This document shows, in pieces, positions 1 to 60,083 of a DNA stretch of 60,083 bases. Positions within the stretch are counted from its first letter, which is position 1, and each line of letters opens with the position of its first letter. Source of the DNA: Anaerolineae bacterium (GTDB lineage: Bacteria > Chloroflexota > Anaerolineae > B4-G1); contig DAOTYA010000045.1 of NCBI GenBank assembly GCA_034435075.1, positions 1 to 60,083 on the forward strand, in the 5' to 3' direction. Below the pieces are notes generated by a model, which ran no database searches, was not told the origin of the DNA, and saw only the letters and a program-made list of their open reading frames with translations. Made by a program: the position numbers and the translations under genes.

Positions 1-698
1 CCGTCCGCCGTGAAGACCACCCGCTGCTCCGCCCCCAGGGAGCGGATGAGGTTCTCCGGCGTGTCCAGGGCAACGATTTTCCCGTGGTCTATGATCGCCA
101 CCCGGTCGCAGAGCCTCTCCGCCTCCTCCATAAAGTGGGTGGTCAGGAAGACGGTCTTGCCCCGTTCCCGGATGCCCCGGACCAGGTCCCATATCGCCCG
201 ACGGGCCTGGGGGTCCAGCCCGGTGGTGAGTTCGTCCAGAAAGACCAGTTCCGGGTCGTTGATCAGCGCCAGGGCGATGAAGAGGCGTTGCTTCTGCCCG
301 CCGGAGAGTTTATCAAAAGGGGCGTTCCGCTTCTCCGCCAGCCCCAGCTGCTCCAGCAGGGCCTTTCCGTCCACGCGGCGGGGGTAGAAGGAACCGAAGA
401 GGTCCAGCGCCTCCCAGACCTTGAGCCGGGGGTGAAGAGAGGCCTCCTGTAGCTGGACGCCGATGCGGCGGCGGAGTTCGTAGCCGTCCCGTTGGGGGTC
501 CAGCCCCAGCACCCGGACCGTCCCCCGGTCGGGGCGGCGCAGCCCCTCCACGCACTCAATGGTGGTGGTCTTCCCGGCGCCGTTGGGGCCTACCATGCCG
601 AAAATCTCCCCCTCCTTCACGGCGAAGGAGACCCCATCCACAGCCCGCACTGGCCCGTAGAACTTATGCAGGTCGCTAACCTCTACAGCGATGCCCAT
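1..698 (-). CDS. ABC transporter ATP-binding protein (3' end cut by window edge)
   Basis: Absent from the ORF track because it runs off the edge. Reverse translation from ATG at 698 gives MGIAVEVSDLHKFYGPVRAVDGVSFAVKEGEIFGMVGPNGAGKTT (Walker A), LSGGQKQRL (ABC signature) and LVFLDELTTGLD (Walker B). Confidence 0.9.
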   Translation of the reverse strand, partial: MGIAVEVSDLHKFYGPVRAVDGVSFAVKEGEIFGMVGPNGAGKTTTIECVEGLRRPDRGTVRVLGLDPQRDGYELRRRIGVQLQEASLHPRLKVWEALDLFGSFYPRRVDGKALLEQLGLAEKRNAPFDKLSGGQKQRLFIALALINDPELVFLDELTTGLDPQARRAIWDLVRGIRERGKTVFLTTHFMEEAERLCDRVAIIDHGKIVALDTPENLIRSLGAEQRVVFTAD

Positions 699-702
699 GG
701 GT

Positions 703-873
703 TTACTCCTGGAAAGTGACCACCGCGAGGGACAACAGACCGATGCCCAATAGCAGGATCATTGTCCTCTCATCGGCCGCGCCCAGGATATGGAGCACGA
801 TCACTGCCACGCCCATCGCCAGGGCAAGGGCCCGGAGAACCAGGGAAACCATTTGGCCAACTTTACCACTCAT
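703..873 (-). CDS. small two-helix membrane protein (56 aa)
   Basis: Below the ORF-track size cutoff. Sequence MSGKVGQMVSLVLRALALAMGVAVIVLHILGAADERTMILLLGIGLLSLAVVTFQE. AAGGAGG lies upstream of the ATG at 873, and stop 703-705 is 4 nt from the ABC ATPase start. Confidence 0.5.
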   Translation of the reverse strand: MSGKVGQMVSLVLRALALAMGVAVIVLHILGAADERTMILLLGIGLLSLAVVTFQE

Positions 874-891
874 CTCTGCCTCCTTATTGCA

Positions 892-1185
892 TTATTTGAG
901 ATACAGGATATTCTCCAATGCGTCCACGTAGGCCGCGAAGGCCGCCCGCCCCTCCGGGGTGGCCCACACCCACGTCTTGGGGCGCCGGCCGACGAAGGTC
1001 TTTTCCACCCGCACATAGCCCGCCTCCTCCAGCCGCTGCAGGTGCACACTGAGGTTGCCGTCCGTCAGGCCCAGCAGGTCCCGCAAGAAGGTGAAGTCGG
1101 CCCGGTCGCCCTCGTCCAGGCCGACCAGCGCGGCCATAATGCGCAGCCGGGTCGGCTGATGGATGACGGGGTCCAGTTCTGACAT
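892..1185 (-). CDS. winged-helix transcriptional regulator (ArsR/MarR-like)
   Basis: MSELDPVIHQPTRLRIMAALV...DGNLSVHLQRLEEAGYVRVEK is a typical wHTH recognition helix plus wing. Start moved to ATG 1185, 1 nt after the upstream gene stop; the ORF-track start at 1218 would overlap it by 32 nt. Confidence 0.75.
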   Translation of the reverse strand: MSELDPVIHQPTRLRIMAALVGLDEGDRADFTFLRDLLGLTDGNLSVHLQRLEEAGYVRVEKTFVGRRPKTWVWATPEGRAAFAAYVDALENILYLK

Positions 1186-1186
1186 G

Positions 1187-1762
1187 TCATCCTCTGTACC
1201 GGAGGACCCAGAGGCCACCGCCGATGAGGGCGCTGCCGCCCAGCACGGCGAAGCCCAGGTTGAAATACGCTGGCATCCACGTCACCAGCACCACGGCCAG
1301 CAAGCCGAGAAAGAGGCCGATGACGCTGATGCTCCAGTGGGTGAAGAGGCCGAACTGGATATAGCCCAGCGCGATGGTCAGGACGATGAGCAGGGCCATG
1401 TGGAGCCCGTTGGTGTAGAGCCGGAATTGCCAGATGAGCACGCCGTCAAAGGCGGCCAGGGCCAGCCACCAGAAGAGGATGGAGGTCCAGAGACTGGAAG
1501 ATTTCGTCCGCGCCCGCCCGGCCATCCGGATGCCCAGATAGATGCTGCCCAGGATGCCGAGGGTGTTGAGGGGCGCCCAGAGCCAGATGATGGCCTCATC
1601 CCGCTGGAGACGGACCAGAGCGTGGGTGCCGGTGAATCCGAGAAACCAGATGACGCCCCAGAGCACCATGAACCAGCCGCCGAACCCGTCCGATGCCCGG
1701 CGGGCCCGCTCCATAATCTGGCGGATCGCTCGCAGGTCATTCATTGCTTCATTTGGCCGCAT
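1187..1762 (-). CDS. integral membrane protein, unknown function
   Basis: Start chosen at MRPNEAMNDL (ATG 1762) behind a G-rich RBS. The longer ORF-track N-terminus is only translated repeat DNA. About 5 hydrophobic helices. Confidence 0.6.
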   Translation of the reverse strand: MRPNEAMNDLRAIRQIMERARRASDGFGGWFMVLWGVIWFLGFTGTHALVRLQRDEAIIWLWAPLNTLGILGSIYLGIRMAGRARTKSSSLWTSILFWWLALAAFDGVLIWQFRLYTNGLHMALLIVLTIALGYIQFGLFTHWSISVIGLFLGLLAVVLVTWMPAYFNLGFAVLGGSALIGGGLWVLRYRG

Positions 1763-1869
1763 ATCCCCCCCTCGTATAAATAACTTTGTATTGCAAAGTA
1801 CTTTACCACAAAAGGCAATACCTGTCAAGTGCTCCATATGGTTGTTTATCGTCATATTTTTGCGTCTAC

Positions 1870-2010
1870 CCGGCTCGGGCCGCGCTCTCCAGACCACGCC
1901 TGACGCCGCCAGGCGTAGGACAACTGCTTGCAGTTGTCCTACAACTCTCCTTCCGGCTCGGGCCAGTCTCCAGACTGTGTCCGACGCCGCCACGACCGGT
2001 CACAGCCTGC
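1870..2010 (+). repeat. mosaic: two copies of the CCGGCTCGGGCC..GACGCCGCC module (SR2) flanking the palindrome GTAGGACAACTGC/GCAGTTGTCCTAC (SR3, 1915-1942)
   Basis: SR2 copies at 1870-1910 and 1953-2010. The same modules recur at 12342-12459, 45111-45222 (reverse) and 58053-58133. Confidence 0.85.
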
Positions 2011-2107
2011 TCTCGCTCAATCAAGGAGCGCATTGCGCTGCCCATCTACTGCTGCACCCACCGGGTGGTGTCGGCGCAGGCCGACATCTGGCGCGAAGTG
2101 CATTAGT

Positions 2108-2193
2108 GCCTATCCGGAAAACGTAACCGACGCATCCCTATGCGTCGGTATAAGCGGCATAGGGATGCCGCTTGTACGGTTTTTCGGATAGGC
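2108..2193 (+). repeat. CR1 86-nt three-way-junction palindromic repeat, copy A
   Basis: GCCTATCCGGAAAACGTAACCGACGCATCCCTATGCGTCGGTATAAGCGGCATAGGGATGCCGCTTGTACGGTTTTTCGGATAGGC. A 15-bp outer stem encloses two hairpins. Differs by 1 nt from copy F. Confidence 0.95.
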
Positions 2194-2198
2194 TCTAA

Positions 2199-2221
2199 GA
2201 GAGCGATTTCAATCGGCCTGA
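2199..2221 (+). repeat. SR4 motif GAGAGCGATTTCAATCGGCCTGA
   Basis: Recurs at 11291-11313, 24998-25020 and, reversed, at 58161-58182. Confidence 0.85.
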
Positions 2222-2280
2222 ACTACAATCTACGTGGCTCAGGCACCGCATTTGGCAGACAATAGTACAGACGGGCACTC

Positions 2281-4167
2281 TTACCTGAGGATGAGCGGCA
2301 GGTATACGCGACCCAGCCGTTCCACCACGTGCAGCGTGAGCGGCACGATTTGGGGCGAGTCGAGGGTGTCGGTTGGGATTGCTGCCACGGAGATCAGGCC
2401 GATGAAAGTACCGGGCGTGTAGCCCGTGGCGTCCAGGGTCACCGTAAGCGGCGTCCCCTGCAGACCGGTGGTAAGTACCAGGGTAGGTGTTACCTGAACA
2501 CCCAGTGTACCAGTGCCGGTCATTTGCATTCCTGTCAATACCCGGGCTGTCCAGGTAAGCACGTGATAACCTGTATTGGTCGGCACCACCACACCGGTAA
2601 GGATGCGCGGCTCACTTGCCGCAGCCAGGAAGGTAATTGAAGGCGGCACGATCGCCAGCCTGGGGTAAAAGCGGGCGACGGTCAATGTTACCGGCACCGT
2701 GTAAGGCGAGTTCAGGGTATCGGTTGACATGGCCGTGATCCTGATACTCCCGCCAAAAGTACCAATCGGGTAGCCGGTGGCATCAAGTGTTACAGTGAGC
2801 GACTCCCCCTGCAGGCCAGCCGTGATCGCGAGAGTAGGGGTAAGCTCCATCCCAGGCACTGCGATAGCCGTCCAGCTCAGCAGCCGGTAGCCGACATTGC
2901 GGACGGTCAGCGTGGCAGTAAACGGACCGGGTTGTTGCACATCGGCCAGGATGGTGAGGGCAGAAGGCTCCACCGCCAGGGCCGGGCCGAAGTGACCAGG
3001 CCGCTTTTCCATCGTTTTAAGCGCTTCGTATGCCGGGGTGGTGGCCCCGTAAGCTGTGCCGTTATGCTGGCGCAAGGAGAAGTAGCGAGCAGCCTCGCAG
3101 TCCCAGGTGTGGTAGTTGTGCCAGTCCAGGTTCCACACGAACATAGCGCCCATCCAGGGCCAGTGAGCATCGGCGTATTGGAAGGCGCGAGTCAGATATT
3201 CAGCCTGTGTGGCAGCGGACACTTCCATCCACCCAAAGACTGCCTCGTACCCGCTGCGGCAGGAGGATGGGAGAGTCCCTCCATCGTCGCGAAGCCAGTT
3301 AAATTCTGTGGCCCAGATCGGTTTGTCCCCCAGGCCATACTGCTCCAGGAGCTGGTGGATTACTTCGACGCCCCGGAACGCAAAGCCGTTGCCGTTATCG
3401 TGAGGGGGCAATGCACTCAGGTCACATTCGGGTTCGTAAGCGAAGCCGTAGGGGTGGTAGCCGAAGGCATCAAAATAGTCGCCCGCCCCAAGGAGCAGTA
3501 TCTGGCGGGTATACTCACGTTCGTCCATGGCGTGGCAGTTGTTACCGCTCCACCCGTTGCAGGTGCCCTGGATGCGGCCGGTGGGCGCCAGTCCTGCGCT
3601 AACGATGATAGCCGCGGGGTCCGCCGCCTTAATCCGCTCGTATGCCACCCGTAGCATCTGCACGTACTGGCCCGGGTCGGGGGCGGCGCCGTTCCAGAAA
3701 CGGTCCAGGTTTGGCTCGTTGCAGATTTCGTAAGCCTCGACGAAGCCCCGCCCGGCACCGGCGATTTGTGAGATGTGCTCACCCCATTGGCTAAGGTCGG
3801 CGGGCATGCCATCGCAGTCGAGCGTGAAAAGCACCTGCGCCGGCAGCCGTCTGGTGGGCACACACTGGTACTCCTCCCATAGTTTGATCCACTCGAAACC
3901 CAGCGGGGTAAAGAGAGGGGTAATATTTTCCTCCAGGCGCACGTTTATACCGTACCCCAGGTGAGGGGGAGGCTGGACCTCAGACTCTGGCGGCAGTTGA
4001 AGCACGGGATGCGTTTCTTCTGTGCGGGGCATCGCCTGGGATGAGGGGAGAAATGGCGCGGTGGAGGATATAGCCATCGGCGCCGGCATAAAGCCAGCGC
4101 CGAGGATGGTCAGCAGCACAAAAATGGTACACGTATGCTGACGGAGTTTGCGCGGCGGATACAACAT
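2281..4167 (-). CDS. secreted clan GH-A (GH5-like) glycoside hydrolase with two C-terminal beta-sandwich repeats
   Basis: N-terminal hydrophobic signal (TIFVLLTILGAGFMPAPMAIS), acid/base NEP motif (AYEICNEPNL) and nucleophile context (IWATEFNW). Two ~100-aa repeats (..LQGESLTVTLDATGYPIGTF.. / ..LQGTPLTVTLDATGYTPGTF..). Ends in VYLPLILR. Confidence 0.8.
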   Translation of the reverse strand: MLYPPRKLRQHTCTIFVLLTILGAGFMPAPMAISSTAPFLPSSQAMPRTEETHPVLQLPPESEVQPPPHLGYGINVRLEENITPLFTPLGFEWIKLWEEYQCVPTRRLPAQVLFTLDCDGMPADLSQWGEHISQIAGAGRGFVEAYEICNEPNLDRFWNGAAPDPGQYVQMLRVAYERIKAADPAAIIVSAGLAPTGRIQGTCNGWSGNNCHAMDEREYTRQILLLGAGDYFDAFGYHPYGFAYEPECDLSALPPHDNGNGFAFRGVEVIHQLLEQYGLGDKPIWATEFNWLRDDGGTLPSSCRSGYEAVFGWMEVSAATQAEYLTRAFQYADAHWPWMGAMFVWNLDWHNYHTWDCEAARYFSLRQHNGTAYGATTPAYEALKTMEKRPGHFGPALAVEPSALTILADVQQPGPFTATLTVRNVGYRLLSWTAIAVPGMELTPTLAITAGLQGESLTVTLDATGYPIGTFGGSIRITAMSTDTLNSPYTVPVTLTVARFYPRLAIVPPSITFLAAASEPRILTGVVVPTNTGYHVLTWTARVLTGMQMTGTGTLGVQVTPTLVLTTGLQGTPLTVTLDATGYTPGTFIGLISVAAIPTDTLDSPQIVPLTLHVVERLGRVYLPLILR

Positions 4168-4286
4168 TGCGAGGTTTTTCCTGTGCGGTTGGTGCCTTCC
4201 ATCAAACCTGGAAGGGCGTGCAACCAGGCGCAGCCACGCTGCGCTCAGGCCAGCGGGCCAAAACGCACCGGCATTGCTCCCGCCTG

Positions 4287-4484
4287 TCAGCGACGGCTGT
4301 AGATGCGGAGGAAATGGGCCAGAGAACGATCGTAGGTGCGCTCTGCTTCAGGAGGGAAGAGGCAACCTGGCAGCTCTTTCATACGCCAGTGATAGTGGAG
4401 ACACTCACAGCATTTGCCCTTTCTTGAACAGGGTTCGTATGAGCAGGTGCATCTGGCCAGATTAGTCTCAATTTGGCACTCCAT
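4287..4484 (-). CDS. small cysteine-rich protein (DUF6485-like)
   Basis: 65 aa with CTCSYEPCSRKGKCCECLHYH, remembered as a conserved small Cys-rich family. Confidence 0.55.
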   Translation of the reverse strand: MECQIETNLARCTCSYEPCSRKGKCCECLHYHWRMKELPGCLFPPEAERTYDRSLAHFLRIYSRR

Positions 4485-4539
4485 CCTACGCTGCCTCCTG
4501 ATAAGTGGTGGTCACACCCGGGCGTGGTATTGCCCGGAT

Positions 4540-4587
4540 GGACACGGAGACACGGCGTTATTGCAAAATCCGTGTCACTCCGTGTCC
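4540..4587 (-). terminator. long hairpin downstream of acpP (no U-tract)
   Basis: GGACACGGAG.CACGG ... CCGTG...CTCCGTGTCC imperfect inverted repeat, 32 nt after the acpP stop. Confidence 0.35.
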
Positions 4588-4618
4588 GATCAGCACTATG
4601 ATGTTGATACCGGGAATT

Positions 4619-4855
4619 CTAAACCATGCGTTTCTCGATGTAAGCCACCGCGTCACCCACAGTCCTGATCTTCTGTGCTTCTTCGTCAGAAATCGTCCCC
4701 CCGAATTGTTCCTCGAACTCCATAATCAGCTCTACCAGGTCGAGTGAGTCTGCCTCCAGGTCTTCTCGGAAGCGGGCTTCTGGTGTCACTCGCTCAGGCT
4801 CAACGCCCAGCAATTCAACAATAATAGCTTTGACTTTCTCGAAAACTTCTGACAT
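4619..4855 (-). CDS. acpP: acyl carrier protein
   Basis: 78 aa with the phosphopantetheine site [20 protein letters not shown]. Confidence 0.95.
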
Positions 4856-5282
4856 GGCATCCTCCTTAAAGATTTTTTAGCGACTGTTCAGCAAGGTGCT
4901 TTCTCACCACCGGGACACGAGGAAACAGGGAAATGAGCATCATGACCGCATTTCCAAAAGCCCTGGTTTCCCGCTATCCCTGTGGTAAGGCCCACCCGGC
5001 TGGCCAGTTGACTTAAACGGCTATAATTCTACCTGCGGCGGCCTGTTTGTCAAATGTGCTTTCCGGCCACTGCCTGCCGGTTGGGGGACCGTCCCGGTTA
5101 TGCCTGGCCTCTGGCTTTCCTGTCACCCTGGGTGCAGACTTGACAATCTGCCTGCAAGGCGACTGCCAATTGACACTTGGCCGAATCAGCACAGTCGGGT
5201 TATAATAAGACACAGTATCAACATACAGGCGCGACATATCTCCTCACCAGTCCGCCCATCAGTCACATTCAGGAGGTGTACC

Positions 5283-6080
5283 TTGCACATCGTAGTCTGT
5301 ACCAAACAAACGCCTGACTCAGAAGCCAAAATGTCGGTGGATGCGTCGGGCAAGGTCTCCTGGGGAGGGTCCCCACTTATCATAAACCCCTGGGACGAGT
5401 ATGCTGTAGAGGAAGCTCTGAGACTCCGTGAAGTGCACGGCGGCAAAGTGACCGTCATTTCGATGGGGCCTCCTGAGGCAGTGGAGGCGTTGAAGCATGC
5501 CATCGCTATGGGATGCGATGAAGCCATCCGTATCTGGGAGGATGCCTGCGCCGACTCAGATACTCTGGCCACCAGCTATGTCCTGGCAAAAGCCATCGAA
5601 AAGATGGGAGATGTGGACCTGGTGCTTTTCGGGAAATCGGCGATTGACTCCCAGACCTGGCAGGTCGGAGTGGCCGTCGCCAGGAGGCTGGGCCTGCCTG
5701 CGCTGATGTACGTGATAAAGATCGCCGCCCTTGACCCGGCTCAGAAAACCATCACCGTTGAGCGGTTGCTCGAGGAGGGACGCCAGGTGGTCACTGCACC
5801 GTTGCCGGCTGTAGTGGGCACCACCAAGGGCATCAACGAGCCACGTTACACCTCATTCATGGGCATCAGGAAAGCGGCCAGGATGGCATATCCCACATGG
5901 TCGCTGGCCGAAATCGGAGCCGAGGTCAATAAAGTGGGTGCGGCAGGTTCAGGTGTGCGCTGGCCCGAAATCTTCATGCCGCCGGCGCGCGAAGGCGAGG
6001 CCGAGATCATCAAGGGTGAGACGATCGAGGAGACGGTCTCGCTCCTGGTGGACAGGTTGCTGGCCGAAAAGGTGATCTAG
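5283..6080 (+). CDS. etfB: electron transfer flavoprotein beta subunit
   Basis: TTG start 7 nt after AGGAGG (5271-5276) gives (M)HIVVCTKQTPDSEAK..., the conserved EtfB N-terminus. The ORF-track ATG at 5100 adds 61 non-homologous residues. Confidence 0.9.
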   Translation: MHIVVCTKQTPDSEAKMSVDASGKVSWGGSPLIINPWDEYAVEEALRLREVHGGKVTVISMGPPEAVEALKHAIAMGCDEAIRIWEDACADSDTLATSYVLAKAIEKMGDVDLVLFGKSAIDSQTWQVGVAVARRLGLPALMYVIKIAALDPAQKTITVERLLEEGRQVVTAPLPAVVGTTKGINEPRYTSFMGIRKAARMAYPTWSLAEIGAEVNKVGAAGSGVRWPEIFMPPAREGEAEIIKGETIEETVSLLVDRLLAEKVI

Positions 6081-6092
6081 GAGGCAGCAGCG

Positions 6093-7079
6093 ATGAGCAA
6101 CGACATCTTCGTCTGGATAGAACAATTCATGGGACAGCCAGCGAGCGTCTCCTACGAAGCTCTCGGCCTGGCCCGTCGTCTGGCCGACAACTGGGGGGGC
6201 AAAGTGACCGCCTGCCTCTTCGGTGGAGAGGGAGTGGCCGCCCTGGCACAGGAGGCCGTCTCGCACGGCGCCGACCGCATCCTCCTTGTTGAGGATGCCA
6301 CACTGGCCGAGTTTCGTATTGAGCCACAGGTCGCTCTGCTGGCCAGGGCAGTGCGCGAATCCGATCCTGCCGTTGTTCTGATCGGTGCTACATTTCGCGG
6401 CCGTGAGCTGGGGCCGGCGTTAGCGGTGGAACTCGATACTGGCTGCGTTGCTGACTGTACCGCGCTCGAGCTCGAGGAAGGCCGCCTGGTCGCCACGCGC
6501 CCGATTTACGCTGGAAAACTGCTCTGCAAATGTGTCATCCCTGAGCGGCGGCCACAGATTTTCACCATCCGCGTGCGTGCTTTCCCCAGACCTGAGCCTG
6601 ACGCGGCCCGCAGCGGCGAAGTGGTAAAGATGCAACCCGGGCTTACCGAGGAGGGCATTGCCGTTAAAGTGACCGACTTCCTGGAGGCAGCCGCCGGGGT
6701 GAGCCTGGCCGAGGCATCCATCATCGTTTCCGGCGGGCGCGGCGTGGGCGGACCGGAGGGCTTCGCCCCGATACGCGAACTGGCTGAGGTACTGGGTGCG
6801 GCGGTGGGAGCCTCACGCGCTGCCGTGGATGCTGGCTGGATTCCCTATGAGCACCAGGTGGGGCAGACCGGCAAGACGGTCAGCCCGGACCTGTATATCG
6901 CCTGCGGTATCTCAGGAGCGATCCAGCACCAGGCTGGCATGCGTACCAGCAAAGTCATTGTCGCGATCAACAGGGACCCGGAGGCGCCGATTTTCAAACT
7001 GGCTCACTACGGCATCGTCGGCGACCTGTTCAAGGTTGTGCCCGCGTTGACAGCGGCCTTGAGGGAGCGGATGAGATAG
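6093..7079 (+). CDS. etfA: electron transfer flavoprotein alpha subunit
   Basis: FAD-binding C-terminal region SGGRGVG...[16 protein letters not shown]; follows etfB by 12 nt. Confidence 0.93.
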
Positions 7080-7090
7080 CGTCATCAGTC

Positions 7091-7118
7091 GCAGGGGCGA
7101 GGCACCACTCGCCCCTGC
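7091..7118 (+). terminator. GC-rich hairpin after etfA (no U-tract)
   Basis: GCAGGGGCGAG-gcacca-CTCGCCCCTGC, an 11-bp stem 12 nt after the stop. Confidence 0.35.
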
Positions 7119-7263
7119 TGGCAACCAGAAGTATAGACCACGCCAGCGAGGAAATGAACCATCCCCTGAAGCATCGTTCAAGTGACACCCGGGAATCGAG
7201 CCTCAAGGTGGAAAGTCCGGCTGAACCCTCTACTACTTCCCCAAAGGCGAGCATGGCAGCTCC

Positions 7264-8145
7264 ATGCTGACCGTAATCATCACTGCCTTTCAAGAGCCTG
7301 GGACTATAGGTGGGGCTATTGAGGCTTTCCTCCCTCAATTGCCTGAAGATGCCGAACTCATAGTTGTGTGCCCAGACCCGGAGACGGCTGCTGTAGTGGA
7401 GGGCTACGCCGCCCGTTACCCCTCCGTCAGGCACGTAGCTGATCCCCAGCGTGGTAAACCTTTCGCGCTAAACATCGGATTGAGGGCAGCACGAGGCGAG
7501 ATCGTGGTGCTGAGCGACGGGGATGTGGTTGTAGCGAAAGAGGCGCTAAGGCCACTCCTGGCTCCCTTCGAGGACCCGGAGGTGGGAGCCGTGAGCGGTC
7601 GCCCTGTGAGCATCAATCCGGCCAACACTATGTTGGGATATTGGTCGCACCTGCTTACCGAAAGCGCACACCAGATGCGTCTGTCACGCGATCAGGCCGG
7701 CCAGTTTCTCGTCTGCTCAGGTTACCTGTTTGCCTTTCGACGTTGCCTGGTCAACCAGGTGCCGGAAGATGCCCTGGCAGAGGATGCGGTGATCTCGCAC
7801 GCTATCGCCGCACGGGGGTATGTTATCCGTTACGCGCCAGAGGCACGGGTCTTTGTAAAATATCCCACTACTTACCGGGACTGGCTGCGTCAGAAGGTAC
7901 GCTCCGCCGGTGGGTATGCCCAAAGTTATGTGCGCCGCTCCACCTTTCGCATGCGCTCATTCCGGATGGAAGTGTTACACGGCACCCGTCTGGCATTGCG
8001 GTATCCGCGCAGCCCCCGTGAGTTCCTCTGGACGGCATTGCTATTTGTTGCGCGCCTTCATCTGTGGCTGCTTGTTTTTATCAATGTCGTCTTGCTGCGG
8101 CGCCGCCTGCCCGAGCTGTGGAAGAGGGCTGAGACAACGAAATGA
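7264..8145 (+). CDS. family 2 glycosyltransferase
   Basis: MLTVIITAFQEPGTIGGAIEAFL, the DGD motif (VVLSDGDVVV) and a C-terminal membrane helix. Confidence 0.85.
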   Translation: MLTVIITAFQEPGTIGGAIEAFLPQLPEDAELIVVCPDPETAAVVEGYAARYPSVRHVADPQRGKPFALNIGLRAARGEIVVLSDGDVVVAKEALRPLLAPFEDPEVGAVSGRPVSINPANTMLGYWSHLLTESAHQMRLSRDQAGQFLVCSGYLFAFRRCLVNQVPEDALAEDAVISHAIAARGYVIRYAPEARVFVKYPTTYRDWLRQKVRSAGGYAQSYVRRSTFRMRSFRMEVLHGTRLALRYPRSPREFLWTALLFVARLHLWLLVFINVVLLRRRLPELWKRAETTK

Positions 8146-8193
8146 AGCCTGGCTATCCGGGTCAGTATTTCAACAGGAGGTCAGGCGCTTAGT

Positions 8194-8279
8194 GCCTATC
8201 CGAAAAACGTAACCGACGCATCCCCATGCGTCGGTATAAGCGGCATAGGGATGCCGCTTGTACGGTTTTTCGGATAGGC
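8194..8279 (+). repeat. CR1 repeat, copy B
   Basis: Identical to copy E; loop CCCC instead of CCCT. Lies between convergent genes. Confidence 0.95.
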
Positions 8280-8291
8280 GCTTAATCTCTG

Positions 8292-9278
8292 TCAGTAATG
8301 GATGTTTACCGGCGTACCAACTGCGGCCCAATTGAAAAGCCACTCTGCCTCCGGCGTGGGCAGGTTGATGCAACCGTGGCTCATAGGATGGCCAAAATTG
8401 GAGTGCCAGTACGTGCCGTGTAGCGCGTAACCTCGATAGAAGTACATTGTATAGGGGACATTGGGCAGGTAGTATCCGGGGCCACTCATCGGCACAGAGG
8501 TGTACTTGGCGTAGATGTAATAACGCCCGGTCGGGGTTGGAGTGGACGGCAGGCCAGTGGAAACGAGCGTGCTGCGCACAGGCGTATTTCCCTGGTAAGC
8601 TGTCAGCATCTGAGCGCTGAGATCAACATCAATCCAGCGTTCGCCATCTGCTGCGGGCAAGGGAGTGGCACTACCGCCGGGGATGTGCAACACCTGTCCC
8701 ACATAGATCAGTGAGGGATTGCTGATATTATTGGCCCGGGCCAAAGCCCACATGGAGATGCCCGATCGCAGTGCAATCGCTGAAAGGGTATCGCCCCGTT
8801 GCACGACGTAACTACGCCCCAGCGCTGTTGCTGGCAGCGCTGCGCCGGTATACTCCGGCAGCACGAGCCGCTGCCCTGCGTAGATGAGGTTAGGATTGGT
8901 GATGTGGTTGATAGTGGCCAGTGCCTGCGCTGTGGTGCCATAACGCCTGGCGATACGGAACAGGTTCTCGCCCTTCTGGACAATATGGACTCCCGGGGTT
9001 GACCCGGAAGCTTCGCTGCTGCTCCCTGCTGTCGGTATCGTCAGCCGCTGCCCAACGTATATGTGGTTGACGTCGCTCAGATGATTGATTGTCTTTAGCG
9101 CCTCAACTGTGACCCCATAGCGCAACGCAATGCGGTAAAGGTTCTCCCCCGGCTGCACTATGTGGATGCCGCTCTGCGCGAAGACGACAATTGCATTCAG
9201 AGCCAGGGAGGCGATTATCAGTGCAGGTATGCTGACCAGCCTGCTCAGTTTCCTTGCTGTGGCGCTGCTTTGTGTCAC
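8292..9278 (-). CDS. LysM-repeat L,D-transpeptidase (YkuD family)
   Basis: Three LysM repeats ([18 protein letters not shown].., [18 protein letters not shown].., [18 protein letters not shown]..) plus the catalytic [20 protein letters not shown]. Confidence 0.92.
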
Positions 9279-9760
9279 CGTCTCTCGAGGATGGCCTTAA
9301 GATTGGCCAGGCTGCGTTGGATGGCATGTCTGGTTGAAGCACGCCGGGTCAGCGCATCTGCGATGCGGTCCAGCAAAGTACGCAACTGGTAATCCCAGAT
9401 CACGGTGAAACGGGTGCCGACCGAACCTGGTGGACCGAGCGAACTGAACTGCCACCGCTCGCTACCAGCGCGGAAAGGGCTGCTGGGCGCGGCGTCAATA
9501 ACCCGCACCATCGAGTTGCTGGGAAACTGAAACTCTACGTACTCCGCGTCCCAGGTGAACGCAAAGCGTCCTCTATGTCCCGCATCAATACGCAGCAGGG
9601 TGCCCTGGCGGATAGGGGTGGACGAGATAAGCTCGGCGTGAACTACCCGCTCATCCCACTCGGCTCTGCGGGTCACGTCGTGGCAGAAGCGGAACACGTC
9701 AGCAGGTGCAGCAGCAATATCAATAGACACTTCAATACGCGGCATAGGGTTTCCCTCCAC
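9275..9760 (-). CDS. SRPBCC (polyketide cyclase/START-like) family protein
   Basis: [34 protein letters not shown] is a typical SRPBCC N-terminus. ATG 9745 is an alternative start. Confidence 0.7.
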
Positions 9761-9930
9761 ACTGCGTTTTGTGCTATTATACTACGAGCTGCCGCCTGTT
9801 GCCAGAGACACTGTACGTCGGTGACTGTCAGAGGTACCTGTGCAGTGAAGCCTCAGGTGGAGCGCGTGTTGTGATTCGGGATCATTTGTGCGGCTGAGTA
9901 CAAGGGTAATCCCAGGGAGAGGGTGGTCGA

Positions 9931-10878
9931 ATGGAGAGTGAAGCAAGATTCTGCCCACGTTGTGGTGCCCTCCTGGACATGGCTGAGGTGGACGGCCGTA
10001 TGCGCCCGCTTTGCCGGGCTTGTGGATTCGTCCTGTATCGCAATCCGGTGCCCGGGACAGGCGTGCTCGTAGAAATGGAAGGCGGCATCGTCCTGGTCCA
10101 ACGTAGCCAGCCGCCTTTCGCCGGTTGGTGGGTGCTCCCCTCCGGTTATATTGAGGCCGACGAGAGCGCCGAACAGGCCGCCATTCGGGAGTGCAAGGAG
10201 GAGACAGGACTGGATGTCGAGCTGGTAGAGCTATTCGGCGTCTACTCCTTTCCTGAGGGACCGGTGCACAGCGGCATCATCATTTTCTACCGCGCCCACC
10301 CTGTGGGAGGCACGCTGCGGCCCGGTGACGACGCCAGGGACGCACGCGTGTTTCCCCCGCATGCCCTGCCAGAGCAACTGGCCTTTCGCACCCACCGGGA
10401 GGTGCTGGCTCGCTGGGTGCGCACTCGTACCCCCACCCAGTCCGTTGAGTCCGGAGCCATCATCAGAGATGCCAGGCCTGAAGATGAGGGGCGGGTACTG
10501 GAACTGCTGCCGCTCATCCCGTCCAATGCCAACATGGGGCCCGCCGACCTGGAGGCCGCTGCCCGCCGCTTCCGTGAAAGCCTGGCGCTGGACATCCTGG
10601 TGGCTGAGGTGGATGGACGTGTGGTGGGCTTCATCGCCCTGTCCTTCGCGCCGGTGCTCTCAGGACTGCGGGCACTGGTGGATGACCTGGCGGTGGAGCC
10701 AGCTTATCGGCGGCAGGGTATCGGCGCGGCACTGGTCGAGGCGGCCGTCCAGCGGGCCAATCGGCGCGGCGTAACCCATCTGCTGGTGGATACCTCACGG
10801 GGCGACGCGGCAGCACAGAAATTCTACCAGGCCTGCGGCTTTCGTGTTGGCGAGATCACCGTGCTACGCATCCGCTGA
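9931..10878 (+). CDS. zinc-ribbon NUDIX hydrolase fused to GNAT N-acetyltransferase
   Basis: CPRCG..CRACG zinc ribbon. Nudix box GWWVLPSGYIEADESAEQAAIRECKEETGL. C-terminal GNAT motif A RRQGIGAALVEAAVQRANRRG. Confidence 0.85.
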   Translation: MESEARFCPRCGALLDMAEVDGRMRPLCRACGFVLYRNPVPGTGVLVEMEGGIVLVQRSQPPFAGWWVLPSGYIEADESAEQAAIRECKEETGLDVELVELFGVYSFPEGPVHSGIIIFYRAHPVGGTLRPGDDARDARVFPPHALPEQLAFRTHREVLARWVRTRTPTQSVESGAIIRDARPEDEGRVLELLPLIPSNANMGPADLEAAARRFRESLALDILVAEVDGRVVGFIALSFAPVLSGLRALVDDLAVEPAYRRQGIGAALVEAAVQRANRRGVTHLLVDTSRGDAAAQKFYQACGFRVGEITVLRIR

Positions 10879-11014
10879 CAGAAGCAGGCACGAGCAGCAA
10901 CCATGCCTGAGCGGTGATAAAGCCTGCTCGCTCTCACCCAACCCTATCCGGTCGCACCTTTTGACCCGCGCCGTGCGGGCATAGCCTCCAACATTATGAT
11001 GGCCGCATGTTTGT

Positions 11015-11043
11015 TTGACTAGCATGCCAATCACGGGTATAAT
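11015..11043 (+). promoter_or_regulatory. consensus sigma70-type promoter
   Basis: TTGACT, a 17-nt spacer (agcatgccaatcacggg), then TATAAT. Confidence 0.45.
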
Positions 11044-11094
11044 CAACTCACAGTGACCATTACAATTGAAGTAGCCTGATTGAGGCAGCAATTA

Positions 11095-11114
11095 CAGGTC
11101 AGGGACCTGTTTTT
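11095..11114 (+). terminator. short hairpin plus T5
   Basis: CAGGTC-agg-GACCTG followed by TTTTT, about 50 nt after the predicted transcription start. Confidence 0.3.
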
Positions 11115-11117
11115 AGA

Positions 11118-11203
11118 GCCTATCCGAAAAACCGTACAAGCGGCATCCCTATGCCGCTTATACCGACGCATAGGGATGCGTCGGTTACGTTTTTCGGATA
11201 GGC
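11118..11203 (-). repeat. CR1 repeat, copy C (inverted orientation)
   Basis: Its reverse complement is identical to copy F. Confidence 0.95.
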
Positions 11204-11290
11204 ACTTAGTCAAATTATTTTTCGCCTTCTGGGCAGTGTTGGCACAGAGGCGATCCGGTTGATCGCCCCAACCGGCGCGAAGCGTCCAAA

Positions 11291-11313
11291 GAGAGCGATT
11301 TCAATCGGCCTGA
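11291..11313 (+). repeat. SR4 motif
   Basis: GAGAGCGATTTCAATCGGCCTGA, preceded by GGCGCGAAG at 11274-11282. Confidence 0.85.
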
Positions 11314-11370
11314 GCACGGCGATTCACACTGTATGTAAGCCAGCAGCCAGGCTTACGCTCTGCAGGCTAT

Positions 11371-11430
11371 AAGAGCCTGATTGTAACCGACGTATCCATA
11401 TGCGTCGGTATAAGCGGCATAGGGATGCCG
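11371..11430 (+). repeat. CR1 degenerate partial copy (both inner hairpins, no outer stem)
   Basis: AAGAGCCTGATTGTAACCGACGTATCCATATGCGTCGGTATAAGCGGCATAGGGATGCCG. Confidence 0.8.
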
Positions 11431-11485
11431 TAGGGTCACAATTACGCTCAACCCGGGTAACCAGACAGCCATCTCCCGGGTTGTA

Positions 11486-12322
11486 TTGGAGGCGAGTATG
11501 GCACTGAAGGGAAACCTCCGAGATTTCAGCACAACACAGCTATTGAATCTGATTAACCTGGCACGCAAGACCGGCACTCTGACCATCGAGTCGAACGGCA
11601 AGCGCTCCCGCCTGTGCTTTAAAGAGGGCAAGCTCATCTACGCGACCCAGGACGAACAGGGGGGACATCTGGCTACCATCCTTCAGCAGGCTGGCAAGCT
11701 TACCGAGGAACAGGCACGTGCCATCCGCACGCGGATGGATATCAAAAGCGATAAGGAATTGGGGCTGCTGTTGATTAACGCCGGTTATGTGAGCCAGGAA
11801 GACATCATCAAAAGTGTCAGGAACTACATCCTGAACAACGTCTATCCCATTTTCACATGGACGGAGGGCACCTTCTACTTTGAAGCGAGCGTGCTACCCT
11901 TCGAAGATCGCATTACCATCCCCATCAATCTGGAAAGTGTGATCATAGAGGGCAGCCGCCGGATGCAGGAATGGGAGAGGCTGCAAGATGAGCTGCCTAA
12001 CCTGGACATGGCGCTCAAATTTGTGGAGCGCCCTGATGCACGGCTGCGGGACATCAGTCTGAGCGTGGAGGAATGGCGTGTGGTATCTTTTATCAACCCA
12101 CGCAACACCATTCGCCAGATCGCCCAGTTCAACAATATGAGCGATTTTCAGATCCGCAAAATCGTGTATGCGCTCTTACAGGCCGGACTGGTGGAGCTGG
12201 TCCAGCCTGAGGGGGTGGCCAGGCCGGCGCCTGGTGTTCCTGCAGAGGCGCCTATTATGCGGCCCCCGGCCGTGAAGCGTAGCGTTGTTGAAAAGATCAT
12301 CGGCTTCCTGCATCAGAGGTAA
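11486..12322 (+). CDS. DUF4388 domain protein
   Basis: N-terminal LKGNLRDFSTTQLLNLINLARKTGTLTIES...KEGKLIYA is the DUF4388 signature. Paired with a small GTPase, as is common for this family. Confidence 0.75.
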   Translation: MEASMALKGNLRDFSTTQLLNLINLARKTGTLTIESNGKRSRLCFKEGKLIYATQDEQGGHLATILQQAGKLTEEQARAIRTRMDIKSDKELGLLLINAGYVSQEDIIKSVRNYILNNVYPIFTWTEGTFYFEASVLPFEDRITIPINLESVIIEGSRRMQEWERLQDELPNLDMALKFVERPDARLRDISLSVEEWRVVSFINPRNTIRQIAQFNNMSDFQIRKIVYALLQAGLVELVQPEGVARPAPGVPAEAPIMRPPAVKRSVVEKIIGFLHQR

Positions 12323-12479
12323 AATCATCGTAACTACCCAGTTCCCCGGCTCGGGCCGGTCTCCAGACCGCGCCCGACGTCGCCACGATGGGAAGTGGAT
12401 GCCGTAATCCGGCCAAATAAACGCCGGGTTGGGTGGCCCGGTCAGAGACCGGCCACAGCCTGGGTAGTTACAAATCATC
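12322..12479. mobile_element. 142-bp MITE with 12-bp TIRs and 8-bp target-site duplication
   Basis: TIRs GTAACTACCCAG (12330-12341) and CTGGGTAGTTAC (12460-12471). Flanking direct repeat AAATCATC (12322-12329 and 12472-12479). The interior carries the SR2 module and the GGCCGGTCTC/GAGACCGGCC inverted pair. Confidence 0.7.
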
Positions 12480-12495
12480 AGAGAGAGACAGGCCA

Positions 12496-13041
12496 ATGCA
12501 GACAGTCAAGATAGTGGTAACCGGCCCCTTCTCGGCGGGCAAAACACAGTTCATTCAGACAATCAGCGAGATAGAGGTCGTGGCGACTGAGAAAAGGATC
12601 TCACGACCGGAGGAGCGGATCAAAGACCAGACTACAGTGGCGATGGATTTTGGGCGCATCAGCGTGGCCGATGATCTGGTGCTCTACCTCTTTGGTACCC
12701 CGGGCCAGCGTCGCTTCGATTTTATGTGGGAGATTCTTGCCGAGGGTATGCTTGGATTTGTTGTCCTTATTGATAGTGTAAAACCGGAAACGTTCCGCGA
12801 GGCCCGGAATATCCTCGACACCTTTCGAGCTTACGCTCCTGTGCCCTATGTCGTCGCCGCCAATAAGCAGGACCTGGAAGACGCCTGGTCGCCCGAGGAT
12901 TTGCGGATCGCCCTGCGTATCCCCAAGGAGGTGAAGGTTATCCCCTGCGTGGCGACCAACCGCGAGAGCGTCAAAAACGTGCTGCTGGAACTTTTATATC
13001 TGGTGCTCGAGCTGATAGACAAAGAGGGTAGGGATGAATGA
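12496..13041 (+). CDS. small Ras-like GTPase (COG2229 / CvnD-MglA-like)
   Basis: Start at MQTVKIVVTGPFSAGKTQF (P-loop), then DFGRI..LFGTPGQRRF (switch II DxxG-like) and AANKQDL (NKxD). Confidence 0.8.
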   Translation: MQTVKIVVTGPFSAGKTQFIQTISEIEVVATEKRISRPEERIKDQTTVAMDFGRISVADDLVLYLFGTPGQRRFDFMWEILAEGMLGFVVLIDSVKPETFREARNILDTFRAYAPVPYVVAANKQDLEDAWSPEDLRIALRIPKEVKVIPCVATNRESVKNVLLELLYLVLELIDKEGRDE

Positions 13042-13090
13042 ATTGTATTAAAGTTCCGACAGAAAACCTGCGTTCTATACCTGGTGGCCC

Positions 13091-13125
13091 GGTCGAACTG
13101 TGATGGTTCGACCTTTGCGTGTTTA
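13091..13125 (+). terminator. intrinsic terminator after the GTPase gene
   Basis: GGTCGAAC-tgtgatg-GTTCGACC followed by TTTGCGTGTTT, in an AT-rich 264-nt spacer. Confidence 0.45.
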
Positions 13126-13305
13126 CTATACTTTAACGCAAATGAAATGGTTTCTAAATCTTTCACTGGTTGCTTCATGATATTATTTTGTTTAGCTCTC
13201 TGGCGCGAGCTGAATCTGACGGAAACCAGACGTATACTGTGATCGGCACCTGGTTGAACATTCAGCTACATCTGATACGGCAAGCATATTGACTGAGAGC
13301 CTGGC

Positions 13306-14097
13306 ATGAGTTCCATCGTCACCGACCGTGGACTGGTTCATTACGAAACTGTTGGCCGAGGACGACCGGTGATCTTGCTCCATGGCTGGCTGGAGTCGTG
13401 GGCGCACTGGCTGGGGACTATGGAATCGCTGAGCCGCGATTATAAGGCCTACGCCCTCGACTTCTGGGGCTTTGGCGAATCGGGGAAACAAAGCGGAAGC
13501 TTCTCGGTAAAGGACTATATCGAGATGGTGGACCAGTTTATGGAACGGCTGGGCATCGAGTATGCCCCTATCATCGGCCACTCGATGGGTGGCACCGTCT
13601 CACTTGGTGTGGCCATGGACCACCCTGGGCGTGTGGAAAAGGTGGCCGTGGTGGGTTCGCCTATTGTTGGTGACGGCCTGGCGCTCTTCCTCCGCCTGGC
13701 AGCACGTCGCTCACTGGCCAGCATTGCCTACCGGATGCCAGGTGCCATCCCTCTGGGGGTGCGGTTGTTCTCGCCCTTCCTGGCACGGGACTGGAAAAGC
13801 TGGTACCAAACTTTCGAGCGCGACCTCTCGCGTACCACTATGGAATCCTTCCATTACAGCATTGCGTCGTTGCGTAGAACAGATTTGCGCCCGCGTTTGA
13901 AGGAGATTAAGGTGCCGGTGCTGGGTATCTATGGCTGTGCAGACCGGATTGTAGACCCTGGCCAGGCTGATGTGTTAGCACAGGCACTCCCAACCTGTCA
14001 GGTTTACAAGTTTGAGGACTCGGGGCATTTCCCGATGGCCGATGAGCCTGAGCGTTTTTATCAGGTGTTAAAGCAGTTCCTGGACAACAACCGCTAG
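13306..14097 (+). CDS. alpha/beta-fold hydrolase (intact Ser-Asp-His)
   Basis: HGWLESW oxyanion region, nucleophile elbow GHSMGG (Ser93, nt 13582-13584), CADRIVD and SGHFPM. Confidence 0.88.
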   Translation: MSSIVTDRGLVHYETVGRGRPVILLHGWLESWAHWLGTMESLSRDYKAYALDFWGFGESGKQSGSFSVKDYIEMVDQFMERLGIEYAPIIGHSMGGTVSLGVAMDHPGRVEKVAVVGSPIVGDGLALFLRLAARRSLASIAYRMPGAIPLGVRLFSPFLARDWKSWYQTFERDLSRTTMESFHYSIASLRRTDLRPRLKEIKVPVLGIYGCADRIVDPGQADVLAQALPTCQVYKFEDSGHFPMADEPERFYQVLKQFLDNNR

Positions 14098-14155
14098 CCG
14101 CAGGACGCAGAACTCAAGACTCAGGACGCAGGGCTCAAGACTTCAGGACTTAGTT

Positions 14156-14788
14156 ATGGATGCTGCCGCCGATCGCCAATACTTCTTCCCTAACAAGATG
14201 GGACGCATCGCCCTTCTGGCGCTGGAAGAAGTAATGGGCCGCAACGGGGTCAATGCCATCCTGAGCCTGGCCCGGCTTCAGCATCGCATAGGCGATTATC
14301 CGCCCAATAACTTCGATAAGGAGGTCCCTTTCGAGGAGATTGGGCGGCTGCTACAAGCTCTTGAGGAGATGTACGGCCCACGTGGAGGGCGTGGACTGGC
14401 CAGAAGGGCCGGGCGTGCCTGCTTCCGATTCGGCGTGCGGGACTTCGGTCCATTGCTGGGGGTGGCTGATGTGGCGTTTCGCCTGCTCCCGGCCGAGATG
14501 AAGCTGCGGGTAGGGTTTGAAGTGCTGGCCCAGACGTTCAACAAGTTTACCGATCATCTGGTGCGTCTGGGAGAGGACGAACAATATTTTCAGTGGATTG
14601 TGGAGCGGTGCGGTGCATGCTGGGGACGTTCCGCCGCTTCCCCCTGCTGCCATCTGACCGTGGGTTTGATTGAGGAGGGGTTGTACTGGATCAGCGGTGG
14701 CAAGAGTTTTTACGTCGAAGAGGTCTCCTGTATCGCTGCTGGCGATCGCTCGTGTACTGTACTGATCGGGAAAAAACCCCTGGATTGA
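14156..14788 (+). CDS. V4R (4-vinyl reductase) domain protein
   Basis: C-terminal CGACWGR..CCHLTVGLIEEGLYW..EEVSCIAAGDRSCTVLI matches the Cys-rich V4R ligand-binding pattern. Confidence 0.7.
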   Translation: MDAAADRQYFFPNKMGRIALLALEEVMGRNGVNAILSLARLQHRIGDYPPNNFDKEVPFEEIGRLLQALEEMYGPRGGRGLARRAGRACFRFGVRDFGPLLGVADVAFRLLPAEMKLRVGFEVLAQTFNKFTDHLVRLGEDEQYFQWIVERCGACWGRSAASPCCHLTVGLIEEGLYWISGGKSFYVEEVSCIAAGDRSCTVLIGKKPLD

Positions 14789-14929
14789 AGTCCAGGGTCA
14801 CACTTCGCCGGGTAAGACCCTCGCATTATTCGTCAGGGACGCCATGGTCCCACAAGGGCCTGCGGGTAGCTATGGAGGACCTTCGAAATTTCCGGGTTTT
14901 TGGCTCCGGCATGTCCGGGTCAGGGAAAG

Positions 14930-16174
14930 ATGCGCAAGATCATTCTGCGAGACCGCACTCCCATATTCCCTTTTAACGAGCCGGCCCGTGAGCTGCGTGT
15001 GCTCAATAAGCCCCTGTGGCTGCACCAGCGCGACCTGTTTGCACGCTACAATGTGGAGGAGAGAGAAGTTGACTCACTGGCCGAGATCAGCAATGACAAA
15101 GTAGAAACCATCGTTTACCGGGACAACCTGTTTTTCGACGAGTTCTTCCTGGACGAGTTCATCAGACGCGCCAGAGCCTCGGGAAAGGCCTGTCGGGTGG
15201 CCTTTTCGCTCAAGGACAAAGCCATCACCACGCATGCCATCTATCTCCAGCGGGGCATCAGGCGGGAAGGGGATGTGTATGTTGCCGACATGTGGTACTA
15301 CCCTCACGGTTTCGAGCCTCATGCCCGCCCCCTGGTGATAGACACCGAGCCTCACGAGATGGGCTACTATCACGTGCCCACTCACATGTCCAATGAACTG
15401 GGTGATCTGGTGTATCAGGTGCCCACCAAAGCATTTTGCTCGATCGAGCACTGGGTACATACGATCATCGCCAACATCATCTTCGGCGTGTACGCCAACG
15501 GCGCCAGGCTGGACATCGAGATCGAACGCAGCCTGAAGAAGAACCTGAAAATATTGTGGCGGGCAATGCTGGAAAGGAAGCAGGTGCTCTCCTCGTCAGA
15601 GGTGGTACATATCGGGCGCAACTGCAGTATTGACCCGTCCGTCATCATCAGGGGGCCGACGTACATCGGCGACAACGTCAGCATTGGCCCTGGCTCAGTG
15701 ATTGATGTGGCCTTCATCGGCGATAATGTCAGCATCGGCACGGGGGCACAGGTTCATCTGAGCGTCGTGTCCGATCGCTGCTTCCTGCCCTTCCGCGCAG
15801 CGCTGTTCACCACCGTAATGATGGCGGATTCGATGGTGGCGCAGAACACATGCCTGCAGTTCTGCAGCATCGGCCGCAACACATTCATTGGGGCCGGCAA
15901 CACCTTCACCGACTTCAACCTGGTCCCAGACAGGCCGATCCGGGCTATGTACGAGGGCAAGCTCCAGGAGACAGGAATGCCAGTATTGGGTGGGTGCGTG
16001 GGCCATAACTGCTACATCGGCTCCGGCATGGTGGTCTACCCGGCCCGGGCCATCGAGTCGAATGTGGTCTTGTTCGCTTCGCCAGAAAGGCGAGTGATTG
16101 ACCGCAACGTATACTACAAAGACAGCGATCATTTCAAGCTAAAAGGATATAAAGCACCCAGGGATGAGCGTTGA
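14930..16174 (+). CDS. left-handed beta-helix (hexapeptide-repeat) protein, GlmU-like putative nucleotidyl/acyl-transferase
   Basis: Hexapeptide run IGRNCSIDPSVIIRGPTYIGDNVSIGPGSVIDVAFIGDNVSIGTGAQV. Start chosen at MRKIILRD (ATG 14930). Confidence 0.65.
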   Translation: MRKIILRDRTPIFPFNEPARELRVLNKPLWLHQRDLFARYNVEEREVDSLAEISNDKVETIVYRDNLFFDEFFLDEFIRRARASGKACRVAFSLKDKAITTHAIYLQRGIRREGDVYVADMWYYPHGFEPHARPLVIDTEPHEMGYYHVPTHMSNELGDLVYQVPTKAFCSIEHWVHTIIANIIFGVYANGARLDIEIERSLKKNLKILWRAMLERKQVLSSSEVVHIGRNCSIDPSVIIRGPTYIGDNVSIGPGSVIDVAFIGDNVSIGTGAQVHLSVVSDRCFLPFRAALFTTVMMADSMVAQNTCLQFCSIGRNTFIGAGNTFTDFNLVPDRPIRAMYEGKLQETGMPVLGGCVGHNCYIGSGMVVYPARAIESNVVLFASPERRVIDRNVYYKDSDHFKLKGYKAPRDER

Positions 16175-17267
16175 GTATACACGTACAGGTGGGCGGGGAA
16201 CAGGCAGTTTTGCATGTGTCATTCATCCGCTCAATCCGAAAACAGATGTGGCTCGCAAGTATCCGTTACTGGCCCGGGTTTTGCCCACGCCGCTGATCCA
16301 TTTTCTGTCCCGCTTCTGGCCGCCGGTTTACCTGTCCCGTATCACGGGGGTGCGCTCGGAGAGCACCGGACGGGAGGTGAGTGGCTGGCTGCTGGCCTGT
16401 CCGTTAACGGCCGGGCAGATGCTGCACCTGCCGCCGCCAGCAGCTTACCGCAAGATTGTGCAGACCGGGCGGCTGGCTCAGAAACTGGGCGCGCGTATTC
16501 TGGGCTTGCTGGCGTTTACCTCCGTCATCGGCGATGGCGGCCTTACCGTCGCCAGACGCCTGAATATGCCGGTGACGACGGGACGTAGTCTGACTATTGC
16601 AGTCGCGCTGGAAGAGCTGAAAGAGGCCGCGCGATGGCAGGGAATATCGCTGGAGCTGGCAACGGTGGCCGTCGTGGGAGCAACCGGGAGCATAGGCCTG
16701 GCCTGCTCCAGACTGCTGGCCCCGGAAGCGGGCGAGTTAATGCTGATCGGGCGTCAGGAATCACGTCTGGCTATGGCAGAGGAAGCGGTCAGGGCTGCCG
16801 GTGCACGGCGGGTGCGCACCGCCACACGTATCGAGGCCGTACAGGAAGCCGACGTCGTGTTCAGCGCAACCAATGCCGCCCGGCCGATCATTCAGCCAGA
16901 GCATCTGAAGCGCGGTGCTGTAGTCTGCGATGTGGCGCTGCCGCCTGATATATCGCCACGCGTGGCAAAGGAAAGAAAAGACGTGCTCGTCATTGAGGGG
17001 GGAGTGATGGATGTGCCGGGCGAGGTGAACTTTGGCTTCAACTTCGGCCTGCCCCCCGGCAAAGCCTACGCCTGTATGGCAGAAACGATGATCCTGGCGC
17101 TCGAGGAGAGATTTGAAAATTACTCCCTTGGCAAAGAGATAGAGGCCGAGCGGGTACGCGAGATCGCCCGCCTGGCCCGTGCGCATGGCTTCAGGTCTAC
17201 CAGGCTTAATGAATTGAGAGAGCTGTCAACTGGCTCATTGTTAAGGAGGGAAAATGGCGGAAGGTAG
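16164..17267 (+). CDS. acyl-ACP reductase (cyanobacterial AAR)-family homologue, often annotated shikimate-dehydrogenase-like
   Basis: Blocks recalled from Synechococcus AAR: FTSVI, ATVAVVGATGSIGLACSRLL (vs ATVAVVGATGDIGSAVCRWL), and YACMAETMILALEE (vs FACFAEAMLLEFEG, catalytic Cys retained) ...AHGF. Overlaps the upstream gene by 11 nt and the downstream gene by 14 nt. Confidence 0.75.
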   Translation: MSVEYTRTGGRGTGSFACVIHPLNPKTDVARKYPLLARVLPTPLIHFLSRFWPPVYLSRITGVRSESTGREVSGWLLACPLTAGQMLHLPPPAAYRKIVQTGRLAQKLGARILGLLAFTSVIGDGGLTVARRLNMPVTTGRSLTIAVALEELKEAARWQGISLELATVAVVGATGSIGLACSRLLAPEAGELMLIGRQESRLAMAEEAVRAAGARRVRTATRIEAVQEADVVFSATNAARPIIQPEHLKRGAVVCDVALPPDISPRVAKERKDVLVIEGGVMDVPGEVNFGFNFGLPPGKAYACMAETMILALEERFENYSLGKEIEAERVREIARLARAHGFRSTRLNELRELSTGSLLRRENGGR

Positions 17268-18120
17268 ATTGATGATCGTCGAAGATGATACTGACATCTC
17301 CAATATGCTGCGCATCTATTTCCAGTCGCAGAATTACGATGTCATCGTGGCACAGCGAGGGGAGGATGCGCTGGAGATGTGTCGGCAGCAGTTGCCCAAT
17401 ATTATCGTGCTCGACATTATGTTGCCGGATATGGACGGCTATGACGTATGCCGCAGATTGCGGGGGAACCTCCGTACCAGCCATATCCCGATCATCTTTC
17501 TGACCCAGAAAGATGAACGTTCCGACAAGATCCACGGCCTTGAGCTGGGCGCCGATGATTACATCACCAAGCCCTTTGACCTCGAGGAATTGAAGCTACG
17601 GGTCAAGAACGCGATGACCCGTGCGCAATATGAAAGCCTGACCAATGCCACCACCGGCCTGCCCAGCGGCCGGCTGATCGAGGACCAGTTGCGTCAGTTG
17701 ATCCGGCGGGATAACTGGGGCATTATATATGTTGGCATTCAGGGCTTCGGTGATTTCAAAGATGAGTATGGCTTCGTGGCCGGCGAAGAGGTTCTGCGCT
17801 TCACAGGGATGGTGCTGGGGAAGGCTGTGGACAGTGAGGGCACCCCCAACGACTTCATCGGCCACATCGGAGGCGACGATTTTATCATCATCGCTGAGAA
17901 GGACCGGGTAGAAGCGATCGTCGAGGATGCCCGCAGGCGTTTTGATGCTGAAATCGGCACCCACTACGACTGGCGGGCACGTCAGAGGGGTGTCAATATG
18001 ATGAGCCTGGCTATAGGTGTGGTGACCTCGGATGACGGGCCGTTTTACGACATCAGAGAGATCACTGAGGCTGCCTCCAGTGCACGCCGTATGGCTACGG
18101 CGGGTGCTCAGGCTGCCTGA
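17254..18120 (+). CDS. response regulator with GGDEF-type output domain (GGDDF variant)
   Basis: REC domain (IVEDD..VLDIMLPDMDG..TQKD..KPF), then a GGDEF fold with signature HIGGDDFIII. Confidence 0.85.
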   Translation: MAEGRLMIVEDDTDISNMLRIYFQSQNYDVIVAQRGEDALEMCRQQLPNIIVLDIMLPDMDGYDVCRRLRGNLRTSHIPIIFLTQKDERSDKIHGLELGADDYITKPFDLEELKLRVKNAMTRAQYESLTNATTGLPSGRLIEDQLRQLIRRDNWGIIYVGIQGFGDFKDEYGFVAGEEVLRFTGMVLGKAVDSEGTPNDFIGHIGGDDFIIIAEKDRVEAIVEDARRRFDAEIGTHYDWRARQRGVNMMSLAIGVVTSDDGPFYDIREITEAASSARRMATAGAQAA

Positions 18121-18162
18121 AGGGAAGACCACGCTCTGGGCGGGGTCGGGTATGTGATTTAG

Positions 18163-21100
18163 ATGGAAGAAACGGAAGGCAACTTGAGAGCCTCTTTCGG
18201 ATCGGACCGGCGTGGAGGTGCAAACATCAGCCCCTTTGAGCTGAGCGCTGATCTGAGGGCTTCGCTCAAGACAACACTGGATACCATTTTAACTACCACC
18301 CGCCAGCTCGTCTACTATGATGTAGCCGAGATCACGCTGTGGGATGAGGAACAGCGCTGTTGCGTAACTCAGGGATGGGGTGGTGACCGCGCTTACGCTA
18401 CGGAGGCAGGCGGTGTTTATCGCATTGACGAGGGCTACACCGGCTGGATCATCCGTCACCAGCGCTTCCTGTTGGTGCGTGATGTGGAGGCCAGGCGGGA
18501 CGTGCGCCCAAAATTGGACCTGCCCACGTATCCTTTCCAGTCTTACGTGGGCATCCCGCTCAAAAGCCAGGGCCGCTTCATTGGTACATTAGAATTGGCC
18601 TGCTATCACAAGGACGCCTGGTCGGAGCGTGACCTGGAGATCCTCCACGCCGTTGCCAGCCAGGCTGTGGTAGCCATTGAAAATGCTTATCTCTATGCAC
18701 AGACAAGGCGACATGCAGAGCAGCAGGCCGGCCTGGCCCGTATCGCTGCTCTGGCTGCCTCCACCCTCGATCTGGATGAGCTGCTTGAGCAGGTAATCGG
18801 AGAGACCCTCAGGCTGCTGGAAGCGGAAAGAGGCGCCCTCCTCCTCTACAACGAACAACGAAGTCGCCTGACGGTCCGTTACCTGACCCCTCCCGATGAC
18901 AAACGCACAGTGCCTTTATCATTTTGCCTTAAGCCCGAGCAATCGCTCCTGGCAAGGAGTGGCAGTTACTTATGCAACAATCCTGCTCAGGACCCGCATA
19001 TCACCGGGGTGTGCCGGGATTATATCCAGGCACTGGGCTTCCATAACTTCGTCGGAGTGGCATTGCGCCTGAAAGAGTCGCTTCTGGGTGAACTATACGT
19101 GGGAGATCGCAGGGGCGGATTTGGTAACCAGGAAGTCCAGTTGCTTCAGACAGTGACCGGTTATATAGCAACCGCCATCGAGAACGCCCATCTCTACGAT
19201 GAGATGCGCCGTCGGGTGTCCGAACTCAGTTCGCTGATGTCTGTCTCGGCTGCCGTCAGTTCCTCGCTGGACCTGGAGCGCGTTTTGCAGGCCATCGCCT
19301 CAGCTACAGTTGAGGTGATAGGATGCCAGCGGTCAGCGATCTTCGTGTTGGATGAAAGCGCGCAGGTGCTACGTCTGGCCATAACACAGGGACTGAGCCA
19401 GGAATATGCAGCCCGGTCGCAGGTACTTCCTCTGGAACCAGGTGGGCGTGCACACGCGGCGGTTACGGGGCAGCCACTGATAGTGCACGATGTGCAGGCT
19501 GATGATAGCCTGTTGGCCTATGCTCCGATGTCCGTCCAGGAGGGTTTCCGTGCCTTCGCCGACCTCCCTCTCAAGCGGGCTGACCGGGTTATTGGTATGC
19601 TTTCCGCCATGTTTGTCGAGCCTCACTACTTCTCCGCACGAGAAGTGGAATTGTTGACAGCTTTTGCCGATCAGGCGGCCATCGCCATAGAAAATGCTCG
19701 TCTGTACGCCCAGGCGGATGAGGAGTTGAGGCATCGAGAGGAAATATTGCGCAGACGCAACCGTGAACTGGCCACGCTCTACGAGGCTGCCAATACAATC
19801 AATTCCAGCCTCTCCCTGGATGATGTGCTCAACAGCGTGGCTTATCAGATGATGCGGTTGCTGAACTCAAAGGGATGCCTGGTCTCGCTGTGGGATCGCC
19901 AGCATAATGTACTTGAGCCTCTGGTAGCATACGGGGCAGCGCGGCCGGAGACGCCGGGTCAGGCCTGTTACCCGGACGTTTCATCACGCTCCGTATTGGA
20001 GACACGCCGCCCGCTGACCGTACGCAGAGATGCCCAGACCGTTTTGCTGCTACCCCTGATCACCAGAAATCAGGTGATTGGGATCGCTGAACTGATTGAT
20101 GGGGGCGAGGCCCGCGCTTACGCCCCAGAGGAGATCCGCCTCGCTGAGAGCCTGGCAGCGCAGGCGGCAGTTGCCATCGAGAACGCCCGTCTCTACGAGC
20201 AGGCTCAGCAGGAAATAGCCGAGCGCACGCGGGCGGAGGAAGCACTGCGGCGGCTTCACAACGTCAGCCGCGAGATCAATGCCACGCTTCATCTGGAAAG
20301 AATCCTACAACTTGTCCTTGAGGAGGCCACACATCTGAGCCAGGCCTCGCATGGCACCATCCTTCTCAGACACTCACCACAAGATGCACTCTACCTGGCG
20401 GTCTGCACAGGATATACGGAGGAAGATAAGGAGCGTCTGAACGCCCTCCTCCAGAAGCCAGAGGCCCATCCTGTCCTGCAAGCGATCTTGCGCTCCCCTG
20501 CTCCGCTGCTTGTCCCGGATACCTCTCTCCAGCCAGAGCGGTGTGGGTTCAGGCCAGAAACCCGCTCCCTGCTGATTGTACCGATATTCTATCAGGACGC
20601 ACTGGCGGGCATGATCTTCCTGGAGAGTGATGAGCAGGGAGCCTTCAACAGGGGCACGCTTGAGTTTGTGGAGGGGCTGGCCGCGCAGGCAGCCACGGCT
20701 ATTGGCAATGCTCAGCGATATCAGGAACAGTTGCAGCGTGGGGAGTTGCTGCGCCGTCGGGCGGAGAGACTGGCGGCTGTGTTGGAGATCAGCCGGGCAC
20801 TGCGTTCTGACCGCCCTCTGGAGAAGATCCTCGAGGAGATCGCATACGCCATTCAAGAGAGTGTGGGGTTCAATCTGGTGCTGATCGGCATTTTAGAAGG
20901 AGACCCTCCCTATCGCAGGCGTGTGGCGGCGGCTGGCGTTCCACTCGCCGAGTTCGAGCGGATGAAGCAGGTCCGTGAGCCCTGGTCAGCACTGGCCGAC
21001 CTGATGACATCCGAGTTCCGTGTCAGTCAGAGCTATTATATCCCTGCCGAGCATCAGGCGCGCTGGCGGGGGCGTATCAGCGTGTATGAAGCACCGCCAG

Positions 21101-23517
21101 AAGGGGAGACGGTCACGAGTGTTTCCCGCCAGCCTGGTCGCTGGCATCCCCACGACCTGCTGCTTGTCCCGCTGATTGGGCCGGGAGGTGACATACAGGG
21201 GCTGCTTTCGGTGGATCAGCCGATTGATGGCCGCGTGCCCGACCTGGAGACTATCGAGGCACTGGAGATCTTTGCCGCTCAGGCTGCCCTGGCCATCGAG
21301 AACGCTCGCCTGGTAGAGGCGCTGGAACGCCGCGCTGAGACGCTGGCCATGTTCAATGAGGTCTCGCGCTCTACCACAACCCATCTCGAGACCGCCAATC
21401 TCGACGACGTGCTCAACTCAGTGGTCAGAATGATCCTGCGGCCGGTCAAAAGCGATCTGAGCACGATCTTTCTGCTGGACCCCGGGAGCGGGAAATATCT
21501 ATGCAGGGCAGCGCATGGCATTACCGGTGGCGAACCATCGTCCACGCTGGAGGAGCTTATCGGTATGGTGGCCAGAAGCGGTATGCCTCTGGCGCTTGAG
21601 GACCTGGAGCGAGACGCCAGGACAGCAACGCCGGGTATGGATGGCATACGTTCGGCAGCCCTGGCTCCCCTCACGGTGAGCCATCAGGTGGTGGGCGTGC
21701 TGTGTGTGGGACGCAGAGCACCTGATCCCTTCTCTCCCGCCGAATTGGGCACACTCTCCGCGCTGGCCGACCAGGTGGCCGTGGCAGTGGCCAATATCAG
21801 ACTTTTCGATGAAGTACGCCGCTTCTCTCAGGAGCTGGAAAGGCGGGTGGAGGAACGCACCCAGGAGTTGGCCCAGGCATTACAGGAACTGCGGAAGGAG
21901 CGGGATCGGGTCGAGATATTGTACCGCATCACCGCGCAGTTGTCGGCCAGCCTTGACCTGGACTACGTGCTGACTCAGGCGCTTGGGCTGGTCGCCGGAG
22001 CGGTGGAGGCAGAACGCGCTTCCGTGCTGATGCTCGCTCACGATTCCGACCGCTTTATCTACCGCGCCTCCTATGGGAACGATACCCGGCTGCCTCCCGG
22101 AGGTCGCCTGACCAACTTTTCACGCGAGGAGGGGCTGGCCGGCTGGGTGGTCAGACATCGCCAGGCCGTCATCATCCCTGATATGCGTGAGGATCAGCGC
22201 TGGGTAAGTTCGTGGGAGGGCGAGCGTGACTACCGCTCGGTGCTGGCTGTGCCGCTTACCATCGGAGAACAGGTGCTGGGGGCACTCTTCCTGTTCCATT
22301 CACAGCCCGGCCATTTTCACGAAGAACACAAAATGTTGGTGGAGACGGCAGCCCTGCAGATGGCCAATGCGATCAATAATGCAGAACTTTACCGCCTCAT
22401 CTTCGATCAGGCCGAGCAACTGGGGAACATGCTCAAGACGCAGAAGGTAGAGGCGGCCAAGAGCCAGGCCATCCTGGAGGCCGTTGCCGATGGAGTGATT
22501 GTTGTGGATGCCAGCGGCAAGATCGTGCTCTTCAACGCAGCAGCGGAGCGCATCCTGGAACTGCCACGAGAAAAAGCGCTGGGCCGCATGAGCAGCGATA
22601 TGCTGGGCCTGTATGGCGGTCAGGCTCGCGAATGGATGGAGGCAGTGAACAGGTGGGCCACCCGGCCAGGCACCTATGACGCTGAGGAATACCTGGCGGC
22701 CAGAGTGGAGATCGGAGGGCGGATCGTCAGCGTCCATCTGGCACCGGTGCTGATGGGCGACGAGTTTCTCGGCACCGTCTCGGTCTTCCGCGATGTCACT
22801 GCTGAGGTGGAGGCCGAGCGGGCTAAGACGGAGTTCGTCTCCACGGTATCCCACGAGCTGCGCACCCCGATGACCTCGATTAAGGGCTACGTAAAACTGC
22901 TCCTGATGGAGATGGCAGGAGGGCTGACGGAGGGGCAACGCCATTTCCTCTCGATCATCAACGCGAACGTGGATCGCCTGACCAACCTGGTCAACGACCT
23001 GCTCGACATTTCACGTATCGAGAGCGGGCGTCTGGCTATCTCCCCGCGCCCGATCAAAGTGGACGAGGTGATCGAGCAGGTTGTCGCAGAAATGCACGCC
23101 CGCGCCACAGGCCGGGGGTTGACGCTCCACGCAGAGCTGCCCCCGGCGCTTCCCAGAGTGGTCGCAGACCCCGATCGGGTGGCTCAAATCCTGACCAACC
23201 TGATAGCCAATGCCTGCAACTACACCCCCAGCGGCGGGGAGGTGTGTGTCATGGCCCATGCGAACGGTGGAGAGGTGCGCGTTGCAGTGCGAGATACCGG
23301 CATCGGCATAGCTCCGGAGAACCTGGATAAGATTTTCGAGCGGTTCTTCCGTGCCGATGATGAGCTGGTACAGGAGGTCCCCGGTACCGGGCTGGGACTG
23401 GCCATCGTCCGTTCGCTGGTGGAGCTGCAGGGAGGTCGTATCTGGGTGGAGAGTAAACCAGGGGCAGGCAGCACCTTCACGTTCACACTTCCCGTTGCCG
23501 GGGAGAGCGGTGTTTGA
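18163..23517 (+). CDS. giant sensor histidine kinase: 8 tandem GAF domains, PAS, HisKA, HATPase_c
   Basis: Eight modules each close with A[IV]xNA.LY-type helices (AIENAYLY, AIENAHLY, AIENARLY x2, AIGNAQRY, AIENARLV, AVANIRLF, AINNAELY). PAS (ILEAVADGVIVVD), H-box SHELRTPMTSIKGY, N/G boxes (NLIANACNYT, DTGIGI, GTGLGLAIV). Confidence 0.93.
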   Translation: MEETEGNLRASFGSDRRGGANISPFELSADLRASLKTTLDTILTTTRQLVYYDVAEITLWDEEQRCCVTQGWGGDRAYATEAGGVYRIDEGYTGWIIRHQRFLLVRDVEARRDVRPKLDLPTYPFQSYVGIPLKSQGRFIGTLELACYHKDAWSERDLEILHAVASQAVVAIENAYLYAQTRRHAEQQAGLARIAALAASTLDLDELLEQVIGETLRLLEAERGALLLYNEQRSRLTVRYLTPPDDKRTVPLSFCLKPEQSLLARSGSYLCNNPAQDPHITGVCRDYIQALGFHNFVGVALRLKESLLGELYVGDRRGGFGNQEVQLLQTVTGYIATAIENAHLYDEMRRRVSELSSLMSVSAAVSSSLDLERVLQAIASATVEVIGCQRSAIFVLDESAQVLRLAITQGLSQEYAARSQVLPLEPGGRAHAAVTGQPLIVHDVQADDSLLAYAPMSVQEGFRAFADLPLKRADRVIGMLSAMFVEPHYFSAREVELLTAFADQAAIAIENARLYAQADEELRHREEILRRRNRELATLYEAANTINSSLSLDDVLNSVAYQMMRLLNSKGCLVSLWDRQHNVLEPLVAYGAARPETPGQACYPDVSSRSVLETRRPLTVRRDAQTVLLLPLITRNQVIGIAELIDGGEARAYAPEEIRLAESLAAQAAVAIENARLYEQAQQEIAERTRAEEALRRLHNVSREINATLHLERILQLVLEEATHLSQASHGTILLRHSPQDALYLAVCTGYTEEDKERLNALLQKPEAHPVLQAILRSPAPLLVPDTSLQPERCGFRPETRSLLIVPIFYQDALAGMIFLESDEQGAFNRGTLEFVEGLAAQAATAIGNAQRYQEQLQRGELLRRRAERLAAVLEISRALRSDRPLEKILEEIAYAIQESVGFNLVLIGILEGDPPYRRRVAAAGVPLAEFERMKQVREPWSALADLMTSEFRVSQSYYIPAEHQARWRGRISVYEAPPEGETVTSVSRQPGRWHPHDLLLVPLIGPGGDIQGLLSVDQPIDGRVPDLETIEALEIFAAQAALAIENARLVEALERRAETLAMFNEVSRSTTTHLETANLDDVLNSVVRMILRPVKSDLSTIFLLDPGSGKYLCRAAHGITGGEPSSTLEELIGMVARSGMPLALEDLERDARTATPGMDGIRSAALAPLTVSHQVVGVLCVGRRAPDPFSPAELGTLSALADQVAVAVANIRLFDEVRRFSQELERRVEERTQELAQALQELRKERDRVEILYRITAQLSASLDLDYVLTQALGLVAGAVEAERASVLMLAHDSDRFIYRASYGNDTRLPPGGRLTNFSREEGLAGWVVRHRQAVIIPDMREDQRWVSSWEGERDYRSVLAVPLTIGEQVLGALFLFHSQPGHFHEEHKMLVETAALQMANAINNAELYRLIFDQAEQLGNMLKTQKVEAAKSQAILEAVADGVIVVDASGKIVLFNAAAERILELPREKALGRMSSDMLGLYGGQAREWMEAVNRWATRPGTYDAEEYLAARVEIGGRIVSVHLAPVLMGDEFLGTVSVFRDVTAEVEAERAKTEFVSTVSHELRTPMTSIKGYVKLLLMEMAGGLTEGQRHFLSIINANVDRLTNLVNDLLDISRIESGRLAISPRPIKVDEVIEQVVAEMHARATGRGLTLHAELPPALPRVVADPDRVAQILTNLIANACNYTPSGGEVCVMAHANGGEVRVAVRDTGIGIAPENLDKIFERFFRADDELVQEVPGTGLGLAIVRSLVELQGGRIWVESKPGAGSTFTFTLPVAGESGV

Positions 23518-23610
23518 ACAGGACGCTTATAAACGGGCAGAGGCGGTAACCTGCCCGGCAGCGGTCGGAGAGCGGGCACTCTGAGCTGGGGCGGGAAGGG
23601 AGATGAAGCG

Positions 23611-24000
23611 ATGTCGCACACACCAAAAATACTTGTGGCTGAGGATGAGAGGGATATCAGAGAGTTGATCGGTTTCACACTTCGTTTTGCCGGCTTCGAT
23701 GTCTTTCTCGCCAGGAACGGCGAAGAAGCCGTTGAGCAGGCACCTCAGTTGAGGCCGGACCTGATTATGCTCGATGTGCGGATGCCTAAGATGACCGGCT
23801 ACGAGGCCTGCCGGGTCTTGAAGAGCAATCCGGAAACAAGCTCAATACCTGTCGTCATCCTTTCCGCCAAGGGGCAGGACGGCGAGATCCAGGAGGGGAT
23901 CGAATCCGGAGCGGACCACTACATTGTAAAGCCCTTCGCGCCGGATGAGCTGACCAGCCGCGTCAGGGAGATCTTGCGCAGCACAGGGGTGCTGGAGTGA
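23611..24000 (+). CDS. stand-alone CheY-like response regulator receiver
   Basis: ILVAEDE..MLDVRMPKMTG..SAKG..KPF; 129 aa with no output domain. Confidence 0.92.
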   Translation: MSHTPKILVAEDERDIRELIGFTLRFAGFDVFLARNGEEAVEQAPQLRPDLIMLDVRMPKMTGYEACRVLKSNPETSSIPVVILSAKGQDGEIQEGIESGADHYIVKPFAPDELTSRVREILRSTGVLE

Positions 24001-24038
24001 ACAAAGTACGCTGAATTTACACTGGCAGCAGATCGGGC

Positions 24039-24824
24039 ATGAGTGCGATTGTCGTAAATGAAGGCCTGATACACTATGAAGCGCTGGGGCGGGGGCGCCC
24101 TGTGATCTTCATCCATGGGTGGCTTGGCTCGTGGCGCTACTGGGTACCGACGATGGAAGAATTGTCGGCCAGACAACGCGCGTATGCCCTCGATCTGTGG
24201 GGCTTCGGTGACTCGGACAAGCCAGGCAAAAACTACAGCGTGGATGCATACGTCAAGTTGCTGCGGGACTTTATGGATAAGCTGGGGGTCGTCCACCCCA
24301 CCCTGGTCGGCCACGGCCTGGGGGGTGTGGTTGTACTGAAGTTCGCCGCCGAAAATCCAGACTGGGTAGACCAGGTGATGGCGGTCAGTGCCCCTCTGGC
24401 CGGGGAAGCTGTCAACCGTCCGCTGGCCGGCTTCTCGGGCAACGGTGATTCACTTGCCAGGCTGATGCCCAGAAAGGCTAAGTTTCCGGAAATTGAGATG
24501 GAGTTGTTCAAGACCGATGTCTCTGCTGTAGCTGAGAGCATCCAGTCGGTTATGTTGAGTGACCTGCGTCCTATATTGCCGCCGCTGACCATTCCTGTAC
24601 TCCTCGTGTACGGCGCTAACGATCCGTTCATCAAACCGCCGGACCCCAAATGGCTCCGCTTCTGCGATGATAATGTGCGCGCCATTTCTCTCGAAGGCGC
24701 GCAGCACTTCCCCATGCTTGAAGAGCGCAACAAGTTCAACCGTCTGTTGAAGGAATTCCTTGAGTCAGGCGGAGACCTGAATTCAATCGAGCTGAAAGAC
24801 GAGTGGCAGCGCCGACTACGCTGA
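24039..24824 (+). CDS. alpha/beta-hydrolase-fold protein lacking the nucleophile Ser (GHGLGG)
   Basis: Paralogue of 13306-14097 (MSAIVVNEGLIHYEALGRGRPVIFIHGWLGSWRYW vs MSSIVTDRGLVHYETVGRGRPVILLHGWLESWAHW). Residue 93 is Gly (GGC, 24315-24317). The Asp (GANDPF) and His (GAQHFPM) positions are retained. Confidence 0.85.
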   Translation: MSAIVVNEGLIHYEALGRGRPVIFIHGWLGSWRYWVPTMEELSARQRAYALDLWGFGDSDKPGKNYSVDAYVKLLRDFMDKLGVVHPTLVGHGLGGVVVLKFAAENPDWVDQVMAVSAPLAGEAVNRPLAGFSGNGDSLARLMPRKAKFPEIEMELFKTDVSAVAESIQSVMLSDLRPILPPLTIPVLLVYGANDPFIKPPDPKWLRFCDDNVRAISLEGAQHFPMLEERNKFNRLLKEFLESGGDLNSIELKDEWQRRLR

Positions 24825-24834
24825 TATTATCAGA

Positions 24835-25020
24835 GCCTATCCGGAAATCGTTTTCGGACAGGTTCTTGTTCAGGCGCTTACTGGAGGGGTGAGGAATGCC
24901 TCGCCCGTACGCCCTTCCTGGGCCTGCAGCCGGTGGTCGGCCTTCTTCACCGACCAGGGGCGTCGGCGCAGGCCGGTGCCCGGCGCGAAGCGCCCAGGGT
25001 GACGATTTCAATCGGCCTGA
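24835..25020 (+). repeat. repeat mosaic: CR1 mini-copy (24835-24862), a shared ~100-nt spacer module and GGCGCGAAG..SR4 (24982-25020)
   Basis: Collinear with the reverse complement of 58161-58300 (for example GAGGAATGCCTCGCCCGTACGCCCTT vs GAGGCATTCCCTGCCCGTACACCCTT). Confidence 0.75.
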
Positions 25021-25058
25021 ATATCACCTGTCACCACACATCAGCCAGGAGTGAGAAA

Positions 25059-28000
25059 ATGATCCACACCATACGCTGGACAGCCGATAAAATCGCCGGG
25101 CGTCTCGCGCTTATCGAGCCTCTGGTATACCGCGAGCGCCACCCCATTCCACCTTTCCGCCACACCAGGCTGGAAAATCCACTGCTCCCTCCTCCGGTTG
25201 GGCCAGAGGTGATAGACGCCGACTGGCCGGTAATCCAACCCAACACATATTGGGGTGAGTGGATGACCGATTTCACGCTCCGCACCTCGTTTCAGGTACC
25301 CGTCGAATGGGAACCTGACCTTCCTGTAGCGCTCTATCTGCCCCTGGGTGAGGCGGGCGATTTCAGCCATCCGGAGTTCCTGGCCTACGTGGACGGCAGG
25401 CCGTATGCCGCCTGTGACCGGCACCACCAGGAGATAATTTTGTCCCCTCAATGGCGTGATGGTCAGCCACACCTCCTTGCCCTGCACGGCTGGACAGGGC
25501 TGGGAGGCCTGCGCTTCGGGGAGCCGGCCCTCAAGTTATTTATGCGCCCGTGTGCAGTTGTTTTGATAGACCAGCCCACCCGTGACTTCATTGCCACCGC
25601 TCGCGTCGCTCTGGGTGTGGCCAATTGCCTGGATGAGCACCATCCGGCTAAAGGACACCTGCTCAATGCCCTCGACGAGGCATTTAAAGTCCTGGATACC
25701 CGTTATCCTTTTGGCCCGTCATTCTATGCCAGCGTGCCCGCAGCCCATGCTGTGCTGAAAGAGGGCATCGCCAGGGCGGGCGCGGCGCTTGATGTGGAAA
25801 TCATTGCCACTGGCCACGCTCACATAGATGTGGCCTGGCTATGGACCCTGGCCCAGACCAGGCGTAAGAGCGGGCGCACTTTCTACAATGTTCTGCGGCT
25901 GATGGAACAATTCCCCGAGTTCCATTACACCCAGAGTCAGGCTCAACTGTACGACTATGTGCGGCAGGATTACCCGGAGCTGTTTGAGGAGATCAAACAA
26001 CGTGTCGCCGAGGGCCGCTGGGAGCCGATCGGCGGGACCTGGGTGGAGATGGATTGTAACGTCAGCGGCGCCGAATCGCTGGCCCGTCAGTTTTTGCTGG
26101 GCCGGACATTTTTCCGCACCCACTTCGGCCCGCAGGCCGAATCGCCTGTGCTATGGCTGCCCGATGTCTTCGGTTACTGCTGGACGCTCCCACAGTTGAT
26201 CAAACAGGCCGGCCTGAAATACTTTATGACCACCAAGATCGGTTGGAACCAGTACAACCGCCTGCCCTATGATACCTTCTGGTGGCAGGGACTTGACGGC
26301 ACCCGGGTCCTGACCCACTTTATCTGCACGCCCGGCGGCGATGGTCACTGGGTCAGCACTTATAACGGCGATGCCTCGCCAGCACAGATCATCGGCACAT
26401 GGAGGACCTTTCAGCAGAAAGAGCTGCATCAGCAGTTGTTGACCTCATTTGGCTACGGCGATGGCGGTGGCGGCCCCACCCGCGAAATGCTGGAAAACCT
26501 GCGGGAGATGAGCAACTTTCCGGCCACGCCGCGCGTGCGACAGGGAGCCGCAGGTGACTTCTTCCGTGAACTGGAGGCTTCCGCCGGGGAACGCCTGCCC
26601 GTCTGGAACGGCGAGCTGTATCTGGAATATCATAGAGGCACATATACCACCCAGAGTCGCAACAAACGGGCCAATCGCAAAAGCGAGTTCCTGCTCCACG
26701 ATGCCGAATTCCTGGCTGCCCTCGCCGCTCTGGTGAACCAGGAGTACACCTACCCTGCTGAGACGCTGCGTAAAGCCTGGGAGCTGGTGTGCCTGAACCA
26801 ATTCCACGACATTCTGCCCGGTAGCAGTATCGGGCCGGTCTACGCCGAATCGCTTCAGCAGTACGCCTGGGTGCAGGAGCAGGCGCGGGCCGTCCGCGAT
26901 GCCGCCTTATCGGCCATCTCCGACAGGATGGGTGGCGACCTGCTCGTCGTCAACCCCACGAGCTTCAGCCGCGACGACCTGGCCTTCTGGCCGGGCCGGT
27001 TGGAGGCGGGACAGGCATTGTCCCTGGCTGATGGGACCCCCGTACCCATCCAGCTTGTTGCGGATGGGACGCTACTGGCAGCCGGTACGCTGTTGCCATA
27101 CAGCGTCACTCCGCTCTTTGTCACGCCAGGTGAAGCTTCGCTGCCGGACACTGGCCTGACGATAACTCCCAATCTGCTGGAAAACTCATATCTGCGGGTG
27201 GAGCTGAACGATGAAGGCGACATCGTGCGCATCCACGATAAGGTCAACCAGCGTGAGGTGCTGCCACCCGGCGCCATCGCCAACCAGTTCCAGGCCTTCG
27301 AGGACCGACCTGTCAGCTTTGATGCCTGGGACATAGATATCTTCTTCGATGACAAAATGTGGCTGGCCGGCCCGGCTGAGTCAGTACAGGTGGTGGAGAG
27401 TGGCCCTCTGCGCGCTACCCTGGAGGTACGGCGCACCATCCTGCACAGCCGGTACGTGCAGCGTATCTCACTCTCCTGGAACAGCCCACGCCTCGACTTC
27501 GAGACCTCTATTGACTGGCAGGAACGTGCCGTGTTGCTCAAAGCCGCCTTTCCGGTGGATATTCTCGCACCGGAGGCCACCTGCGAGATCCAATGGGGAA
27601 ACGTGACGCGTCCCACGCACCGCAATACCAGTTGGGACTGGGCACGTTTTGAGGTGTGCGCCCAGAAGTGGGTGGACCTGAGCGAGGGTGATTACGGCGT
27701 CAGCCTGTTGAATGACTGCAAGTATGGCCATGATGTCCGGGAGAACGTGATCCGCATCACCCTGCTGCGTGGCACCACCCTTCCCGATCCCCAGGCCGAT
27801 TGGGGCGAGCATACCTTTGCCTGCAGCCTGCTCCCCCATGCCGGCGCGTTAGGCGAGACGACGCTCGCTGCCGCCTATGCCCTGAACGACCCCCTGATTG
27901 TGGCACAGGGACGGGGGAGTAAGAAGGGTGTGCCGCTCTCGTTCATATCCACGGACCGCCCAAACGTCATTGTGGAGACCATCAAGCGAGCCGAGGATGG

Positions 28001-28208
28001 TAACGGCATCATCGTGCGTCTCTACGAGGGGCTGCGGCGGCGAGGGCCGCTCACACTGACCACCTGCTTCGACCTGGCCGGGGCCTGGCAGACCAACCTG
28101 CTGGAGGAGAACCAGGATGCCTTACAGCCAACAGGGCGACAGGTCTCATTGTCCGTGAGGCCTTATCAGATTGTTACGTTACGCCTGGTACCGGCCACAG
28201 GTCAGTAA
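25059..28208 (+). CDS. GH38 alpha-mannosidase
   Basis: Start at MIHTIRW behind AGGAGTGAG. Catalytic-region motif GHAHIDVAWLW. About 1050 aa, typical of bacterial GH38. Confidence 0.9.
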   Translation: MIHTIRWTADKIAGRLALIEPLVYRERHPIPPFRHTRLENPLLPPPVGPEVIDADWPVIQPNTYWGEWMTDFTLRTSFQVPVEWEPDLPVALYLPLGEAGDFSHPEFLAYVDGRPYAACDRHHQEIILSPQWRDGQPHLLALHGWTGLGGLRFGEPALKLFMRPCAVVLIDQPTRDFIATARVALGVANCLDEHHPAKGHLLNALDEAFKVLDTRYPFGPSFYASVPAAHAVLKEGIARAGAALDVEIIATGHAHIDVAWLWTLAQTRRKSGRTFYNVLRLMEQFPEFHYTQSQAQLYDYVRQDYPELFEEIKQRVAEGRWEPIGGTWVEMDCNVSGAESLARQFLLGRTFFRTHFGPQAESPVLWLPDVFGYCWTLPQLIKQAGLKYFMTTKIGWNQYNRLPYDTFWWQGLDGTRVLTHFICTPGGDGHWVSTYNGDASPAQIIGTWRTFQQKELHQQLLTSFGYGDGGGGPTREMLENLREMSNFPATPRVRQGAAGDFFRELEASAGERLPVWNGELYLEYHRGTYTTQSRNKRANRKSEFLLHDAEFLAALAALVNQEYTYPAETLRKAWELVCLNQFHDILPGSSIGPVYAESLQQYAWVQEQARAVRDAALSAISDRMGGDLLVVNPTSFSRDDLAFWPGRLEAGQALSLADGTPVPIQLVADGTLLAAGTLLPYSVTPLFVTPGEASLPDTGLTITPNLLENSYLRVELNDEGDIVRIHDKVNQREVLPPGAIANQFQAFEDRPVSFDAWDIDIFFDDKMWLAGPAESVQVVESGPLRATLEVRRTILHSRYVQRISLSWNSPRLDFETSIDWQERAVLLKAAFPVDILAPEATCEIQWGNVTRPTHRNTSWDWARFEVCAQKWVDLSEGDYGVSLLNDCKYGHDVRENVIRITLLRGTTLPDPQADWGEHTFACSLLPHAGALGETTLAAAYALNDPLIVAQGRGSKKGVPLSFISTDRPNVIVETIKRAEDGNGIIVRLYEGLRRRGPLTLTTCFDLAGAWQTNLLEENQDALQPTGRQVSLSVRPYQIVTLRLVPATGQ

Positions 28209-28222
28209 TCGGTGACTTCAGC

Positions 28223-28294
28223 TTAGAGCCTATCCGAAAAACCGTACAAACGGCATCCCTATGCCGCTTATACAGACGCATCCCTATGCGTCGG
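28223..28294 (-). repeat. CR1 truncated/chimeric copy D
   Basis: Left outer arm plus both hairpins. The second hairpin loop is CCCT where AGGG is expected for this orientation. The right outer arm is replaced by the SR5 module. Confidence 0.85.
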
Positions 28295-28297
28295 TAT

Positions 28298-28348
28298 ACA
28301 ACCGCACTTCCCCGTTTTGAAGGGTCAGAGGTGACTGTCACCTTGGGC
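28298..28348 (+). repeat. SR5 module ACAACCGCACTTCCCCGTTTTGAAGGGTCAGAGGTGACTGTCACCTTGGGC
   Basis: Second copy at 40107-40157. Contains the GGTGAC-T-GTCACC palindrome. Confidence 0.85.
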
Positions 28349-28385
28349 ACCTCGCGTCACAGGTATCCAGGAAGCCCGGGCTGGA

Positions 28386-29492
28386 GTGAATATGCTTGCT
28401 TCCCTGTCCAAAGTTCCTGTAACCGACAGAGTGCGAGCGTCGTCTGGTTTCGCGCTGGGGCTTGTGGTCATGTTTTGCGCCGTGCGCGTTTTCACTGTGA
28501 ACAGCTTTGACTTCGAGAATATGCAGCGCGGCCTGCGGCTGATCGTCCAGGGCGTAAATCCCTGGGCAGCGGCAACGCGTATCCCCCATTTCTACAACCC
28601 GCCCTACGCAATTCTGTTTCTGTGGCCCATGCTTTTCTTGACCCCTAAAGTTTACATTGTGGTCGGCGGTGCTCTGCTTTTTGCCTTTATCTTTTACCGC
28701 AAGGCCTGGGTAGCACTTGCCTGGTTTGCCACCAACACGGCGCTGTGGCTTGTGGCAGCGGGTGGGATTGACATGTTCGTGATGGGAGCAGGGCTTTTGC
28801 TCCTGGCAGCGGGAGACAGAACACAGAACAGGTGGGCTGCATTGCTATGGCGTGTCCTGGCCTATGGACTGCTGATGATCAAACCACAGGGTGGCTGTTT
28901 CATCGTCGCCCTGTACATCATTATGCGTCGTGACTGGAAGGGTTTGCTGGCATCAGTGCTCGTATACGGCCTGCCTTTTATAGCACTCTATCCGGACTGG
29001 ATGCGGGTGCTCCTGAGCGATCCGCCGCGCTCGCAGATGGTAGCCTCGCATACCATATGGGCCAAATACGGACCGGCCGTTGCCGGGCTGATAGCGCTGG
29101 GCGTACTGGTTTCAAGGAAGTGGAAATACTGGCAACTCGGCGGGGCGCTGGCGGGTATTATGACCCCTTACGGCATGCCTGGAGTACCAATATTGCTCAT
29201 CCTGTCCGGAGTGCGAAGGCTGGCAGCGATACCGATATTCGTGCTTTACTCCGCGTGTCTGGCAGTGCTGACGTGGGTAACTCCACCGGCCGGTGTGGAT
29301 TTCTACGAGTACATCAGCCCCCTGATGGCGATCTACCATTTGAGCATGCTGGGATTGGCCCTGGTGCTGGCCTGCCTTTCTGGAGATGAAAGCGAAGATG
29401 CCGACACCATCGCTCTCGGAGACAGGGTAAAACGGTGCCTGTGGTCTCTGGTACGTTCAATCTTGAGACGGTCTGGCAAAACCGGTGCGTAG
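28386..29492 (+). CDS. polytopic membrane protein, GT-C / DUF2029 (GT87)-like
   Basis: About 9 hydrophobic helices and an early loop pattern FDFENM..G.NPW....HFYNPPYAILFLWP resembling DUF2029 glycosyltransferases. Follows the GH38 gene. Confidence 0.5.
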   Translation: MNMLASLSKVPVTDRVRASSGFALGLVVMFCAVRVFTVNSFDFENMQRGLRLIVQGVNPWAAATRIPHFYNPPYAILFLWPMLFLTPKVYIVVGGALLFAFIFYRKAWVALAWFATNTALWLVAAGGIDMFVMGAGLLLLAAGDRTQNRWAALLWRVLAYGLLMIKPQGGCFIVALYIIMRRDWKGLLASVLVYGLPFIALYPDWMRVLLSDPPRSQMVASHTIWAKYGPAVAGLIALGVLVSRKWKYWQLGGALAGIMTPYGMPGVPILLILSGVRRLAAIPIFVLYSACLAVLTWVTPPAGVDFYEYISPLMAIYHLSMLGLALVLACLSGDESEDADTIALGDRVKRCLWSLVRSILRRSGKTGA

Positions 29493-29518
29493 CCCGCCAG
29501 TGGATCGCACCACGTATC

Positions 29519-30643
29519 CTAATCCAGACGCCGATTCAGCGTGCTCACCGCTATCCCGGCTACCAAAGCCCCCATCACCAACATCGCCAGGGTGTGGGGC
29601 CATAACGTGTCCCACCCGGCCCCCTTGAGCATCACCCCGCGGATGATCGCCAGGTAATGGCGAAATGGGACGATCTCCGCAATGGCCCGTAACCCGGGGG
29701 GGAGGTTCTTAACCCGTACCAGGTAGCCAGAGAAGGCCATATCCACCATCGCCAGGACAAAGACCAGGAGTACAGCCTGCTGTTGAGTACGGGCAATGCC
29801 GGAGATAAGCATACCGTAGCAGATCTCAACGGCGATAAACAGCGCGGTCAGCCCGCACAGCAGTGCGACGGAGCCGCGCATCGGCAGACCAAAGCCGTGG
29901 ATCGCCACCGCCAGGATGATGGCAAAGTTTAGCAACCCGATCACCAGGGCTGGGATGGCTTTGCCGATGAGCAGCTCAGCGCGCCCCAGGGGCATCACCA
30001 GCAGTTGCTCCAATGTGCCCAATTCGCGCTCGCGTGCCAGACCGATGGACGCAACCACCAGCGTTACCTGGTAGACGATGAAGCCCACCTGCGCCGAAAT
30101 AGCGAAGAAACGGAGATTGAGCGCCGGGTTGAAGTAGATCGCCGTGCGCAGATCAATGACCGGCGGGGTATTCCTGGTGCGGATGCCGGCCTTCCTGGCC
30201 ATGTCTGCGCTGAAGCTGGCGACCGCTTCCTGAGCTGCGGCAAGCGCAATGCGTCCCACGACGCTGTTCGCAGCATCACCGACAATCTCAATGGTGGCCC
30301 GACGCCCAGGAGCTGCGAGAGCGGAGGAGAAATCGGGCGGGATCACAACGGAGAGCGCTGCCTCTCCCTGGTCAAGCAGAGCGTGTGTTTCGGCCAGCGT
30401 GGCCGAGAGACGACAGACGTTCAGCTCGCGCCGGTTGTCGAGCGTTGTGATCATCTGCCTGCTGGCGGCGGAGTGATCGAGATCGAGCACGGCAACACAT
30501 AGCCCGGAGATGCGTGAACCGGTGGATTGTGCCAGCAGCACAAGCTGCACGACGGGCAACGTGAGGATAAAGATCGCCATCAGCCGGTCACGTGCGAACT
30601 GTCTGAGTTCCTTGTGCACCAGGTTCGAGATACGCAGGAACAT
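29519..30643 (-). CDS. ABC-2 type transporter permease (YhhJ/YbhR-like)
   Basis: N-terminal helix, a large extracytoplasmic loop, then 5 C-terminal helices; MFLRISNLVHKELRQFARDR is typical. No ATPase gene is adjacent. Confidence 0.8.
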   Translation of the reverse strand: MFLRISNLVHKELRQFARDRLMAIFILTLPVVQLVLLAQSTGSRISGLCVAVLDLDHSAASRQMITTLDNRRELNVCRLSATLAETHALLDQGEAALSVVIPPDFSSALAAPGRRATIEIVGDAANSVVGRIALAAAQEAVASFSADMARKAGIRTRNTPPVIDLRTAIYFNPALNLRFFAISAQVGFIVYQVTLVVASIGLARERELGTLEQLLVMPLGRAELLIGKAIPALVIGLLNFAIILAVAIHGFGLPMRGSVALLCGLTALFIAVEICYGMLISGIARTQQQAVLLVFVLAMVDMAFSGYLVRVKNLPPGLRAIAEIVPFRHYLAIIRGVMLKGAGWDTLWPHTLAMLVMGALVAGIAVSTLNRRLD

Positions 30644-30658
30644 AAATTAGCTCAATCA

Positions 30659-31975
30659 TCACAGACGTGCGAAGAAATCTGCGAAAGCCTCCACCATATA
30701 GCTGATACGTGCCTCATCCAGGCCAGGGTAGACGCCGACAAAGAAAGATGATCGCAGGACGATGTTGGAGTTGGCCAGCTCTCCTGCAACCCGGTGCTCG
30801 ATGTGTCGGTAGCCAGGCTGGCGGACGATGTTGCCGGCAAAAAGGAGGCGGGTCTCGATATTGCGCTCCTCAAGAAAAGCGGTCAGCTCGCGGCGTGTGA
30901 AGGGCGCGCCCGGGCGGACGGTGAGAGGAAAAGCGAACCAGGCCGGATCAGCCCGCTCGCTCCATACAGGGAGGATCAGGAACTCCTCGTATGGCTTAAG
31001 TCCCTCGTAGAGGCGGGCAAAGTTATCCTTGCGCGCAGCGATGAAAGCGGGCAGTTTTTCCAGTTGGGCCAGCCCGATAGCTGCTTGAATATCGGTCATT
31101 TTCAAATTGTAGCCGATCTCCACGAACAGATAGCGATGATCGTATGGCTCATCAAGCCCGGGGATGTCCCACTCGAAACGCCTGCCGCATTCCCCTTCCG
31201 GGGGACTGTCGTGCTGACAGTGGCAATCGCGTCCCCAGTCACGCAGGCTCTCGGCGATGCGACATAGCGTTGTGTTGTCGGTAACGATGGCACCTCCTTC
31301 GCCGGTGGTGATGTGATGGGCCGGATAGAAGCTTAGTGTGCCCATATCCCCAAAGGTACCCACCGGGCGTCCATCGTATGTGGAGCCGAGAGCGTCACAG
31401 GTATCCTCGATTATGTAGAGGCCATAGGTGCGGGCAAAATCGAGCACCGGGGCCATCTCCACAGGATTGCCCAGGGTGTGGGCAAAGCAAATGGCACGCG
31501 TGCGTTCTGAAAGGGCCGGCTCCAATTGCGCAGGGTCCAGGTTATAAGTGCCCAGTGTGCAGTCAACAAATACCGGGACCAGCCTGTTTTGCACTATAGG
31601 CGCTACCGTGGTGGAGAATCCGGTCGCCGGCGTGATCACCTCATCGCCTGGCTGCAGGGGGCGTTCCAGACGACGGGAGCACAGCGCGCTTATCGCCACC
31701 AGGTTGGCCGAGGAGCCGGAGTTGAGCGCGAGCGCGTAGCGTGAGCCGAGAATGTTTGCCAGCCTTTCCTCAAACGCGCGCGCACGCGGTCCAGCAGTGA
31801 GCCAGAAATCCAGCACGGCCTCGGTAGCGTTGATCAGTTCACGCTCATCATAGACCCGGCCGCCGTAATTGATACGTGTCTGGCCGGGTACGAAAGGGCG
31901 GTTAGCATGAGCCAGGCGGTAGTACTCGGCTACTCTGGCGAGAATCTCACCACGCAACTGGCCAGGATCGCTCAC
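30659..31975 (-). CDS. rfbH: CDP-4-keto-6-deoxyglucose 3-dehydrase (E1, RfbH/DdhC-type DegT-fold enzyme)
   Basis: DegT-fold protein with the PLP-Lys position occupied by His (SFYPAHHITTGEGG) and a Cys cluster (RDCHCQHDSPPEGEC), both E1 hallmarks. Confidence 0.82.
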   Translation of the reverse strand: MSDPGQLRGEILARVAEYYRLAHANRPFVPGQTRINYGGRVYDERELINATEAVLDFWLTAGPRARAFEERLANILGSRYALALNSGSSANLVAISALCSRRLERPLQPGDEVITPATGFSTTVAPIVQNRLVPVFVDCTLGTYNLDPAQLEPALSERTRAICFAHTLGNPVEMAPVLDFARTYGLYIIEDTCDALGSTYDGRPVGTFGDMGTLSFYPAHHITTGEGGAIVTDNTTLCRIAESLRDWGRDCHCQHDSPPEGECGRRFEWDIPGLDEPYDHRYLFVEIGYNLKMTDIQAAIGLAQLEKLPAFIAARKDNFARLYEGLKPYEEFLILPVWSERADPAWFAFPLTVRPGAPFTRRELTAFLEERNIETRLLFAGNIVRQPGYRHIEHRVAGELANSNIVLRSSFFVGVYPGLDEARISYMVEAFADFFARL

Positions 31976-32918
31976 CTCTCAGCACTCCTTCCAACCATGC
32001 GATAGTACGGGGCAACCCCACTTCATAAAGTCTGATCCGCGCTCGCCATCCTGTCAGGCTTGCAGTGCGGTCGGCGGCGGCGCGCAGGGACATCACGGTG
32101 GCAGGCCGGTAGGGCAGCGCACCGACCAGGATGCGCCCCTTTGCACTCGTCAGCGCCCAGATGTGCTCAACCACCTGGCGCACTTTGTGTACCTGCCCTG
32201 TACCAAGGTCAAGGCTCTGCCCTTCAATACCCTCGGCTCTGGCGACGGCCAGCACTCCTTCTACCAGATCGTCTACGTAAATGAAATCGCGCTCCTGCTC
32301 ACCCTGTGTCATTGGAAAGTCCTCGCCGCTGAGAGCGGCCCGGATGGCTGCCGGGATCAGCGTGTGGAAAGGCTGCCCCGGGCCATAGACCTGAAACGGG
32401 CGCACCGTGACGACAGGCAGGCCGTGCTCCCGCCAGCAGGCCCTTCCGAACGCCCAGGCTGCCACCTTCGAGGCGGAGTAGACATTGAACGGATCAAGGC
32501 CTTCAGTGGTCTCTCGTGCTCCGTACTCGTATGAGGAGCCGGTCAGTACCACACGCCGCAGGCCGGGGCGGCCTTTAAGCGCCTCGAGCAGGTTGAGTAC
32601 ACCGCCTACATTTACAGCGAGCGCCAGTGACGGCTCTACGGCCTGGTCCGTCACGCCGACAGCAGCCAGATGAAAGACAAGCTCTGGCGCGCTCTCTTCA
32701 ACAGCAGCGCGCACTGCTGCGGGGTCGCGTATATCAAAGGCCAATGTGTGTACCAGGGGCGGCAGCATGGCACTTTGCTGTCTGGCCTCGTTCGGGGCCA
32801 CACCAGCGTAGACACTCGCTCCGGCCTGGCTCAGACGCACTGCCAGATGACGTCCAATGAAACCGCCTGCTCCGGTAATCAGAACCCGCGCGTGCAACTC
32901 AGGAACTCCCGATACCAT
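31947..32918 (-). CDS. NAD-dependent epimerase/dehydratase-family reductase (CDP-dideoxyhexose 4-reductase candidate)
   Basis: VLITGAGGFIGRHL Rossmann motif and YSASK catalytic motif. The ATG at 32918 overlaps the rfbG end by 40 nt; an internal TTG at 32897 is possible. Confidence 0.78.
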   Translation of the reverse strand: MVSGVPELHARVLITGAGGFIGRHLAVRLSQAGASVYAGVAPNEARQQSAMLPPLVHTLAFDIRDPAAVRAAVEESAPELVFHLAAVGVTDQAVEPSLALAVNVGGVLNLLEALKGRPGLRRVVLTGSSYEYGARETTEGLDPFNVYSASKVAAWAFGRACWREHGLPVVTVRPFQVYGPGQPFHTLIPAAIRAALSGEDFPMTQGEQERDFIYVDDLVEGVLAVARAEGIEGQSLDLGTGQVHKVRQVVEHIWALTSAKGRILVGALPYRPATVMSLRAAADRTASLTGWRARIRLYEVGLPRTIAWLEGVLRGERSWPVAW

Positions 32919-33877
32919 TGCATCGCCTCTCGTAATCCCTCTTCGAGCGTGTAATGCGGTTGCCAGCCTAAAATCCGCCGCGCTTTGCTGCTATCCAGAT
33001 ATTGGGCCGGTATCTCGTTCCGTGCCTCTCCCAGCACAATCGGCTCCAGCTCCGGATGATCGGATACCGCGATGATGGTCTGCACGATCTCTAACACCGA
33101 CCTGGGGGCGTCGGTCCCGAAGTTGAACGCCTCTCCTCTTACCTCCGGCCGCTCCAGGTTCATCGCGAGCGTCAGGTAAGCGTGCACTGCATCCCGGACG
33201 TAGAGGTAATCGCGGATCATCGTGCCATCGGAGCGGATGACGGGGCGCTCGCCAAGGAGGACACTGCGGATCGTGCCAGGGAACACGCGGCTCCAGTTCA
33301 AATCTCCGCCACCGTAGAGATTGGCACAGCGCGTGACCGCCAGAGGAAGGTTATAAGTGGCATAATAGGTGCGGGCGATCAGCTCAGCACAGGACTTGGA
33401 GACATCATAGGGATAGCAGGCCCGCAGGGGGGTATCTTCTGTGTAAGGGAGCTTTTCATGTACGCCATAGGCCTTGTCGGAAGAGGCGATAAGGACACGC
33501 CCAACTTTGGGCGAGCGGCGGGCTGCCTCCAGTAAAGTCCAGGTGCCTTTAACATTGGTCTCGAACGTAGAAAGAGGGGCCCGGTTGGCGATGGTCACGA
33601 TGGTTTGAGCTGCGAGATGGAAGATTGTATCAATCTCGTACTCATTCAGCACCCGTTCCATACACGCGTAGTCGGTCACGTCTCCCCGCACAAGCGAGAT
33701 ACGTTCTGTATAGCCCGACCGACGCAGGTGGGAGAAGGGCACCTGGTCACGGACCAATCCCACGACGCTGGCTCCTGCATCCACCAGCGCGATGGTCAGC
33801 CACGAACCCAGGAATCCACAACAGCCGGTGACCAGCACGGGCCTGTCGAGCCAGAAAGAATTGTGTTCCACATCCAC
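32879..33877 (-). CDS. rfbG: CDP-glucose 4,6-dehydratase
   Basis: PVLVTGCCGFLGSWL, YDVSK, and the overall RfbG length and pattern. Confidence 0.87.
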   Translation of the reverse strand: MDVEHNSFWLDRPVLVTGCCGFLGSWLTIALVDAGASVVGLVRDQVPFSHLRRSGYTERISLVRGDVTDYACMERVLNEYEIDTIFHLAAQTIVTIANRAPLSTFETNVKGTWTLLEAARRSPKVGRVLIASSDKAYGVHEKLPYTEDTPLRACYPYDVSKSCAELIARTYYATYNLPLAVTRCANLYGGGDLNWSRVFPGTIRSVLLGERPVIRSDGTMIRDYLYVRDAVHAYLTLAMNLERPEVRGEAFNFGTDAPRSVLEIVQTIIAVSDHPELEPIVLGEARNEIPAQYLDSSKARRILGWQPHYTLEEGLREAMQWYREFLSCTRGF

Positions 33878-33903
33878 CTCGCCGGGTAACTACCTGACTG
33901 TAT

Positions 33904-33929
33904 CCTCCCGCAGGTCAGCCTGCGGGAGG
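33904..33929. other. intercistronic 11-bp-stem hairpin between rfbF and rfbG
   Basis: CCTCCCGCAGG-tcag-CCTGCGGGAGG. Confidence 0.5.
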
Positions 33930-33959
33930 GCGGCAGTTAATCGTTAGCGTGTGTTCAGA

Positions 33960-34003
33960 GCCTATCCGAAAAACCGCGCGTCGGTTACGTTTTTCGGATA
34001 GGC
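33960..34003. repeat. CR1 mini-copy (outer stem only)
   Basis: GCCTATCCGAAAAACCGCGCGTCGGTTACGTTTTTCGGATAGGC, starting 3 nt after the rfbF stop. Confidence 0.85.
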
Positions 34004-34005
34004 AC

Positions 34006-34794
34006 TCACTCCCATACCTTCCATGGCGCGCTCTGACGCCACAGATGGTCAAGCTCCAGCGCTTCTTTGAAAGTGTCCATTGAACGCCAGAATCCGGTGT
34101 GACGGTACATCATCAGTTGTCCCTCGGCTGCCAGGCGCGGGAGGGCTTCTCTTTCCAGGTGGACGTCTCCGCCGTTCAGATATTTCAGGACACCGCGCTC
34201 GAACACCATAAAGCCAGCATTGATCCAATGTTCCAGTTGCGGTTTCTGAATAAAACCGGTCACCTGCCCTGACTCATCGGCCTGGAGCAGCCCGTACTGA
34301 AGGCGTGGACGCACACCGGTTACGGTGGCCAGACGGCCATGCTGCCTGTGGAAGGCCAGCAGTGCATCCAGGTTGATGTCACCCACACCGTCACCGTAGG
34401 TGACAAAGAAGGTGGTGGTGTCAATATAGCGGGCCACGCGATAGATGCGGGTGCCCTTCTCCGTATCGAGTCCGGTATCTGCCAGTGTGATCTCCCAGTT
34501 CTCCCGGTTATCAGTGTGGTAGGTGATGCCGGAGGATTCTCCCAGCCTGATGGTGAAATCACCACTCATCGCTTCGTATTCCAGAAAGTAGCGCTTCAGC
34601 GCCTCGGCCTGATGGCCCAGGGTGAGGATGAAACGCGTGTGTCCATAGGCAGCGTAAATCTTCATCACGTGCCAGAGGATAGGACGCCCCCCTACTTCGA
34701 CCAGCTCTTTCTTGGTCGGCGTATCGCCCTGCATGCGGGTGCCCTGTCCGCCGCACAGAATGACCACGGGAAGTGGGCTTTTTTCGTGCTCCAT
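34006..34794 (-). CDS. rfbF: glucose-1-phosphate cytidylyltransferase
   Basis: PVVILCGGQGTRM..KELVEVGGRPILWHVMKIY..; about 260 aa. Confidence 0.9.
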   Translation of the reverse strand: MEHEKSPLPVVILCGGQGTRMQGDTPTKKELVEVGGRPILWHVMKIYAAYGHTRFILTLGHQAEALKRYFLEYEAMSGDFTIRLGESSGITYHTDNRENWEITLADTGLDTEKGTRIYRVARYIDTTTFFVTYGDGVGDINLDALLAFHRQHGRLATVTGVRPRLQYGLLQADESGQVTGFIQKPQLEHWINAGFMVFERGVLKYLNGGDVHLEREALPRLAAEGQLMMYRHTGFWRSMDTFKEALELDHLWRQSAPWKVWE

Positions 34795-35837
34795 TATCCG
34801 GCCACCATGCGTCTCAGGCTGAGATCAAAGGGGGGATAGGCAATACCATTCTCGGTGATGATACCCGTCACGTAACGGTAAGGGGTCACGTCGAAAGCCG
34901 GGTTGGCCACCCGCACCCCTGCCGGTGCGATCGGCTGGCCGTCCACGGTGATGTCGGTGATCTCCCCGGCCGGCCGCTCTTCGATGGGAATGTCGTCGCC
35001 CGAAGGTAGCGACAGGTCAATGGTGGAAGTGGGGACACAAGGGTAGAAGGGGATTCCGTTGGCCTGGGCCACGACTGCCAGCTTGTAGGTCCCGATCTTA
35101 TTGGCGACATCGCCGTTCGCTGCCACCCGGTCGGCTCCTACCAGGACGATGTCTACCTGACCGGTGCGCATGAAGTGGCCGGCGGCATTGTCAGCGATCA
35201 GGGTGAAAGGAATGCCCAGTTGCTGTAATTCCCAGGCGGTAAGCCGCGCGCCCTGGAGGCGCGGGCGTGTTTCGTCTACCAGCACGTGGATGCGTTTGCC
35301 CTGCTCGTAGGCGGTGCGGATAACGCCCAGCGCGGTACCGTAATCCACGGTAGCCAGCGCCCCGGTGTTGCAGTGATGCAGGATGGTATCGCCATCCCGA
35401 ATGAGCGCAGCTCCATATTCCCCCAGGCGTTTATTGATCTCCACGTCCTCATCGGCCATGGCCTGCGCCTCGGTCAACAGCACACCTGGGATGGCCGCCG
35501 GGTCTGGTTCTGATTCGGCACGACGCAGCATACGCTTCACGGCCCACGAGAGATTGACCGCTGTCGGCCGGGCAGCGCACAGCAAGTCCGCTGCCGCTCT
35601 GAGGTCCTGGAGCAACTGCTCTCGCTCGCGGGCGTGGCTCTGTTGCGCGGCCAACACCATGCCAAAAGCAGCCGCCACCCCGATCGCAGGCGCCCCCCGT
35701 ACAACCATGCTGCGGATGGCCTCCGCCACTTCGCGATAATCGGCATACTCAACCAGCCGGAACTCTCCCGGCAGCAGCCGCTGATCAATCATGCGCACCG
35801 CGCCGGGGATTCCTCCATACCATTCAACACTGCGCAT
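34794..35837 (-). CDS. mtnA: S-methyl-5-thioribose-1-phosphate isomerase
   Basis: [65 protein letters not shown]. Confidence 0.92.
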
Positions 35838-35902
35838 AGCTCTCCCGCTTCAGAGGTGAGACTGCCGGGGCACAGTAGCGCCGCACCCCGACGCGGGGGT
35901 AT

Positions 35903-35930
35903 AGTATACCAGATAGAGCTGGCAAGGCAA
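35903..35930 (-). promoter_or_regulatory. candidate promoter for mtnA
   Basis: On the minus strand: TTGCCT, a 16-nt spacer, then TGGTATACT (extended -10), in the 99-nt mutS-mtnA spacer. Confidence 0.35.
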
Positions 35931-35936
35931 GGTATG

Positions 35937-38900
35937 CTACCGGCGTGCGGAGGAGCGGTGGCGCGTCGGCGGGACCGCTTTCTGGTTTACCAGCCGCTGA
36001 AATTCGTAAAGCTTGTTCAACGCCTCCAACGGGGTCATAGAGGTGATGTCGAGGGCCCGGATTTCCTCGATGACCGGATGCTCCTGCACAAAGAGCAATG
36101 GCTGGTAGGGCTGTTGGGCAGGCGTGCCAGGGCGAAACTCGCCGCTCTCCAGACGGGCCAGCAACTCCTCCGCCCGGTTGATGACCGGACGAGGCACTCC
36201 TGCCAGTTGTGCCACGTGTATGCCATAAGAACGGTCGGCACCACCGGGCACAACCTTGTGCAGGAAGATCACGCGGTTCCCCTCCTCAATCACCGCCAGA
36301 TTGTAGTTACGCACAGCCGGAAGCCGGTCGGCTATCTCCGTCAGCTCATGGTAATGGGTGGCGAAAAGCGTGCGTGCCCGTCGCTCCGGGTGATTGTGCA
36401 GATATTCCACCACGGCCCAGGCGATGGAGAGGCCATCGTAGGTGCTGGTGCCGCGCCCGATCTCATCAAGGATAAGCAAACTGCGCGGCGTGGCATGATT
36501 TAGGATGTTGGCCGTCTCTACCATCTCAACCATAAAGGTGGATTGACCCGAGGCAACCTCATCCTGTGCTCCGATGCGCGTGAAGATGCGGTCTACAATG
36601 CCTATATGCGCCCGCTCAGCCGGCACGAAGCTCCCTATCTGCGCCATCAACACGATGAGAGCATTCTGGCGCAGAAACACCGAGTTGTGGCTGACAAACC
36701 CGGCCGCCACGTAGGCGTTCCCATCGGGCACGCTCAAGTCGCACACCTGTCGGACGCCCGCCGGTTCAACTGAGATAACCGTGTCATAAAACAGCCCGTC
36801 GCTCTCCAGGGAGAGGACATCGCGCTCGTGAGGGTCAACATGGAGCAGCCCTTTGCATACCTGTTTTCCGGGCGATCGGAAGCCGATCCTGTCGTAAAAG
36901 GCCAGGGCATCCCTGCCATACATGGTAAGCTGACAGGAGGGACGCCCGGAGACCTTGCCGATGTGCAGAGAACTGATGACGCCGTGATTAAGCAGCAACA
37001 ACTGCACCTGACGCACCAACCGCGGTGAGGGGGCAGAGAAGGTGATGTGGCCATCGTGTGCGTCTGCGCTGGCGGAAGCATCGAAGAGACCCTGCAAGAA
37101 AGCAACTGTTATCTCCCTGGGAGATTGGAGAATCACTTTGGGTATCTCTTTCTCGCAGGAACGAACGTATCCCAACCCCAGCCCCGCCATAAACCGACGG
37201 ACGTCTGCACTGGCAACACTCAAGGTCCAGATGCTGCCACCGCGTGTGGACTCTGGAAGCGGCTGACACCCGAAGCACAGTTGAGCGACTCTGCAAAATT
37301 CCCGGGCTGTAAATTCATCCTGTAGTGTGATGACAATGCGCCTGCGATACTTCAGATTCCCACTGCCGGTAAGCAGGCCGGTGAGGTATGCCAGCTCAGG
37401 TGTTAACTTATCAGGATACCGGCAACCATCTCCGGCTGGTACCTCAATGTCCAGTGTCAGTTTGCCACCCCACAGCCCGGTATCGGGCTTGAGGGCCGCA
37501 AAATCCCCCAGTGCCAGCTCACTCAGCGGCACCCACCCTGTTGTGCCATCCGGCCTGCGCACCCACAGACGATGTTCAGGTGTTCCGATCAGCTCATATC
37601 CCCTGTTCGTCGTTACCCGCAAAACAGGTGCACAGCCACCGTCATAGAAATGGGATGTCGTCGTATGTCCGTTCTTTCCGCACACGCCCGTCTGGAGGGT
37701 CGTGAAGGTGTGTGCCTGAGCCTGCGCGGGCCGCAGGTCTCCAATGCGCAGCAAACCGTGTTCGGTGCAGAGCAGGGTGTCCTCGTCAACACATTTGCCG
37801 GCCATGTTCGGCCCGGTAATGATCAGGATACGCTCTTCCTGGTTCAGGCGCAGATCGTTGGGTACGAAAGGTTCATCCTGAAGCGTCTGCTCTACCACGG
37901 GATGCCGGCCGGCAATAATTTCGAGCGTATCATCATCGCCGATGGTGGGGCGCACATAGCGGTTGCGCACAGCGACCTCCGCCAGAGCCGCTGCCACGTC
38001 TATGGATGCCAGGGTGCGCGCTGTATGGAGCAGTCTCTTTCCCTGGGCACTGATCTGCCGGCAGAGGTCATGAAACAGGCGTGTTTCGACCTCAACCTGC
38101 CGTTCCTCCGCATGCAGGATCAGGGATTCGTACTCCTTCAGCTCGGGTGTGATAAACCGCTCAGCGTTGACCAGCGTCTGTTTACGGATGTAATCGGCAG
38201 GCACGGAGTCCAGATTCGCTTTGGTTACCTCCAGATAGTAACCAAACACCTTGTTGTAGCCAACCTTGAGGCTTTTGATACCTGTGCGCTCACGCTCTCG
38301 TCTCTCCAGCCCGGCGATCCATTGCCTGGCTTCCTGGGAGGCGGTGACGATGCCATCCAATTCGGCAGAGAAGCCGGGGCGGATCACGCCGCCGGCGGAG
38401 AGGCCGGCCGGTGGGTCATCCACAATAGCCGAGGCGATCAGCCCGGCAACGTCACTGCACGGGTCGAGTTCAGAGGCCTGGGGCAGGAAGCCGGCCAGGG
38501 TCTCCACCAGCCCGGGCAACGCTTCAAGAGCCCTGCGGATGCCGGGCAGGTCACGGGGTGTGGCGATCCCGGTCAGCACCCGGTTGGTCAAACGCTCCAG
38601 GTCGGGCATATTTTTGAGCAGCTCGCGCGTGCGTCCCCGGACGACGGCGTCATTGTAAAAGGCCTCCACTTCATCGAGGCGTCGCTCCAGCTCAACCCGG
38701 TCCAGCAGGGGCTGGGCAAGCCGCGTACGCAGCAGCCGTCCCCCCATCGGTGTGAGCGTCAGATCGAGGACGCCCAACAGCGATCCGCGCGTCTTGCGCT
38801 CGCGGATCGTCTCGGTCAGCTCAAGGTTGCGGCGCGTGGCCGGGTCGAGGGTCATAAAGCGAGCGGTGGAGTAGGTGCTGAGAGTTGTGATGTTGGCCAG

Positions 38901-39653
38901 CAATCCCTTGCCGGTGTCGCGCAGGTAGTGGATGATGGCCCCTGCAGCCTGCAGCGCCAGCGGTTTACCCGCGCATCCGAAGCCGTCCAGTGTGGCCACG
39001 CCGAAGTGGTCCAGCAGTGTCTGACGGGCCAGCCCCAGCTCAAAACGATAGGCCGGCAGCGGAGTCAGGTGCAGGTTGGGAAACAATGTGCGCAGTCCGG
39101 CAAGCGCGGGTAGCTCATCGGCTGACTCGGACACCAGACACTCTCTTGGCTGGAGGCGTGCCAGCTCCTCGACGACTTCGTCCGTACTCAATTGAGTGGT
39201 GGCGAACTCGCCGGTGGTGATGTCTGCATGGGCCAGGCCGGCCTGTTCCCCTTCGACCACCAGCGCGGCCAGGTAGTTGGGCCGCCGTTCGTCCAGGAGC
39301 GCCGGTTCAACGACCGTACCGGGGGTCACCACACGCGTGACCTCGCGAGCAACCAGCCCGGCGCCGGAGACCTCGCCCACCTGTTCGGCGATAGCAACGC
39401 GGTAACCTTTTTCGATCAGGCGCGCGATATAGCTCTCGACGGCGTGATACGGAACCCCGGCCATAGGTACACGCTGGGTCTTGGACACCGGCCGCGAGGT
39501 GAGTACCAGGTCCAGTTCGCGAGCAGCGATCTCCGCATCCTTATCGAAGGTCTCGTAAAAGTCACCCAGTCGGAAGAATACGATGGCATCCGGATGCCGG
39601 GCTTTGATCTGCAGATACTGCTGGCGAACGGGAGTTACGTCAGACATGGCCAC
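35937..39653 (-). CDS. mutS: DNA mismatch repair protein MutS, interrupted by an intein
   Basis: Mismatch-binding N-terminus (TPVRQQYLQIKARHPDAIVFFRLGDFYETF), clamp/core region and ATPase (TGPNMAGK | intein | SVFLRQ.., DEIGRGTSTYDG, TLFATHYHEL). 1238 aa versus roughly 870 for typical bacterial MutS. Confidence 0.95.
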   Translation of the reverse strand: MAMSDVTPVRQQYLQIKARHPDAIVFFRLGDFYETFDKDAEIAARELDLVLTSRPVSKTQRVPMAGVPYHAVESYIARLIEKGYRVAIAEQVGEVSGAGLVAREVTRVVTPGTVVEPALLDERRPNYLAALVVEGEQAGLAHADITTGEFATTQLSTDEVVEELARLQPRECLVSESADELPALAGLRTLFPNLHLTPLPAYRFELGLARQTLLDHFGVATLDGFGCAGKPLALQAAGAIIHYLRDTGKGLLANITTLSTYSTARFMTLDPATRRNLELTETIRERKTRGSLLGVLDLTLTPMGGRLLRTRLAQPLLDRVELERRLDEVEAFYNDAVVRGRTRELLKNMPDLERLTNRVLTGIATPRDLPGIRRALEALPGLVETLAGFLPQASELDPCSDVAGLIASAIVDDPPAGLSAGGVIRPGFSAELDGIVTASQEARQWIAGLERRERERTGIKSLKVGYNKVFGYYLEVTKANLDSVPADYIRKQTLVNAERFITPELKEYESLILHAEERQVEVETRLFHDLCRQISAQGKRLLHTARTLASIDVAAALAEVAVRNRYVRPTIGDDDTLEIIAGRHPVVEQTLQDEPFVPNDLRLNQEERILIITGPNMAGKCVDEDTLLCTEHGLLRIGDLRPAQAQAHTFTTLQTGVCGKNGHTTTSHFYDGGCAPVLRVTTNRGYELIGTPEHRLWVRRPDGTTGWVPLSELALGDFAALKPDTGLWGGKLTLDIEVPAGDGCRYPDKLTPELAYLTGLLTGSGNLKYRRRIVITLQDEFTAREFCRVAQLCFGCQPLPESTRGGSIWTLSVASADVRRFMAGLGLGYVRSCEKEIPKVILQSPREITVAFLQGLFDASASADAHDGHITFSAPSPRLVRQVQLLLLNHGVISSLHIGKVSGRPSCQLTMYGRDALAFYDRIGFRSPGKQVCKGLLHVDPHERDVLSLESDGLFYDTVISVEPAGVRQVCDLSVPDGNAYVAAGFVSHNSVFLRQNALIVLMAQIGSFVPAERAHIGIVDRIFTRIGAQDEVASGQSTFMVEMVETANILNHATPRSLLILDEIGRGTSTYDGLSIAWAVVEYLHNHPERRARTLFATHYHELTEIADRLPAVRNYNLAVIEEGNRVIFLHKVVPGGADRSYGIHVAQLAGVPRPVINRAEELLARLESGEFRPGTPAQQPYQPLLFVQEHPVIEEIRALDITSMTPLEALNKLYEFQRLVNQKAVPPTRHRSSARR
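36684..37793 (-). mobile_element. 370-aa class-1 intein with LAGLIDADG-type homing-endonuclease domain, inserted in the MutS Walker A motif
   Basis: Cys1 (TGT, 37793-37791) follows GPNMAGK. Block B is GTPEHRLWV. LAGLIDADG-like helices are LAYLTGLLTGSGNL and VAFLQGLFDASASA. Blocks F/G are VCDLSVPDGNAYVAAGFVSHN (Asn, 36686-36684), followed by Ser+1. Confidence 0.88.
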
Positions 39654-39662
39654 GGTGAAACG

Positions 39663-40088
39663 CTACTTTCGCTGGCTGGCAACAACGCTATGGCGCAGGT
39701 GAAAGGCAATCAGGATGATGATCAGCAGCATCCCCACAGCAAGGAGGCTGCCCGAATGCGCGTCAGCGCCGCTCTGGGGCAGGAGAGGTACAGGCGTGGC
39801 AGTTGCCGGAGGTGGTAAGGTGGCTTCGGCTCTGGTCTGCTCTGTGGGGGACGGCACTATCGGTGCTGTCGGTGTGATCGCTGTGGGAACAGGTGTATCC
39901 GCAGGCACAGGCGACGCCTCGGGCGTGTACGTGGACTCCGGCGTGTCCGTGGGCGCAGGCGACGCCTCGGGCGTGTACGTGGGCTCCGGCGTGCTGGTGA
40001 ACCCAAGCCCGGGCCTTGCCCCGGCATAGACAATATTTAACAGGCAAAGGGCCACAACAATTGCAATGACAGGATAAACTCTGCGCAT
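39663..40088 (-). CDS. secreted Pro/Thr-rich repeat protein with LPxSG-type C-terminal anchor signal
   Basis: Signal peptide (VIAIVVALCLLNIVYA), PE[PS]TYTPEASP[AV]P[TA]DT repeats, then LPQSG, a hydrophobic helix (LLAVGMLLIIILIAF) and a basic tail (HLRHSVVASQRK). Confidence 0.6.
   Translation of the reverse strand: MRRVYPVIAIVVALCLLNIVYAGARPGLGFTSTPEPTYTPEASPAPTDTPESTYTPEASPVPADTPVPTAITPTAPIVPSPTEQTRAEATLPPPATATPVPLLPQSGADAHSGSLLAVGMLLIIILIAFHLRHSVVASQRK
39907..39993. repeat. 2 x 48-nt tandem repeat inside the CDS
   Basis: CAGGCGACGCCTCGGGCGTGTACGTGG[A/G]CTCCGGCGTG occurs twice with a 48-nt period. Confidence 0.85.
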
Positions 40089-40106
40089 TTGACGCTCCTT
40101 TTTACT

Positions 40107-40169
40107 ACAACCGCACTTCCTCGTTTTGAAGGGTCAGAGGTTACTATCACCTTGGGCGTCCGCGGTTGT
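40107..40169 (+). repeat. SR5 module, second copy, here closed by ACAACCGC/GCGGTTGT
   Basis: ACAACCGCACTTCCTCGTTTTGAAGGGTCAGAGGTTACTATCACCTTGGGCGTCCGCGGTTGT. Confidence 0.85.
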
Positions 40170-40410
40170 AGAACTATCCAAAGCAGGACAGCTTTGCCAG
40201 GCTGTCCAGGCAGACCGGAAAGGCCGCAGGCAGTTTTTCGGACAGGTGCTTAATGTGGCAGGCCCCCGGGTCAACCGCGTAACTCCCGCGTATTATATCC
40301 TGTTCCGGTCAACAGGCAATGCATCTCACCTGATAACTTTTTCGACCTGTGCATTATCTGCCTCTTCTGAATTACGACCGGTGCGGTTGGATGGAATTCA
40401 CCGCAAAGCA

Positions 40411-40462
40411 CGCAAAGGGCGCAAAGATTTTCTATCGTTCTTTGCGCCCTTTGCGGTTTTCT
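40411..40462 (+). terminator. strong orphan intrinsic terminator
   Basis: 17-bp perfect stem CGCAAAGGGCGCAAAGA / TCTTTGCGCCCTTTGCG, an 11-nt loop, then GTTTTCT. No annotated gene lies upstream on this strand. Confidence 0.6.
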
Positions 40463-40483
40463 GACTGCACAGGTCGAACTTTT

Positions 40484-40512
40484 TTGACAGCCACACCTGG
40501 TTGTGGTAACAT
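40484..40512 (+). promoter_or_regulatory. candidate promoter for 40593 gene
   Basis: TTGACA, a 17-nt spacer, then TAACAT. Confidence 0.3.
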
Positions 40513-40592
40513 TAAGGCAACTCAAAGCATGTGTACTCTGCGTTCCTGTCAGTCAGCAGGAACAGAGTTTTGCGCGACCGCGCAGGCAAGCT

Positions 40593-41042
40593 ATGCCCGA
40601 ACATCACACTGGTGTGGCACCCAGTAGCCACCGGCATCGCAGACAGCTTATTTTGCTCCTGACTCTGCCCGTGCCCGTGATTGGGGTCGCCAATCTGATC
40701 AGGCTGGGGATGGCTCTACGCTACTCCGCCCTGCTGCTCGACCTGCCCATGACCGTTTCATGGGCCTATCTGGCAATGATGGGGGGAGTGTGGGGGGTAG
40801 TTTTCATCATCTGCACGGCCGGGTTGGTAAGTTTCCGCCCGTGGGGGCGCCGGATGACCCTGGCTACGGTGACACTCTACGAAGCTCACGTCTGGTTCAA
40901 CCACCTTGTTTTCGATGCCTCTGACTATGCTCGCCTGACCATACCCCGCGACCTTACGCTGAGCCTGATGCTTTTGCTTATCATCTGGGGTACACTTAAC
41001 ATTCCTGCTCTACGCGCGGAGTTCGTGGCCAAAGCCGACTGA
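40593..41042 (+). CDS. membrane protein, unknown function
   Basis: Start chosen at MPEHHTG. Four hydrophobic helices. Confidence 0.55.
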   Translation: MPEHHTGVAPSSHRHRRQLILLLTLPVPVIGVANLIRLGMALRYSALLLDLPMTVSWAYLAMMGGVWGVVFIICTAGLVSFRPWGRRMTLATVTLYEAHVWFNHLVFDASDYARLTIPRDLTLSLMLLLIIWGTLNIPALRAEFVAKAD

Positions 41043-41073
41043 TCGGAGGGTGAGATGCGCCGGCAGTTTAGTG

Positions 41074-41159
41074 CCTATCCGAAAAACGTAACCGACGCAT
41101 CCCCATGCGTCGGTATAAGCGGCATAGGGATGCCGCTTGTACGGTTTTTCGGATAGGCT
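41074..41159 (+). repeat. CR1 repeat, copy E
   Basis: Identical to copy B. Confidence 0.95.
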
Positions 41160-41224
41160 CTTAGTCAGAAGTCCGTAGTCCAAAGTCTGTAATCCGAGGT
41201 CCGCAGGACTGATCGGAGGGTAAG

Positions 41225-42499
41225 ATGCGCCTGAAGGTACATCTCCTGAGGCTTATCCTGCTTATCACGTTGTTCTCCCTGATCGGGTGCGCTCGACTTG
41301 CGCCGACGTCAGAACCGGTGACGATCACCTTTGTATGCCCGGAGAGCTACGGGGAATACTATGGGAACCTGCTCCAGAAGTTTCACGAGCAATACCCCCA
41401 CATCACCGTGGAACTGCGCCCTGTGCCCTGGCAGGCACTTGATGACTTGAGCGCAGGCGACGTGGACGTCCTTGTAGTTCCTTTATGGTATCTGCGCACA
41501 CTCCAGTCGCAGGGTGACCTGCTTAACCTCGATCCTTTCGTCAAAGAGGACAAGTCACTGGAGACACAGGATTTCCATCCCGGCACGCTGGAGCTGTTCA
41601 GCGTCGAAAATCACACCTGGGGTATCCCTGCCGGCATTGATCTCCTGGTGATGTTTTACAACAGGGATCTGTTTGACCGCAAAAACCTCCCCTACCCCCA
41701 GCCCGGATGGACACAGACCGAGTTCCTCGAGGCTGCATCTTCTGTCAGTGATCCTGAGGCCGGCATCTACGGGTACGTGCCCATGGCCTGGGGGTTTCCG
41801 GGGAACATATCTTACTTCGACGCCGCGCTGTTTGTGTACCTGCGCGGCGGGCGTCTGTTCGACGACCTGCAAGAGCCTACCCGTACCGCATTCGACGATC
41901 CGCTCACCGTCAATGCAGTGAAGTGGTACACCGATCTCTACCTGAAATACGCTGCCGCGCCCACACCAGAAGAGGCACGACGTGCCTTCGGTGGCGGTCG
42001 CAATACTTATTACGTAGCCGTACAACAGGGAAAGGCAGGGCTTTGGATCGGCTCGCTCTCTGAGAGAGGAGGGAGAGGGTGGCCCGTGGAGTGGAATATG
42101 AACTGGGGCGTGACGACCCTGCCCGGAGACACTCTTTTCTTCACCCAGGCCCTGCCTGATGGCTACGCTATCTACGCTGAGACCGGAGAGCCAGAAGCCT
42201 GCTGGGAACTGATCAAGTTCCTCACTCACCAGACACACTATCTTTTAGTGCCGCCCCGCAGATCGGTCACCGAGTCCGCCCTCTACGAGCAACAGGTAGG
42301 AGCGGAAGTCGCGGCTACCGCGCGTGCCTCGATGGAAAATGCCTTCTATCTGGCCGACCTGCGCAGGTTTGGTGATTTTGAAGCGGCAATGAGGCTCTTC
42401 GGACATGCCATCACCGAAGTATTGAACGGCAATCTCACCGTCGAGGAAGCAATGCAACAGGCTCAAAAACAGGCTGAAGCTGCCACTCCCCAGAGGTGA
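41225..42499 (+). CDS. ABC transporter extracellular solute-binding lipoprotein (sugar-type, family 1)
   Basis: Lipobox LFSLIGC. Typical SBP_bac_1-like length and pattern (ITFVCPE..YPHITVEL..WGIPAGIDLLVMFYNRDLF). Confidence 0.82.
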   Translation: MRLKVHLLRLILLITLFSLIGCARLAPTSEPVTITFVCPESYGEYYGNLLQKFHEQYPHITVELRPVPWQALDDLSAGDVDVLVVPLWYLRTLQSQGDLLNLDPFVKEDKSLETQDFHPGTLELFSVENHTWGIPAGIDLLVMFYNRDLFDRKNLPYPQPGWTQTEFLEAASSVSDPEAGIYGYVPMAWGFPGNISYFDAALFVYLRGGRLFDDLQEPTRTAFDDPLTVNAVKWYTDLYLKYAAAPTPEEARRAFGGGRNTYYVAVQQGKAGLWIGSLSERGGRGWPVEWNMNWGVTTLPGDTLFFTQALPDGYAIYAETGEPEACWELIKFLTHQTHYLLVPPRRSVTESALYEQQVGAEVAATARASMENAFYLADLRRFGDFEAAMRLFGHAITEVLNGNLTVEEAMQQAQKQAEAATPQR

Positions 42500-42502
42500 A
42501 CC

Positions 42503-43279
42503 ATGCGTATCGCTGTCCTCTCCGACGTGCACGGCAATCTTCTGGCCCTCGAAGCCATCCTGTCCGACCTCGAGGCGCTGGGCTTCCCCGATCTGTTCTG
42601 GGTCCTGGGCGACCTGGCTGCGTTCTGTCCCTGGCCGTCCGAGACCATAGCCCGGCTGCGGACACTGCCCAACGCCTGTTTCCTCCAGGGCAACACCGAC
42701 CGCTATCTGGTCACCGGGCGCCGCCCTGCGGTATCATCTCCCCGCTCGCCCGAGGAGTGGAGGGCCATGCCCGCCCGCCTGGCCGAACGCGACGCCAATT
42801 TCCGCTGGACGGTGGAACATTTGCCTTTCTCCGATTACGAGTTCCTGCGCGAACTGCCGACCAGATTAGAGCTGGAGGTGCCAGGTTACGGGCGCATTGC
42901 CGCCGTTCACGCCACCGGACTGCACGGGCCTGGCGGGCAGGTAGATGATGAGACCTTTGTGCTTCCGGACGCGTCAGACGAGGAGGTGCGCCGTTGCTTC
43001 GCGACGCTTGATGCAAGGCTGGTGCTCTATGGCCATACTCACCGCCCGATGGAGCGCACTACAGGCAGATTGCATATCGCCAATGACGGCAGCGTGGGCC
43101 TGCCGCTCGATGGTGATCCCCGACCCTCTTATCTCCTGCTGGATTTAACCGGAAGCGAGTGCACTGTTACCCTGCGCCGCGTGGAATACGAAAGGGAAAA
43201 GGTGGTGGCTGAACTGGAGCGGGTGAACCATCCGGCGAAGGAATGGGTGAGCGGTATCCTGTACCGCGCCAGGTTATGA
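42503..43279 (+). CDS. metallophosphoesterase
   Basis: MRIAVLSDVHGN, GDL, GNTD, YGHTH motifs. Confidence 0.88.
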   Translation: MRIAVLSDVHGNLLALEAILSDLEALGFPDLFWVLGDLAAFCPWPSETIARLRTLPNACFLQGNTDRYLVTGRRPAVSSPRSPEEWRAMPARLAERDANFRWTVEHLPFSDYEFLRELPTRLELEVPGYGRIAAVHATGLHGPGGQVDDETFVLPDASDEEVRRCFATLDARLVLYGHTHRPMERTTGRLHIANDGSVGLPLDGDPRPSYLLLDLTGSECTVTLRRVEYEREKVVAELERVNHPAKEWVSGILYRARL

Positions 43280-43379
43280 GGTGTAGCGCAGGCTCTTATC
43301 GGCAGCCTGCGCTACAGCGTGCACGAACGTTGGCGTGACCAAAAAACACCAGGCACAAAGAGCCCTTTTCCCCTCGTGG

Positions 43380-44591
43380 CTACTTTCCCTGGCAGGCCAT
43401 CTTCTGAGGATCGGGTTGTTTTCCTTCAGCCCAACGTCGCTCGAATTCCTGAAGATACCGGGCAGCAATGTCACGGTTGGTGACGACCACCGTGTTCTCA
43501 TCATTGCTTTTGTCCGCATTGTCGGAAAAGTTTAACGACCCGGTCACCACGATCTGATCATCAATCACAAACACTTTGTGGTGAAAAGTGCCCGGGTTAC
43601 CGTCCTGAAGCACCGGTACGCCCGCACAATAAAGCCCACGCAGGGCACTGTACTCCGTCTCGCTGCCCCGTGTCTCAAAAATGCCCCTCACATCAACACC
43701 GGCCTGGGCGCGCTCTAACACCGCTTGCTGCAAGCCATCATGCGTGAACGAGAAAGCCATAAGGCGGATGCTGCGCTGAGCACTCTGGACCAGAGGAATC
43801 AGACGATCAATAACTTTGTCCTCAGGGGCAAACAATATCTGTATCGGCGTCCCATCAATGACGAGCGCCTGATCGTCCACAGTGGAAGGTGAGGTTGGGC
43901 CAAACTGACCCGCCCACATCTCATCGAACTCGCGTTCGAAGATCGCGGCCGCACGTGGAGAGTGGATGACGAGCACATTATTATTGTTGCGGAAGTTACA
44001 GTTTACAGTCACGTTGGTCGAGCCGGTCCACACGATATTCCCGTCGAAAATCCAGAACTTGTTGTGCATGAGTGCGCCGCGCCCATCGTCCCGGACCTCT
44101 ATCCCCGCCTGCTCCATCCTGGGGAACAGCTCCAGCCCATCTTCCCTGTCGGCCTCGATCCCGTGCTCGTCGTCGGTTGCCCAACGCACTTCCACGCCGC
44201 GCCGGGCAGCGGCGATCAGCGCGTCGGCCACGACCGGCAGGTCGAACTCAAAAGCGGCAATGTGAATCGTGCTCCTGGCCCCGTTAATATAGGATATGAG
44301 CTTCTCAGGGATGGAACCTTCCAGTTTCTGTGGATCGTTGATATGCTGCGGGTCGGTGAAGTATACTTCCCACCAGCCGCCACCGCCGGCCACCTGTGGC
44401 GGCGCTTCGGTGGTCTGTGTCGGTACAGCCTCGGTGAAAAGCCCCAACGGATCGTAGCCGGTCAGCACGAAATAGCCGGCCAGCAACAGCAGGCCGATTA
44501 TGATGGCGATGGTTATGTATTGATTGATATTGCGCCGCCTTGTCGCAGTCTGCGCTTTAGCTCCACCTCGTGTCGTAGATTTTCTACTCAT
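43380..44591 (-). CDS. membrane-anchored phospholipase D-family protein (two HKD motifs)
   Basis: N-terminal helix (ITIAIIIGLLLLAGYFVL). HKD motifs MHNKFWIFDGNIVWTGSTN and FHHKVFVIDDQIVVTGSLNFSDNA. Confidence 0.88.
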   Translation of the reverse strand: MSRKSTTRGGAKAQTATRRRNINQYITIAIIIGLLLLAGYFVLTGYDPLGLFTEAVPTQTTEAPPQVAGGGGWWEVYFTDPQHINDPQKLEGSIPEKLISYINGARSTIHIAAFEFDLPVVADALIAAARRGVEVRWATDDEHGIEADREDGLELFPRMEQAGIEVRDDGRGALMHNKFWIFDGNIVWTGSTNVTVNCNFRNNNNVLVIHSPRAAAIFEREFDEMWAGQFGPTSPSTVDDQALVIDGTPIQILFAPEDKVIDRLIPLVQSAQRSIRLMAFSFTHDGLQQAVLERAQAGVDVRGIFETRGSETEYSALRGLYCAGVPVLQDGNPGTFHHKVFVIDDQIVVTGSLNFSDNADKSNDENTVVVTNRDIAARYLQEFERRWAEGKQPDPQKMACQGK

Positions 44592-45107
44592 GGCTTTCCT
44601 CCGCTGGTTTACATAGCTCTTGCCAGGTTACTGGTTACGTGCACACGAGAAGACCCGGCCCTCGCAGGCCATTTTCTTCCCTTAACCCCCGGCGTGATGA
44701 CAGGTGCAAGCTTCCCGATCTTGCGCAGCCGCCTGCTGTCACCCTCCAAAACGCGCCTGAAACCACCGGCTCAGGGCGCTCTCCGGCTGATAGTGCACCC
44801 AGCCTCAGGAAATCTGCGTCGCCTTCGCCCGAATGGAGCAGCTTCCTGCCTTGCTGATCCCCTGCTTCCGCTTCATTTCCGCTCTGATACAGCATCGGTG
44901 TCATCCCAGACAGCCCACCTGTCTGACGACGATTGTGTAAAGTCCTACCAGGCAAAGAACTCCATCACGAACTCCCAGGCGCAGTTCTCTCCAATCCCCG
45001 ACAAGACAAGGCGTGCTCAATGCCTCAGCCGCAGGCTTAACCACCTAACACAGACCGCCGTGATAGCGCGGCCGGCTCCCAGCCACTTGTTGGGCGTTGA
45101 CCACCGG

Positions 45108-45225
45108 GGGTGTCCGTCACATTTTTGCGCGAGGAGGGAGCGAGATCAGGCTATGGCTGGTCGTGGCGGCGTCGGGCGCGGCCTGGAGACCAGGCCGAGC
45201 CGGGGGATGCAAAAGACGGACACCC
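45108..45225 (-). repeat. MITE-like element carrying the SR2 module (TIR TGTCCGTC/GACGGACA)
   Basis: GGGGGTGTCCGTCACATTTTTGCG ... GCAAAAGACGGACACCC, with an interior matching the reverse complement of the 58053-58104 SR2 module. Confidence 0.7.
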
Positions 45226-45507
45226 GATCACCCGACCGGTGAGACCGCACCCTATCCAGCCCTCGCGCCCACCAGCGCACCCTCTATGGCTCTCTACACT
45301 TGCCGCTCGACAACGACCTCACTACAAGCTACGCAGCCGGACTCATTCCTCGAACCGACCACCCCGCCCTTATTGGCAAGCGGCCTGCCGCGCAAATCCC
45401 GCCAGCGATAAGAAAAGGATGCTTCACACTCACCCGCTCGGAACGAAAGGGAGTTGCCCGAAAATTTTAAGGTCCAGGAATTTCACCGCAACTCATCAGT
45501 GGCTTAT

Positions 45508-46278
45508 TCATTTACCGCGTTGCCGCATGTAAAACTCCCTTGCTTCTTCAATGCTGTATGCCGGTTTGCGCGCGTGAATTATGGCATGACAATTAGGACA
45601 AACAGGCCGCAAGTCTTCTATGGGGTCAACTTGATACTCTTCTCCGATACAAGAGAGTTCGCGCAAGTGATGAACGTGGATCAATCCCTTTCCTGCCACA
45701 CCATATATTTCCTCAAGAGTATGGCTGCAAACAACACACCGCACGCCATAGTATTCAATGCACTTTCGTCGTGCTTCCCGATTTCTCTCGAAGGCATTCA
45801 CTGCAATACGTTTTACCGCACCCTCATACAGAGTATCAGGTTCAGGAATCTCGTCGGGTATCACGAATTCGATACCAGCAAGACATCTGCCAAATAATTC
45901 GCTGCCCCTGGCATGATCGGTAATACGTTGCAACGCCAATCGAGGCATGAAGCCTATAATGTCTTGCAGTTCCCTGGGACCAACCGGCTTATTACGAAGA
46001 TCTAGAAACCAGTCAACTCTAATCCGATACTCGTTATCTCCTGTATATATTAGAGGAGGTCTATGTGCTCTCCCGTCCCATCTTTCAAGAACTCGACCCG
46101 CAGCCACAACACCCTTACAGTTGACGTACATAAAGCAGATATCGCCTGGCTTCAACTTTCCAAGTAATTTTCCATAGCGTATTGTCCCCCCGGTAAAAGC
46201 ACAACCGTGTTCCATCCACAAATCATGTGGACTAAACCCCAAGCTTCTGGCATCGGTGTTGATGATATAATACTCCAT
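45508..46278 (-). CDS. HNH endonuclease with N-terminal PUA/EVE-like domain (type IV restriction-like)
   Basis: C-terminal CVVCSHTLEEIYG..LIHVHHLRELS..LRPVCPNCHAIIH (HNH with two CxxC pairs). N-terminal KPGDICFMYVNCKGVVAAGRV beta-barrel-like pattern. Local GC visibly lower than the surroundings. Confidence 0.78.
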   Translation of the reverse strand: MEYYIINTDARSLGFSPHDLWMEHGCAFTGGTIRYGKLLGKLKPGDICFMYVNCKGVVAAGRVLERWDGRAHRPPLIYTGDNEYRIRVDWFLDLRNKPVGPRELQDIIGFMPRLALQRITDHARGSELFGRCLAGIEFVIPDEIPEPDTLYEGAVKRIAVNAFERNREARRKCIEYYGVRCVVCSHTLEEIYGVAGKGLIHVHHLRELSCIGEEYQVDPIEDLRPVCPNCHAIIHARKPAYSIEEAREFYMRQRGK

Positions 46279-46400
46279 GTCTCACCCTCAATTGACCGCA
46301 CTCCTTCCCCGGTCGTGCCTGCAGCGTGCAATGGCGCGGCAGTTGAGCTACGCGCAGCTCCAACCACCCGTTATGCAGACGCGACGGAGCGAGGTCGGCC

Positions 46401-46700
46401 CTATCTGCAGGCTGGCCCGTTGATCACCTGGCGTATTGGGGAACTTACGATGCAACAATCCTGTCGGCAAGATTGGGATACACTCTTTGAAAATCCTTCG
46501 AAGGCGAGATGGGGGATGGATGGCAAAGTTATGAGAATGGCATAGAGTTCCTCCAGGGAATGTGCGGCAGCGAGACCCTCGTCTTTCCCGCCAGTAACGC
46601 GCCTGAGCCAAGCCAGACCCTGTTCGTGAGCAGGGTGAGCCTCGACCATAGCAGCAATCAGAATGGAGGTGTCCAGCAGTATTCTCACAAGCCTGCTCAC
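46401..46700 (-). pseudogene. PIN-domain (VapC-like) toxin, apparently truncated or frameshifted
   Basis: GTG start. (M)SRLVRILLDTSILIAAMVEAHPAHEQGLAWL..AAHSLEELYAILITLP fits a PIN N-terminal half. The last ~40 aa are non-homologous and the protein stops at 99 aa, without the distal acidic residues. Confidence 0.45.
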
Positions 46701-46968
46701 TCCAGGAGGTCCAAGACACGTACGTGATTCATCTTGCTACCTCAAGTTGTATACCTTCGTCCAATCTACGCCGGGCAGCAGTCGGACAAACCCACACGCG
46801 GACAATCAGGTCAGCACGCTTATGTGTTGCCGCTTTTGTCATGCTTCTGGTTACAGGCACACGGAGTGCAGCCAGAAACCGTCCCACCATACCTGGTAAA
46901 AACTGAGCGCGCGCACGTCCTCCGGTAAAGGCCGGGGACATCCCCACCAGCTACCGGCCGGGTGCTCC

Positions 46969-47397
46969 TCACCCTGGTTCTAACAATGCACGCAGACGGG
47001 CAATGAGCCTGGACTTTGAGCATGTGCTCCTGGCGTAAAGTTCTGCCACCGCTGCGAGTCGGTGCTCGTCCGGGGGGCTGAAAGCTGCCCCATAGATAAT
47101 GGCTGCCTGAGCGGCTATCTCGGACAGGATGTCGGTCTGCATGGCGCATGAAGGAGCGGACACCCATGCGCTGACGCGGCGCATCAGACGGCGCGTGGCG
47201 CGCAGACGGGGCGCCATCGAAGCCTCAGCCTCCTCATCGTCAAACCCGACCGTCTCAAGAGCAATGCGCCTGACACAGGCTACCCCCCAGTCCAGCAGAG
47301 CCTGAGCTGCTTCATCGTCCAGGTCACCTGTGAGGCTTTCGTTCTCCAGGATGCTCTGGACAGCCAGCTTCACTCGCTCTTCAAGCCTGTCTTGCAT
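46969..47397 (-). CDS. hypothetical acidic protein (142 aa)
   Basis: Start trimmed to MQDRLEERV, because the ORF-track N-terminus overlaps the tRNA gene. No family recognised. Confidence 0.5.
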   Translation of the reverse strand: MQDRLEERVKLAVQSILENESLTGDLDDEAAQALLDWGVACVRRIALETVGFDDEEAEASMAPRLRATRRLMRRVSAWVSAPSCAMQTDILSEIAAQAAIIYGAAFSPPDEHRLAAVAELYARSTCSKSRLIARLRALLEPG

Positions 47398-47419
47398 ATC
47401 TCGCGATTTGTGATATAAT
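47392..47419 (+). promoter_or_regulatory. promoter of tRNA-Gly
   Basis: TTGCAT, a 16-nt spacer, then TATAAT; 13 nt upstream of the mature tRNA 5' end. Confidence 0.55.
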
Positions 47420-47432
47420 ATAGCCACGAAAA

Positions 47433-47505
47433 GCGGGCGTGGTTCAGTTGGTAGAACGTCTCCTTGCCAAGGAGAAGGCCACGGGTTCGAGTCCCGTCGC
47501 CCGCT
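47433..47505 (+). tRNA. tRNA-Gly (anticodon GCC)
   Basis: Hand-folded cloverleaf. Acceptor GCGGGCG/CGCCCGC, D arm GTTC/GAAC, anticodon stem TCTCC/GGAGA with loop TTGCCAA, T arm ACGGG/CCCGT with loop TTCGAGT, discriminator T. CCA is not encoded. Confidence 0.93.
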
Positions 47506-47512
47506 CTGGAAG

Positions 47513-47552
47513 CCCGACCCCAACCGATGTGGGGTCGGGTTTGTTTTTTTTT
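47513..47552 (+). terminator. intrinsic terminator of tRNA-Gly
   Basis: CCCGACCCCA-accgatg-TGGGGTCGGG followed by TTTGTTTTTTTTT. Confidence 0.85.
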
Positions 47553-47586
47553 GGGAGGCACGGGCCGGCCCCCCGTAACTGCATAA

Positions 47587-48627
47587 CTACGCTCTGCGCA
47601 CGATCAGGCGGCGCACCTCTACATCCTGCCCGCCGAACTGATATTTGTAACGTTCGTCACCCTGCATAAAATCGAACAGCTCGTAGCCCTGCTCAATGGC
47701 GTGGCGAATGGCGTAAGCGATGAGGACAATACCCGCGCCAAGCTGAGGAAAGCTCTGCCAGTCAAGGCCGGAATTGTATACCATCACGCGCTTGCGGTAC
47801 ACGAAGTTCATATAAGCTGCGGCCTTGCGCTCCCCAACCGCCAGAAACATCAATTGCAACCAGCCCGCATCACAGGTAACACGGGCCAGTTGACGGAAAA
47901 AGTCGCGCATCTGGGGCGTCAGAAACGCTTTTTTATCAGGTGTGCTGGCCGCCATCAATGCCAGAAAGTCCTCTACCTCCTCGTCCAGGTTATGTTCCGC
48001 TCCCACGATGTACCAGCGCAGACCGGCCATAGCCTCAGCACGGCGCAGTTTGCGCCGCAATTCGTGCCGGTCCTTTTTATCCAACTGTTCAAGATAGTCC
48101 TCCCAGGTAGCCGGAAGCTTCACGATGGGACAGACATCATCCCGTGTTATCGAAGTGATCCAACCGCGCTCCTGGGCCAGTGTGGGCAGGAGCACCAGCG
48201 TGGGAGAATCCTGGTGAATATTGCACAGATCGAGCAGGTCCCACTCCGACCACAGATCATCGGCCAGGCACTCTATCAGAGCACGGTAGACTGCCTCTTC
48301 CCACCCACGGGCGATGATGAAGTCAAGATAGTCGGCGACTTCCGTGCAGCCTACAATAGCCAGCGCGCGCTCCCCACGCGGTGTGTGGGTGGCGTAAAGA
48401 GGAACGATGCCTACAGGCTCGCCCTTATCGTTACGCAGCACAAGGATCAGCAAATCGCCTGTCCCCAGGCAGCGCCACCAGGTGCGTTGAAACTCGTGGG
48501 TGAGGAAAATGGTGTCTGCAGAGGAACGGTGTAACAACCCGTTCCATTCGCCCGCCAGAGCGTCGAAGCCGGTCTGGTCACGATATATATGGATGGATAG
48601 TGCTGGGATTCTCTGGTTACCGGTCAT
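47587..48627 (-). CDS. GNAT-fold acetyltransferase, CelD/BcsL (FemAB-like) family
   Basis: C-terminal FDFMQGDERYKYQFGG and the ~346-aa length are typical of the CelD-like family. Confidence 0.68.
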   Translation of the reverse strand: MTGNQRIPALSIHIYRDQTGFDALAGEWNGLLHRSSADTIFLTHEFQRTWWRCLGTGDLLILVLRNDKGEPVGIVPLYATHTPRGERALAIVGCTEVADYLDFIIARGWEEAVYRALIECLADDLWSEWDLLDLCNIHQDSPTLVLLPTLAQERGWITSITRDDVCPIVKLPATWEDYLEQLDKKDRHELRRKLRRAEAMAGLRWYIVGAEHNLDEEVEDFLALMAASTPDKKAFLTPQMRDFFRQLARVTCDAGWLQLMFLAVGERKAAAYMNFVYRKRVMVYNSGLDWQSFPQLGAGIVLIAYAIRHAIEQGYELFDFMQGDERYKYQFGGQDVEVRRLIVRRA

Positions 48628-48896
48628 CGTACAGGTATTGATGTGAGATTTGGCAGCCCGGGTGCAGCCCCAGATACAACTCCAAAGGCAGGTGAAGCTT
48701 CCGGCGGGGTCCCCTCATAGAGGCGAGGTAGAGATGGGTTGCCGCATCAACCATTTTTGTGGTATAATCGCGCCGTTCGTATCGTGCCTGCCGAAGGGCG
48801 ATCCGGGGCCTGTTTACTCACCCTGCAGCACCCGTCATTATATGCCCAAACAAAGTGCTGTCAAGTACACGCAGGCGATGTATCCCGATTTTGCTT

Positions 48897-48924
48897 GTAG
48901 GACAACTGCGAGCAGTTGTCTTAC
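48897..48924. repeat. SR3 palindrome, solo copy
   Basis: GTAGGACAACTGC-ga-GCAGTTGTCTTAC, 15 nt upstream of the ATG at 48940. Confidence 0.85.
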
Positions 48925-48939
48925 AATTGGAGAAGGAGT

Positions 48940-50070
48940 ATGGACAGAAAGGTAAGGCTTGCTTTGATTGGAGCTGGTGGCATCGGTTGCCTGCATCTGG
49001 AGAACATAGCAAGATTGGAGCTGGTCGAGCTGACGGCAGTGTGCGACAAAATGCCCGAGAAAGCACACGCCGTGGCACAGAAATACAACTGCCCTGCTTA
49101 CACCGACTATACACAACTTCTGCGTGACCGTGTGTGTGAGGCGGTACTGATCGCCACTCCACACTATGAGCATACCACGATCGGTATCGCCGCGCTGGAG
49201 TCCGGGCATCACGTGCTTGTAGAAAAGCCCATCTCCGTTCACAAAGCCGATTGCGAACGCCTGATCGCCGCGCATAAAGACAAGAGCCTTGTCTTCGCCG
49301 CGATGTTGAACCAGCGCACAGACCCACGCTACCGCAAGATCAAAGAGCTTGTTGACACAGGGGCTTTGGGACCGTTGCAGCGAGTCAACTGGATTGTTAC
49401 GGACTGGTTTCGCCCCGAGGCCTACTACGTTTCCGGCCAGTGGCGGGCTACCTGGGAAGGAGAGGGCGGTGGGGTGTTGATAAATCAATCTCTTCACAAC
49501 CTTGACCTGCTCCAGTGGATCTGCGGCATGCCCACGCGCGTCTGGGGTTTCTGTGGCCTGGGCAGGAGACACAACATCGAGGTGGAGGATGAGGTGACCG
49601 CCTATATGGAATATCCCAACGCTTGCACAGGCGTGTTCATCACCTCGACAGGAGAGGCCCCCGGGACAAACCGCCTGGAACTGGCCGGAGATATGGGGAA
49701 GCTGGTCCTCGAGGATGGGGTGCTCTCATTTACACGCAACAAAGTGCCGGCAAGCGAATTTCTGAAGACATCAAAAGAAGCTTTCGCCAAACCCGAGGTA
49801 GAACGCGTAACCTTTAACATTGAAGGCAGCGGCGGCCAACACTATGAGATACTGGAAAACTTCGCCCGTGCCATCCTGGAAGGAACGCCACTGATCGCTC
49901 CGGCTGAGGAAGGAATAAATTCTGTCGAGCTGGCCAACGCGATGCTCTACTCCTCACTTACAGGCCGTCCGGTAGAGCTGCCCATGGACGGCCTGGCGTT
50001 TGAGCAAGAATTACGTAAACTGATCGCACGCTCAGCTTCAAAAAAGGCCGGCGATGTAACTCCGGCCTGA
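48940..50070 (+). CDS. Gfo/Idh/MocA family oxidoreductase
   Basis: Start at MDRKVRLALIGAGGIGCLH (Rossmann motif) behind GGAGAAGGAG, with EKP motif (VLVEKPIS). Confidence 0.88.
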   Translation: MDRKVRLALIGAGGIGCLHLENIARLELVELTAVCDKMPEKAHAVAQKYNCPAYTDYTQLLRDRVCEAVLIATPHYEHTTIGIAALESGHHVLVEKPISVHKADCERLIAAHKDKSLVFAAMLNQRTDPRYRKIKELVDTGALGPLQRVNWIVTDWFRPEAYYVSGQWRATWEGEGGGVLINQSLHNLDLLQWICGMPTRVWGFCGLGRRHNIEVEDEVTAYMEYPNACTGVFITSTGEAPGTNRLELAGDMGKLVLEDGVLSFTRNKVPASEFLKTSKEAFAKPEVERVTFNIEGSGGQHYEILENFARAILEGTPLIAPAEEGINSVELANAMLYSSLTGRPVELPMDGLAFEQELRKLIARSASKKAGDVTPA

Positions 50071-50232
50071 GATAAAAGCAACTTTCCCCGCGATGGATGG
50101 AATGGCCGGCCCGCTGACAACGCCTCATGTAACAGATTTGCCCGATGATTGGTTTCCCCGCCACCTCCTGGCGTCTGGCCGATTGAGTCCCCCAATGAAC
50201 CACTGGATACCAGCTACGGAGAAAGGAGTGTA

Positions 50233-53052
50233 ATGGAAAAAATTTTCAAAATCACAACTGCGTGTATGGTCGTTTTGTCGGTTATGCTGATGCCGGTTAC
50301 ATCGCCATTCCCCGCGGCTGCGCAGGGAGAAAATCCGCCACAAGCGTTCACAGTGAATGCTCCCGCAGCCACAGCCTCGCTTCACAATCCAACCTTCGAT
50401 AACCACGACTGGTACCAGTTTCATGAGCGCTATCAGAAAAGTTATCTGACAGGTTCGTGGCTTCCTGATGATGATAATAACGTGGGTAATAATATCCCAC
50501 CCAATATCCTGCAGGACTGGCGGTTGTGGTACCTGCGCGGCACAATCCCTGTTGAAACTGACCCGGAGCAAACTTATGCCCAAAACATTGAGGCTGTTCA
50601 GGTCCGCACATATTGGGACGGTAAGCACCTGGCCGGCCTCTATCAGGTGATATACAATACCACACCCTGCCGCACTTACAGATTCCAGATGTACGCCCAG
50701 TCCAGGCCAGAAGGCAGCGATGACTCACTGGTCGCCCTGCAGGTGGGCATTGACCGGGCGGGATGGCATCCCAACTCTGCGACGGATCCGGCCGTTGGCA
50801 CTTTTCCGTCCACGACCGTATGGGGTACTTCCAGCAACGCGTACAAGTGGTACTACGGGCTGTTGTCGGTGGAAGCCGATGCGCTGGGGAACTCCATCAC
50901 CGTGTTCACCTATGCTGACGCCAACGGCGGGCGATCGCACCGGATATTGTGGGATACCGGCTCGTTCGCCGAGGTGCCGCGCACTGCCAATCTGATTGAC
51001 GCCACCCGGCCGCTGCCGGCGCCCACCGGTGGTATCAACAATATCTCCGCGGTGCCCTCAGCGAACAGCGCTGTAATCTCGTGGGATACGGGGACAGTTT
51101 CAACTTTGGGACAGGTGCTGTACCGGCGGGTAACCACTCCACCGGGAAGCTGGCAGTACTCAGCTCTACTCAACTGGAGTACGGCGCATCAGGTTACCCT
51201 GACCGGCTTACAAAGCGACTCCGTTTACGAGTATGTTGTGGTGTCTTATGGATACATCGGCGGTACCTGCAAAGTGATCGTCTCCGAGACCGCGCCACCA
51301 CGTCAGTTCACCACATGGACCCCTGTGGCTTCTGTAGCAATCAGCGGCCCGACGACCGGGTTGCCACGGACCAGCTACAATTTTGTGGCAACCGTCAGCC
51401 CTGCTGCTGCCACGCTCCCGATCACCTATACCTGGCAGGCCACCGATCAGGCAGAGGTGACGCGTGTGGTATACAGCACCAGCGATCAGGCGGCTTTTAC
51501 CTGGAATACCATCGGCACAAAGGAGGTCATTGTGACCGCCAGGAATGCAGGTGGTATGGTCTCCGCTCGCCACTATATCACGATTATCGGCGACGAGTAT
51601 GAGCCTGACGACATGTGCACACAGGCTCGTTCCATATCTACCGACGGAACGGTCCAGGTCCACAATTTCCACGTCTCGACCGACGTGGATTGGGTGCGCT
51701 TCGACGCCGAGGCTGGCAAGACCTATCTTATTGAAGGGCTGACTCCCCACGGATCTGATGCACATCTGTATCTGGGACTCTACTCAGATTGTTTTACACT
51801 CAGCGGGGGGCAATATAATGAATTCAGCCCCGATGTGCGTATGCTGTTCACCCCTACTCAGAATAAGAGCTATTACCTCTACCTGCGCCATGCCTTCCCT
51901 GATCAGCAGGTGTCGCGGGCGACTTATCGCCTCTCTGTACGCGGGTTAGACGCTGTGAAGGCGCCTGGGGCTGTGATCCTGGTCGCGGGTAAATACCAGG
52001 AAGGCACACCGGTTCAGGCGAGCATCCACCAGGCCACCGACGCGATCTATCGGTTCTTTCTCACCCGTGGCTATGACGGTGAGCACATTCACTATCTGGC
52101 AGCCGACCCCACGCTGGACCCTGACGGAGACGGCACGCCCGATGTTGATGAGGCGCCCACGAAAAACAATTTGTACCGTGCCATAACATCATGGGCGATT
52201 GGTCGCGTGGACGAAGAGCACCCGCTCGTAGTTTACATGGTGGGCAGCGGCGGCTCCGGCTACTTTTACCTGAACGGGAGCACGGAAAAGGTCTACCCAA
52301 CCCAGCTACACTACTGGCTGGGTGCCCTGGAAGCTCTTTACTCGGGGCTGGAGATCAGCATTGTCATAGACTCTCCCAAGGCTGGCAGCTTCGTTGATGC
52401 GTTAAGTAAGTCGGGGCGGGTGGTCATCGCTTCCACCGATGCCTGGCAACTGGCCTGGGCTGCCGGGGATGGCACGCTCTTCTCAAGCCACTTTCTTACC
52501 TCTCTGAGCCGGGGGCTGAGCCTGCGCGATAGCTTCGAGAAGGCCAGGCTTGCAGTGGAGAATGTCCAGCCCGTACAAACGCCCTGGCTTGAGGATAACG
52601 GGAATGGAACACCCAACGAGGAGACAGAGGGCACAATAGCGGGGCAGCGTTTCTTTGCCACTCATACCAGCATACTCAGCGATGTGGTAAAGTGGCCGCC
52701 CTACATCGCCAACGCGGAGATCGGCCGCATTGTCAGCGGAAGGGGCATAATCACCGCGGAGGTGCGTGATGACGCCGGTGTGGTGGGGGTGTGGGCCGCG
52801 ATATACCCACCGACTTACACGCTTCCTCCATCCACCGGGGAAGACCTGGTGCTGGATGCTGTCCCTACCGTGACGCTGATGCACGCAGGGGGCAATCTCT
52901 ACGCCGCGGAGTATGCGGGCTTTTCCAGCACGGGGATCCCGATGAGCCGCATCGTGGTTTACGCTGTGGATGGGGATGGCCTGGAGGGCACCCCCTGGGT
53001 GATATGGGGAGGCCGCATTTACCTGCCGCTGGTCTTGCGCGGGCAGCAATAA
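50233..53052 (+). CDS. secreted multidomain protein: FN3-like, PKD-like, PPC (pre-peptidase C-terminal) and legumain (C13)-like domain with substituted catalytic dyad
   Basis: Start at MEKIFKITTACMVVLSVMLMPV (signal). FN3-like region (AVISWDTGT..VTLTGLQSDSVYEY), PKD-like region (YNFVATVSP..YTWQA..VTARNAGG), PPC (EPDDMCTQA..DVDWVRFDA..YRLSVRG), C13-like region (VVYMVGSGGSGYFYL ... ISIVIDSPKAGSF). Ends IYLPLVLRGQQ. Confidence 0.8.
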   Translation: MEKIFKITTACMVVLSVMLMPVTSPFPAAAQGENPPQAFTVNAPAATASLHNPTFDNHDWYQFHERYQKSYLTGSWLPDDDNNVGNNIPPNILQDWRLWYLRGTIPVETDPEQTYAQNIEAVQVRTYWDGKHLAGLYQVIYNTTPCRTYRFQMYAQSRPEGSDDSLVALQVGIDRAGWHPNSATDPAVGTFPSTTVWGTSSNAYKWYYGLLSVEADALGNSITVFTYADANGGRSHRILWDTGSFAEVPRTANLIDATRPLPAPTGGINNISAVPSANSAVISWDTGTVSTLGQVLYRRVTTPPGSWQYSALLNWSTAHQVTLTGLQSDSVYEYVVVSYGYIGGTCKVIVSETAPPRQFTTWTPVASVAISGPTTGLPRTSYNFVATVSPAAATLPITYTWQATDQAEVTRVVYSTSDQAAFTWNTIGTKEVIVTARNAGGMVSARHYITIIGDEYEPDDMCTQARSISTDGTVQVHNFHVSTDVDWVRFDAEAGKTYLIEGLTPHGSDAHLYLGLYSDCFTLSGGQYNEFSPDVRMLFTPTQNKSYYLYLRHAFPDQQVSRATYRLSVRGLDAVKAPGAVILVAGKYQEGTPVQASIHQATDAIYRFFLTRGYDGEHIHYLAADPTLDPDGDGTPDVDEAPTKNNLYRAITSWAIGRVDEEHPLVVYMVGSGGSGYFYLNGSTEKVYPTQLHYWLGALEALYSGLEISIVIDSPKAGSFVDALSKSGRVVIASTDAWQLAWAAGDGTLFSSHFLTSLSRGLSLRDSFEKARLAVENVQPVQTPWLEDNGNGTPNEETEGTIAGQRFFATHTSILSDVVKWPPYIANAEIGRIVSGRGIITAEVRDDAGVVGVWAAIYPPTYTLPPSTGEDLVLDAVPTVTLMHAGGNLYAAEYAGFSSTGIPMSRIVVYAVDGDGLEGTPWVIWGGRIYLPLVLRGQQ

Positions 53053-53145
53053 AGACTTTCGGGGCGAGTCGTCGGCTCGCCCCGAATACTTCAAGGACAG
53101 GTGACTGGCAGGGCTGAAGGCACTGGCCGGCTGGCCCTATTTTCG

Positions 53146-54435
53146 CTACAATCCAATCGCTTTCTTCAGCGCCGTCAGTTCCTCCGCGTGAGCCTGCACC
53201 TTGCGTATGGCGGATATGGCATCCTCCACCCCCTGATGGCCCGCGCGGAAGATACACTCGTCCAGCCAGACCGCCTCGCGTTCACAGGCCCTTTCGGCTT
53301 CGGGGAAGGCAAGGGTGTCGAACCTGAAGCGTTCGGGGAAAGCGCTGGGCACTGGCAGGCGAGAGAGATGAGGGCGGAAAAGCGTGTAGCGGTGCATCGC
53401 CTCGTAGCCCACCCAGCAGGGGATGCCCTCAGCTTCCAATGCCGCGCACACCACGTCGTGCTCCGCTCCGAATATCTCCGGCTGTATCGCAAATATGTAC
53501 CTGTAGAAAGAGCGAACGGTGTGGCGCGGATCGCGCTTTAGCAAACGTACACCGGGTATCTCCCTCAACCCCTCCTCCAGAAGGGCGAGCAGCTCTTCAC
53601 GTTGCTTCACCTGCTCCGGGAAGCGCTCCAGAGCCACATTGCCCAACGCGGCATGCAGTTCCGAGAGGCGATAGTTGACGCCCATAGTCAGCCCCGAACC
53701 GTTCACGTCCGAGGCCTCAGTTTCGTGATGGGGCGGGGTGAGGCTGTGAGGACGGCCGCAATCAATGATGCTCGCTGCCCGCGCTGCAAGCTCCGGTGTG
53801 CGGCATAAAAGCACTCCCCCTTCGCCGGTGGTCAGTATCTTGGATGACTGGAGGCTGAAGGAGCCGAAATGGCCGATGGTGCCGGCCCCTCGCCCGCGCC
53901 AGCGCGCTCCGTGAGCATGGGCGCAGTCTTCGATCACGTACAGGCCATGCCGTTCTGCAATCTCCATGATGGCGTCCATATCGGCCATCTGGGCCCCAAG
54001 ATGAACCGGGATAATGGCGCGGGTACGGGGTGTGATGGCTGCCTCTACTGCCCTGGGGGAGATGCAATAGGTCTCCGGGTCAATATCAACCAGCACCGGA
54101 ATGGCGCCAGCAGCCATGGGTGCGGCGGCGGTCGCCTGGAAGGTGTAGGCAGGGATGATGACCTCATCGCCCCAGCCAATGCCGGCAGCGCGGCACGCGA
54201 CCTCCATAGTTATAGTGCCATTGGCCATCAGCACAGCATATCTCCCACCCTGCATCTCGGCGAAGCGACGGGCAAATTCCGCGCTCTGGGGGCCAGGGTA
54301 GGGATAGCCGCCCCACCGGCCGGACTTGACGACGGCGGTGACGGCGGCAATATCCCGCTCATCGTAGACCGGCCAGGATGGATATGGTGTCGTGCGCGTG
54401 GGCGTGCCACCCAGGAGGGCCAGTTGAGATGCCAT
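53146..54435 (-). CDS. DegT/DnrJ/EryC1/StrS-family PLP aminotransferase
   Basis: LLGGTP.., DEVIIPAYTF, VHLGAQMADMD, and the PLP-Lys context SFSLQSSKILTTGEGG. Confidence 0.9.
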   Translation of the reverse strand: MASQLALLGGTPTRTTPYPSWPVYDERDIAAVTAVVKSGRWGGYPYPGPQSAEFARRFAEMQGGRYAVLMANGTITMEVACRAAGIGWGDEVIIPAYTFQATAAAPMAAGAIPVLVDIDPETYCISPRAVEAAITPRTRAIIPVHLGAQMADMDAIMEIAERHGLYVIEDCAHAHGARWRGRGAGTIGHFGSFSLQSSKILTTGEGGVLLCRTPELAARAASIIDCGRPHSLTPPHHETEASDVNGSGLTMGVNYRLSELHAALGNVALERFPEQVKQREELLALLEEGLREIPGVRLLKRDPRHTVRSFYRYIFAIQPEIFGAEHDVVCAALEAEGIPCWVGYEAMHRYTLFRPHLSRLPVPSAFPERFRFDTLAFPEAERACEREAVWLDECIFRAGHQGVEDAISAIRKVQAHAEELTALKKAIGL

Positions 54436-54462
54436 AAAGACCTCCGCTTTTGGCGACAGAAG

Positions 54463-55407
54463 TCATAAGGGGGGAGCCAACAGCCTGGCAAGCTTAGCAC
54501 CGGTCTCGTGCCAGGTGATCTTCGATATCCCCAGTTTTTGACGTAATGTCTCCTCATCCATCCCTGCCCTGGCGTCGCGCACTGCGCAGGTCCAACGCAA
54601 CATCTCGAACGAGAGGCCGTTGGGAAGGTCAGCCTGGAGCGCCACGTCGCTCAGCACATACTCCAGGTTACGAGCAGTGCATGGGAAGAGAGCTTTTTCC
54701 GGCTGGTACTGGAGCCGGTATTCGCTCAGCACCCGCGGCCACCATTCGGGCAGGCGCAGTTTGCGCTCCTTATGACGATAGCGCGGGTTGGAATAGCGAA
54801 CCCAGAGCACCGGCTGGGAGGGATCGCTGAAATCCAGGTGATCCAGCAAGATGTTCATACATTCGCTTTTCTTGATGCCGGTGTGCAGTAACAATGTCAC
54901 CAGCAGGTGTGGGCGGGCATCCGGCTTTTCGCCGTGGCGCATCGCCTGGGTGACATCCAGCATGCGCTCGACCTCAGCGTCGCTCAGGATGATGGGGAGT
55001 GGGGTCGTCACAGGCCTGTGTATCAGGGGAGCTGCAGGGTCAGCGGGCAACACCTCACTTGCCGCGAGCCAGCCAAAGAACACCTTCAGCGTGGTGATGC
55101 GGCGGGCCAATGATTTGGGGTTACATGGCACGCCCCGCTCGTATACCAGCCAGTGAGTGAAGTTCTTTAGCTCTTGAGTGGAGATGGCGCCTATAGCAGT
55201 ACCTGCCCCGATGAAGCGAGTGAAGATGTTCAAATCGTAGAGGAAGGACTTGATGGTATTTTCGGCAAACCCCTGCCGCTTCATGTGAAGCTCGAAGGCG
55301 CTTATGACGGTGCGCAACGATGATTTACTATCAAGCTTACCTGTGGTAGCAGGAGGGACCTCCTCCATTCCTGGCAGGGGCGTTTGTGTGGCTACCTGAT
55401 CAGCCAT
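54463..55407 (-). CDS. tyrosine-recombinase (phage integrase)-fold protein with non-canonical active-site positions
   Basis: Start at MADQVAT behind AAGGAG. SAM-like core-binding N-domain (FELHMKRQGFAENTIKSFLYDLNIF). The catalytic domain reads LLLHTGIKKSE (Lys at the Arg-I position), EMLRWTCAV (HxxR box with E and W at the His positions) and LGISKITWHETG (no Tyr). Confidence 0.62.
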   Translation of the reverse strand: MADQVATQTPLPGMEEVPPATTGKLDSKSSLRTVISAFELHMKRQGFAENTIKSFLYDLNIFTRFIGAGTAIGAISTQELKNFTHWLVYERGVPCNPKSLARRITTLKVFFGWLAASEVLPADPAAPLIHRPVTTPLPIILSDAEVERMLDVTQAMRHGEKPDARPHLLVTLLLHTGIKKSECMNILLDHLDFSDPSQPVLWVRYSNPRYRHKERKLRLPEWWPRVLSEYRLQYQPEKALFPCTARNLEYVLSDVALQADLPNGLSFEMLRWTCAVRDARAGMDEETLRQKLGISKITWHETGAKLARLLAPPL

Positions 55408-55500
55408 AACACTCCTTATCCAGCCGCCGGACTGAGGCCTTACAAGATGCGGGCAGCAAAACAGGGAGACTACTTTGCCATCTCTCAATCGCAGATGGCT

Positions 55501-55818
55501 CTATCTCTTCTTCAGCCAATAACGGTAGACCTCCAGCCATTCTGCGCCTTCGGCATCGCTCGCAGCCACGTGGATGCACTCCAGCGGGACAATCTTCTCG
55601 GCGCCGCCTTTCTCCACGCGGGCCATAATGCCCGCCTCCGGGCTGCTCGCGGCCCCGTCCAGGCCTGCCAGTGAAATCTCTTCTCCGTCAACCGTGGCCT
55701 TCAGGGGATAGGACACCCGACCCACCAATGCGGAAAAGACCGCCCAAAATTCATCTTCTTCGTCATAGCAGTGGGAAATCGCCTCCTCTAATAATGCCTG
55801 CCACCTCGCCTCGTTCAT
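55501..55818 (-). CDS. small acidic protein, CcbP-like (cyanobacterial calcium-binding protein family)
   Basis: AISHCYDEEDEFWAVF...IVPLECIHV...EWLEVYRYWLKKR parallels the remembered Anabaena CcbP pattern (VDCYDEYEQ..., ..AVPLSQLEV.., ..DWHYWVKRGY). Confidence 0.5.
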   Translation of the reverse strand: MNEARWQALLEEAISHCYDEEDEFWAVFSALVGRVSYPLKATVDGEEISLAGLDGAASSPEAGIMARVEKGGAEKIVPLECIHVAASDAEGAEWLEVYRYWLKKR

Positions 55819-55960
55819 CTCCCGCCCCGTACCTACTCAATTTGTCACCAGAATGCTAACCCTTAAACGCATTGTGGCAAAAGCCGCACATAGAGCAGCC
55901 TTTCCAGGTTGCTGGCAGGCTAGAAAGCCTGCCCCACGTGTCACTTTTGCCATCATGCCT

Positions 55961-57112
55961 TTAAACGCTCAGTATAACTGCCGCACCACTGGTGGTTGGC
56001 ACGCCGCGCCAGCCGAAGGCCAGCCCTGCTTCGGCGCCCTTAATCTGGCGCGGCCCGGCCTGTCCACGCAGTTGAAGCACTACCTCCAACACACGCGCCA
56101 GTCCCGTTGCATCGAGCAGGTGGCCCTGCCCCAACGCCCCACCAGATGGGTTGACCGGGAACTCACCGGTCAGCTCTGTGCTGCCCTCGGCGGTCCAGGC
56201 GCCGGCGCTGCCCGGCGGGCACAATCCCAGCGCCTCCAGATGTTGCAGCTCTTTGTACGCGAAGGTGTCATCAATCTCGGCAAAGTCTATCTCAGCACGG
56301 GGACTTCTGATACCGGCAGTGCGATAGGCCATCTGGGCCGCGTCGTGGGCGTAGCGGGCCTGCCCCCAGGGTCGGCTCTCCAGCCAGGGCGTATCGTTAG
56401 CCCAGCCAAGTCCACGTACCCACACCGGGGTATCCGTGAGCGCACGTGCGGTGGTACCCTCGGCAAGGACGATGACAATGGCACCATCGCTATGAGCAGC
56501 GCACTCCAGACGGGTCAGCGGTTCGGCTATCGGCTCTGAGAGCAACACGTCTTCTGGTGTGATGGCCGCACCATGCCCTGCCAGCGGGTTGAGCAGGCCG
56601 TTATTGCGGTTCTTGGCCGCCACGTAAGCGCACTCATAGTGAGTGGTACCTGTCTCGGCCATGTATCGGCGCATCTCCATTCCGGCGACATAACAGGGAT
56701 GGGCGGCAAGTGGCCGGTTGAAGATCGGGTCGAAAGCGAAGGCCGTCACGTAAGGCAGGGTCAGGATGTTGGAAGCCTTGCTGTGGCCCTCGACCACGAC
56801 CACGTTAAACTGGCCGGTCAGGATTTGCATCACACCGGCCGCCAGGCCGTGGATACCCTCGCCCGCGATTGTGTGATTGGGGCGGAGCGCGCCGCCTAAC
56901 TGATCCGGGGTATATTCGTCGAAGATGCTGGTACCCTCGTGATAGTCCTCGCCCACGGTAACGAAGCTGTCTACATCTCTGCGCGGGTCAATGCCGGCTT
57001 CCTCGTATGCCCGGACGGCAGCTTCGTACATCATCTCCTTGTAGGAAAGCTCAGGGGTGATGGAACGGAAACCACTCCAGCCGACCCCCACGATGGCGAC
57101 TTCTCGTATCAT
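55961..57112 (-). CDS. thiolase-fold protein (SCP-x/archaeal-type) lacking the N-terminal nucleophile Cys
   Basis: MIREVAIVGVGWSGF.., C-terminal NPSGGALGQGHLLDATG. The position of the usual (A)ACASG motif reads IAGEGIHG. Confidence 0.78.
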   Translation of the reverse strand: MIREVAIVGVGWSGFRSITPELSYKEMMYEAAVRAYEEAGIDPRRDVDSFVTVGEDYHEGTSIFDEYTPDQLGGALRPNHTIAGEGIHGLAAGVMQILTGQFNVVVVEGHSKASNILTLPYVTAFAFDPIFNRPLAAHPCYVAGMEMRRYMAETGTTHYECAYVAAKNRNNGLLNPLAGHGAAITPEDVLLSEPIAEPLTRLECAAHSDGAIVIVLAEGTTARALTDTPVWVRGLGWANDTPWLESRPWGQARYAHDAAQMAYRTAGIRSPRAEIDFAEIDDTFAYKELQHLEALGLCPPGSAGAWTAEGSTELTGEFPVNPSGGALGQGHLLDATGLARVLEVVLQLRGQAGPRQIKGAEAGLAFGWRGVPTTSGAAVILSV

Positions 57113-57179
57113 ATGTGCCCCCTGGTAGCATTACAACCGCTCTCCTGGTGAGCGTGGGCGGGAATCAGTATGACCGCCC

Positions 57180-57980
57180 TCAGTGCATCTCCTGTCCGCC
57201 GGTAACGTTGATAGCCTGCCCGGTCATGTAGCTGGCCTGATCAGAGGCCAGGAAGACGACCACATTGCACACATCATCATAGGTGCAGCCGCGTTTCATC
57301 GGCACCTGCTCGATGTACTTCTGGCGCACTTCCTCCTCACTGATTCCCCACTTCCTGGCATACTGCTTGTAAAGCGAGTGCACCCACAGCGGTGAGTCCA
57401 GCAGGTTGCCTGGACAGACAGCGTTGACGCGCACGCCGTACTCGGCCAGCTCCAGAGCGATAGACTGCGTGAGTCCGATCCCCCCAAATTTTGAGGCAGC
57501 ATAGGCGGAGTTTTTGTAACTGCCTCTCTTGCCAGACTTCGAGTTAATCTGGATGATCACACCGCTCCGCTGGGTTTTCATCACGCGGGCAGCATGCTTG
57601 GCACACAGGAAGTAGCCGAACAGGTTGACGTTGATCACCGCCTGCCATTTGTCAGCGGGAAAGTCCTCTATAGCCTCGGCGATGAGGATACCTGCGTTAG
57701 CAACAAGGATGTCCAGGCGGCCAAATTCCTGAAGAGCGTGCTGGACCATGGCCTCCACCTGCTCTTCAACGGTCACGTCCACACGAACAGCACTGGCACG
57801 CCGATCTGTGCTGGCCATAATCTCGTCAGCCACGCGCCGGGCGCCTTCAAGATTGAGGTCAGCTACGATGACATGTGCGCCTTCACGTGCCAGTCGGTGG
57901 CAGATGGCCTCTCCGAGTCCCTGGGCACCGCCGGTCACGATGGCGATACGGTCCTGCAGCGGTTTATCCATCAATACCAT
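57180..57980 (-). CDS. short-chain dehydrogenase/reductase (SDR)
   Basis: TGGAQGLGEAI, NAG, and YAASKFGG catalytic motif. Confidence 0.92.
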   Translation of the reverse strand: MVLMDKPLQDRIAIVTGGAQGLGEAICHRLAREGAHVIVADLNLEGARRVADEIMASTDRRASAVRVDVTVEEQVEAMVQHALQEFGRLDILVANAGILIAEAIEDFPADKWQAVINVNLFGYFLCAKHAARVMKTQRSGVIIQINSKSGKRGSYKNSAYAASKFGGIGLTQSIALELAEYGVRVNAVCPGNLLDSPLWVHSLYKQYARKWGISEEEVRQKYIEQVPMKRGCTYDDVCNVVVFLASDQASYMTGQAINVTGGQEMH

Positions 57981-58028
57981 TCACCTCCTCGACGCTGAAG
58001 TGTTCGGCCAGCGTAACCTTCAGGCGGA

Positions 58029-58154
58029 TGTCCGTCATATTTTGCATCCCCTCCGGCTCGGGCCGGTCTTCAGACCACACCCGACGCCGCACGACCGGCC
58101 ACAGTGTAGGACAACTGCGAGCAGTTGTCCTACCTCATGCAAAGAGACGGACAC
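58029..58154 (+). repeat. MITE-like element (TIR TGTCCGTC/GACGGACA) carrying SR2 (58053-58104) and SR3 (58106-58133)
   Basis: TGTCCGTCATATTTTGCAT ... ATGCAAAGAGACGGACA inverted ends. Interior matches 1870-1942 and 45111-45222. Confidence 0.75.
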
Positions 58155-58160
58155 CCCCTT

Positions 58161-58199
58161 CAAGCCAATTGAAATCGCCCTCTTCGGGCACTTCGCGCC
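58161..58199 (-). repeat. uninterrupted GGCGCGAAG..SR4 composite (reverse orientation)
   Basis: The reverse complement reads GGCGCGAAGTGCCCGAAGAGGGCGATTTCAATTGGCTTG. Confidence 0.8.
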
Positions 58200-58307
58200 A
58201 CGTGTCGGCCTGCACCGCCCGGTGGTGCACCAGAAGCAGGTCAGCTGAGGCCGACCGAAGCCTGCGGCCCAAAAGGGTGTACGGGCAGGGAATGCCTCGC
58301 TCTTAGT

Positions 58308-58393
58308 GCCTATCCGAAAAACGTAACCGACGCATCCCTATGCGTCGGTATAAGCGGCATAGGGATGCCGCTTGTACGGTTTTTCGGATAGGC
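58308..58393 (+). repeat. CR1 repeat, copy F
   Basis: Identical to the reverse complement of copy C. Confidence 0.95.
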
Positions 58394-58447
58394 TCTTACA
58401 GTCACCGCCTGAATAGGTCCGGTATAACAGGTTACGGCTGTAACAGC

Positions 58448-59098
58448 CTACTCTGTTTCGAGCACAATCACTTCTCCGCGATACGCTTTAAGGAAGCGCT
58501 CCACGTCGGAGCGGGAGCCGACAACGCCCTTGCCCCAATGCATGGGCACCACCACGCGGGGCTGAATATCAGCCGCTGCTCGCGCTGCTTCCTCCGCATC
58601 CATCGTGTACGTTCCCCCGATGGGCAGTAAAGCCACATCACAGCGCAGCCCGCTCATCTCCGGAATGTGGTCAGTGTCCCCGGCAAAGTAAATACGCTCA
58701 CCGCCCAATGTGACAATATACCCCACATACCCGGCTTCACGGGGATGGAAAGGGACGCCAGGTGAGCGAAACTTGTTGGTGTTGTAAGCCGGCACTGCTT
58801 CCACCTCTACCTCTCCGATTGACATCCGCTCCCCCGGACGTATGGGGCGTACATCACCTCGCAGCTTCTTAGCCGCTTCTTCACTGGCCACGATGACTGT
58901 ACTGATGTTAGTGATTCGCGCCACGTCATCAGGCGAGCAGTGATCGAAGTGATCATGGCTGACCAGAATCAGGTCGGCCTGGGGCAGTTTGCCCTTCAAC
59001 TGCCAGGGGTCAAAATAAATCACGGGGGGGCCATCGAGGCGAAAGCTGGCATGGCCCAGCCAATGCAAACGTTTTAGCAAAGCGACTGAAGCGTTCAT
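58448..59098 (-). CDS. MBL-fold metallo-hydrolase
   Basis: LILVSHDHFDHCSPDD (HxHxDH) and downstream His/Asp ligand residues. Confidence 0.88.
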   Translation of the reverse strand: MNASVALLKRLHWLGHASFRLDGPPVIYFDPWQLKGKLPQADLILVSHDHFDHCSPDDVARITNISTVIVASEEAAKKLRGDVRPIRPGERMSIGEVEVEAVPAYNTNKFRSPGVPFHPREAGYVGYIVTLGGERIYFAGDTDHIPEMSGLRCDVALLPIGGTYTMDAEEAARAAADIQPRVVVPMHWGKGVVGSRSDVERFLKAYRGEVIVLETE

Positions 59099-59172
59099 TG
59101 GATGCTCCCTAACATGGTATAATAATTGTCGGGGCCACGATCACCCCGACGCCTTACTTGAAAGCATTGCGC

Positions 59173-59841
59173 TCAACTTCCACGTGTAACCCTCACCAAC
59201 GCTGTGCCATGGGTGGTGTTCAAATTGTAGAGTGCTCCACGTGGCACAACGGTAAGCTCTCCTGGATGCAGGTGCAACATGCTCTCGGTGGTACGCACCA
59301 TGGCCGTGCCGTTCTGGACAAAGAGCAGCACATCGTGAGGCGCCGGCACCTCGACAGGCCAGTTTCCCTCTCCCCACGCCACCTGGACATCGGACTCCTC
59401 TACTCTGGCTACCGTGTGGAACTGAAATGGCAGCGGAAGTACACGCAGCGCACCAGAGATACTGGCACGTTTGAGCTTCGCCTCGCCGGCGATGGCGTAA
59501 ATGCGTCGCCGGCCGTTTTTCCGCTCGGGGGCAAAGCCACAACGCAGCAGCAGTACGCTGGCCCGCGCTCCAGCGCTGGAACGATGTCCTACCCCCTTGG
59601 GCACAGTGACCATTTCACCCGGCCGCAACTGCACCTCTCCCCACTCGCTCTCCAGCAGGATAGTCCCATCGTAAGCCCAAAACAACTCATCATTATCCAG
59701 ATGCTTGTGCCACTGCAACACCCCCTGGCAGATGTAAACGCTGACGAGAATATCACCCACGAAGGCGATATTCATCATCATAAAAGGCTTATCTAACTCC
59801 CCTGCAACCTGAGAAACGTTGAGCTTTCTGAGCGCGGTCAT
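59173..59841 (-). CDS. bicupin-domain protein
   Basis: Two cupin-like halves (GVLQWHKHLDNDELFWAYDGTILLE..GEMVTVPKGVGH and ..LLFVQNGTAMV..GELTVVPRGALY). Confidence 0.65.
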   Translation of the reverse strand: MTALRKLNVSQVAGELDKPFMMMNIAFVGDILVSVYICQGVLQWHKHLDNDELFWAYDGTILLESEWGEVQLRPGEMVTVPKGVGHRSSAGARASVLLLRCGFAPERKNGRRRIYAIAGEAKLKRASISGALRVLPLPFQFHTVARVEESDVQVAWGEGNWPVEVPAPHDVLLFVQNGTAMVRTTESMLHLHPGELTVVPRGALYNLNTTHGTALVRVTRGS

Positions 59842-60083
59842 CGGTCAGTGATATGTGATGTACTCCCTGTGTCAGCTTGCGCTACAGCGGCAGTGGCGTC
59901 TATGCGGCTCCCGGGTTGTTAAACGCAGCGTTTTGGATTATACTTCGCCCTGGTAGAATGTCAATTGTATACTGCGCACGGGTGAATTTTGGACTTTTCC
60001 TGAGCGTGGTAGCACGTGGTTGATTATTCAGCCTGCGCCCGCCGGACCACAGTCCGGCGGAGCACATGGCACCTGAGCCACCT

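What the first reader, a model, noticed from the sequence alone, without database searches (positions are those of the whole stretch)
8194..8279. CR1: an 86-nt near-identical three-way-junction palindrome scattered through intergenic DNA
- **Seen, full copies:** there are six, at 2108-2193, 8194-8279, 11118-11203 (inverted), 41074-41159 and 58308-58393, plus a truncated one at 28223-28294. The complete copies differ from each other by at most 1-2 nt.
- **Seen, reduced forms:** at 11371-11430 (both inner hairpins only), 33960-34003 and 24835-24862 (outer stem only), and 40233-40252 (a half site).
- **Seen, structure:** the outer stem is GCCTATCCGAAAAAC/GTTTTTCGGATAGGC. It encloses two hairpins, CCGACGCAT-CCCT-ATGCGTCGG and GCGGCAT-AGGG-ATGCCGC.
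- **Seen, context:** every copy is intergenic, most begin within 100 nt of a stop codon, and both orientations occur. The ends read TTAG.GCC...GGC.CT(T)A(A/G).
- **Inference:** this is a REP/MITE-like element that either spread recently or is under strong selection. It probably acts as a terminator, mRNA stabiliser or protein-binding site.
Basis: seen in the sequence. Interest (0 to 1): 0.65.

Follow-up and report, generated by a model that had tools for sequence, protein, structure and literature searches.

The report
High-copy IS5-family MITE in Anaerolineae
The 86-nt "CR1" palindrome is a small non-coding jumping-gene remnant (a MITE) that borrows the end sequences of an IS5-family insertion sequence and has spread to hundreds of intergenic sites in a hot-spring Chloroflexi (Anaerolineae) genome; this is a known kind of element in a little-studied host.

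Summary
There are five near-identical full copies (0-2 differences in 86 nt) and five damaged ones, all intergenic. They fold into a three-way junction (-55.6 kcal/mol, z = -8).

The true unit is 90 nt with 17-nt terminal inverted repeats, G(A/T)GCCTATCCGAAAAAC. It is flanked by a duplicated TNA trinucleotide.

- **Precise insertion:** a relative about 90% identical in DNA has an empty site, GGGAG-TAA-ACACACG. The window has GGGAG-TGA-[48 nt]-TGA-ACACACG, exactly at a gene's stop codon.
- **Same ends, other interiors:** the ends recur around quite different interiors in other Chloroflexi MAGs.
- **Parent IS family:** the first 15 nt, GAGCCTATCCGAAAA, are identical to both ends of about 0.9-kb IS5-family insertion sequences. 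These occur in Anaerolineae MAGs and in the same hot-spring samples that hold the relative.
- **Copy number:** metagenome depth suggests hundreds of copies per genome.

So CR1 is a MITE moved in trans by an IS5-family transposase. It is not a REP/RAYT element and not a catalogued RNA.

In either transcription direction the last hairpin is followed by T5, so it looks terminator-like. That function is untested.

It is a new member of a known kind, of modest interest.

The parts
8192..8281 (+). Full CR1 copy (90 nt). It has 17-nt TIRs and two inner hairpins. Flanked by TTA (8189-8191) and TTA (8282-8284). Lies between the convergent GT2 gene (7264-8145) and the LysM/YkuD gene (8292-9278, - strand).
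   Evidence: absent between the same gene pair in L103, where the gap is only 18 nt
2106..2195 (+). Full CR1 copy flanked by TTA (2103-2105) and TAA (2196-2198). It interrupts a copy of another repeat family. Uninterrupted copies of that family lie at about 11274-11313 and 24959-25020.
   Evidence: contigs of relative X4 skip 2101-2203 (section 5c)
11116..11205 (-). Full CR1 copy in inverted orientation, flanked by TTA/TTA (11113-11115, 11206-11208).
   Evidence: absent at this place in L102
41071..41160 (+). Full CR1 copy flanked by TTA/TTA. Followed by a heptamer array (NNAGTCC)n at 41163-41205.
   Evidence: the whole block is absent in L091/L094
58306..58395 (+). Full CR1 copy flanked by TTA/TTA.
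33958..34005 (-). Internally deleted CR1 (48 nt, both TIRs intact), flanked by TCA/TCA (33955-33957, 34006-34008). The right duplicate is the TGA stop codon of the NTP-transferase gene 34006-34794 (- strand).
   Evidence: clean empty site in L091/L098/L101; this deleted form is single-copy in X1 (joint 11134>11178, depth 93.5 against a baseline of 98)
28226..28294 (-). Truncated CR1 with one TIR and both hairpins; the other TIR is lost. TTA at 28223-28225. Lies 15 nt after the GH38 gene's stop codon.
   Evidence: (D10)
24833..24864 (.). 32-nt remnant made of two degenerate TIRs back to back.
40233..40252 (.). Old relic of one TIR (GTTTTTCGGACAGGTGC + TTA). The orthologous place in L091 keeps a longer decayed CR1: TIR plus a GGCGGCATCCCTGGCCGC hairpin.
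11371..11430 (+). Decayed copy. Both inner hairpins are kept and the TIRs are damaged (GAGCCT..GATT).
   Evidence: D2

Best explanation
[quoted passage not shown] It is a 90-nt non-coding element whose only functional parts for movement are its 17-nt terminal inverted repeats, G(A/T)GCCTATCCGAAAAAC.

**Shown.**
- These repeats match both ends of about 0.9-kb IS5-family insertion sequences. Their transposase has DUF4096 + DDE_Tnp_1 domains, fits NCBIfam transpos_IS5_3, and is read in two frames.
- Those ISs occur in Anaerolineae MAGs and in the same hot-spring samples as a close relative of this genome.
- CR1 inserts at TNA and duplicates it. In a minority of cases the flanks are what a 2-bp TA duplication inside TTAA would give.
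- It survives only in intergenic DNA. Three copies sit exactly on stop codons, which the duplication regenerates.
- It has amplified to roughly one copy per 10 kb.

**Inferred.**
- The transposase of such an IS binds the repeats and cuts and pastes CR1 in trans.
- The three-way-junction fold comes from the palindromic interior. That interior looks like a one-hairpin ancestor with an internal inverted duplication.
- Because A5/T5 tracts of the TIRs flank the hairpins, a transcribed copy may act as a weak bidirectional terminator or a 3' stabiliser. This is a possible side effect, not the reason the element exists.
For: 1. **Conserved ends, variable interior.** The same termini enclose unrelated interiors in several MAGs.
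   - Chloroflexi MAG GL140_3: L002, L003, L005
   - an uncultured MAG: L008, two forms
   - Thermoflexales MAG H21_290: L009, a one-hairpin form and a diverged two-hairpin form
   - Anaerolineae MAG H23_313: L004 and L010, carrying CR1 itself

2. **Target-site duplications.** Of 16 complete small elements and 3 ISs, 14 have identical flanking trinucleotides (TTA, TAA, TCA, TGA). The rare TCA/TCA and TGA/TGA cases are among them.

3. **Orthologous empty site.** L091, L098 and L101 read GGGAG-T(A/G)A-ACA.... The window reads GGGAG-TGA-[48 nt]-TGA-ACACACG.

4. **Empty site among repeat copies in the window.** The 2108 copy splits another repeat whose intact copies read ...GCGTCCAAAGAGAGCGATTTC.

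5. **Parent IS family.**
   - A TIR-only blastn query hit the end of an 886-bp IS in a Kovacikia plasmid.
   - Its transposase scores 257 bits on NF033580 (transpos_IS5_3), with Pfam DUF4096 + DDE_Tnp_1.
   - Homologues found by protein search alone sit in 893-904-bp elements. These are L105 and L106 (Anaerolineae MAGs) and L107-L111.
   - Wherever an end lies within the DNA held, it reads TNA|GAGCCTATCCGAAAAATCG... or ...GACTTTTCGGATAGGCTC|TNA. L108 is cut off before its right end.
   - L108 and L111 come from JGI samples 3300005839 and 3300027515. The syntenic relatives L094 and L091 come from the same samples.

6. **Amplification.** Depth inside CR1 compared with single-copy flanks:
   - X4: about 93,000 against about 200
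   - X1: about 817,000 against 98
   - 1,175 X1 contigs carry the element

7. **Both old and recent activity.** A decayed relic is shared at orthologous positions by the window and L091. Four copies in the same 20 kb are window-specific.
Against: - No transposase gene lies in the 60-kb window or in loci L001-L103. A partner IS in this very genome is therefore not shown.
- Only the first 15-16 nt match the IS ends. Nothing internal matches, so descent from that IS is inferred, not shown.
- Only one orthologous empty site is clean. The other sites differ in more than the element.
- Five of 19 flank pairs are TTA against TAA. Because flanks are mostly TWA, about half would match by chance. The case rests on the TCA and TGA pairs and on the empty sites.
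- The X1 depth ratio (about 8,000) is too high for one genome. It must include other carriers, so copy number per genome is approximate.
Confidence: 0.9

Rival explanations
1. CR1 is primarily a functional RNA or DNA signal kept by selection. Candidates are a bidirectional intrinsic terminator, an mRNA 3' stabiliser or a protein-binding site. On this view its mobility is secondary or historical.
For: - The fold is very stable on both strands.
- In either direction the last inner hairpin (10-13 bp) is followed by T5 of the TIR, and all three full copies scanned are called terminator-like.
- Most copies lie within 0-60 nt of a stop codon.
- Unrelated sub-families with the same ends also have palindromic interiors.
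- CR1 is abundant in contigs of metatranscriptome runs X7 and X10.
Against: - The A5/T5 tracts are dictated by the IS ends, so they need no functional explanation.
- No compensatory changes were seen among CR1 copies. Variants are wobble or unpaired.
- Orientation relative to neighbouring genes is mixed.
- Copies are absent from orthologous sites in a relative 90% identical in DNA, with no replacement hairpin at the 33960 site.
- Multi-kb contigs from the RNA runs carry CR1 internally (section 8). If they derive from RNA, this means read-through.
- Position near stop codons follows from TNA targeting and from purifying selection against genic insertions.
Confidence: 0.15
2. CR1 is a REP/BIME-type element spread by a REP-associated tyrosine transposase (RAYT), acting on single-stranded hairpins.
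For: It is an intergenic, highly repeated, strongly palindromic sequence. Several other small repeat families cluster with it, as in BIMEs.
Against: - It has terminal inverted repeats identical to the ends of a DDE-transposase IS, plus flanking duplications. REP/RAYT systems lack both (established knowledge; REP described as 20-40 bp with GTAG/CGTC heads in PMC3733652).
- At 90 nt it is larger than a REP.
- No Y1 transposase is in the window.
Confidence: 0.02
3. CR1 is moved by a different transposase family, for example IS630/Tc1-mariner, and the resemblance to IS5-family ends is coincidental.
For: Five flank pairs (TTA...TAA) fit a 2-bp TA duplication, the IS630 hallmark. No partner IS is shown in this genome.
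Against: - TA duplication cannot explain the TCA/TCA, TGA/TGA, TTA/TTA or TAA/TAA flanks.
- The 15-nt end sequence was found at both ends of IS5-family elements that were retrieved by protein homology alone, in the same phylum and the same samples.
Confidence: 0.03

Closest known systems
IS5-family-derived bacterial MITEs that share only their TIRs with the IS (e.g. Neisseria ATR with ISNme1; Porphyromonas gingivalis BrickBuilt/MITE239 with ISPg1/3/4/9; PMC4596501)
   Same: - Small and non-coding.
- Only the TIRs match a full-length IS5-family IS, and the termini begin GAG.
- Filled and empty sites show a short duplication.
- Intergenic.
   Different: - Different TIR sequence and different host phylum (Chloroflexota).
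- Regular 3-nt TNA duplication.
- Copy number of hundreds, against the 10-20 per genome quoted for bacteria in PMC4596501.
- The interior forms two hairpins.
Short (about 0.9 kb) IS5-family insertion sequences of the IS427/IS1031 type
   Same: - End sequence GAGCCTATCCGAAAA.
- Flanking TNA.
- Size 886-904 bp.
- DUF4096 + DDE_Tnp_1 transposase read in two frames.
- From my memory of ISfinder's table: the IS1031 group is 850-950 bp with a 3-bp duplication and ends GAG; the IS427 group has a 2-4 bp duplication and a frameshifted transposase.
   Different: - CR1 has no coding capacity and shares nothing with these ISs beyond 15-16 terminal bases.
- The sub-group (IS427 or IS1031) was not resolved here. 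The ISfinder figures were not verified against a paper.
Tourist-type MITEs and PIF/Harbinger transposons of eukaryotes
   Same: The transposase superfamily is related to IS5. Canonical Harbinger elements make 3-bp duplications (PMC12730594). Short TIR elements of this kind amplify to high copy near genes.
   Different: These are eukaryotic, with a two-protein transposition system. There is no sequence relation to CR1.
Correia elements (Neisseria), ERIC, RUP and similar hairpin-forming bacterial MITEs (reviewed in PMC3184786)
   Same: - About 100-nt TIR elements that fold into long stem-loops when transcribed.
- Both orientations occur, and they are intergenic.
- Some act on transcript ends or stability (own knowledge).
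   Different: - Correia duplicates TA and has no identified parent IS.
- CR1 has an identified IS family, a TNA target and a three-way-junction fold.
- No RNA-level effect has been shown for CR1.
REP/BIME elements with RAYT transposases (PMC3733652)
   Same: High-copy extragenic palindromes, clustered with other repeats.
   Different: REPs are 20-40 bp with GTAG/CGTC heads. They have no TIRs or TSDs and use a tyrosine (Y1) transposase. CR1 fails these features.

Membership tests
[quoted passage not shown] | Short (50-1000 bp) with no coding capacity | tested here: met
   90 nt. No ORF is possible. The definition is as in PMC4596501.
MITE | Terminal inverted repeats | tested here: met
   17-nt TIRs, G(A/T)GCCTATCCGAAAAAC. 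They are conserved across sub-families whose interiors differ.
MITE | Target-site duplication, shown by filled and empty sites | tested here: met
   - 14 of 19 flank pairs are identical TNA.
- Clean orthologous empty site at 33955-34008 against L091, L098 and L101.
- Empty site among repeat copies within the window at 2103-2198.
MITE | Multiple dispersed, near-identical copies | tested here: met
   - Five full copies with 0-2 differences.
- 15 TIR hits against 0.07 expected.
- Depth ratio of about 460 in X4.
MITE | TIRs shared with an autonomous IS that could supply transposase | tested here: met
   GAGCCTATCCGAAAA lies at the ends of the IS5-family elements L104-L111. L108 shows only its left end, because the contig stops there. 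Some of these come from the same samples as the relative. Presence in this very genome was not shown.
MITE | Mobilisation in trans by that transposase | not testable with these tools
   This needs a transposition or binding assay.
IS5 family (parent IS) | DDE transposase of the IS5 type | tested here: met
   NF033580 transpos_IS5_3 at 257 bits (cut-off 110). Pfam DUF4096, DDE_Tnp_1 and DDE_Tnp_1_2.
IS5 family, IS427 or IS1031 sub-group | Length 0.8-1.0 kb, 2-4 bp duplication, ends GAG (ISfinder table, from memory) | tested here: inconclusive
   The lengths (886-904 bp), the TNA flanks, the GAG ends and the two-frame transposase all fit. The sub-group criteria were not verified in a paper and no phylogeny was made.
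REP/RAYT | 20-40 bp palindrome with a GTAG/CGTC head, no TIRs or TSDs, and an associated Y1 transposase | tested here: not met
   The element is 90 nt and has TIRs and TSDs. No such transposase is in the window.
IS630/Tc1-type MITE | TA duplication | tested here: not met
   TCA/TCA, TGA/TGA, TTA/TTA and TAA/TAA flanks cannot be TA duplications.
Intrinsic (rho-independent) terminator | GC-rich hairpin directly followed by a U tract, with 3' ends mapped there | tested here: inconclusive
   A consensus match (10-13 bp stem, then GGTTTTT or TACGTTTTT) occurs in both directions. The U tract is only five bases long and is interrupted. No 3'-end data are available.
Any Rfam family | Score at or above the family's gathering threshold | tested here: not met
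   The only hit in the window is a tRNA. At E<=1 there are only microRNA hairpin models, far below threshold.

The most novel reading that the evidence does not exclude
CR1-type MITEs may act as mobile, orientation-independent transcription terminators or insulators.
- The IS-derived A5/T5 tracts bracket stable hairpins.
- The TNA target delivers the element onto or just after stop codons, and the duplication regenerates the stop codon.
- If so, amplification would have rewired 3' ends across hundreds of operons in thermophilic Anaerolineae, and the hairpin interiors of several sub-families would be selected for this.
Probability: 0.15. Interest if true: 0.55.

Novelty: new member of a known kind. 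Interest (0 to 1): 0.3.

Why it matters
- **Explains the repeat.** The most conspicuous repeat in this window, and the reason assemblies of these hot-spring Anaerolineae break at intergenic regions, has a plain mechanism.
- **Unusual scale.** Hundreds of copies of one MITE is high for a bacterium. The family is patchy within Chloroflexota.
- **Possible transfer.** The same IS ends occur in a cyanobacterial plasmid. That is compatible with transfer between phyla.
- **Practical uses.** The copies are insertion-polymorphism markers between closely related populations. They are also likely substrates for recombination.
- **Open question.** Their hairpin-plus-T5 design makes them candidates for altering 3' ends of many genes. 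It is not a new kind of system.

Tried and rejected
- **Rfam.** The gathering-threshold scan of the window and the E-value scan of one copy found no family.
- **Full-text search.** Searching papers for the element's sequence strings gave only chance primer matches. No paper on MITEs in Chloroflexi or Thermoflexus was found.
- **blastn of a copy plus flanks against plasmids.** No match.
- **Metagenome scan with EtfA.** It returned 80 loci, about 850 kb, from relatives at 52-81% identity. None carried CR1 or its TIR. Synteny was lost, so they were useless as empty sites.
- **Y-x2-R-x3-E-x6-K motif scan for IS5 transposases.** It found nothing and would have missed the real ones.
- **Exact look-ups of window proteins.** Two failed.
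- **Viral-contig scan.** It gave 0 hits.
- **Laying metagenome contigs on the IS locus.** Presence of the IS in run X1 could not be checked.
- **A 1.1-kb insertion in L091 relative to the window.** It turned out to be an ordinary gene, not an IS.
- **Bacteroidales and Spirochaetales hits of the genome scan (L001, L006, L007).** They share only the inner 12-mer and lack the GAGCC ends. They are unrelated.
- **Covariation analysis.** Not informative. Copies are too similar and the variants are wobble or unpaired.
- **ISfinder sub-group figures.** The papers held did not give them.

Full report
**1. Observation**

The sequence is as described.
- The 15-nt outer arm GCCTATCCGAAAAAC (up to 2 mismatches) occurs 15 times in the window, against 0.07 expected from dinucleotide shuffles.
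- There are five full 86-nt copies: 2108, 8194, 11118 (inverted), 41073 and 58308.
- The listed damaged forms are all present.
- Full copies differ by 0-2 nt.
- Both strands fold into the proposed three-way junction: RNA -55.6 and -54.0 kcal/mol with z = -8.0 and -9.4, and DNA -39.4 kcal/mol with z = -10.2.
- Flanking ORFs are ordinary housekeeping genes with Pfam support, and every copy is intergenic. Examples are the glycosyltransferase, LysM/YkuD, NUDIX-GNAT, GH38, NTP-transferase, epimerase, SBP and SDR genes.

**2. Real boundaries**

Aligning copies with their flanks shows the unit is 90 nt, G(A/T)GCC...GGC(A/T/G)C. It is bracketed by a trinucleotide that is usually the same on both sides.
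- TTA/TTA at 8194, 11118, 41073 and 58308.
- TCA/TCA at 33960.

**3. Relatives elsewhere**

- CR1 itself is in Anaerolineae MAG H23_313 (L004, L010; flanks TAA/TAA).
- The same termini enclose different interiors in several other MAGs.
  - Chloroflexi MAG GL140_3: L002, L003 and L005.
  - An uncultured MAG: L008, two simple long hairpins.
  - Thermoflexales MAG H21_290: L009.
    - One form has a single hairpin, flanked TGA/TGA.
    - The other is a diverged two-hairpin homologue of CR1.

- Conserved ends with a free interior is the signature of a transposase substrate, not of a structured RNA.
- Three hits in Bacteroidales and Spirochaetales share only the inner 12-mer and are unrelated.
- About 850 kb from 80 other relatives (EtfA 52-81% identical) has no copy, so the family is patchy.

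**4. Insertion shown by empty sites**

A homologue of the NTP-transferase (P0001, 97% identical) led to contigs L091-L100. These are syntenic with window 24-44 kb at about 90% DNA identity.
- At the end of that gene the relatives read GGGAG-TAA-ACACACG, and L101 reads ...GGCGG-TGA-ACAAGC.
- The window reads GGGAG-TGA-[48-nt element]-TGA-ACACACG.
- This is a precise insertion with a 3-nt duplication, and the duplicated triplet is the gene's stop codon.
- The 48-nt form is single-copy in the source metagenome (depth 93.5 against a baseline of 98). It is therefore a deletion derivative.

A second empty site lies among repeat copies inside the window.
- The 2108 copy splits another repeat family.
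- Intact copies of that family run straight through the insertion point at about 11274-11313 and 24959-25020.
- There the flanks are TTA...TAA, which is what a 2-bp TA duplication inside TTAA gives.

The 41073, 11118, 8194 and 2108 copies are also missing from relatives, but those intergenic regions differ in more than the element.

The half-site at 40233 is an old relic. L091 keeps a longer decayed CR1 at the orthologous place. The family therefore predates the roughly 10% divergence and stayed active afterwards.

**5. Flank tally**

- Over 16 complete small elements and 3 ISs, 14 pairs are identical (TTA, TAA, TCA, TGA).
- Five pairs are TTA against TAA.
- Two of those five are the tandem pair in L002. 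Taken together as TAA-[a-TTA-b]-TAA, the pair has matching outer flanks.
- Because flanks are mostly TWA, chance matching would be about half. The weight lies on the TCA and TGA pairs and on the empty sites.
- In three of 16 elements the duplicated triplet is exactly the stop codon of an ORF of at least 100 codons: window 33960, L008a and L009b.

**6. The partner IS**

- A 43-nt query made only of the two TIRs was run against plasmids at E<=10. It gave an 18-nt exact hit in Kovacikia minuta plasmid pA.
- On its own that hit is at chance level. However, it lies at the end of an 886-bp element whose other end carries the inverted match.
- The (degenerate) gene of that element is an IS5-family transposase. 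It scores 257 bits on NF033580 transpos_IS5_3 and has Pfam DUF4096 + DDE_Tnp_1.
- A protein search with it found 'IS5 family transposase [Anaerolineae bacterium]' entries.
- Their loci were fetched by protein identity only.
  - They are elements of about 0.9 kb (893 and 904 bp in L105 and L106).
  - The ends read TNA|GAGCCTATCCGAAAAATCG... and ...GACTTTTCGGATAGGCTC|TNA.
  - L105 is flanked TTA/TTA and L107 TAA/TAA.
  - L108 is cut off before its right end.

- The first 15-16 nt equal CR1's ends, and nothing further inside matches.
- L108 and L111 come from the same JGI samples (3300005839, 3300027515) as the syntenic relatives L094 and L091.
- The transposase is read in two frames.
- No transposase is in the window or in L001-L103.

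**7. Abundance and host**

- Run X1, a hot-springs metagenome, holds 99% of the window's 31-mers.
- Other hot-spring and mat runs hold relatives.
- The nearest named proteins are from Anaerolineae MAGs.

| Run | Single-copy depth | Peak depth inside CR1 | Contigs laid on CR1 |
|---|---|---|---|
| X1 | about 98 | about 817,000 | 1,175 |
| X4 | about 200 | about 93,000 | 204 |

- The X4 ratio (about 460) agrees with the window's density of one copy per 10-12 kb.
- The X1 ratio is too high for one genome and must include other carriers.
- Assemblies of the relatives break at these intergenic regions.

**8. Function beyond mobility**

- In either direction the last inner hairpin is followed by the T5 of the TIR, and all three full copies in the 20 kb scanned are called terminator-like.
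- The A5/T5 tracts are inherited from the IS ends, so this may be incidental.
- CR1 is abundant in contigs of metatranscriptome runs. Some multi-kb contigs carry it internally.
- Contig data cannot separate RNA from DNA carry-over, and they cannot map 3' ends.
- No compensatory changes were seen among CR1 copies.
- The one-hairpin L009a form differs from CR1's hairpin by a paired C-G to T-A change.
- The terminator or stabiliser reading therefore stays open and untested.

**9. Comparison and verdict**

- CR1 meets every testable defining feature of a MITE.
- It works like the IS5-family-derived bacterial MITEs that share only their TIRs with an IS (PMC4596501).
- More distantly, it resembles Tourist/Harbinger elements with 3-bp duplications (PMC12730594).
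- It fails the REP/RAYT and IS630 tests and matches no Rfam family.
- No paper with this sequence, or on MITEs in Anaerolineae, was found.
- It is a new member of a known kind. The notable points are its copy number, its TNA and stop-codon targeting, and a parent IS family shared with a cyanobacterial plasmid.

Noticed in passing
window 2067-2101 + 2197-2221; 11274-11313; 24959-25020; also L102 3340-3421: A second intergenic repeat family (...GGCGCGAAGCG.CCAAAGAGAGCGATTTCAATCGGCCTGA). One copy is split by the CR1 at 2108. It is also present in the relative L102, at the place where the window has the CR1 at 8194.
   Followed up: partly
window 1914-1942, 48896-48924, 58105-58133; and 1953-1995, 12346-12388, 58053-58095: Two more small repeat families. 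One is the palindrome TGTAGGACAACTGCGAGCAGTTGTCCTAC. The other is a 43-nt unit, CCGGCTCGGGCCGGTCTCCAGAC.... They cluster with CR1 in the same intergenic regions. The 12346 family also shows high metagenome depth (about 3,950 at 12421 in X1).
   Followed up: no
window 28297-28348 and 40106-40157: A 52-nt repeat (94% identical) lies next to the truncated CR1 at 28223 and about 80 nt from the CR1 relic at 40233. It may be another mobile or mosaic unit.
   Followed up: no
window 41163-41205 and 14099-14149; also seen in X4, X7 and X10 contigs next to CR1: Heptamer tandem arrays (NNAGTCC)n lie directly beside CR1 copies. They recall the short heptamer repeats of cyanobacteria (own knowledge).
   Followed up: partly
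window about 33890-33950 (- strand), downstream of the 33960 copy: An extra block of about 60 nt with the hairpin CCCTCCCGCAGG-CTGA-CCTGCGGGAGG is present in the window and absent from L091/L098. It is a further small insertion of another kind.
   Followed up: no
window 41036-41059 and 41207-41230: A 24-nt direct duplication (GCGCATCT[T/C]ACCCTCCGATCAGTC on the - strand, including the start of the SBP gene) brackets the block that holds CR1 and the heptamer array. L091 has one copy only.
   Followed up: partly
X1 contigs laid on window 11115-11206 (section 5c); L002 7728-7876: Tandem head-to-tail pairs of elements share a single TNA. The summed depth in X1 is about 1,030, about ten such junctions. 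The L002 pair has matching outer flanks (TAA...TAA), as if the dimer moved as one unit.
   Followed up: partly
window 2199 joined to 11208 on opposite strands (section 5): Contigs in X4 and X3 (at single-copy depth) and in a minority of X1 (37 of about 100) join the right flanks of the oppositely oriented copies at 2108 and 11118. This could be a 9-kb inversion by recombination between copies. It could also be an artefact of the adjacent repeat family.
   Followed up: no
window 35937-39653 (- strand): A MutS homologue of 1,238 aa. Its orthologue in L091 carries an intein with a LAGLIDADG homing-endonuclease domain (Pfam Intein_splicing, LAGLIDADG_3).
   Followed up: no
window 18163-23517: A 1,784-aa ORF with internal repeats of about 500 nt (19147-21311). 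A neighbouring-type protein in L103 consists of many GAF domains.
   Followed up: no
L091 575-1693, compared with window 43361-43363: The relative has an extra 1.1-kb segment encoding a 256-aa membrane-anchored protein with no Pfam hit. The window lacks it.
   Followed up: partly
L104 (Kovacikia minuta plasmid pA, 1157783-1158668): An IS5-family IS with almost the same ends as the Chloroflexi elements sits in a cyanobacterial plasmid. That copy is degenerate, with a frame break and an in-frame stop. The IS lineage may have crossed phyla.
   Followed up: partly

Follow-up and report, generated by a model that had tools for sequence, protein, structure and literature searches.

An undescribed gene block of known signalling and enzyme parts conserved across Anaerolineae-type Chloroflexota

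A run of ten genes in the Anaerolineae-type Chloroflexota, the host lineage of the DNA analysed here, is an undescribed cluster that is conserved class-wide and assembled from known parts. The window, i.e. the whole analysed stretch of 60,083 nucleotides from Anaerolineae bacterium (GCA_034435075.1 DAOTYA010000045.1:1-60083), carries these genes on the plus strand, and they are numbered g1 to g10 in their order. The preservation of this order across at least 80 species of filamentous Chloroflexota points, at the level of sequence, to an undescribed signalling unit. We hold with moderate confidence that the ten genes form one selectively maintained block of three linked modules, typical of this lineage and working as proposed below; the functional links within it rest on gene order.

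Gene order and its conservation

The ten plus-strand open reading frames were located at the coordinates given below, and their domain content was checked with Pfam and NCBIfam. An earlier note, made from the sequence alone, had listed ten co-directional genes with their domains; all are present, but three starts needed correction. Alignment of orthologues places the probable starts at ATG 11498 (g1), ATG 12496 (g2) and ATG 14930 (g5), that of g1 having been moved from TTG 11486 on the basis of orthologue gene calls. The co-directional run is longer than the ten genes and reaches from 9931 (NUDIX-GNAT) to 29492 (GH38 mannosidase, GT87-like). Envelope and sugar-nucleotide genes lie close to the block, both in the window and in relatives.

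Co-orientation of strands is by itself weak evidence, while conserved order with variable flanks is real evidence. Conservation of the neighbourhood beyond the source genome, which the earlier note had named as a check and whose absence would have refuted its proposal, is clear: the g1-g10 order recurs in 80 species-level genomes of Anaerolineae, Thermoflexales and Caldilineaceae at 45-85% protein identity, and only one of 82 loci has an altered order (L085, with the V4R gene relocated yet still inside the block). The flanking genes are variable: upstream, the most frequent family is found in 19 of 52 loci, and the most frequent one downstream is found in 13 of 22. Among loci with enough flank, g1-g7 are complete in 40 of 53; all nine non-kinase genes are present in 26/32 loci. 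The first two genes were found in every locus that could be scored (g1 in 60/60 with enough flank, g2 in 68/68). Nine of 70 loci lack the g6 reductase, 10 of 77 the g4 V4R gene and 4 of 72 the active hydrolase g3, so that none of these three is indispensable. Since all 80 loci fall within one phylum, shared ancestry contributes to the synteny.

The overlaps noticed earlier, 11 nt at 16164-16174 (g5/g6) and 14 nt at 17254-17267 (g6/g7), were both recovered. The former is typical of the orthologues (median about -11 nt, n=64 loci), and g6 and g7 overlap or abut; along the block the median intergenic gaps are 4, 116, 34, 18, -11, 31 and 25 nt. When the components were compared with the PADLOC models of anti-phage defence, only generic REC-domain matches appeared.

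The block can also be found in parts. At one locus (L091, 44% g5 identity) only g5, g6, the REC-GGDEF gene and a GAF kinase of >2988 aa are present, without g1-g4. Thermoflexus keeps g1-g2-g3-g5-g6 and misses the kinase half, which is also missing at the block locus of Anaerolinea thermolimosa according to its published gene table. The deepest linkage in the block is g5-g6-g7-g8, and the retention of g5/g6 with either the GTPase half or the kinase half makes this pair the hub. Moreover, residue conservation divides the block into apparently working and apparently non-catalytic parts.

The PATAN protein, the GTPase and the element behind them

Upstream of g1, a sigma-70-like promoter candidate (TTGACT-17-TATAAT, 11015..11043, plus strand; called from 11/12 consensus matches only) is followed by REP-like hairpins. 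The first gene, g1 (11498..12322), encodes a PATAN protein (PatA_N/DUF4388; Pfam PF14332, 104 bits) with a winged-helix-like C-terminal region, in which weak MarR/CymR-type HTH matches were obtained (Pfam HTH_9, E 0.003; PDB profile 7kua, E 0.004). An MshEN-like stretch of g1 scores sub-threshold and lies in a poorly conserved region. The product of g2 (12496..13041) is an MglA/Arf-like small GTPase (Pfam ATP_bind_1, Arf, Ras) with Arf-type GTPases and MglA as its best solved relatives, and its P-loop GPFxxGKT, G3 FGTPGQ and G4 NKQD are intact in 74/74 sequences.

The g2-g3 gap harbours a conserved non-coding element (13091..13186, plus strand), defined by the alignment of 14 close relatives and composed of a hairpin (GGTCGAAC/GTTCGACC), a conserved box and an extended -10 (TGATATTAT). 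A search of this gap for a conserved small ORF found none across the loci, and the element has no match in Rfam. It is clade-specific, because over all loci the gap length spans 6-681 nt. It is probably an internal regulated promoter serving g3 onward, which suggests at least two transcription units, with g1-g2 apart from the rest.

Two hydrolases and a putative ligand binder

The g3 gene (13306..14097) encodes an alpha/beta hydrolase (Abhydrolase_1, 105 bits) with an intact Ser-Asp-His triad, for GHSMGG is found in 73/73 orthologues and the Asp and His are conserved too. Its paralogue g10 (24039..24824; 37% identity) closes the block as a nucleophile-less pseudo-hydrolase that matches Abhydrolase_1 with GHGLGG. 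The Ser-to-Gly exchange pointed out earlier proved to be an old conserved trait: the nucleophile is missing in 42/44 orthologues (Gly 26, Ala 13, Thr 3, Ser 2), His and Asp are retained, and a C-terminal tail, LELK(D/E)EWQRRLR, is conserved as well. Such a conserved loss fits a binding or adaptor role of g10. Its best 60 solved relatives are epoxide hydrolases, arylesterases, lactonases and dehalogenases, and neither RsbQ nor D14 nor KAI2 is named among these 60.

The protein encoded by g4 (14156..14788) is a V4R-type putative small-ligand binder. Its match to Pfam V4R is sub-gathering (E 2e-5, 24.9 bits, gathering score 31), and a PDB profile search returned only the V4R proteins MopR, PoxR and MJ1460 (E 0.04-0.17). 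Five cysteines towards the C-terminal end (C152, C155, C165, C192, C200), arranged as a CxxC...C...C cluster, vary little or not at all. V4R and TRAPPC3-fold proteins accommodate hydrophobic ligands, and Zn sites are known in V4R and TRAPPC3 proteins (PMC10933270).

The coupled pair g5/g6

An AF2 model of g5 (14930..16174; pLDDT 95; Hexapep/LbH) predicts a two-domain protein similar to GlmU/ST0452, in which a divergent N-terminal half resembling nucleotidyltransferases precedes a C-terminal left-handed beta-helix. In Foldseek this model matches ST0452 (5z0a) best, aligning over the full length (E 1e-13, TM 0.63), and GMPPA/B and GlmU come next. Pfam gave no match to the NTP_transferase signatures PF00483 or PF12804 at E <=0.01, and the GxGTR loop is presumably absent, as judged by eye from the features of the family. 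A GH motif of the beta-helix is shared by 82/83 sequences; an HMMER alignment of g5 with GlmU ends before His363, the catalytic His of the acetyltransferase half. Hence, g5 may be a pseudo-enzyme. Distant relatives of g5 stand beside or are fused to GT2 glycosyltransferases, and are also found near phosphodiesterases or radical-SAM enzymes, and signalling genes are missing from these surroundings.

As had been proposed before, g6 (16164..17267) is a homologue of acyl-ACP reductase (AAR): it belongs by NCBIfam to the AAR/PigE thioester-reductase family, with PDB matches to 4ppm (1e-37) and 6jzq (2e-22). All 65 of 65 sequences have the catalytic Cys (ACMAET; A/G-C-x-A-E), and GxxGxxG, which binds NAD(P), is conserved as well. 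Its scores are 104 bits against the equivalog cut-off of 449.7 for TIGR04058, and 220 against 850 for the PigE N-terminal model. The AAR and the PigE N-terminal domain convert acyl thioesters to aldehydes (PMC8341465). No domain matching an ADO partner or a fused aminotransferase was found with Pfam in the ten genes.

The kinase and its receivers

The largest protein, g8 (18163..23517; 1784 aa), is a cytoplasmic histidine kinase in which Pfam recognises 8 GAF, PAS, HisKA and HATPase domains. A scan of residues 1-1412 found no strongly hydrophobic 19-residue stretch, and orthologues range in length from 1103 to >2988 aa. Two receivers accompany it. The stand-alone REC protein g9 (23611..24000; Pfam Response_reg, 103 bits) has a conserved acceptor Asp motif, and g7 (17254..18120; Pfam, alignment to solved cyclases) is a response regulator with REC and a degenerate GGDEF domain. 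With Pfam, no DNA-binding output domain was found on either of them.

The phospho-acceptor Asp of the g7 REC domain is conserved, while its GGDEF domain has lost the residues of a cyclase. These were counted per column over 67 sequences at positions taken from the alignment to solved cyclases. The motif reads GGDDF in the window, and its position 4 is Asp in 57 sequences, Asn in 7, Lys in 2 and Glu in 0; the metal-binding Asp position at the start of the DxDxFK segment is Gly in 62 and Asp in 1. The inhibitory RxxD site, which precedes the motif by five residues, is also used by degenerate c-di-GMP receptors; its Arg position holds Thr in 55 sequences, Gly in 6, Ala in 3, Ser in 2 and Arg in 0. 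Lacking the metal Asp, the position-4 Glu and the I-site Arg, g7 does not support a c-di-GMP output, and the output of this kind proposed earlier is unlikely, these residues being missing in essentially all 67 orthologues. The loss of the cyclase residues together with the kept REC Asp suggests a phospho-switch with a non-cyclase output domain.

A proposed mechanism and its alternatives

In the reading that we favour, module A consists of the PATAN protein g1, with its probable winged-helix tail, and the MglA-like GTPase g2. Module B would be a small-molecule set of the Ser-hydrolase g3, the V4R/Cys-cluster binder g4, g5 and the NAD(P)-dependent acyl-thioester reductase g6, and module C would unite the soluble multi-GAF kinase g8, the receivers g9 and g7, and the adaptor g10. 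The kinase would phosphorylate g7 and g9. As a DNA-binding or catalytic output is lacking in both receivers, we propose that both act through protein contact, g7 on the tightly coupled g5/g6 enzymes and g9 on the PATAN/GTPase pair. The same two domains, PATAN and REC, are fused in a single protein in PatA-type regulators. The proteins g3, g5 and g6 might synthesise or turn over a metabolite linked to an acyl group or a sugar, and the non-catalytic g4 and g10 might hold it and exert feedback on either the kinase or the GTPase. The block would then govern polarity, motility or an envelope process in the filament, and its output would not be c-di-GMP synthesis. Several points speak against the favoured reading, namely that the modules are separable, that g3, g4 and g6 are dispensable, that a promoter-like element lies between g2 and g3, that g5 may be a pseudo-enzyme, that the V4R scores are sub-threshold, and that common descent within a single phylum adds to the synteny.

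In the strongest alternative, functionally separate operons would be juxtaposed: a polarity pair of PATAN protein and GTPase (g1-g2), a small set for envelope or glycolipid biosynthesis (g3-g6) and an ordinary two-component system with an accessory protein (g7-g10). They would stay together mainly because all of them are inherited vertically within one class. The modules do occur apart (only g1-g2-g3-g5-g6 in Thermoflexus, only g5-g8 in L091), the promoter-like element separates g2 from g3, distant relatives of g5 have plainly biosynthetic neighbours (GT2, phosphodiesterases, radical-SAM) and no signalling genes around them, and one phylum holds all loci. Nevertheless, the block is intact at only 45-60% protein identity despite changing flanks, and the relocated V4R gene of L085 remains within it. 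Furthermore, g5/g6 stay attached to whichever half is present, the g6 and g7 genes overlap or adjoin each other, and the g3/g10 paralogues straddle the supposed operon boundary. We regard separate operons as rather improbable.

Somewhat less probable still is a regulated biosynthetic operon, in which the kinase and receivers only switch g3-g6 for envelope lipid or glycolipid remodelling, the product being structural and not a signal, and g4 and g10 serving as carriers or chaperones for an intermediate. The translational coupling of g5-g6-g7, receivers without DNA-binding output, the GT2 glycosyltransferases fused to or adjoining g5 relatives and the envelope and sugar-nucleotide genes near the block all agree with it, but it leaves unexplained the invariant PATAN/GTPase pair as well as the Thermoflexus enzymes that come with the GTPase and without the kinase; moreover, no membrane protein or exporter belonging to the block was found (Pfam on the ten proteins; hydrophobicity scan of g8 residues 1-1412).

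The earlier note's own proposal, a fatty-aldehyde-type signal made by the AAR homologue, sensed by the V4R protein, the pseudo-hydrolase or the GAF domains and leading to c-di-GMP and GTPase output, appears very unlikely: the family and catalytic Cys of g6, the putative hydrophobic-ligand binders and the conserved neighbourhood favour it, but the g7 GGDEF domain lacks metal Asp, catalytic Glu and I-site, the MshEN-like stretch of g1 is weak and poorly conserved, g6 is missing from some loci and has no aldehyde-consuming partner such as ADO among the ten genes, and the GlmU/ST0452/GMPP-like fold of g5 and its glycosyltransferase-paired relatives indicate sugar chemistry, which weakens a purely lipid version.

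Comparison with known systems

The favoured block shares parts with several described systems and differs from each of them. As in the MglA systems of Myxococcus and Thermus, the GTPase motifs are intact and a PATAN gene lies directly upstream of g2. Makarova in 2006 and Wuichet and Sogaard-Andersen in 2014 reportedly described PATAN neighbourhoods. PATAN genes are known to lie next to those of MglA-type GTPases, in MglA groups 1 and 5 (PMC4316618), and binding of PATAN-REC regulators to the motor of the type IV pilus is reported (bioRxiv 10.1101/2021.06.11.447907). Unlike the MglA systems, the block has no MglB/Roadblock gene among its ten (no Roadblock-LC7 match in the ten proteins with Pfam), and g1-g2 stand within a block of enzyme and kinase genes, a setting that is not reported for MglA systems. 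Where PATAN-REC proteins carry REC, g1 has a winged-helix-like tail. The actinobacterial conservon (CvnA-D, often with a P450) likewise joins a kinase, an ATP_bind_1-type GTPase and an accessory enzyme in one cluster (PMC4316618). However, the block lacks Roadblock and DUF742 by Pfam and thus has only the kinase and GTPase types of the CvnA-D set; its kinase is soluble and multi-GAF, whereas that of the conservon is membrane-bound, and it has two receivers and another accessory set (hydrolases, V4R, NT/LbH protein, thioester reductase).

In domain order, REC then GGDEF, and in the conserved acceptor Asp, g7 resembles PleD and WspR, but the metal Asp is replaced by Gly (62/67), position 4 is never Glu and there is no RxxD. 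As in RsbQ-RsbP, D14/KAI2 and GID1, a gene of the alpha/beta-hydrolase fold adjoins a signalling gene, and by this analogy a ligand-binding or adaptor role of g10 is plausible. The RsbQ, D14 and KAI2 receptors retain a working Ser-His-Asp triad, whereas the nucleophile of g10 is gone; the triad is present in g3, but g3 lies far from the kinase gene, and the sharing of one block by an active paralogue and g10 is unlike RsbQ, D14 and KAI2. The Cys cluster of g4 resembles the Zn site of PoxR and TRAPPC3-like proteins. Over about 290 residues, g6 aligns to AAR and the PigE N-terminal domain and has the Cys nucleophile and NAD(P) motif in common with them, but it scores far under their cut-offs and adjoins the NT/LbH protein g5 in place of an ADO or a fused aminotransferase. 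Finally, g5 is predicted to share the full-length NT-like and left-handed beta-helix fold of GlmU/ST0452, GMPPA and eIF2B gamma/epsilon; unlike the GlmU/ST0452 enzymes, its N-terminal half has no NTP_transferase Pfam match, and GMPPA and eIF2B gamma/epsilon are regulatory pseudo-enzyme relatives of these enzymes.

Gene content and conservation of the block

All ten plus-strand open reading frames that the earlier note had placed between positions 11486 and 24824 exist at the claimed coordinates, and its domain list was reproduced by Pfam and NCBIfam. They encode, in order, a PatA_N/DUF4388 (PATAN) protein (g1), a small GTPase of the Ras/Arf/ATP_bind_1 type (g2), an alpha/beta hydrolase with a GHSMGG motif (g3), a putative V4R protein (g4), a hexapeptide/beta-helix (NT/LbH) protein (g5), a reductase homologue (g6; NCBIfam, 220 bits for the PigE N-terminal domain and 104 bits for cyanobacterial AAR), a REC-GGDEF protein with the signature GGDDF (g7), a 1784-aa kinase with eight GAF domains, PAS, HisKA and HATPase (g8), a single REC protein (g9), and a second alpha/beta hydrolase with GHGLGG (g10), which is 37% identical to g3. 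The claimed overlaps of stops and starts at 16164-16174 and 17254-17267 are both there. According to alignments with orthologues, translation probably begins at 11498 in g1, at 12496 in g2 and at 14930 in g5. The co-directional run comprises thirteen genes (9931-29492), the outer three encoding a NUDIX-GNAT protein, a GH38 mannosidase and a GT87-like protein.

Outside this run, the window holds housekeeping and sugar-nucleotide metabolism genes. The names carried by homologues assign the organism to class Anaerolineae of the Chloroflexota. A GT2 glycosyltransferase (Glyco_tranf_2_3/GT21-like; 7264-8145, plus strand), of the same type as the partners of distant g5 relatives, lies approximately 3 kb upstream of the block, with opposite-strand genes in between. 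Furthermore, a 1238-aa MutS (35937-39653, minus strand) contains an intein that bears a LAGLIDADG homing-endonuclease domain (Pfam Intein_splicing, LAGLIDADG_3), and two long open reading frames had no Pfam match at E <=1e-5 (2281-4167, minus strand, 628 aa; 50149-53052, plus strand, 967 aa).

Gene order was compared in two ways. Two contigs carrying an AAR-like homologue (69-73% identity) contain the complete set of ten in unchanged order behind other upstream genes. Searching a single genome for each GTDB species with a g5 profile built from 11 sequences revealed g5 relatives in at least 575 species-level genomes. The best 80 of these loci belong to Chloroflexota, i.e. Anaerolineae/Anaerolineales, Thermoflexales and Caldilineaceae, apart from one contig labelled Archaeoglobales. 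The latter (L007, QMZE01000099.1; 5 kb, binned into an Archaeoglobales MAG) has g1-g5 that are 71-83% identical to those of the window and is probably a mis-binned Chloroflexota contig. When the ten proteins were compared with the best loci by tblastn, counting only loci with enough flank, g1 was present in 60/60, g2 in 68/68, g3 in 68/72, g4 in 67/77, g6 in 61/70 and g7 in 64/68. The segment g1-g7 was complete in 40 of 53 loci, and all nine non-kinase genes in 26 of 32. Only one of 82 loci (L085) deviates in gene order, its V4R gene being relocated directly after g10, still within the block. Protein identities across the loci fall to 45-60%, median intergenic gaps along the block are 4, 116, 34, 18, -11, 31 and 25 nt, and the flanks are variable (commonest upstream family, RecN-like, 19/52; commonest downstream, amidase-like, 13/22). 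Hence, the block is kept across many genomes, and the possibility raised in the earlier note that its neighbourhood might not be conserved beyond this genome is clearly removed by the conserved order in homologous loci.

Predicted activities of the encoded proteins

Judged by their conserved residues, g2, g3 and g6 are predicted to be working proteins, and g10 and the GGDEF copy of g7 to be non-catalytic. The GTPase g2 retains the P-loop, FGTPGQ and NKQD in 74/74 sequences and has MglA among its best solved relatives; no small Roadblock-like open reading frame is conserved in the g2-g3 gap across the loci. GHSMGG is present in all 73 sequences of g3, with Asp and His kept, as expected of a working hydrolase. 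In g10, where His, Asp and a C-terminal tail are conserved, the nucleophile position is occupied by Gly (26), Ala (13), Thr (3) or Ser (2) among 44 orthologues. The nucleophile-less state noticed in the window therefore extends to 42 of 44 orthologues, and the loss is an ancient one that has been maintained.

The assignment of g4 as a V4R protein is tentative: the Pfam match (E 2e-5) stays below the gathering score, and the PDB profile matches are V4R proteins only. A Cys cluster that resembles the Zn site of V4R/TRAPPC3-fold proteins is conserved in g4. TRAPPC3/Bet3, which shares the V4R fold, is the palmitate-binding core subunit of TRAPP, the eukaryotic Rab exchange factor. The g3/g4 pair resembles the bacteriochlorophyll pair BchO/BchJ; this analogy was rejected, as the BchO model scored 51 versus 172 bits and pigment genes are absent from the vicinity. 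Two weak matches, independent of each other, link the C-terminal third of g1 to winged-helix proteins (Pfam HTH_9, E 0.003; a MarR-family structure, E 0.004).

The identification of g6 as an AAR-family homologue holds, given the PigE/AAR profile matches, a conserved GxxGxxG motif and a Cys, kept in 65/65 sequences, that aligns with the active-site segment of PigE/AAR. Both characterised relatives, the PigE N-terminal domain and AAR, convert acyl thioesters into aldehydes (PMC8341465). In public records (NCBI), g6 orthologues are named "shikimate dehydrogenase" and g5 orthologues "multidrug transporter"; neither name seems to fit what the fold and family matches indicate.

The situation is different for c-di-GMP, which had been proposed as the output of g7. 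Its REC acceptor Asp is kept. However, in alignment with solved cyclases the first metal-binding Asp of the GGDEF domain is replaced by Gly in 62 of 67 sequences, and no orthologue has Glu at the fourth motif position or the I-site Arg. Accordingly, g7 is predicted not to work as a diguanylate cyclase, nor as a c-di-GMP receptor of the I-site type. Binding of c-di-GMP by g1 through an MshEN-like motif was also rejected: the NCBIfam score is below the cut-off (23 versus 38 bits), and the stretch, which misses the key Arg, falls where g1 is least conserved. Taken together, the degenerate GGDEF domain and the poorly conserved MshEN-like stretch do not support c-di-GMP as input or output.

The NT/LbH protein g5

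The AF2 model of g5 reached a pLDDT of 35 from the single sequence versus 95 with a 66-sequence alignment. Foldseek matched the latter model over its full length to Sulfolobus ST0452 (E 1e-13, TM 0.63), followed by GMPPA/GMPPB, VTC1 and GlmU. ST0452 is a sugar-1-phosphate nucleotidylyltransferase/acetyltransferase. The N-terminal half of g5 has no NTP_transferase match in Pfam, and by eye it presumably lacks the GxGTR loop of nucleotidyltransferases. A GH motif is found in 82/83 sequences, and the sequence alignment of the beta-helix to GlmU stops before His363, the catalytic His of the acetyltransferase half. The family is small (53 clusters at E <=1e-30 in a 50%-identity library). Relatives at 27-29% identity have GT2 glycosyltransferases and alkaline-phosphatase-type phosphodiesterases as neighbours or fusion partners, and one at 34-36% identity lies among radical-SAM enzymes and methyltransferases. 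The fold together with the GT2/phosphodiesterase neighbours thus points to a sugar link, i.e. sugar-linked chemistry or a GMPPA-like pseudo-enzyme sensing nucleotide sugars, rather than to a purely lipid pathway.

A natural fusion of a GT2 glycosyltransferase with a g5-like NT/LbH protein (P0191, 813 aa) is encoded at L090:8001-10442, with phosphodiesterase and radical-SAM genes adjacent and a PAS histidine kinase directly upstream.

Modularity and transcription units

Shorter versions of the block exist. Thermoflexus loci contain g1-g2-g3-g5-g6 followed by unrelated genes, with no V4R match and no kinase half. The same truncation is suggested for cultured Anaerolinea thermolimosa, where a gene table lists DUF4388, GTPase, MhpC-type hydrolase and "glmU" directly before nirS (PMC8756737). 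Conversely, L091, whose g5 is 44% identical, has g5, g6, REC-GGDEF and GAF kinase genes without g1-g4, and another contig has g5-g6 alone. Since g5-g6 occur either with the PATAN/GTPase side or with the kinase side, this pair is the hub that travels with either half. The GAF array of the g8 family expands and contracts greatly, the kinases being 1103, 1372, 1784 and >2988 aa long with a very plastic GAF number. The longest of them, at L091:5553-13328, is a histidine kinase with a GAF array; it occupies the g8 position, runs off the contig and is at least 2988 aa long.

Upstream of g1, in the region 11015-11200, a near-consensus promoter candidate (TTGACT-17-TATAAT) is followed after approximately 100 nt by a double hairpin that is very stable (fold z-score -7.2) and carries a U-run. 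The structure may belong to a short non-coding transcript, or it may be no more than REP hairpins; Rfam gave no match to a riboswitch or known RNA at E <=0.1 over 9000-26000. A 22-nt palindromic hairpin (AAGCGGCATCCCTATGCCGCTT) occurs seven times in the window (2152-2173, 8238-8259, 11138-11159, 11412-11433, 28248-28269, 41117-41138, 58352-58373) versus zero expected and behaves like a REP-like dispersed repeat. A 48-nt inverted repeat ahead of g1 consists of two composite copies (11141-11188 and 11383-11430; 96% complementary, 194 nt apart); we discarded it as a special regulatory structure because it is built of this repeated hairpin.

In the close clade, the g2-g3 gap (13091-13186) contains a conserved hairpin, a conserved box (13131-13159) and an extended -10. 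In most close-clade relatives the box includes a GAAAC-N7-GTTTC inverted repeat, which is degenerate in the window. The element looks like a regulated internal promoter and is a candidate operator plus promoter, perhaps for the winged-helix tail of g1. The close clade therefore probably transcribes g1-g2 separately from g3-g10.

Possible mechanism and alternative explanations

With about even confidence, we regard the block as a tightly packed, conserved signalling unit with a framework of kinase, receivers, enzymes and binders; any particular direction of flow within this framework is much less certain. Its domain composition identifies g8 as a predicted soluble multi-GAF kinase, with two receivers (g7, g9) that lack DNA-binding outputs. 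The kinase would phosphorylate both, and they would act through protein contact. The target of g7 may be the g5/g6 pair, given the translational coupling and the linkage in the deepest lineages. PatA-type regulators consist of exactly PATAN fused to REC, so that g9 might act on the PATAN protein g1. In Synechocystis, PATAN-REC regulators reportedly bind the type IV pilus motor (bioRxiv 10.1101/2021.06.11.447907). The enzymes g3, g5 and g6 would act on an acyl- or sugar-linked metabolite, which the binders g4 and g10 may hold and feed back.

That independent operons are merely juxtaposed here is rather unlikely; the truncated loci and the internal promoter have to be set beside the nearly invariant gene order. 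A kinase-regulated operon for envelope biosynthesis is less probable still, and here the glycosyltransferases next to g5 relatives have to be set beside the invariant PATAN/GTPase pair. It is improbable as well that the block forms a self-contained pathway, in which g3, g5 and g6 would produce an acyl-derived intracellular ligand held by two non-catalytic binders, the V4R protein g4 gating the MglA-like GTPase and the nucleophile-less g10 gating the multi-GAF kinase, and a split PatA (g1 plus g9) would join the branches and set filament polarity or movement. The original version, combining c-di-GMP with a lipid aldehyde, keeps the reductase homologue g6 and loses its cyclase, and is very improbable.

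Few filamentous bacteria of anaerobic digesters, sediments and activated sludge are as abundant as the Anaerolineae. To our knowledge, almost nothing is known about the regulation of their filament behaviour, and the ten-gene block offers a specific, testable entry point. Its conservation is striking, as are the live/dead pairs, namely the active versus nucleophile-less hydrolase and the degenerate GGDEF. If the modules cooperate, the block would give bacteria their first example of a small-GTPase/PATAN switch coupled to a phosphorelay via metabolite-binding pseudo-enzymes, and it would provide a role for the large AAR/PigE-like family now recorded under the shikimate dehydrogenase name.

Comparison with known systems

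The block is undescribed, very well conserved and built of known domain families. In the literature searched, no description of the gene combination was found, the nirS-neighbour table of A. thermolimosa (PMC8756737) being the only trace, and PADLOC assigned no component to a defence system. Several known classes do not accommodate its members: g10 differs from the RsbQ/D14/KAI2 receptors because those keep an intact triad, g7 from PleD-type cyclases because it lacks their catalytic residues, and g6 from the AAR/PigE equivalogs because of its score and the absent partner. The pairing of PATAN with an MglA-type GTPase is already known (PMC4316618). Among composite systems, the actinobacterial conservon comes closest, which consists of kinase, Roadblock, DUF742, GTPase and sometimes an enzyme; however, its Roadblock and DUF742 are absent from the ten-gene block. 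By its composition, the block appears to stand nearest to the bacterial kinase/small-GTPase clusters with accessory enzymes.

What the first reader, a model, noticed from the sequence alone, without database searches (positions are those of the whole stretch)
36684..37793. MutS split inside its P-loop by an intein that looks splicing-competent but endonuclease-dead
- **Seen, size and junctions:** the mutS ORF is 1238 aa. The Walker A reads TGPNMAGK, continues as CVDEDTLLCTEHG..., and resumes after ...YVAAGFVSHN with SVFLRQNALIVLMAQIGSFVPA.
- **Seen, intein residues:** the 370-aa insert carries every class-1 intein element: Cys1, block B TPEH, block F Asp (VCDLSV), terminal HN and a +1 Ser. It also has two LAGLIDADG-like helices.
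- **Seen, endonuclease site:** in both helices the eighth (metal-binding acidic) position is Ser (LTGLLTGSG and LQGLFDASA).
- **Inference:** the homing endonuclease is probably inactive and the intein fixed.
- **Inference:** because the ATPase P-loop is physically split, mismatch repair depends entirely on splicing. Conditional splicing (redox at Cys1, temperature) would give a post-translational mutator switch.
- **Limit:** I do not recall MutS among the classical intein hosts and cannot check this here.
Basis: partly seen in the sequence, partly recalled or inferred. Interest (0 to 1): 0.8.

Follow-up and report, generated by a model that had tools for sequence, protein, structure and literature searches.

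The report
Endonuclease-dead intein splitting MutS P-loop
The mismatch-repair gene mutS of this Anaerolineae-like bacterium is interrupted, exactly inside its ATP-binding loop, by a self-splicing protein element (intein) whose built-in DNA-cutting domain has decayed; it is a real but ordinary example of a well-known kind of selfish element, in a host protein for which I found no published description in bacteria or archaea.

Summary
The mutS ORF (35937..39653, minus strand) carries a 370-aa insert (36684..37793) between Walker A Lys and Ser: GPNMAGK|C…SHN|S.

- **Identity:** Pfam and NCBIfam intein models pass their cut-offs. An AF2 model (pLDDT 91) matches the archaeal P-loop intein TliVMA (TM 0.76).
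- **Family:** the same insertion site is occupied in at least 35 other MutS sequences, from about ten bacterial phyla, three archaeal MAGs and Chromatium okenii DSM 169. Of the 120 closest MutS relatives, 118 are empty, with a clean GK|S junction.
- **Dead endonuclease:** most family members keep both catalytic Asp residues. The window has Ser at both, lacks a ~70-aa accessory domain, and deviates at 18 of 63 family-conserved endonuclease columns (others mostly 0-8).
- **Splicing:** all splicing residues are intact. Across three sister lineages dN/dS is 0.05-0.07 (exteins), 0.15-0.18 (Hint) and 0.33-0.42 (endonuclease domain). MutS is therefore under selection, so the intein must splice (inferred).
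- **Precedent:** this repeats the published TliVMA (active) versus PhoVMA (degenerate) pair.

The "mutator switch" idea has no support here. Verdict: a new member of a known kind, of moderate interest.

The parts
35937..39653 (-). mutS precursor ORF. It is 1238 aa from the GTG start; the probable true start is the ATG at 39647, giving 1236 aa.
   Evidence: ORF. NCBIfam MutS equivalog scores 1041 bits (cut-off 480) in two stretches. Pfam finds MutS_I to MutS_V. Homologues start at MSDV.
37794..39653 (-). N-extein: MutS domains I-IV and the start of domain V, ending in Walker A ...ITGPNMAGK
   Evidence: dN/dS with the C-extein is 0.05-0.07.
36684..37793 (-). Class-1 intein, 370 aa, Cys1 to Asn370
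   Evidence: Pfam and NCBIfam intein models pass their cut-offs. AF2 pLDDT is 91. Foldseek matches the TliVMA intein 7qss/7qsu at E 2e-26, TM 0.76.
37464..37793 (-). Hint (splicing) domain, N-terminal part (intein residues 1-110). It holds Cys1 and block B GTPEH (37572..37586).
   Evidence: Family alignment. The window deviates at 3 of 26 conserved columns. dN/dS of the Hint domain is 0.15-0.18.
36858..37463 (-). Degenerate LAGLIDADG homing-endonuclease domain (intein residues 111-312)
   Evidence: LAGLIDADG_3 gives one stretch at 42 bits, against two stretches at 86 bits in relative P0008. The window deviates at 18 of 63 conserved columns. dN/dS is 0.33-0.42.
37359..37385 (-). LAGLIDADG motif 1, LTGLLTGSG. 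Ser144 stands where the family has Asp (GDG).
37071..37097 (-). LAGLIDADG motif 2, LQGLFDASA. Ser240 stands where the family has Asp (DxDG), and Gly241 is replaced by Ala.
36795..36857 (-). Remnant linker (intein residues 313-333) left after loss of the ~70-aa accessory domain, which is a four-helix bundle in full-length relatives
   Evidence: The region is 91 aa in most relatives and 23 aa here. pLDDT is below 50 at residues 322-327. The P0008 model shows helices at 336-404.
36684..36794 (-). Hint domain, C-terminal part (intein residues 334-370). It holds block F VCDLSV (36729..36746) and block G FVSHN (36684..36698).
   Evidence: The window deviates at 0 of 9 conserved columns. Motif coordinates.
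35937..36683 (-). C-extein. It starts with the Walker A Ser (+1 nucleophile), SVFLRQNALI..., and holds Walker B LLILDEIGRGTS and the MutS C-terminus.
   Evidence: Pfam MutS_V aligns from residue 989 to 1169.

Best explanation
A class-1 intein with a nested LAGLIDADG homing-endonuclease domain sits between Lys and Ser of the MutS Walker A motif (GPNMAGK|S). It belongs to a horizontally mobile family of 'MutS P-loop inteins'.

**How it works.** In this lineage the element is in the late, degenerate stage of the homing cycle.
- The endonuclease has lost both metal-binding Asp residues and its accessory DNA-recognition domain, so it can no longer home.
- The Hint domain still splices. After translation, Cys1 attacks the Lys620-Cys1 peptide bond. 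The N-extein is transferred to Ser+1. Asn370 cyclises and releases the 41-kDa intein. The result is an intact ~96-kDa MutS with a restored P-loop.

**Shown versus inferred.**
- Shown: the anatomy, family membership, motif loss, domain loss and selection pattern.
- Inferred: that splicing takes place, that the endonuclease is inactive, and that the unspliced precursor cannot bind or hydrolyse ATP.
For: **Position and identity**
- Junctions and coordinates are as reported.
- Intein HMMs pass their curated cut-offs.
- The AF2 model has pLDDT 91 and pTM 0.92. Its best PDB matches are HEN-containing inteins: TliVMA, PhoVMA, PI-PkoII, PI-PfuI and PI-SceI.
- The spliced sequence aligns without a gap to E. 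coli MutS.

**Family**
- 13 of the top 150 representatives at 50% identity, and 22 GTDB species genomes, carry an intein at the identical GK|C…HN|S site of MutS.
- Some inteins are more alike than their host genes. L007 versus L010: intein 72% identical, exteins 48% and 62%. This points to lateral transfer.
- 118 of the 120 closest MutS relatives are empty.

**Dead endonuclease**
- Most of the 37 family members keep GDG and DxDG; the window has Ser at both positions.
- A 91-aa region is reduced to 23 aa. In the full-length relative it folds as a four-helix domain.
- The window deviates at 18 of 63 conserved HEN columns but at only 3 of 35 Hint columns (Fisher p = 0.02).
- Beyer & Iwai 2022 (PMC8966425) showed experimentally that the analogous PhoVMA intein, which lacks the active-site Asp residues, is nuclease-inactive, and that grafting the TliVMA LAGLIDADG active sites restores cleavage.

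**Splicing competence**
- C1, T71, H74, D352, H369, N370 and S+1 are identical in three sister lineages.
- dN/dS is 0.05-0.07 for the exteins and 0.15-0.18 for the Hint domain.
Against: - No experiment shows splicing.
- The HEN domain is not evolving neutrally: dN/dS is 0.33-0.42, with p < 0.001 against neutrality. It therefore still does something, perhaps only folding support for the Hint domain.
- Inactivity is inferred from residue identity, not measured.
- The Hint/HEN domain boundaries were set by eye from the alignment.
- The genome-collection survey was capped at 80 loci, so family size and host range are lower bounds.
Confidence: 0.85

Rival explanations
1. Conditional protein splicing as a mutator switch. 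The intein is retained because it makes MutS activity depend on a signal such as redox state, temperature or DNA damage. Under stress the precursor accumulates, mismatch repair falls and the mutation rate rises.
For: - The P-loop is physically split, so the precursor should lack ATPase activity.
- Conditional splicing is documented for other P-loop inteins. One example is the RadA intein, which is stimulated by ssDNA (Lennon et al. 2016, PMC5238726, abstract seen).
- Novikova et al. 2016 (PMC4760082) argue that P-loop clustering of inteins reflects selective retention.
- The intein, including its dead HEN domain, is under purifying selection.
Against: - There is no direct evidence of any kind.
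- +1 is Ser, so a Cys1-Cys+1 disulfide trap is impossible.
- The extra Cys residues (9, 38, 54, 351 and others) are not conserved in the family. Cys351 is Tyr in the sister lineage L083.
- 118 of the 120 closest relatives do without the intein.
- Purifying selection on the Hint domain is equally expected for a purely selfish element lodged in an essential site.
Confidence: 0.07
2. The endonuclease domain has been domesticated. Although it cannot cut, it is kept for a new sequence-specific DNA-binding or protein-binding role, either in the precursor or as the free 41-kDa intein.
For: - HEN dN/dS is 0.33-0.42, significantly below 1 in all three pairwise comparisons.
- The fold is predicted intact, with pLDDT mostly above 85.
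- Foldseek also matches WhiA, a LAGLIDADG-derived transcription factor.
Against: - The accessory DNA-recognition domain has been lost.
- 18 of 63 family-conserved positions have changed.
- HEN dN/dS is 2-3 times that of the Hint domain (Fisher p = 0.27, 0.02 and 0.01 in the three comparisons).
- Constraint is simply explained by the need for the nested domain to fold so that the two Hint halves can meet. The degenerate PhoVMA intein likewise keeps an intact HEN architecture (PMC8966425).
Confidence: 0.06
3. The insert no longer splices, and mutS is a disguised pseudogene in a natural mutator lineage.
For: Splicing has not been demonstrated. The intein is more diverged from its nearest relative (50% with L003) than the exteins are (70% and 84%).
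Against: - There are no stops or frameshifts.
- Extein dN/dS is 0.05-0.07, including 0.066 for the C-extein downstream of the intein.
- All splicing residues are invariant in three lineages.
- The Phe-X-Glu (GDFYETF) and Walker B (LLILDEIG) motifs are intact.
Confidence: 0.02

Closest known systems
Archaeal V-ATPase subunit A P-loop inteins at the VMA-b site: TliVMA (active HEN, 429 aa) and PhoVMA (degenerate HEN, 376 aa) (Beyer & Iwai 2022, PMC8966425; PDB 7qss, 7qsu, 7qst)
   Same: - They are the best sequence and structure matches.
- They are class-1 inteins with a Hint + LAGLIDADG HEN + accessory-domain architecture, inserted in the Walker A loop of an ATPase.
- The PhoVMA case parallels the window: the active-site Asp residues are lost, with degenerative mutations and deletion, while the HEN architecture stays intact. 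I did not read a splicing result for PhoVMA in the passages seen.
- The full-length MutS intein P0008 matches full-length TliVMA (TM 0.72/0.74), which makes it the 'TliVMA-like' state.
   Different: - The host protein is bacterial MutS, not V-ATPase.
- Sequence identity is only about 19-22%.
- +1 is Ser.
- The accessory domain of the MutS family is a four-helix bundle of unknown relation to the VMA accessory domains.
- Nothing about the MutS inteins has been tested experimentally.
Other P-loop inteins of DNA-metabolism ATPases: DnaB-b, MCM-a, RFC-a and RecA/RadA (Novikova et al. 2016, PMC4760082)
   Same: - They insert in the Walker A motif of an ATPase involved in replication or repair.
- 61 N-junctions among the top 150 relatives of this intein end in GK|C.
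- NCBIfam models of intein-containing V-ATPase A and RFC-small align from about 10 residues upstream of Cys1.
   Different: MutS is not mentioned in the main text of that survey, and its supplementary tables could not be read.
MutS-like inteins of Mimiviridae (Green, Novikova & Belfort 2018, PMC5784728; e.g. Moumouvirus AEX62724)
   Same: These are the only MutS-family inteins I found in the literature. They are also class-1 LAGLIDADG inteins.
   Different: - There is no significant sequence similarity beyond the LAGLIDADG motif (BLASTP E = 0.036 over 34 residues).
- The host is a viral MutS-like protein.
- Their insertion site was not determined here.

Membership tests
Class-1 intein (Hint domain, canonical four-step splicing) | N-terminal nucleophile Cys/Ser at position 1 | tested here: met
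   Cys1 follows Lys620. It is present in every family member whose N-terminal junction is in the data.
Class-1 intein (Hint domain, canonical four-step splicing) | Block B Thr-x-x-His | tested here: met
   GTPEH at residues 70-74. H74 is invariant in the family alignment.
Class-1 intein (Hint domain, canonical four-step splicing) | Block F Asp and block G His-Asn at the C-terminus | tested here: met
   VCDLSV contains D352 and the intein ends in H369-N370. All three are invariant.
Class-1 intein (Hint domain, canonical four-step splicing) | +1 nucleophile (Cys/Ser/Thr) on the C-extein | tested here: met
   Ser+1 is the Walker A Ser of MutS, present at all 37 junctions.
Class-1 intein (Hint domain, canonical four-step splicing) | In-frame insertion in a conserved host site, with intein-less orthologues showing a clean junction | tested here: met
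   E. coli MutS aligns without a gap. The empty allele P0159/L084 reads GPNMAGK|SVFIRQ. 118 of the 120 closest homologues are empty.
Class-1 intein (Hint domain, canonical four-step splicing) | Hint fold | tested here: met
   The AF2 model has pLDDT 91. Foldseek matches TliVMA, PI-SceI and the Mxe GyrA intein with probability 1.00.
Class-1 intein (Hint domain, canonical four-step splicing) | Actual protein splicing | not testable with these tools
   Splicing is inferred from dN/dS of 0.05-0.07 on the exteins and 0.15-0.18 on the Hint domain.
Active LAGLIDADG homing endonuclease | Acidic (Asp/Glu) metal ligand at the C-terminal end of each LAGLIDADG helix | tested here: not met
   Ser144 and Ser240 stand where TliVMA has Asp and where most of the family has Asp (or Glu in L067 motif 1).
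Active LAGLIDADG homing endonuclease | Two-lobed alpha-beta-beta-alpha-beta-beta-alpha LAGLIDADG fold | tested here: met
   Foldseek matches I-DmoI and I-Tsp061I with TMt about 0.7. Pfam LAGLIDADG_3 scores 42 bits.
Active LAGLIDADG homing endonuclease | Accessory/DNA-recognition domain as in full-length family members | tested here: not met
   The 91-aa region is reduced to 23 aa. The four-helix domain of the P0008 model is absent.
Active LAGLIDADG homing endonuclease | Site-specific cleavage of the empty allele | not testable with these tools
   This needs an in vitro cleavage assay.
MutS1 mismatch-repair ATPase (host protein) | Domains I-V, the Phe-X-Glu mismatch motif, and Walker A/B after removal of the insert | tested here: met
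   NCBIfam MutS equivalog scores 1041 bits (cut-off 480). Pfam finds MutS_I to MutS_V. The GDFYETF and LLILDEIGRGTS motifs are present.
Bacterial intein-like (BIL) domain or class-3 intein (considered) | BIL: no +1 nucleophile, and located in variable, non-conserved proteins. Class 3: WCT triplet and no Cys1/Ser1. | tested here: not met
   Cys1, HN and Ser+1 are all present. Block F position 4 is Asp, not Cys. The host site is the most conserved motif of MutS.

The most novel reading that the evidence does not exclude
The degenerate intein is retained because splicing is conditional, so that MutS activity, and hence the mutation and recombination rate, is set post-translationally by an environmental signal. 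The catalytically dead but still constrained endonuclease domain might act as the sensor or as a DNA-binding module.
Probability: 0.07. Interest if true: 0.85.

Novelty: new member of a known kind. Interest (0 to 1): 0.4.

Why it matters
- **A new host on the list.** This adds the central mismatch-repair ATPase MutS to the prokaryotic proteins invaded by inteins at the Walker A loop. Known examples include DnaB, MCM, RFC, RecA/RadA and V-ATPase. The addition strengthens the known pattern.
- **A natural series of states.** The family offers full-length, presumably active members, independently decayed members (window, P0043, L067, L008), and members that lost only the accessory domain (L018, P0014). 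That makes it a good system for studying the homing cycle.
- **An experimental handle.** MutS loss gives a mutator phenotype that is easy to score. A MutS intein would therefore be a convenient reporter for conditional protein splicing in vivo.
- **An annotation gap.** NCBIfam has 'exception' models for several intein-containing proteins but produced none for MutS here.

Tried and rejected
- **First protein search.** The word-indexed search with the intein found only 7 hits and missed the window's own cluster. The exhaustive HMMER search was needed to see the family.
- **Own genome.** The window's genome is not among the GTDB species representatives; the best intein hit there was 48% identical.
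- **Viral vector.** None of the top 80 viral loci with related inteins is in a MutS gene.
- **Relation to the Mimivirus MutS-like intein.** Rejected: no significant similarity.
- **Co-conversion of extein flanks.** I wondered whether the unusual 'SV' after the junction was carried in with the intein. It was not: the empty allele of the closest relative also reads GK|SVF.
- **Foreign origin by composition.** GC is 0.585 in the intein against 0.600 and 0.625 in the exteins, which is not informative.
- **The missing accessory region.** Pfam finds no known family for it.
- **Second intein.** There is none in the window.
- **Structure job.** I rebuilt it as A2.
- **Novikova 2016 supplementary tables.** They are not held as text, so I could not check whether MutS appears there.
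Full report
**1. The observation**

The window holds one long ORF on the minus strand, 35937..39653, of 1238 aa from a GTG start.

- In its translation GPNMAGK occupies residues 614-620.
- It is followed by CVDEDTLLCTEHG… The insert ends …YVAAGFVSHN at residue 990, and the protein resumes SVFLRQNALIVLMAQIGSFVPA.
- The insert is therefore 370 aa at window 36684..37793, exactly as reported.
- Close homologues all begin two codons later (MSDV…, ATG at 39647), so the real product is probably 1236 aa.

The insert is not a chance resemblance.

- Pfam Intein_splicing (41 bits, cut-off 35.8) and LAGLIDADG_3 (42 bits, cut-off 22.5) pass their thresholds. So do NCBIfam intein_Nterm and intein_Cterm.
- The rest of the protein is an equivalog-level MutS, scoring 1041 bits against a cut-off of 480 in two stretches that meet at the insert.
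- With the insert removed, the ATPase domain aligns without a gap to E. coli MutS across LIITGPNMGGK|STYMRQTALI.
- The element therefore sits between the Walker A Lys and Ser. The Walker A Ser doubles as the +1 splicing nucleophile.

**2. What it is**

An AlphaFold2 model of the insert, built on 13 family sequences, is confident (pLDDT 91, pTM 0.92).

- Its best PDB matches are all endonuclease-containing inteins, led by the Thermococcus litoralis V-ATPase intein (7qss/7qsu, E 2e-26, TM 0.76).
- PhoVMA, PI-PkoII, PI-PfuI and PI-SceI follow. Free-standing LAGLIDADG enzymes match the middle domain.

An exhaustive HMMER search found 6047 related proteins.

- Among the best 150 representatives, 13 are MutS proteins with an intein at the identical site.
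- A scan of one genome per GTDB species added 22 more. All read GPNM(A/S/G)GK|C…HN|S.
- The hosts include Chloroflexota (many Anaerolineae and a Herpetosiphonaceae), Bipolaricaulota, Thermotogae, Latescibacterota, Acidobacteriota, Bacteroidota and Armatimonadota.
- They also include Parabeggiatoa, the cultured Chromatium okenii DSM 169, and three archaeal MAGs: Promethearchaeia, Woesearchaeota and an unclassified archaeon.
- Several inteins resemble each other more than their host genes do. L007 versus L010 shows 72% intein identity against 48% and 62% extein identity, as expected for a laterally mobile element.

The site is mostly empty.

- Of the 120 closest MutS relatives of the window (71-95% identical), 118 are 842-949 aa long and intein-free.
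- One example is P0159, 81% identical, which reads GPNMAGK|SVFIRQ.
- Those closest hits are annotated as Anaerolineae or Chloroflexi, so the window most likely comes from an Anaerolineae bacterium.

**3. The endonuclease is degenerate**

- In the 37-member alignment, most members keep the canonical acidic residues (…GLLVGDG… and …LQGLFDxDG…).
- The window has Ser at both positions (S144, S240). These are the same columns that align with the Asp residues of TliVMA.
- The window also lacks about 70 residues between the endonuclease core and block F: the region is 91 aa in most relatives and 23 aa here.
- In a model of the full-length relative P0008, that region is a well-predicted four-helix domain. 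That model matches full-length TliVMA best (TM 0.72/0.74).
- In the window model, the remnant is the only disordered stretch.
- At columns conserved in at least 85% of the family, the window deviates at 18 of 63 positions in the endonuclease domain but at only 3 of 35 in the Hint domain (Fisher p = 0.02).
- Other members mostly deviate at 0-8 of about 60 endonuclease columns. Only P0043 (25/63) and L067 (22/52) are similar, and both have independently lost catalytic residues and part of the same region.
- Pfam recognises two LAGLIDADG_3 halves in P0008 (86 bits) but only one in the window (42 bits).

This is the published situation of the two V-ATPase P-loop inteins.

- TliVMA is active. PhoVMA lacks the active-site aspartates and carries degenerative mutations and deletion.
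- PhoVMA was shown to be nuclease-inactive, keeps an intact endonuclease fold, and can be reactivated by grafting the LAGLIDADG active sites of TliVMA (Beyer & Iwai 2022, PMC8966425).

**4. Splicing competence and selection**

All residues that define a class-1 intein are present: Cys1, Thr71/His74, Asp352, His369-Asn370 and Ser+1.

The 90%-identity cluster of the window protein has ten members. The full-length and near-full-length ones fall into three sublineages:

- the window itself (P0283);
- P0158 (L083, syntenic with the window);
- P0278 and its relatives (L165-L167).

All three sublineages keep these splicing residues, both Ser substitutions and the short linker.

Nei-Gojobori dN/dS in the three pairwise comparisons shows a consistent gradient:

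| Region | dN/dS |
|---|---|
| Exteins | 0.05-0.07 |
| Hint domain | 0.15-0.18 |
| Endonuclease domain | 0.33-0.42 |

- Exteins, Hint and endonuclease domain are all significantly below neutrality. The endonuclease domain is significantly higher than the Hint domain in two of the three comparisons.
- The 21-codon linker remnant gives noisy values.
- MutS, including the part downstream of the insert, is under strong purifying selection. That makes sense only if the intein is removed, so splicing is inferred but not shown.
- The dead endonuclease domain is relaxed but not free. The simplest reason is that it must still fold for the two Hint halves to associate. A residual binding function cannot be excluded.

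**5. Mechanism**

- The precursor has Walker A Lys and Ser separated by 370 residues. By established knowledge of P-loop ATPases it should not bind or hydrolyse ATP, so mismatch repair depends on splicing.
- Splicing should follow the canonical four steps, ending with Asn370 cyclisation and an O-to-N shift that restores the GK-S peptide bond.
- The element can no longer home. Its persistence is explained by the cost of imprecise deletion in an essential motif, which is the classical late stage of the homing cycle (Gogarten & Hilario 2006, PMC1654191).

**6. What is not supported**

The 'post-translational mutator switch' is an attractive idea with precedents for other inteins: RadA (PMC5238726) and the P-loop clustering argument (PMC4760082). 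Nothing here speaks for it.

- +1 is Ser, so there can be no Cys1-Cys+1 disulfide.
- The additional cysteines are not conserved.
- Nearly all close relatives lack the intein.

**7. Novelty**

- Full-text searches found no paper describing a bacterial or archaeal MutS intein.
- The only MutS-family inteins mentioned are two in Mimiviridae MutS-like proteins (Green et al. 2018, PMC5784728). The one I could read is unrelated in sequence.
- The main text of the Novikova et al. 2016 prokaryotic survey does not mention MutS. Its supplementary tables could not be read.
- The sequences themselves are already in public databases with precomputed Pfam intein domains. The biology fits a well-described pattern in every respect.
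- This is therefore a new member (a new host and insertion site) of a known kind, of moderate interest. It would be useful mainly as a tractable system for studying the homing cycle and conditional splicing.

Noticed in passing
window 39645..39653 (-): The ORF lister starts mutS at a GTG, but every close homologue starts at the ATG two codons downstream (MSDVTPV…). The product is probably 1236 aa, not 1238.
   Followed up: partly
L018 (Chromatium okenii DSM 169, NZ_NRRQ01000003.1) 4001..5092: A cultured, available strain carries a 364-aa MutS P-loop intein. Both catalytic Asp residues are intact, but the accessory region is reduced from 91 to 18 aa. It would be a convenient experimental entry point to this family.
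   Followed up: partly
P0043; L067 4001..5080; L008 4001..5245; L012 4001..5311: The endonuclease has decayed independently in other MutS inteins. Motif 1 / motif 2 read S/I in P0043, E/C in L067, G/A in L008 and D/G in L012, with partial deletions of the same accessory region in the first three.
   Followed up: partly
L017, L022, L024 (archaeal MAGs: unclassified archaeon, Promethearchaeia, Woesearchaeota): Bacterial-type MutS1 genes carrying the same P-loop intein occur on contigs binned as archaea, including an Asgard MAG. They form a low-GC-looking subclade with block B TxNH instead of TPEH. Binning was not checked.
   Followed up: no
L004 (Bipolaricaulota MAG) and L006 (Thermotogae MAG): Their inteins are 90% identical and their exteins 79% and 96% identical, although the MAGs are labelled as different phyla. 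This is either recent transfer of the whole gene or inconsistent taxonomic labels.
   Followed up: no
window 39663..40088 (-): Directly upstream of mutS lies a 141-aa ORF with no Pfam hit. It has Pro/Thr-rich near-repeats (TPE(A/S)SP.P.DTPESTYTPEASP) and a hydrophobic C-terminal segment. An ORF of 137-141 aa occupies the same position in the sister contigs L083 and L165-L167.
   Followed up: no
window 18163..23517 (+): A 1784-aa sensor histidine kinase with seven GAF domains, followed by PAS, HisKA and HATPase_c domains.
   Followed up: no
window 50149..53052 (+) and 2281..4167 (-): Two long ORFs (967 aa and 628 aa) have no Pfam family at E <= 1e-5.
   Followed up: no
window 38250..39450: The 5' third of mutS has GC of about 0.66, against about 0.58 for the rest of the gene including the intein. 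This is a step in composition inside the N-extein, not at the intein borders.
   Followed up: no
window 47433..47506 (+): The only RNA gene found in the window is a tRNA-Gly (GCC).
   Followed up: yes
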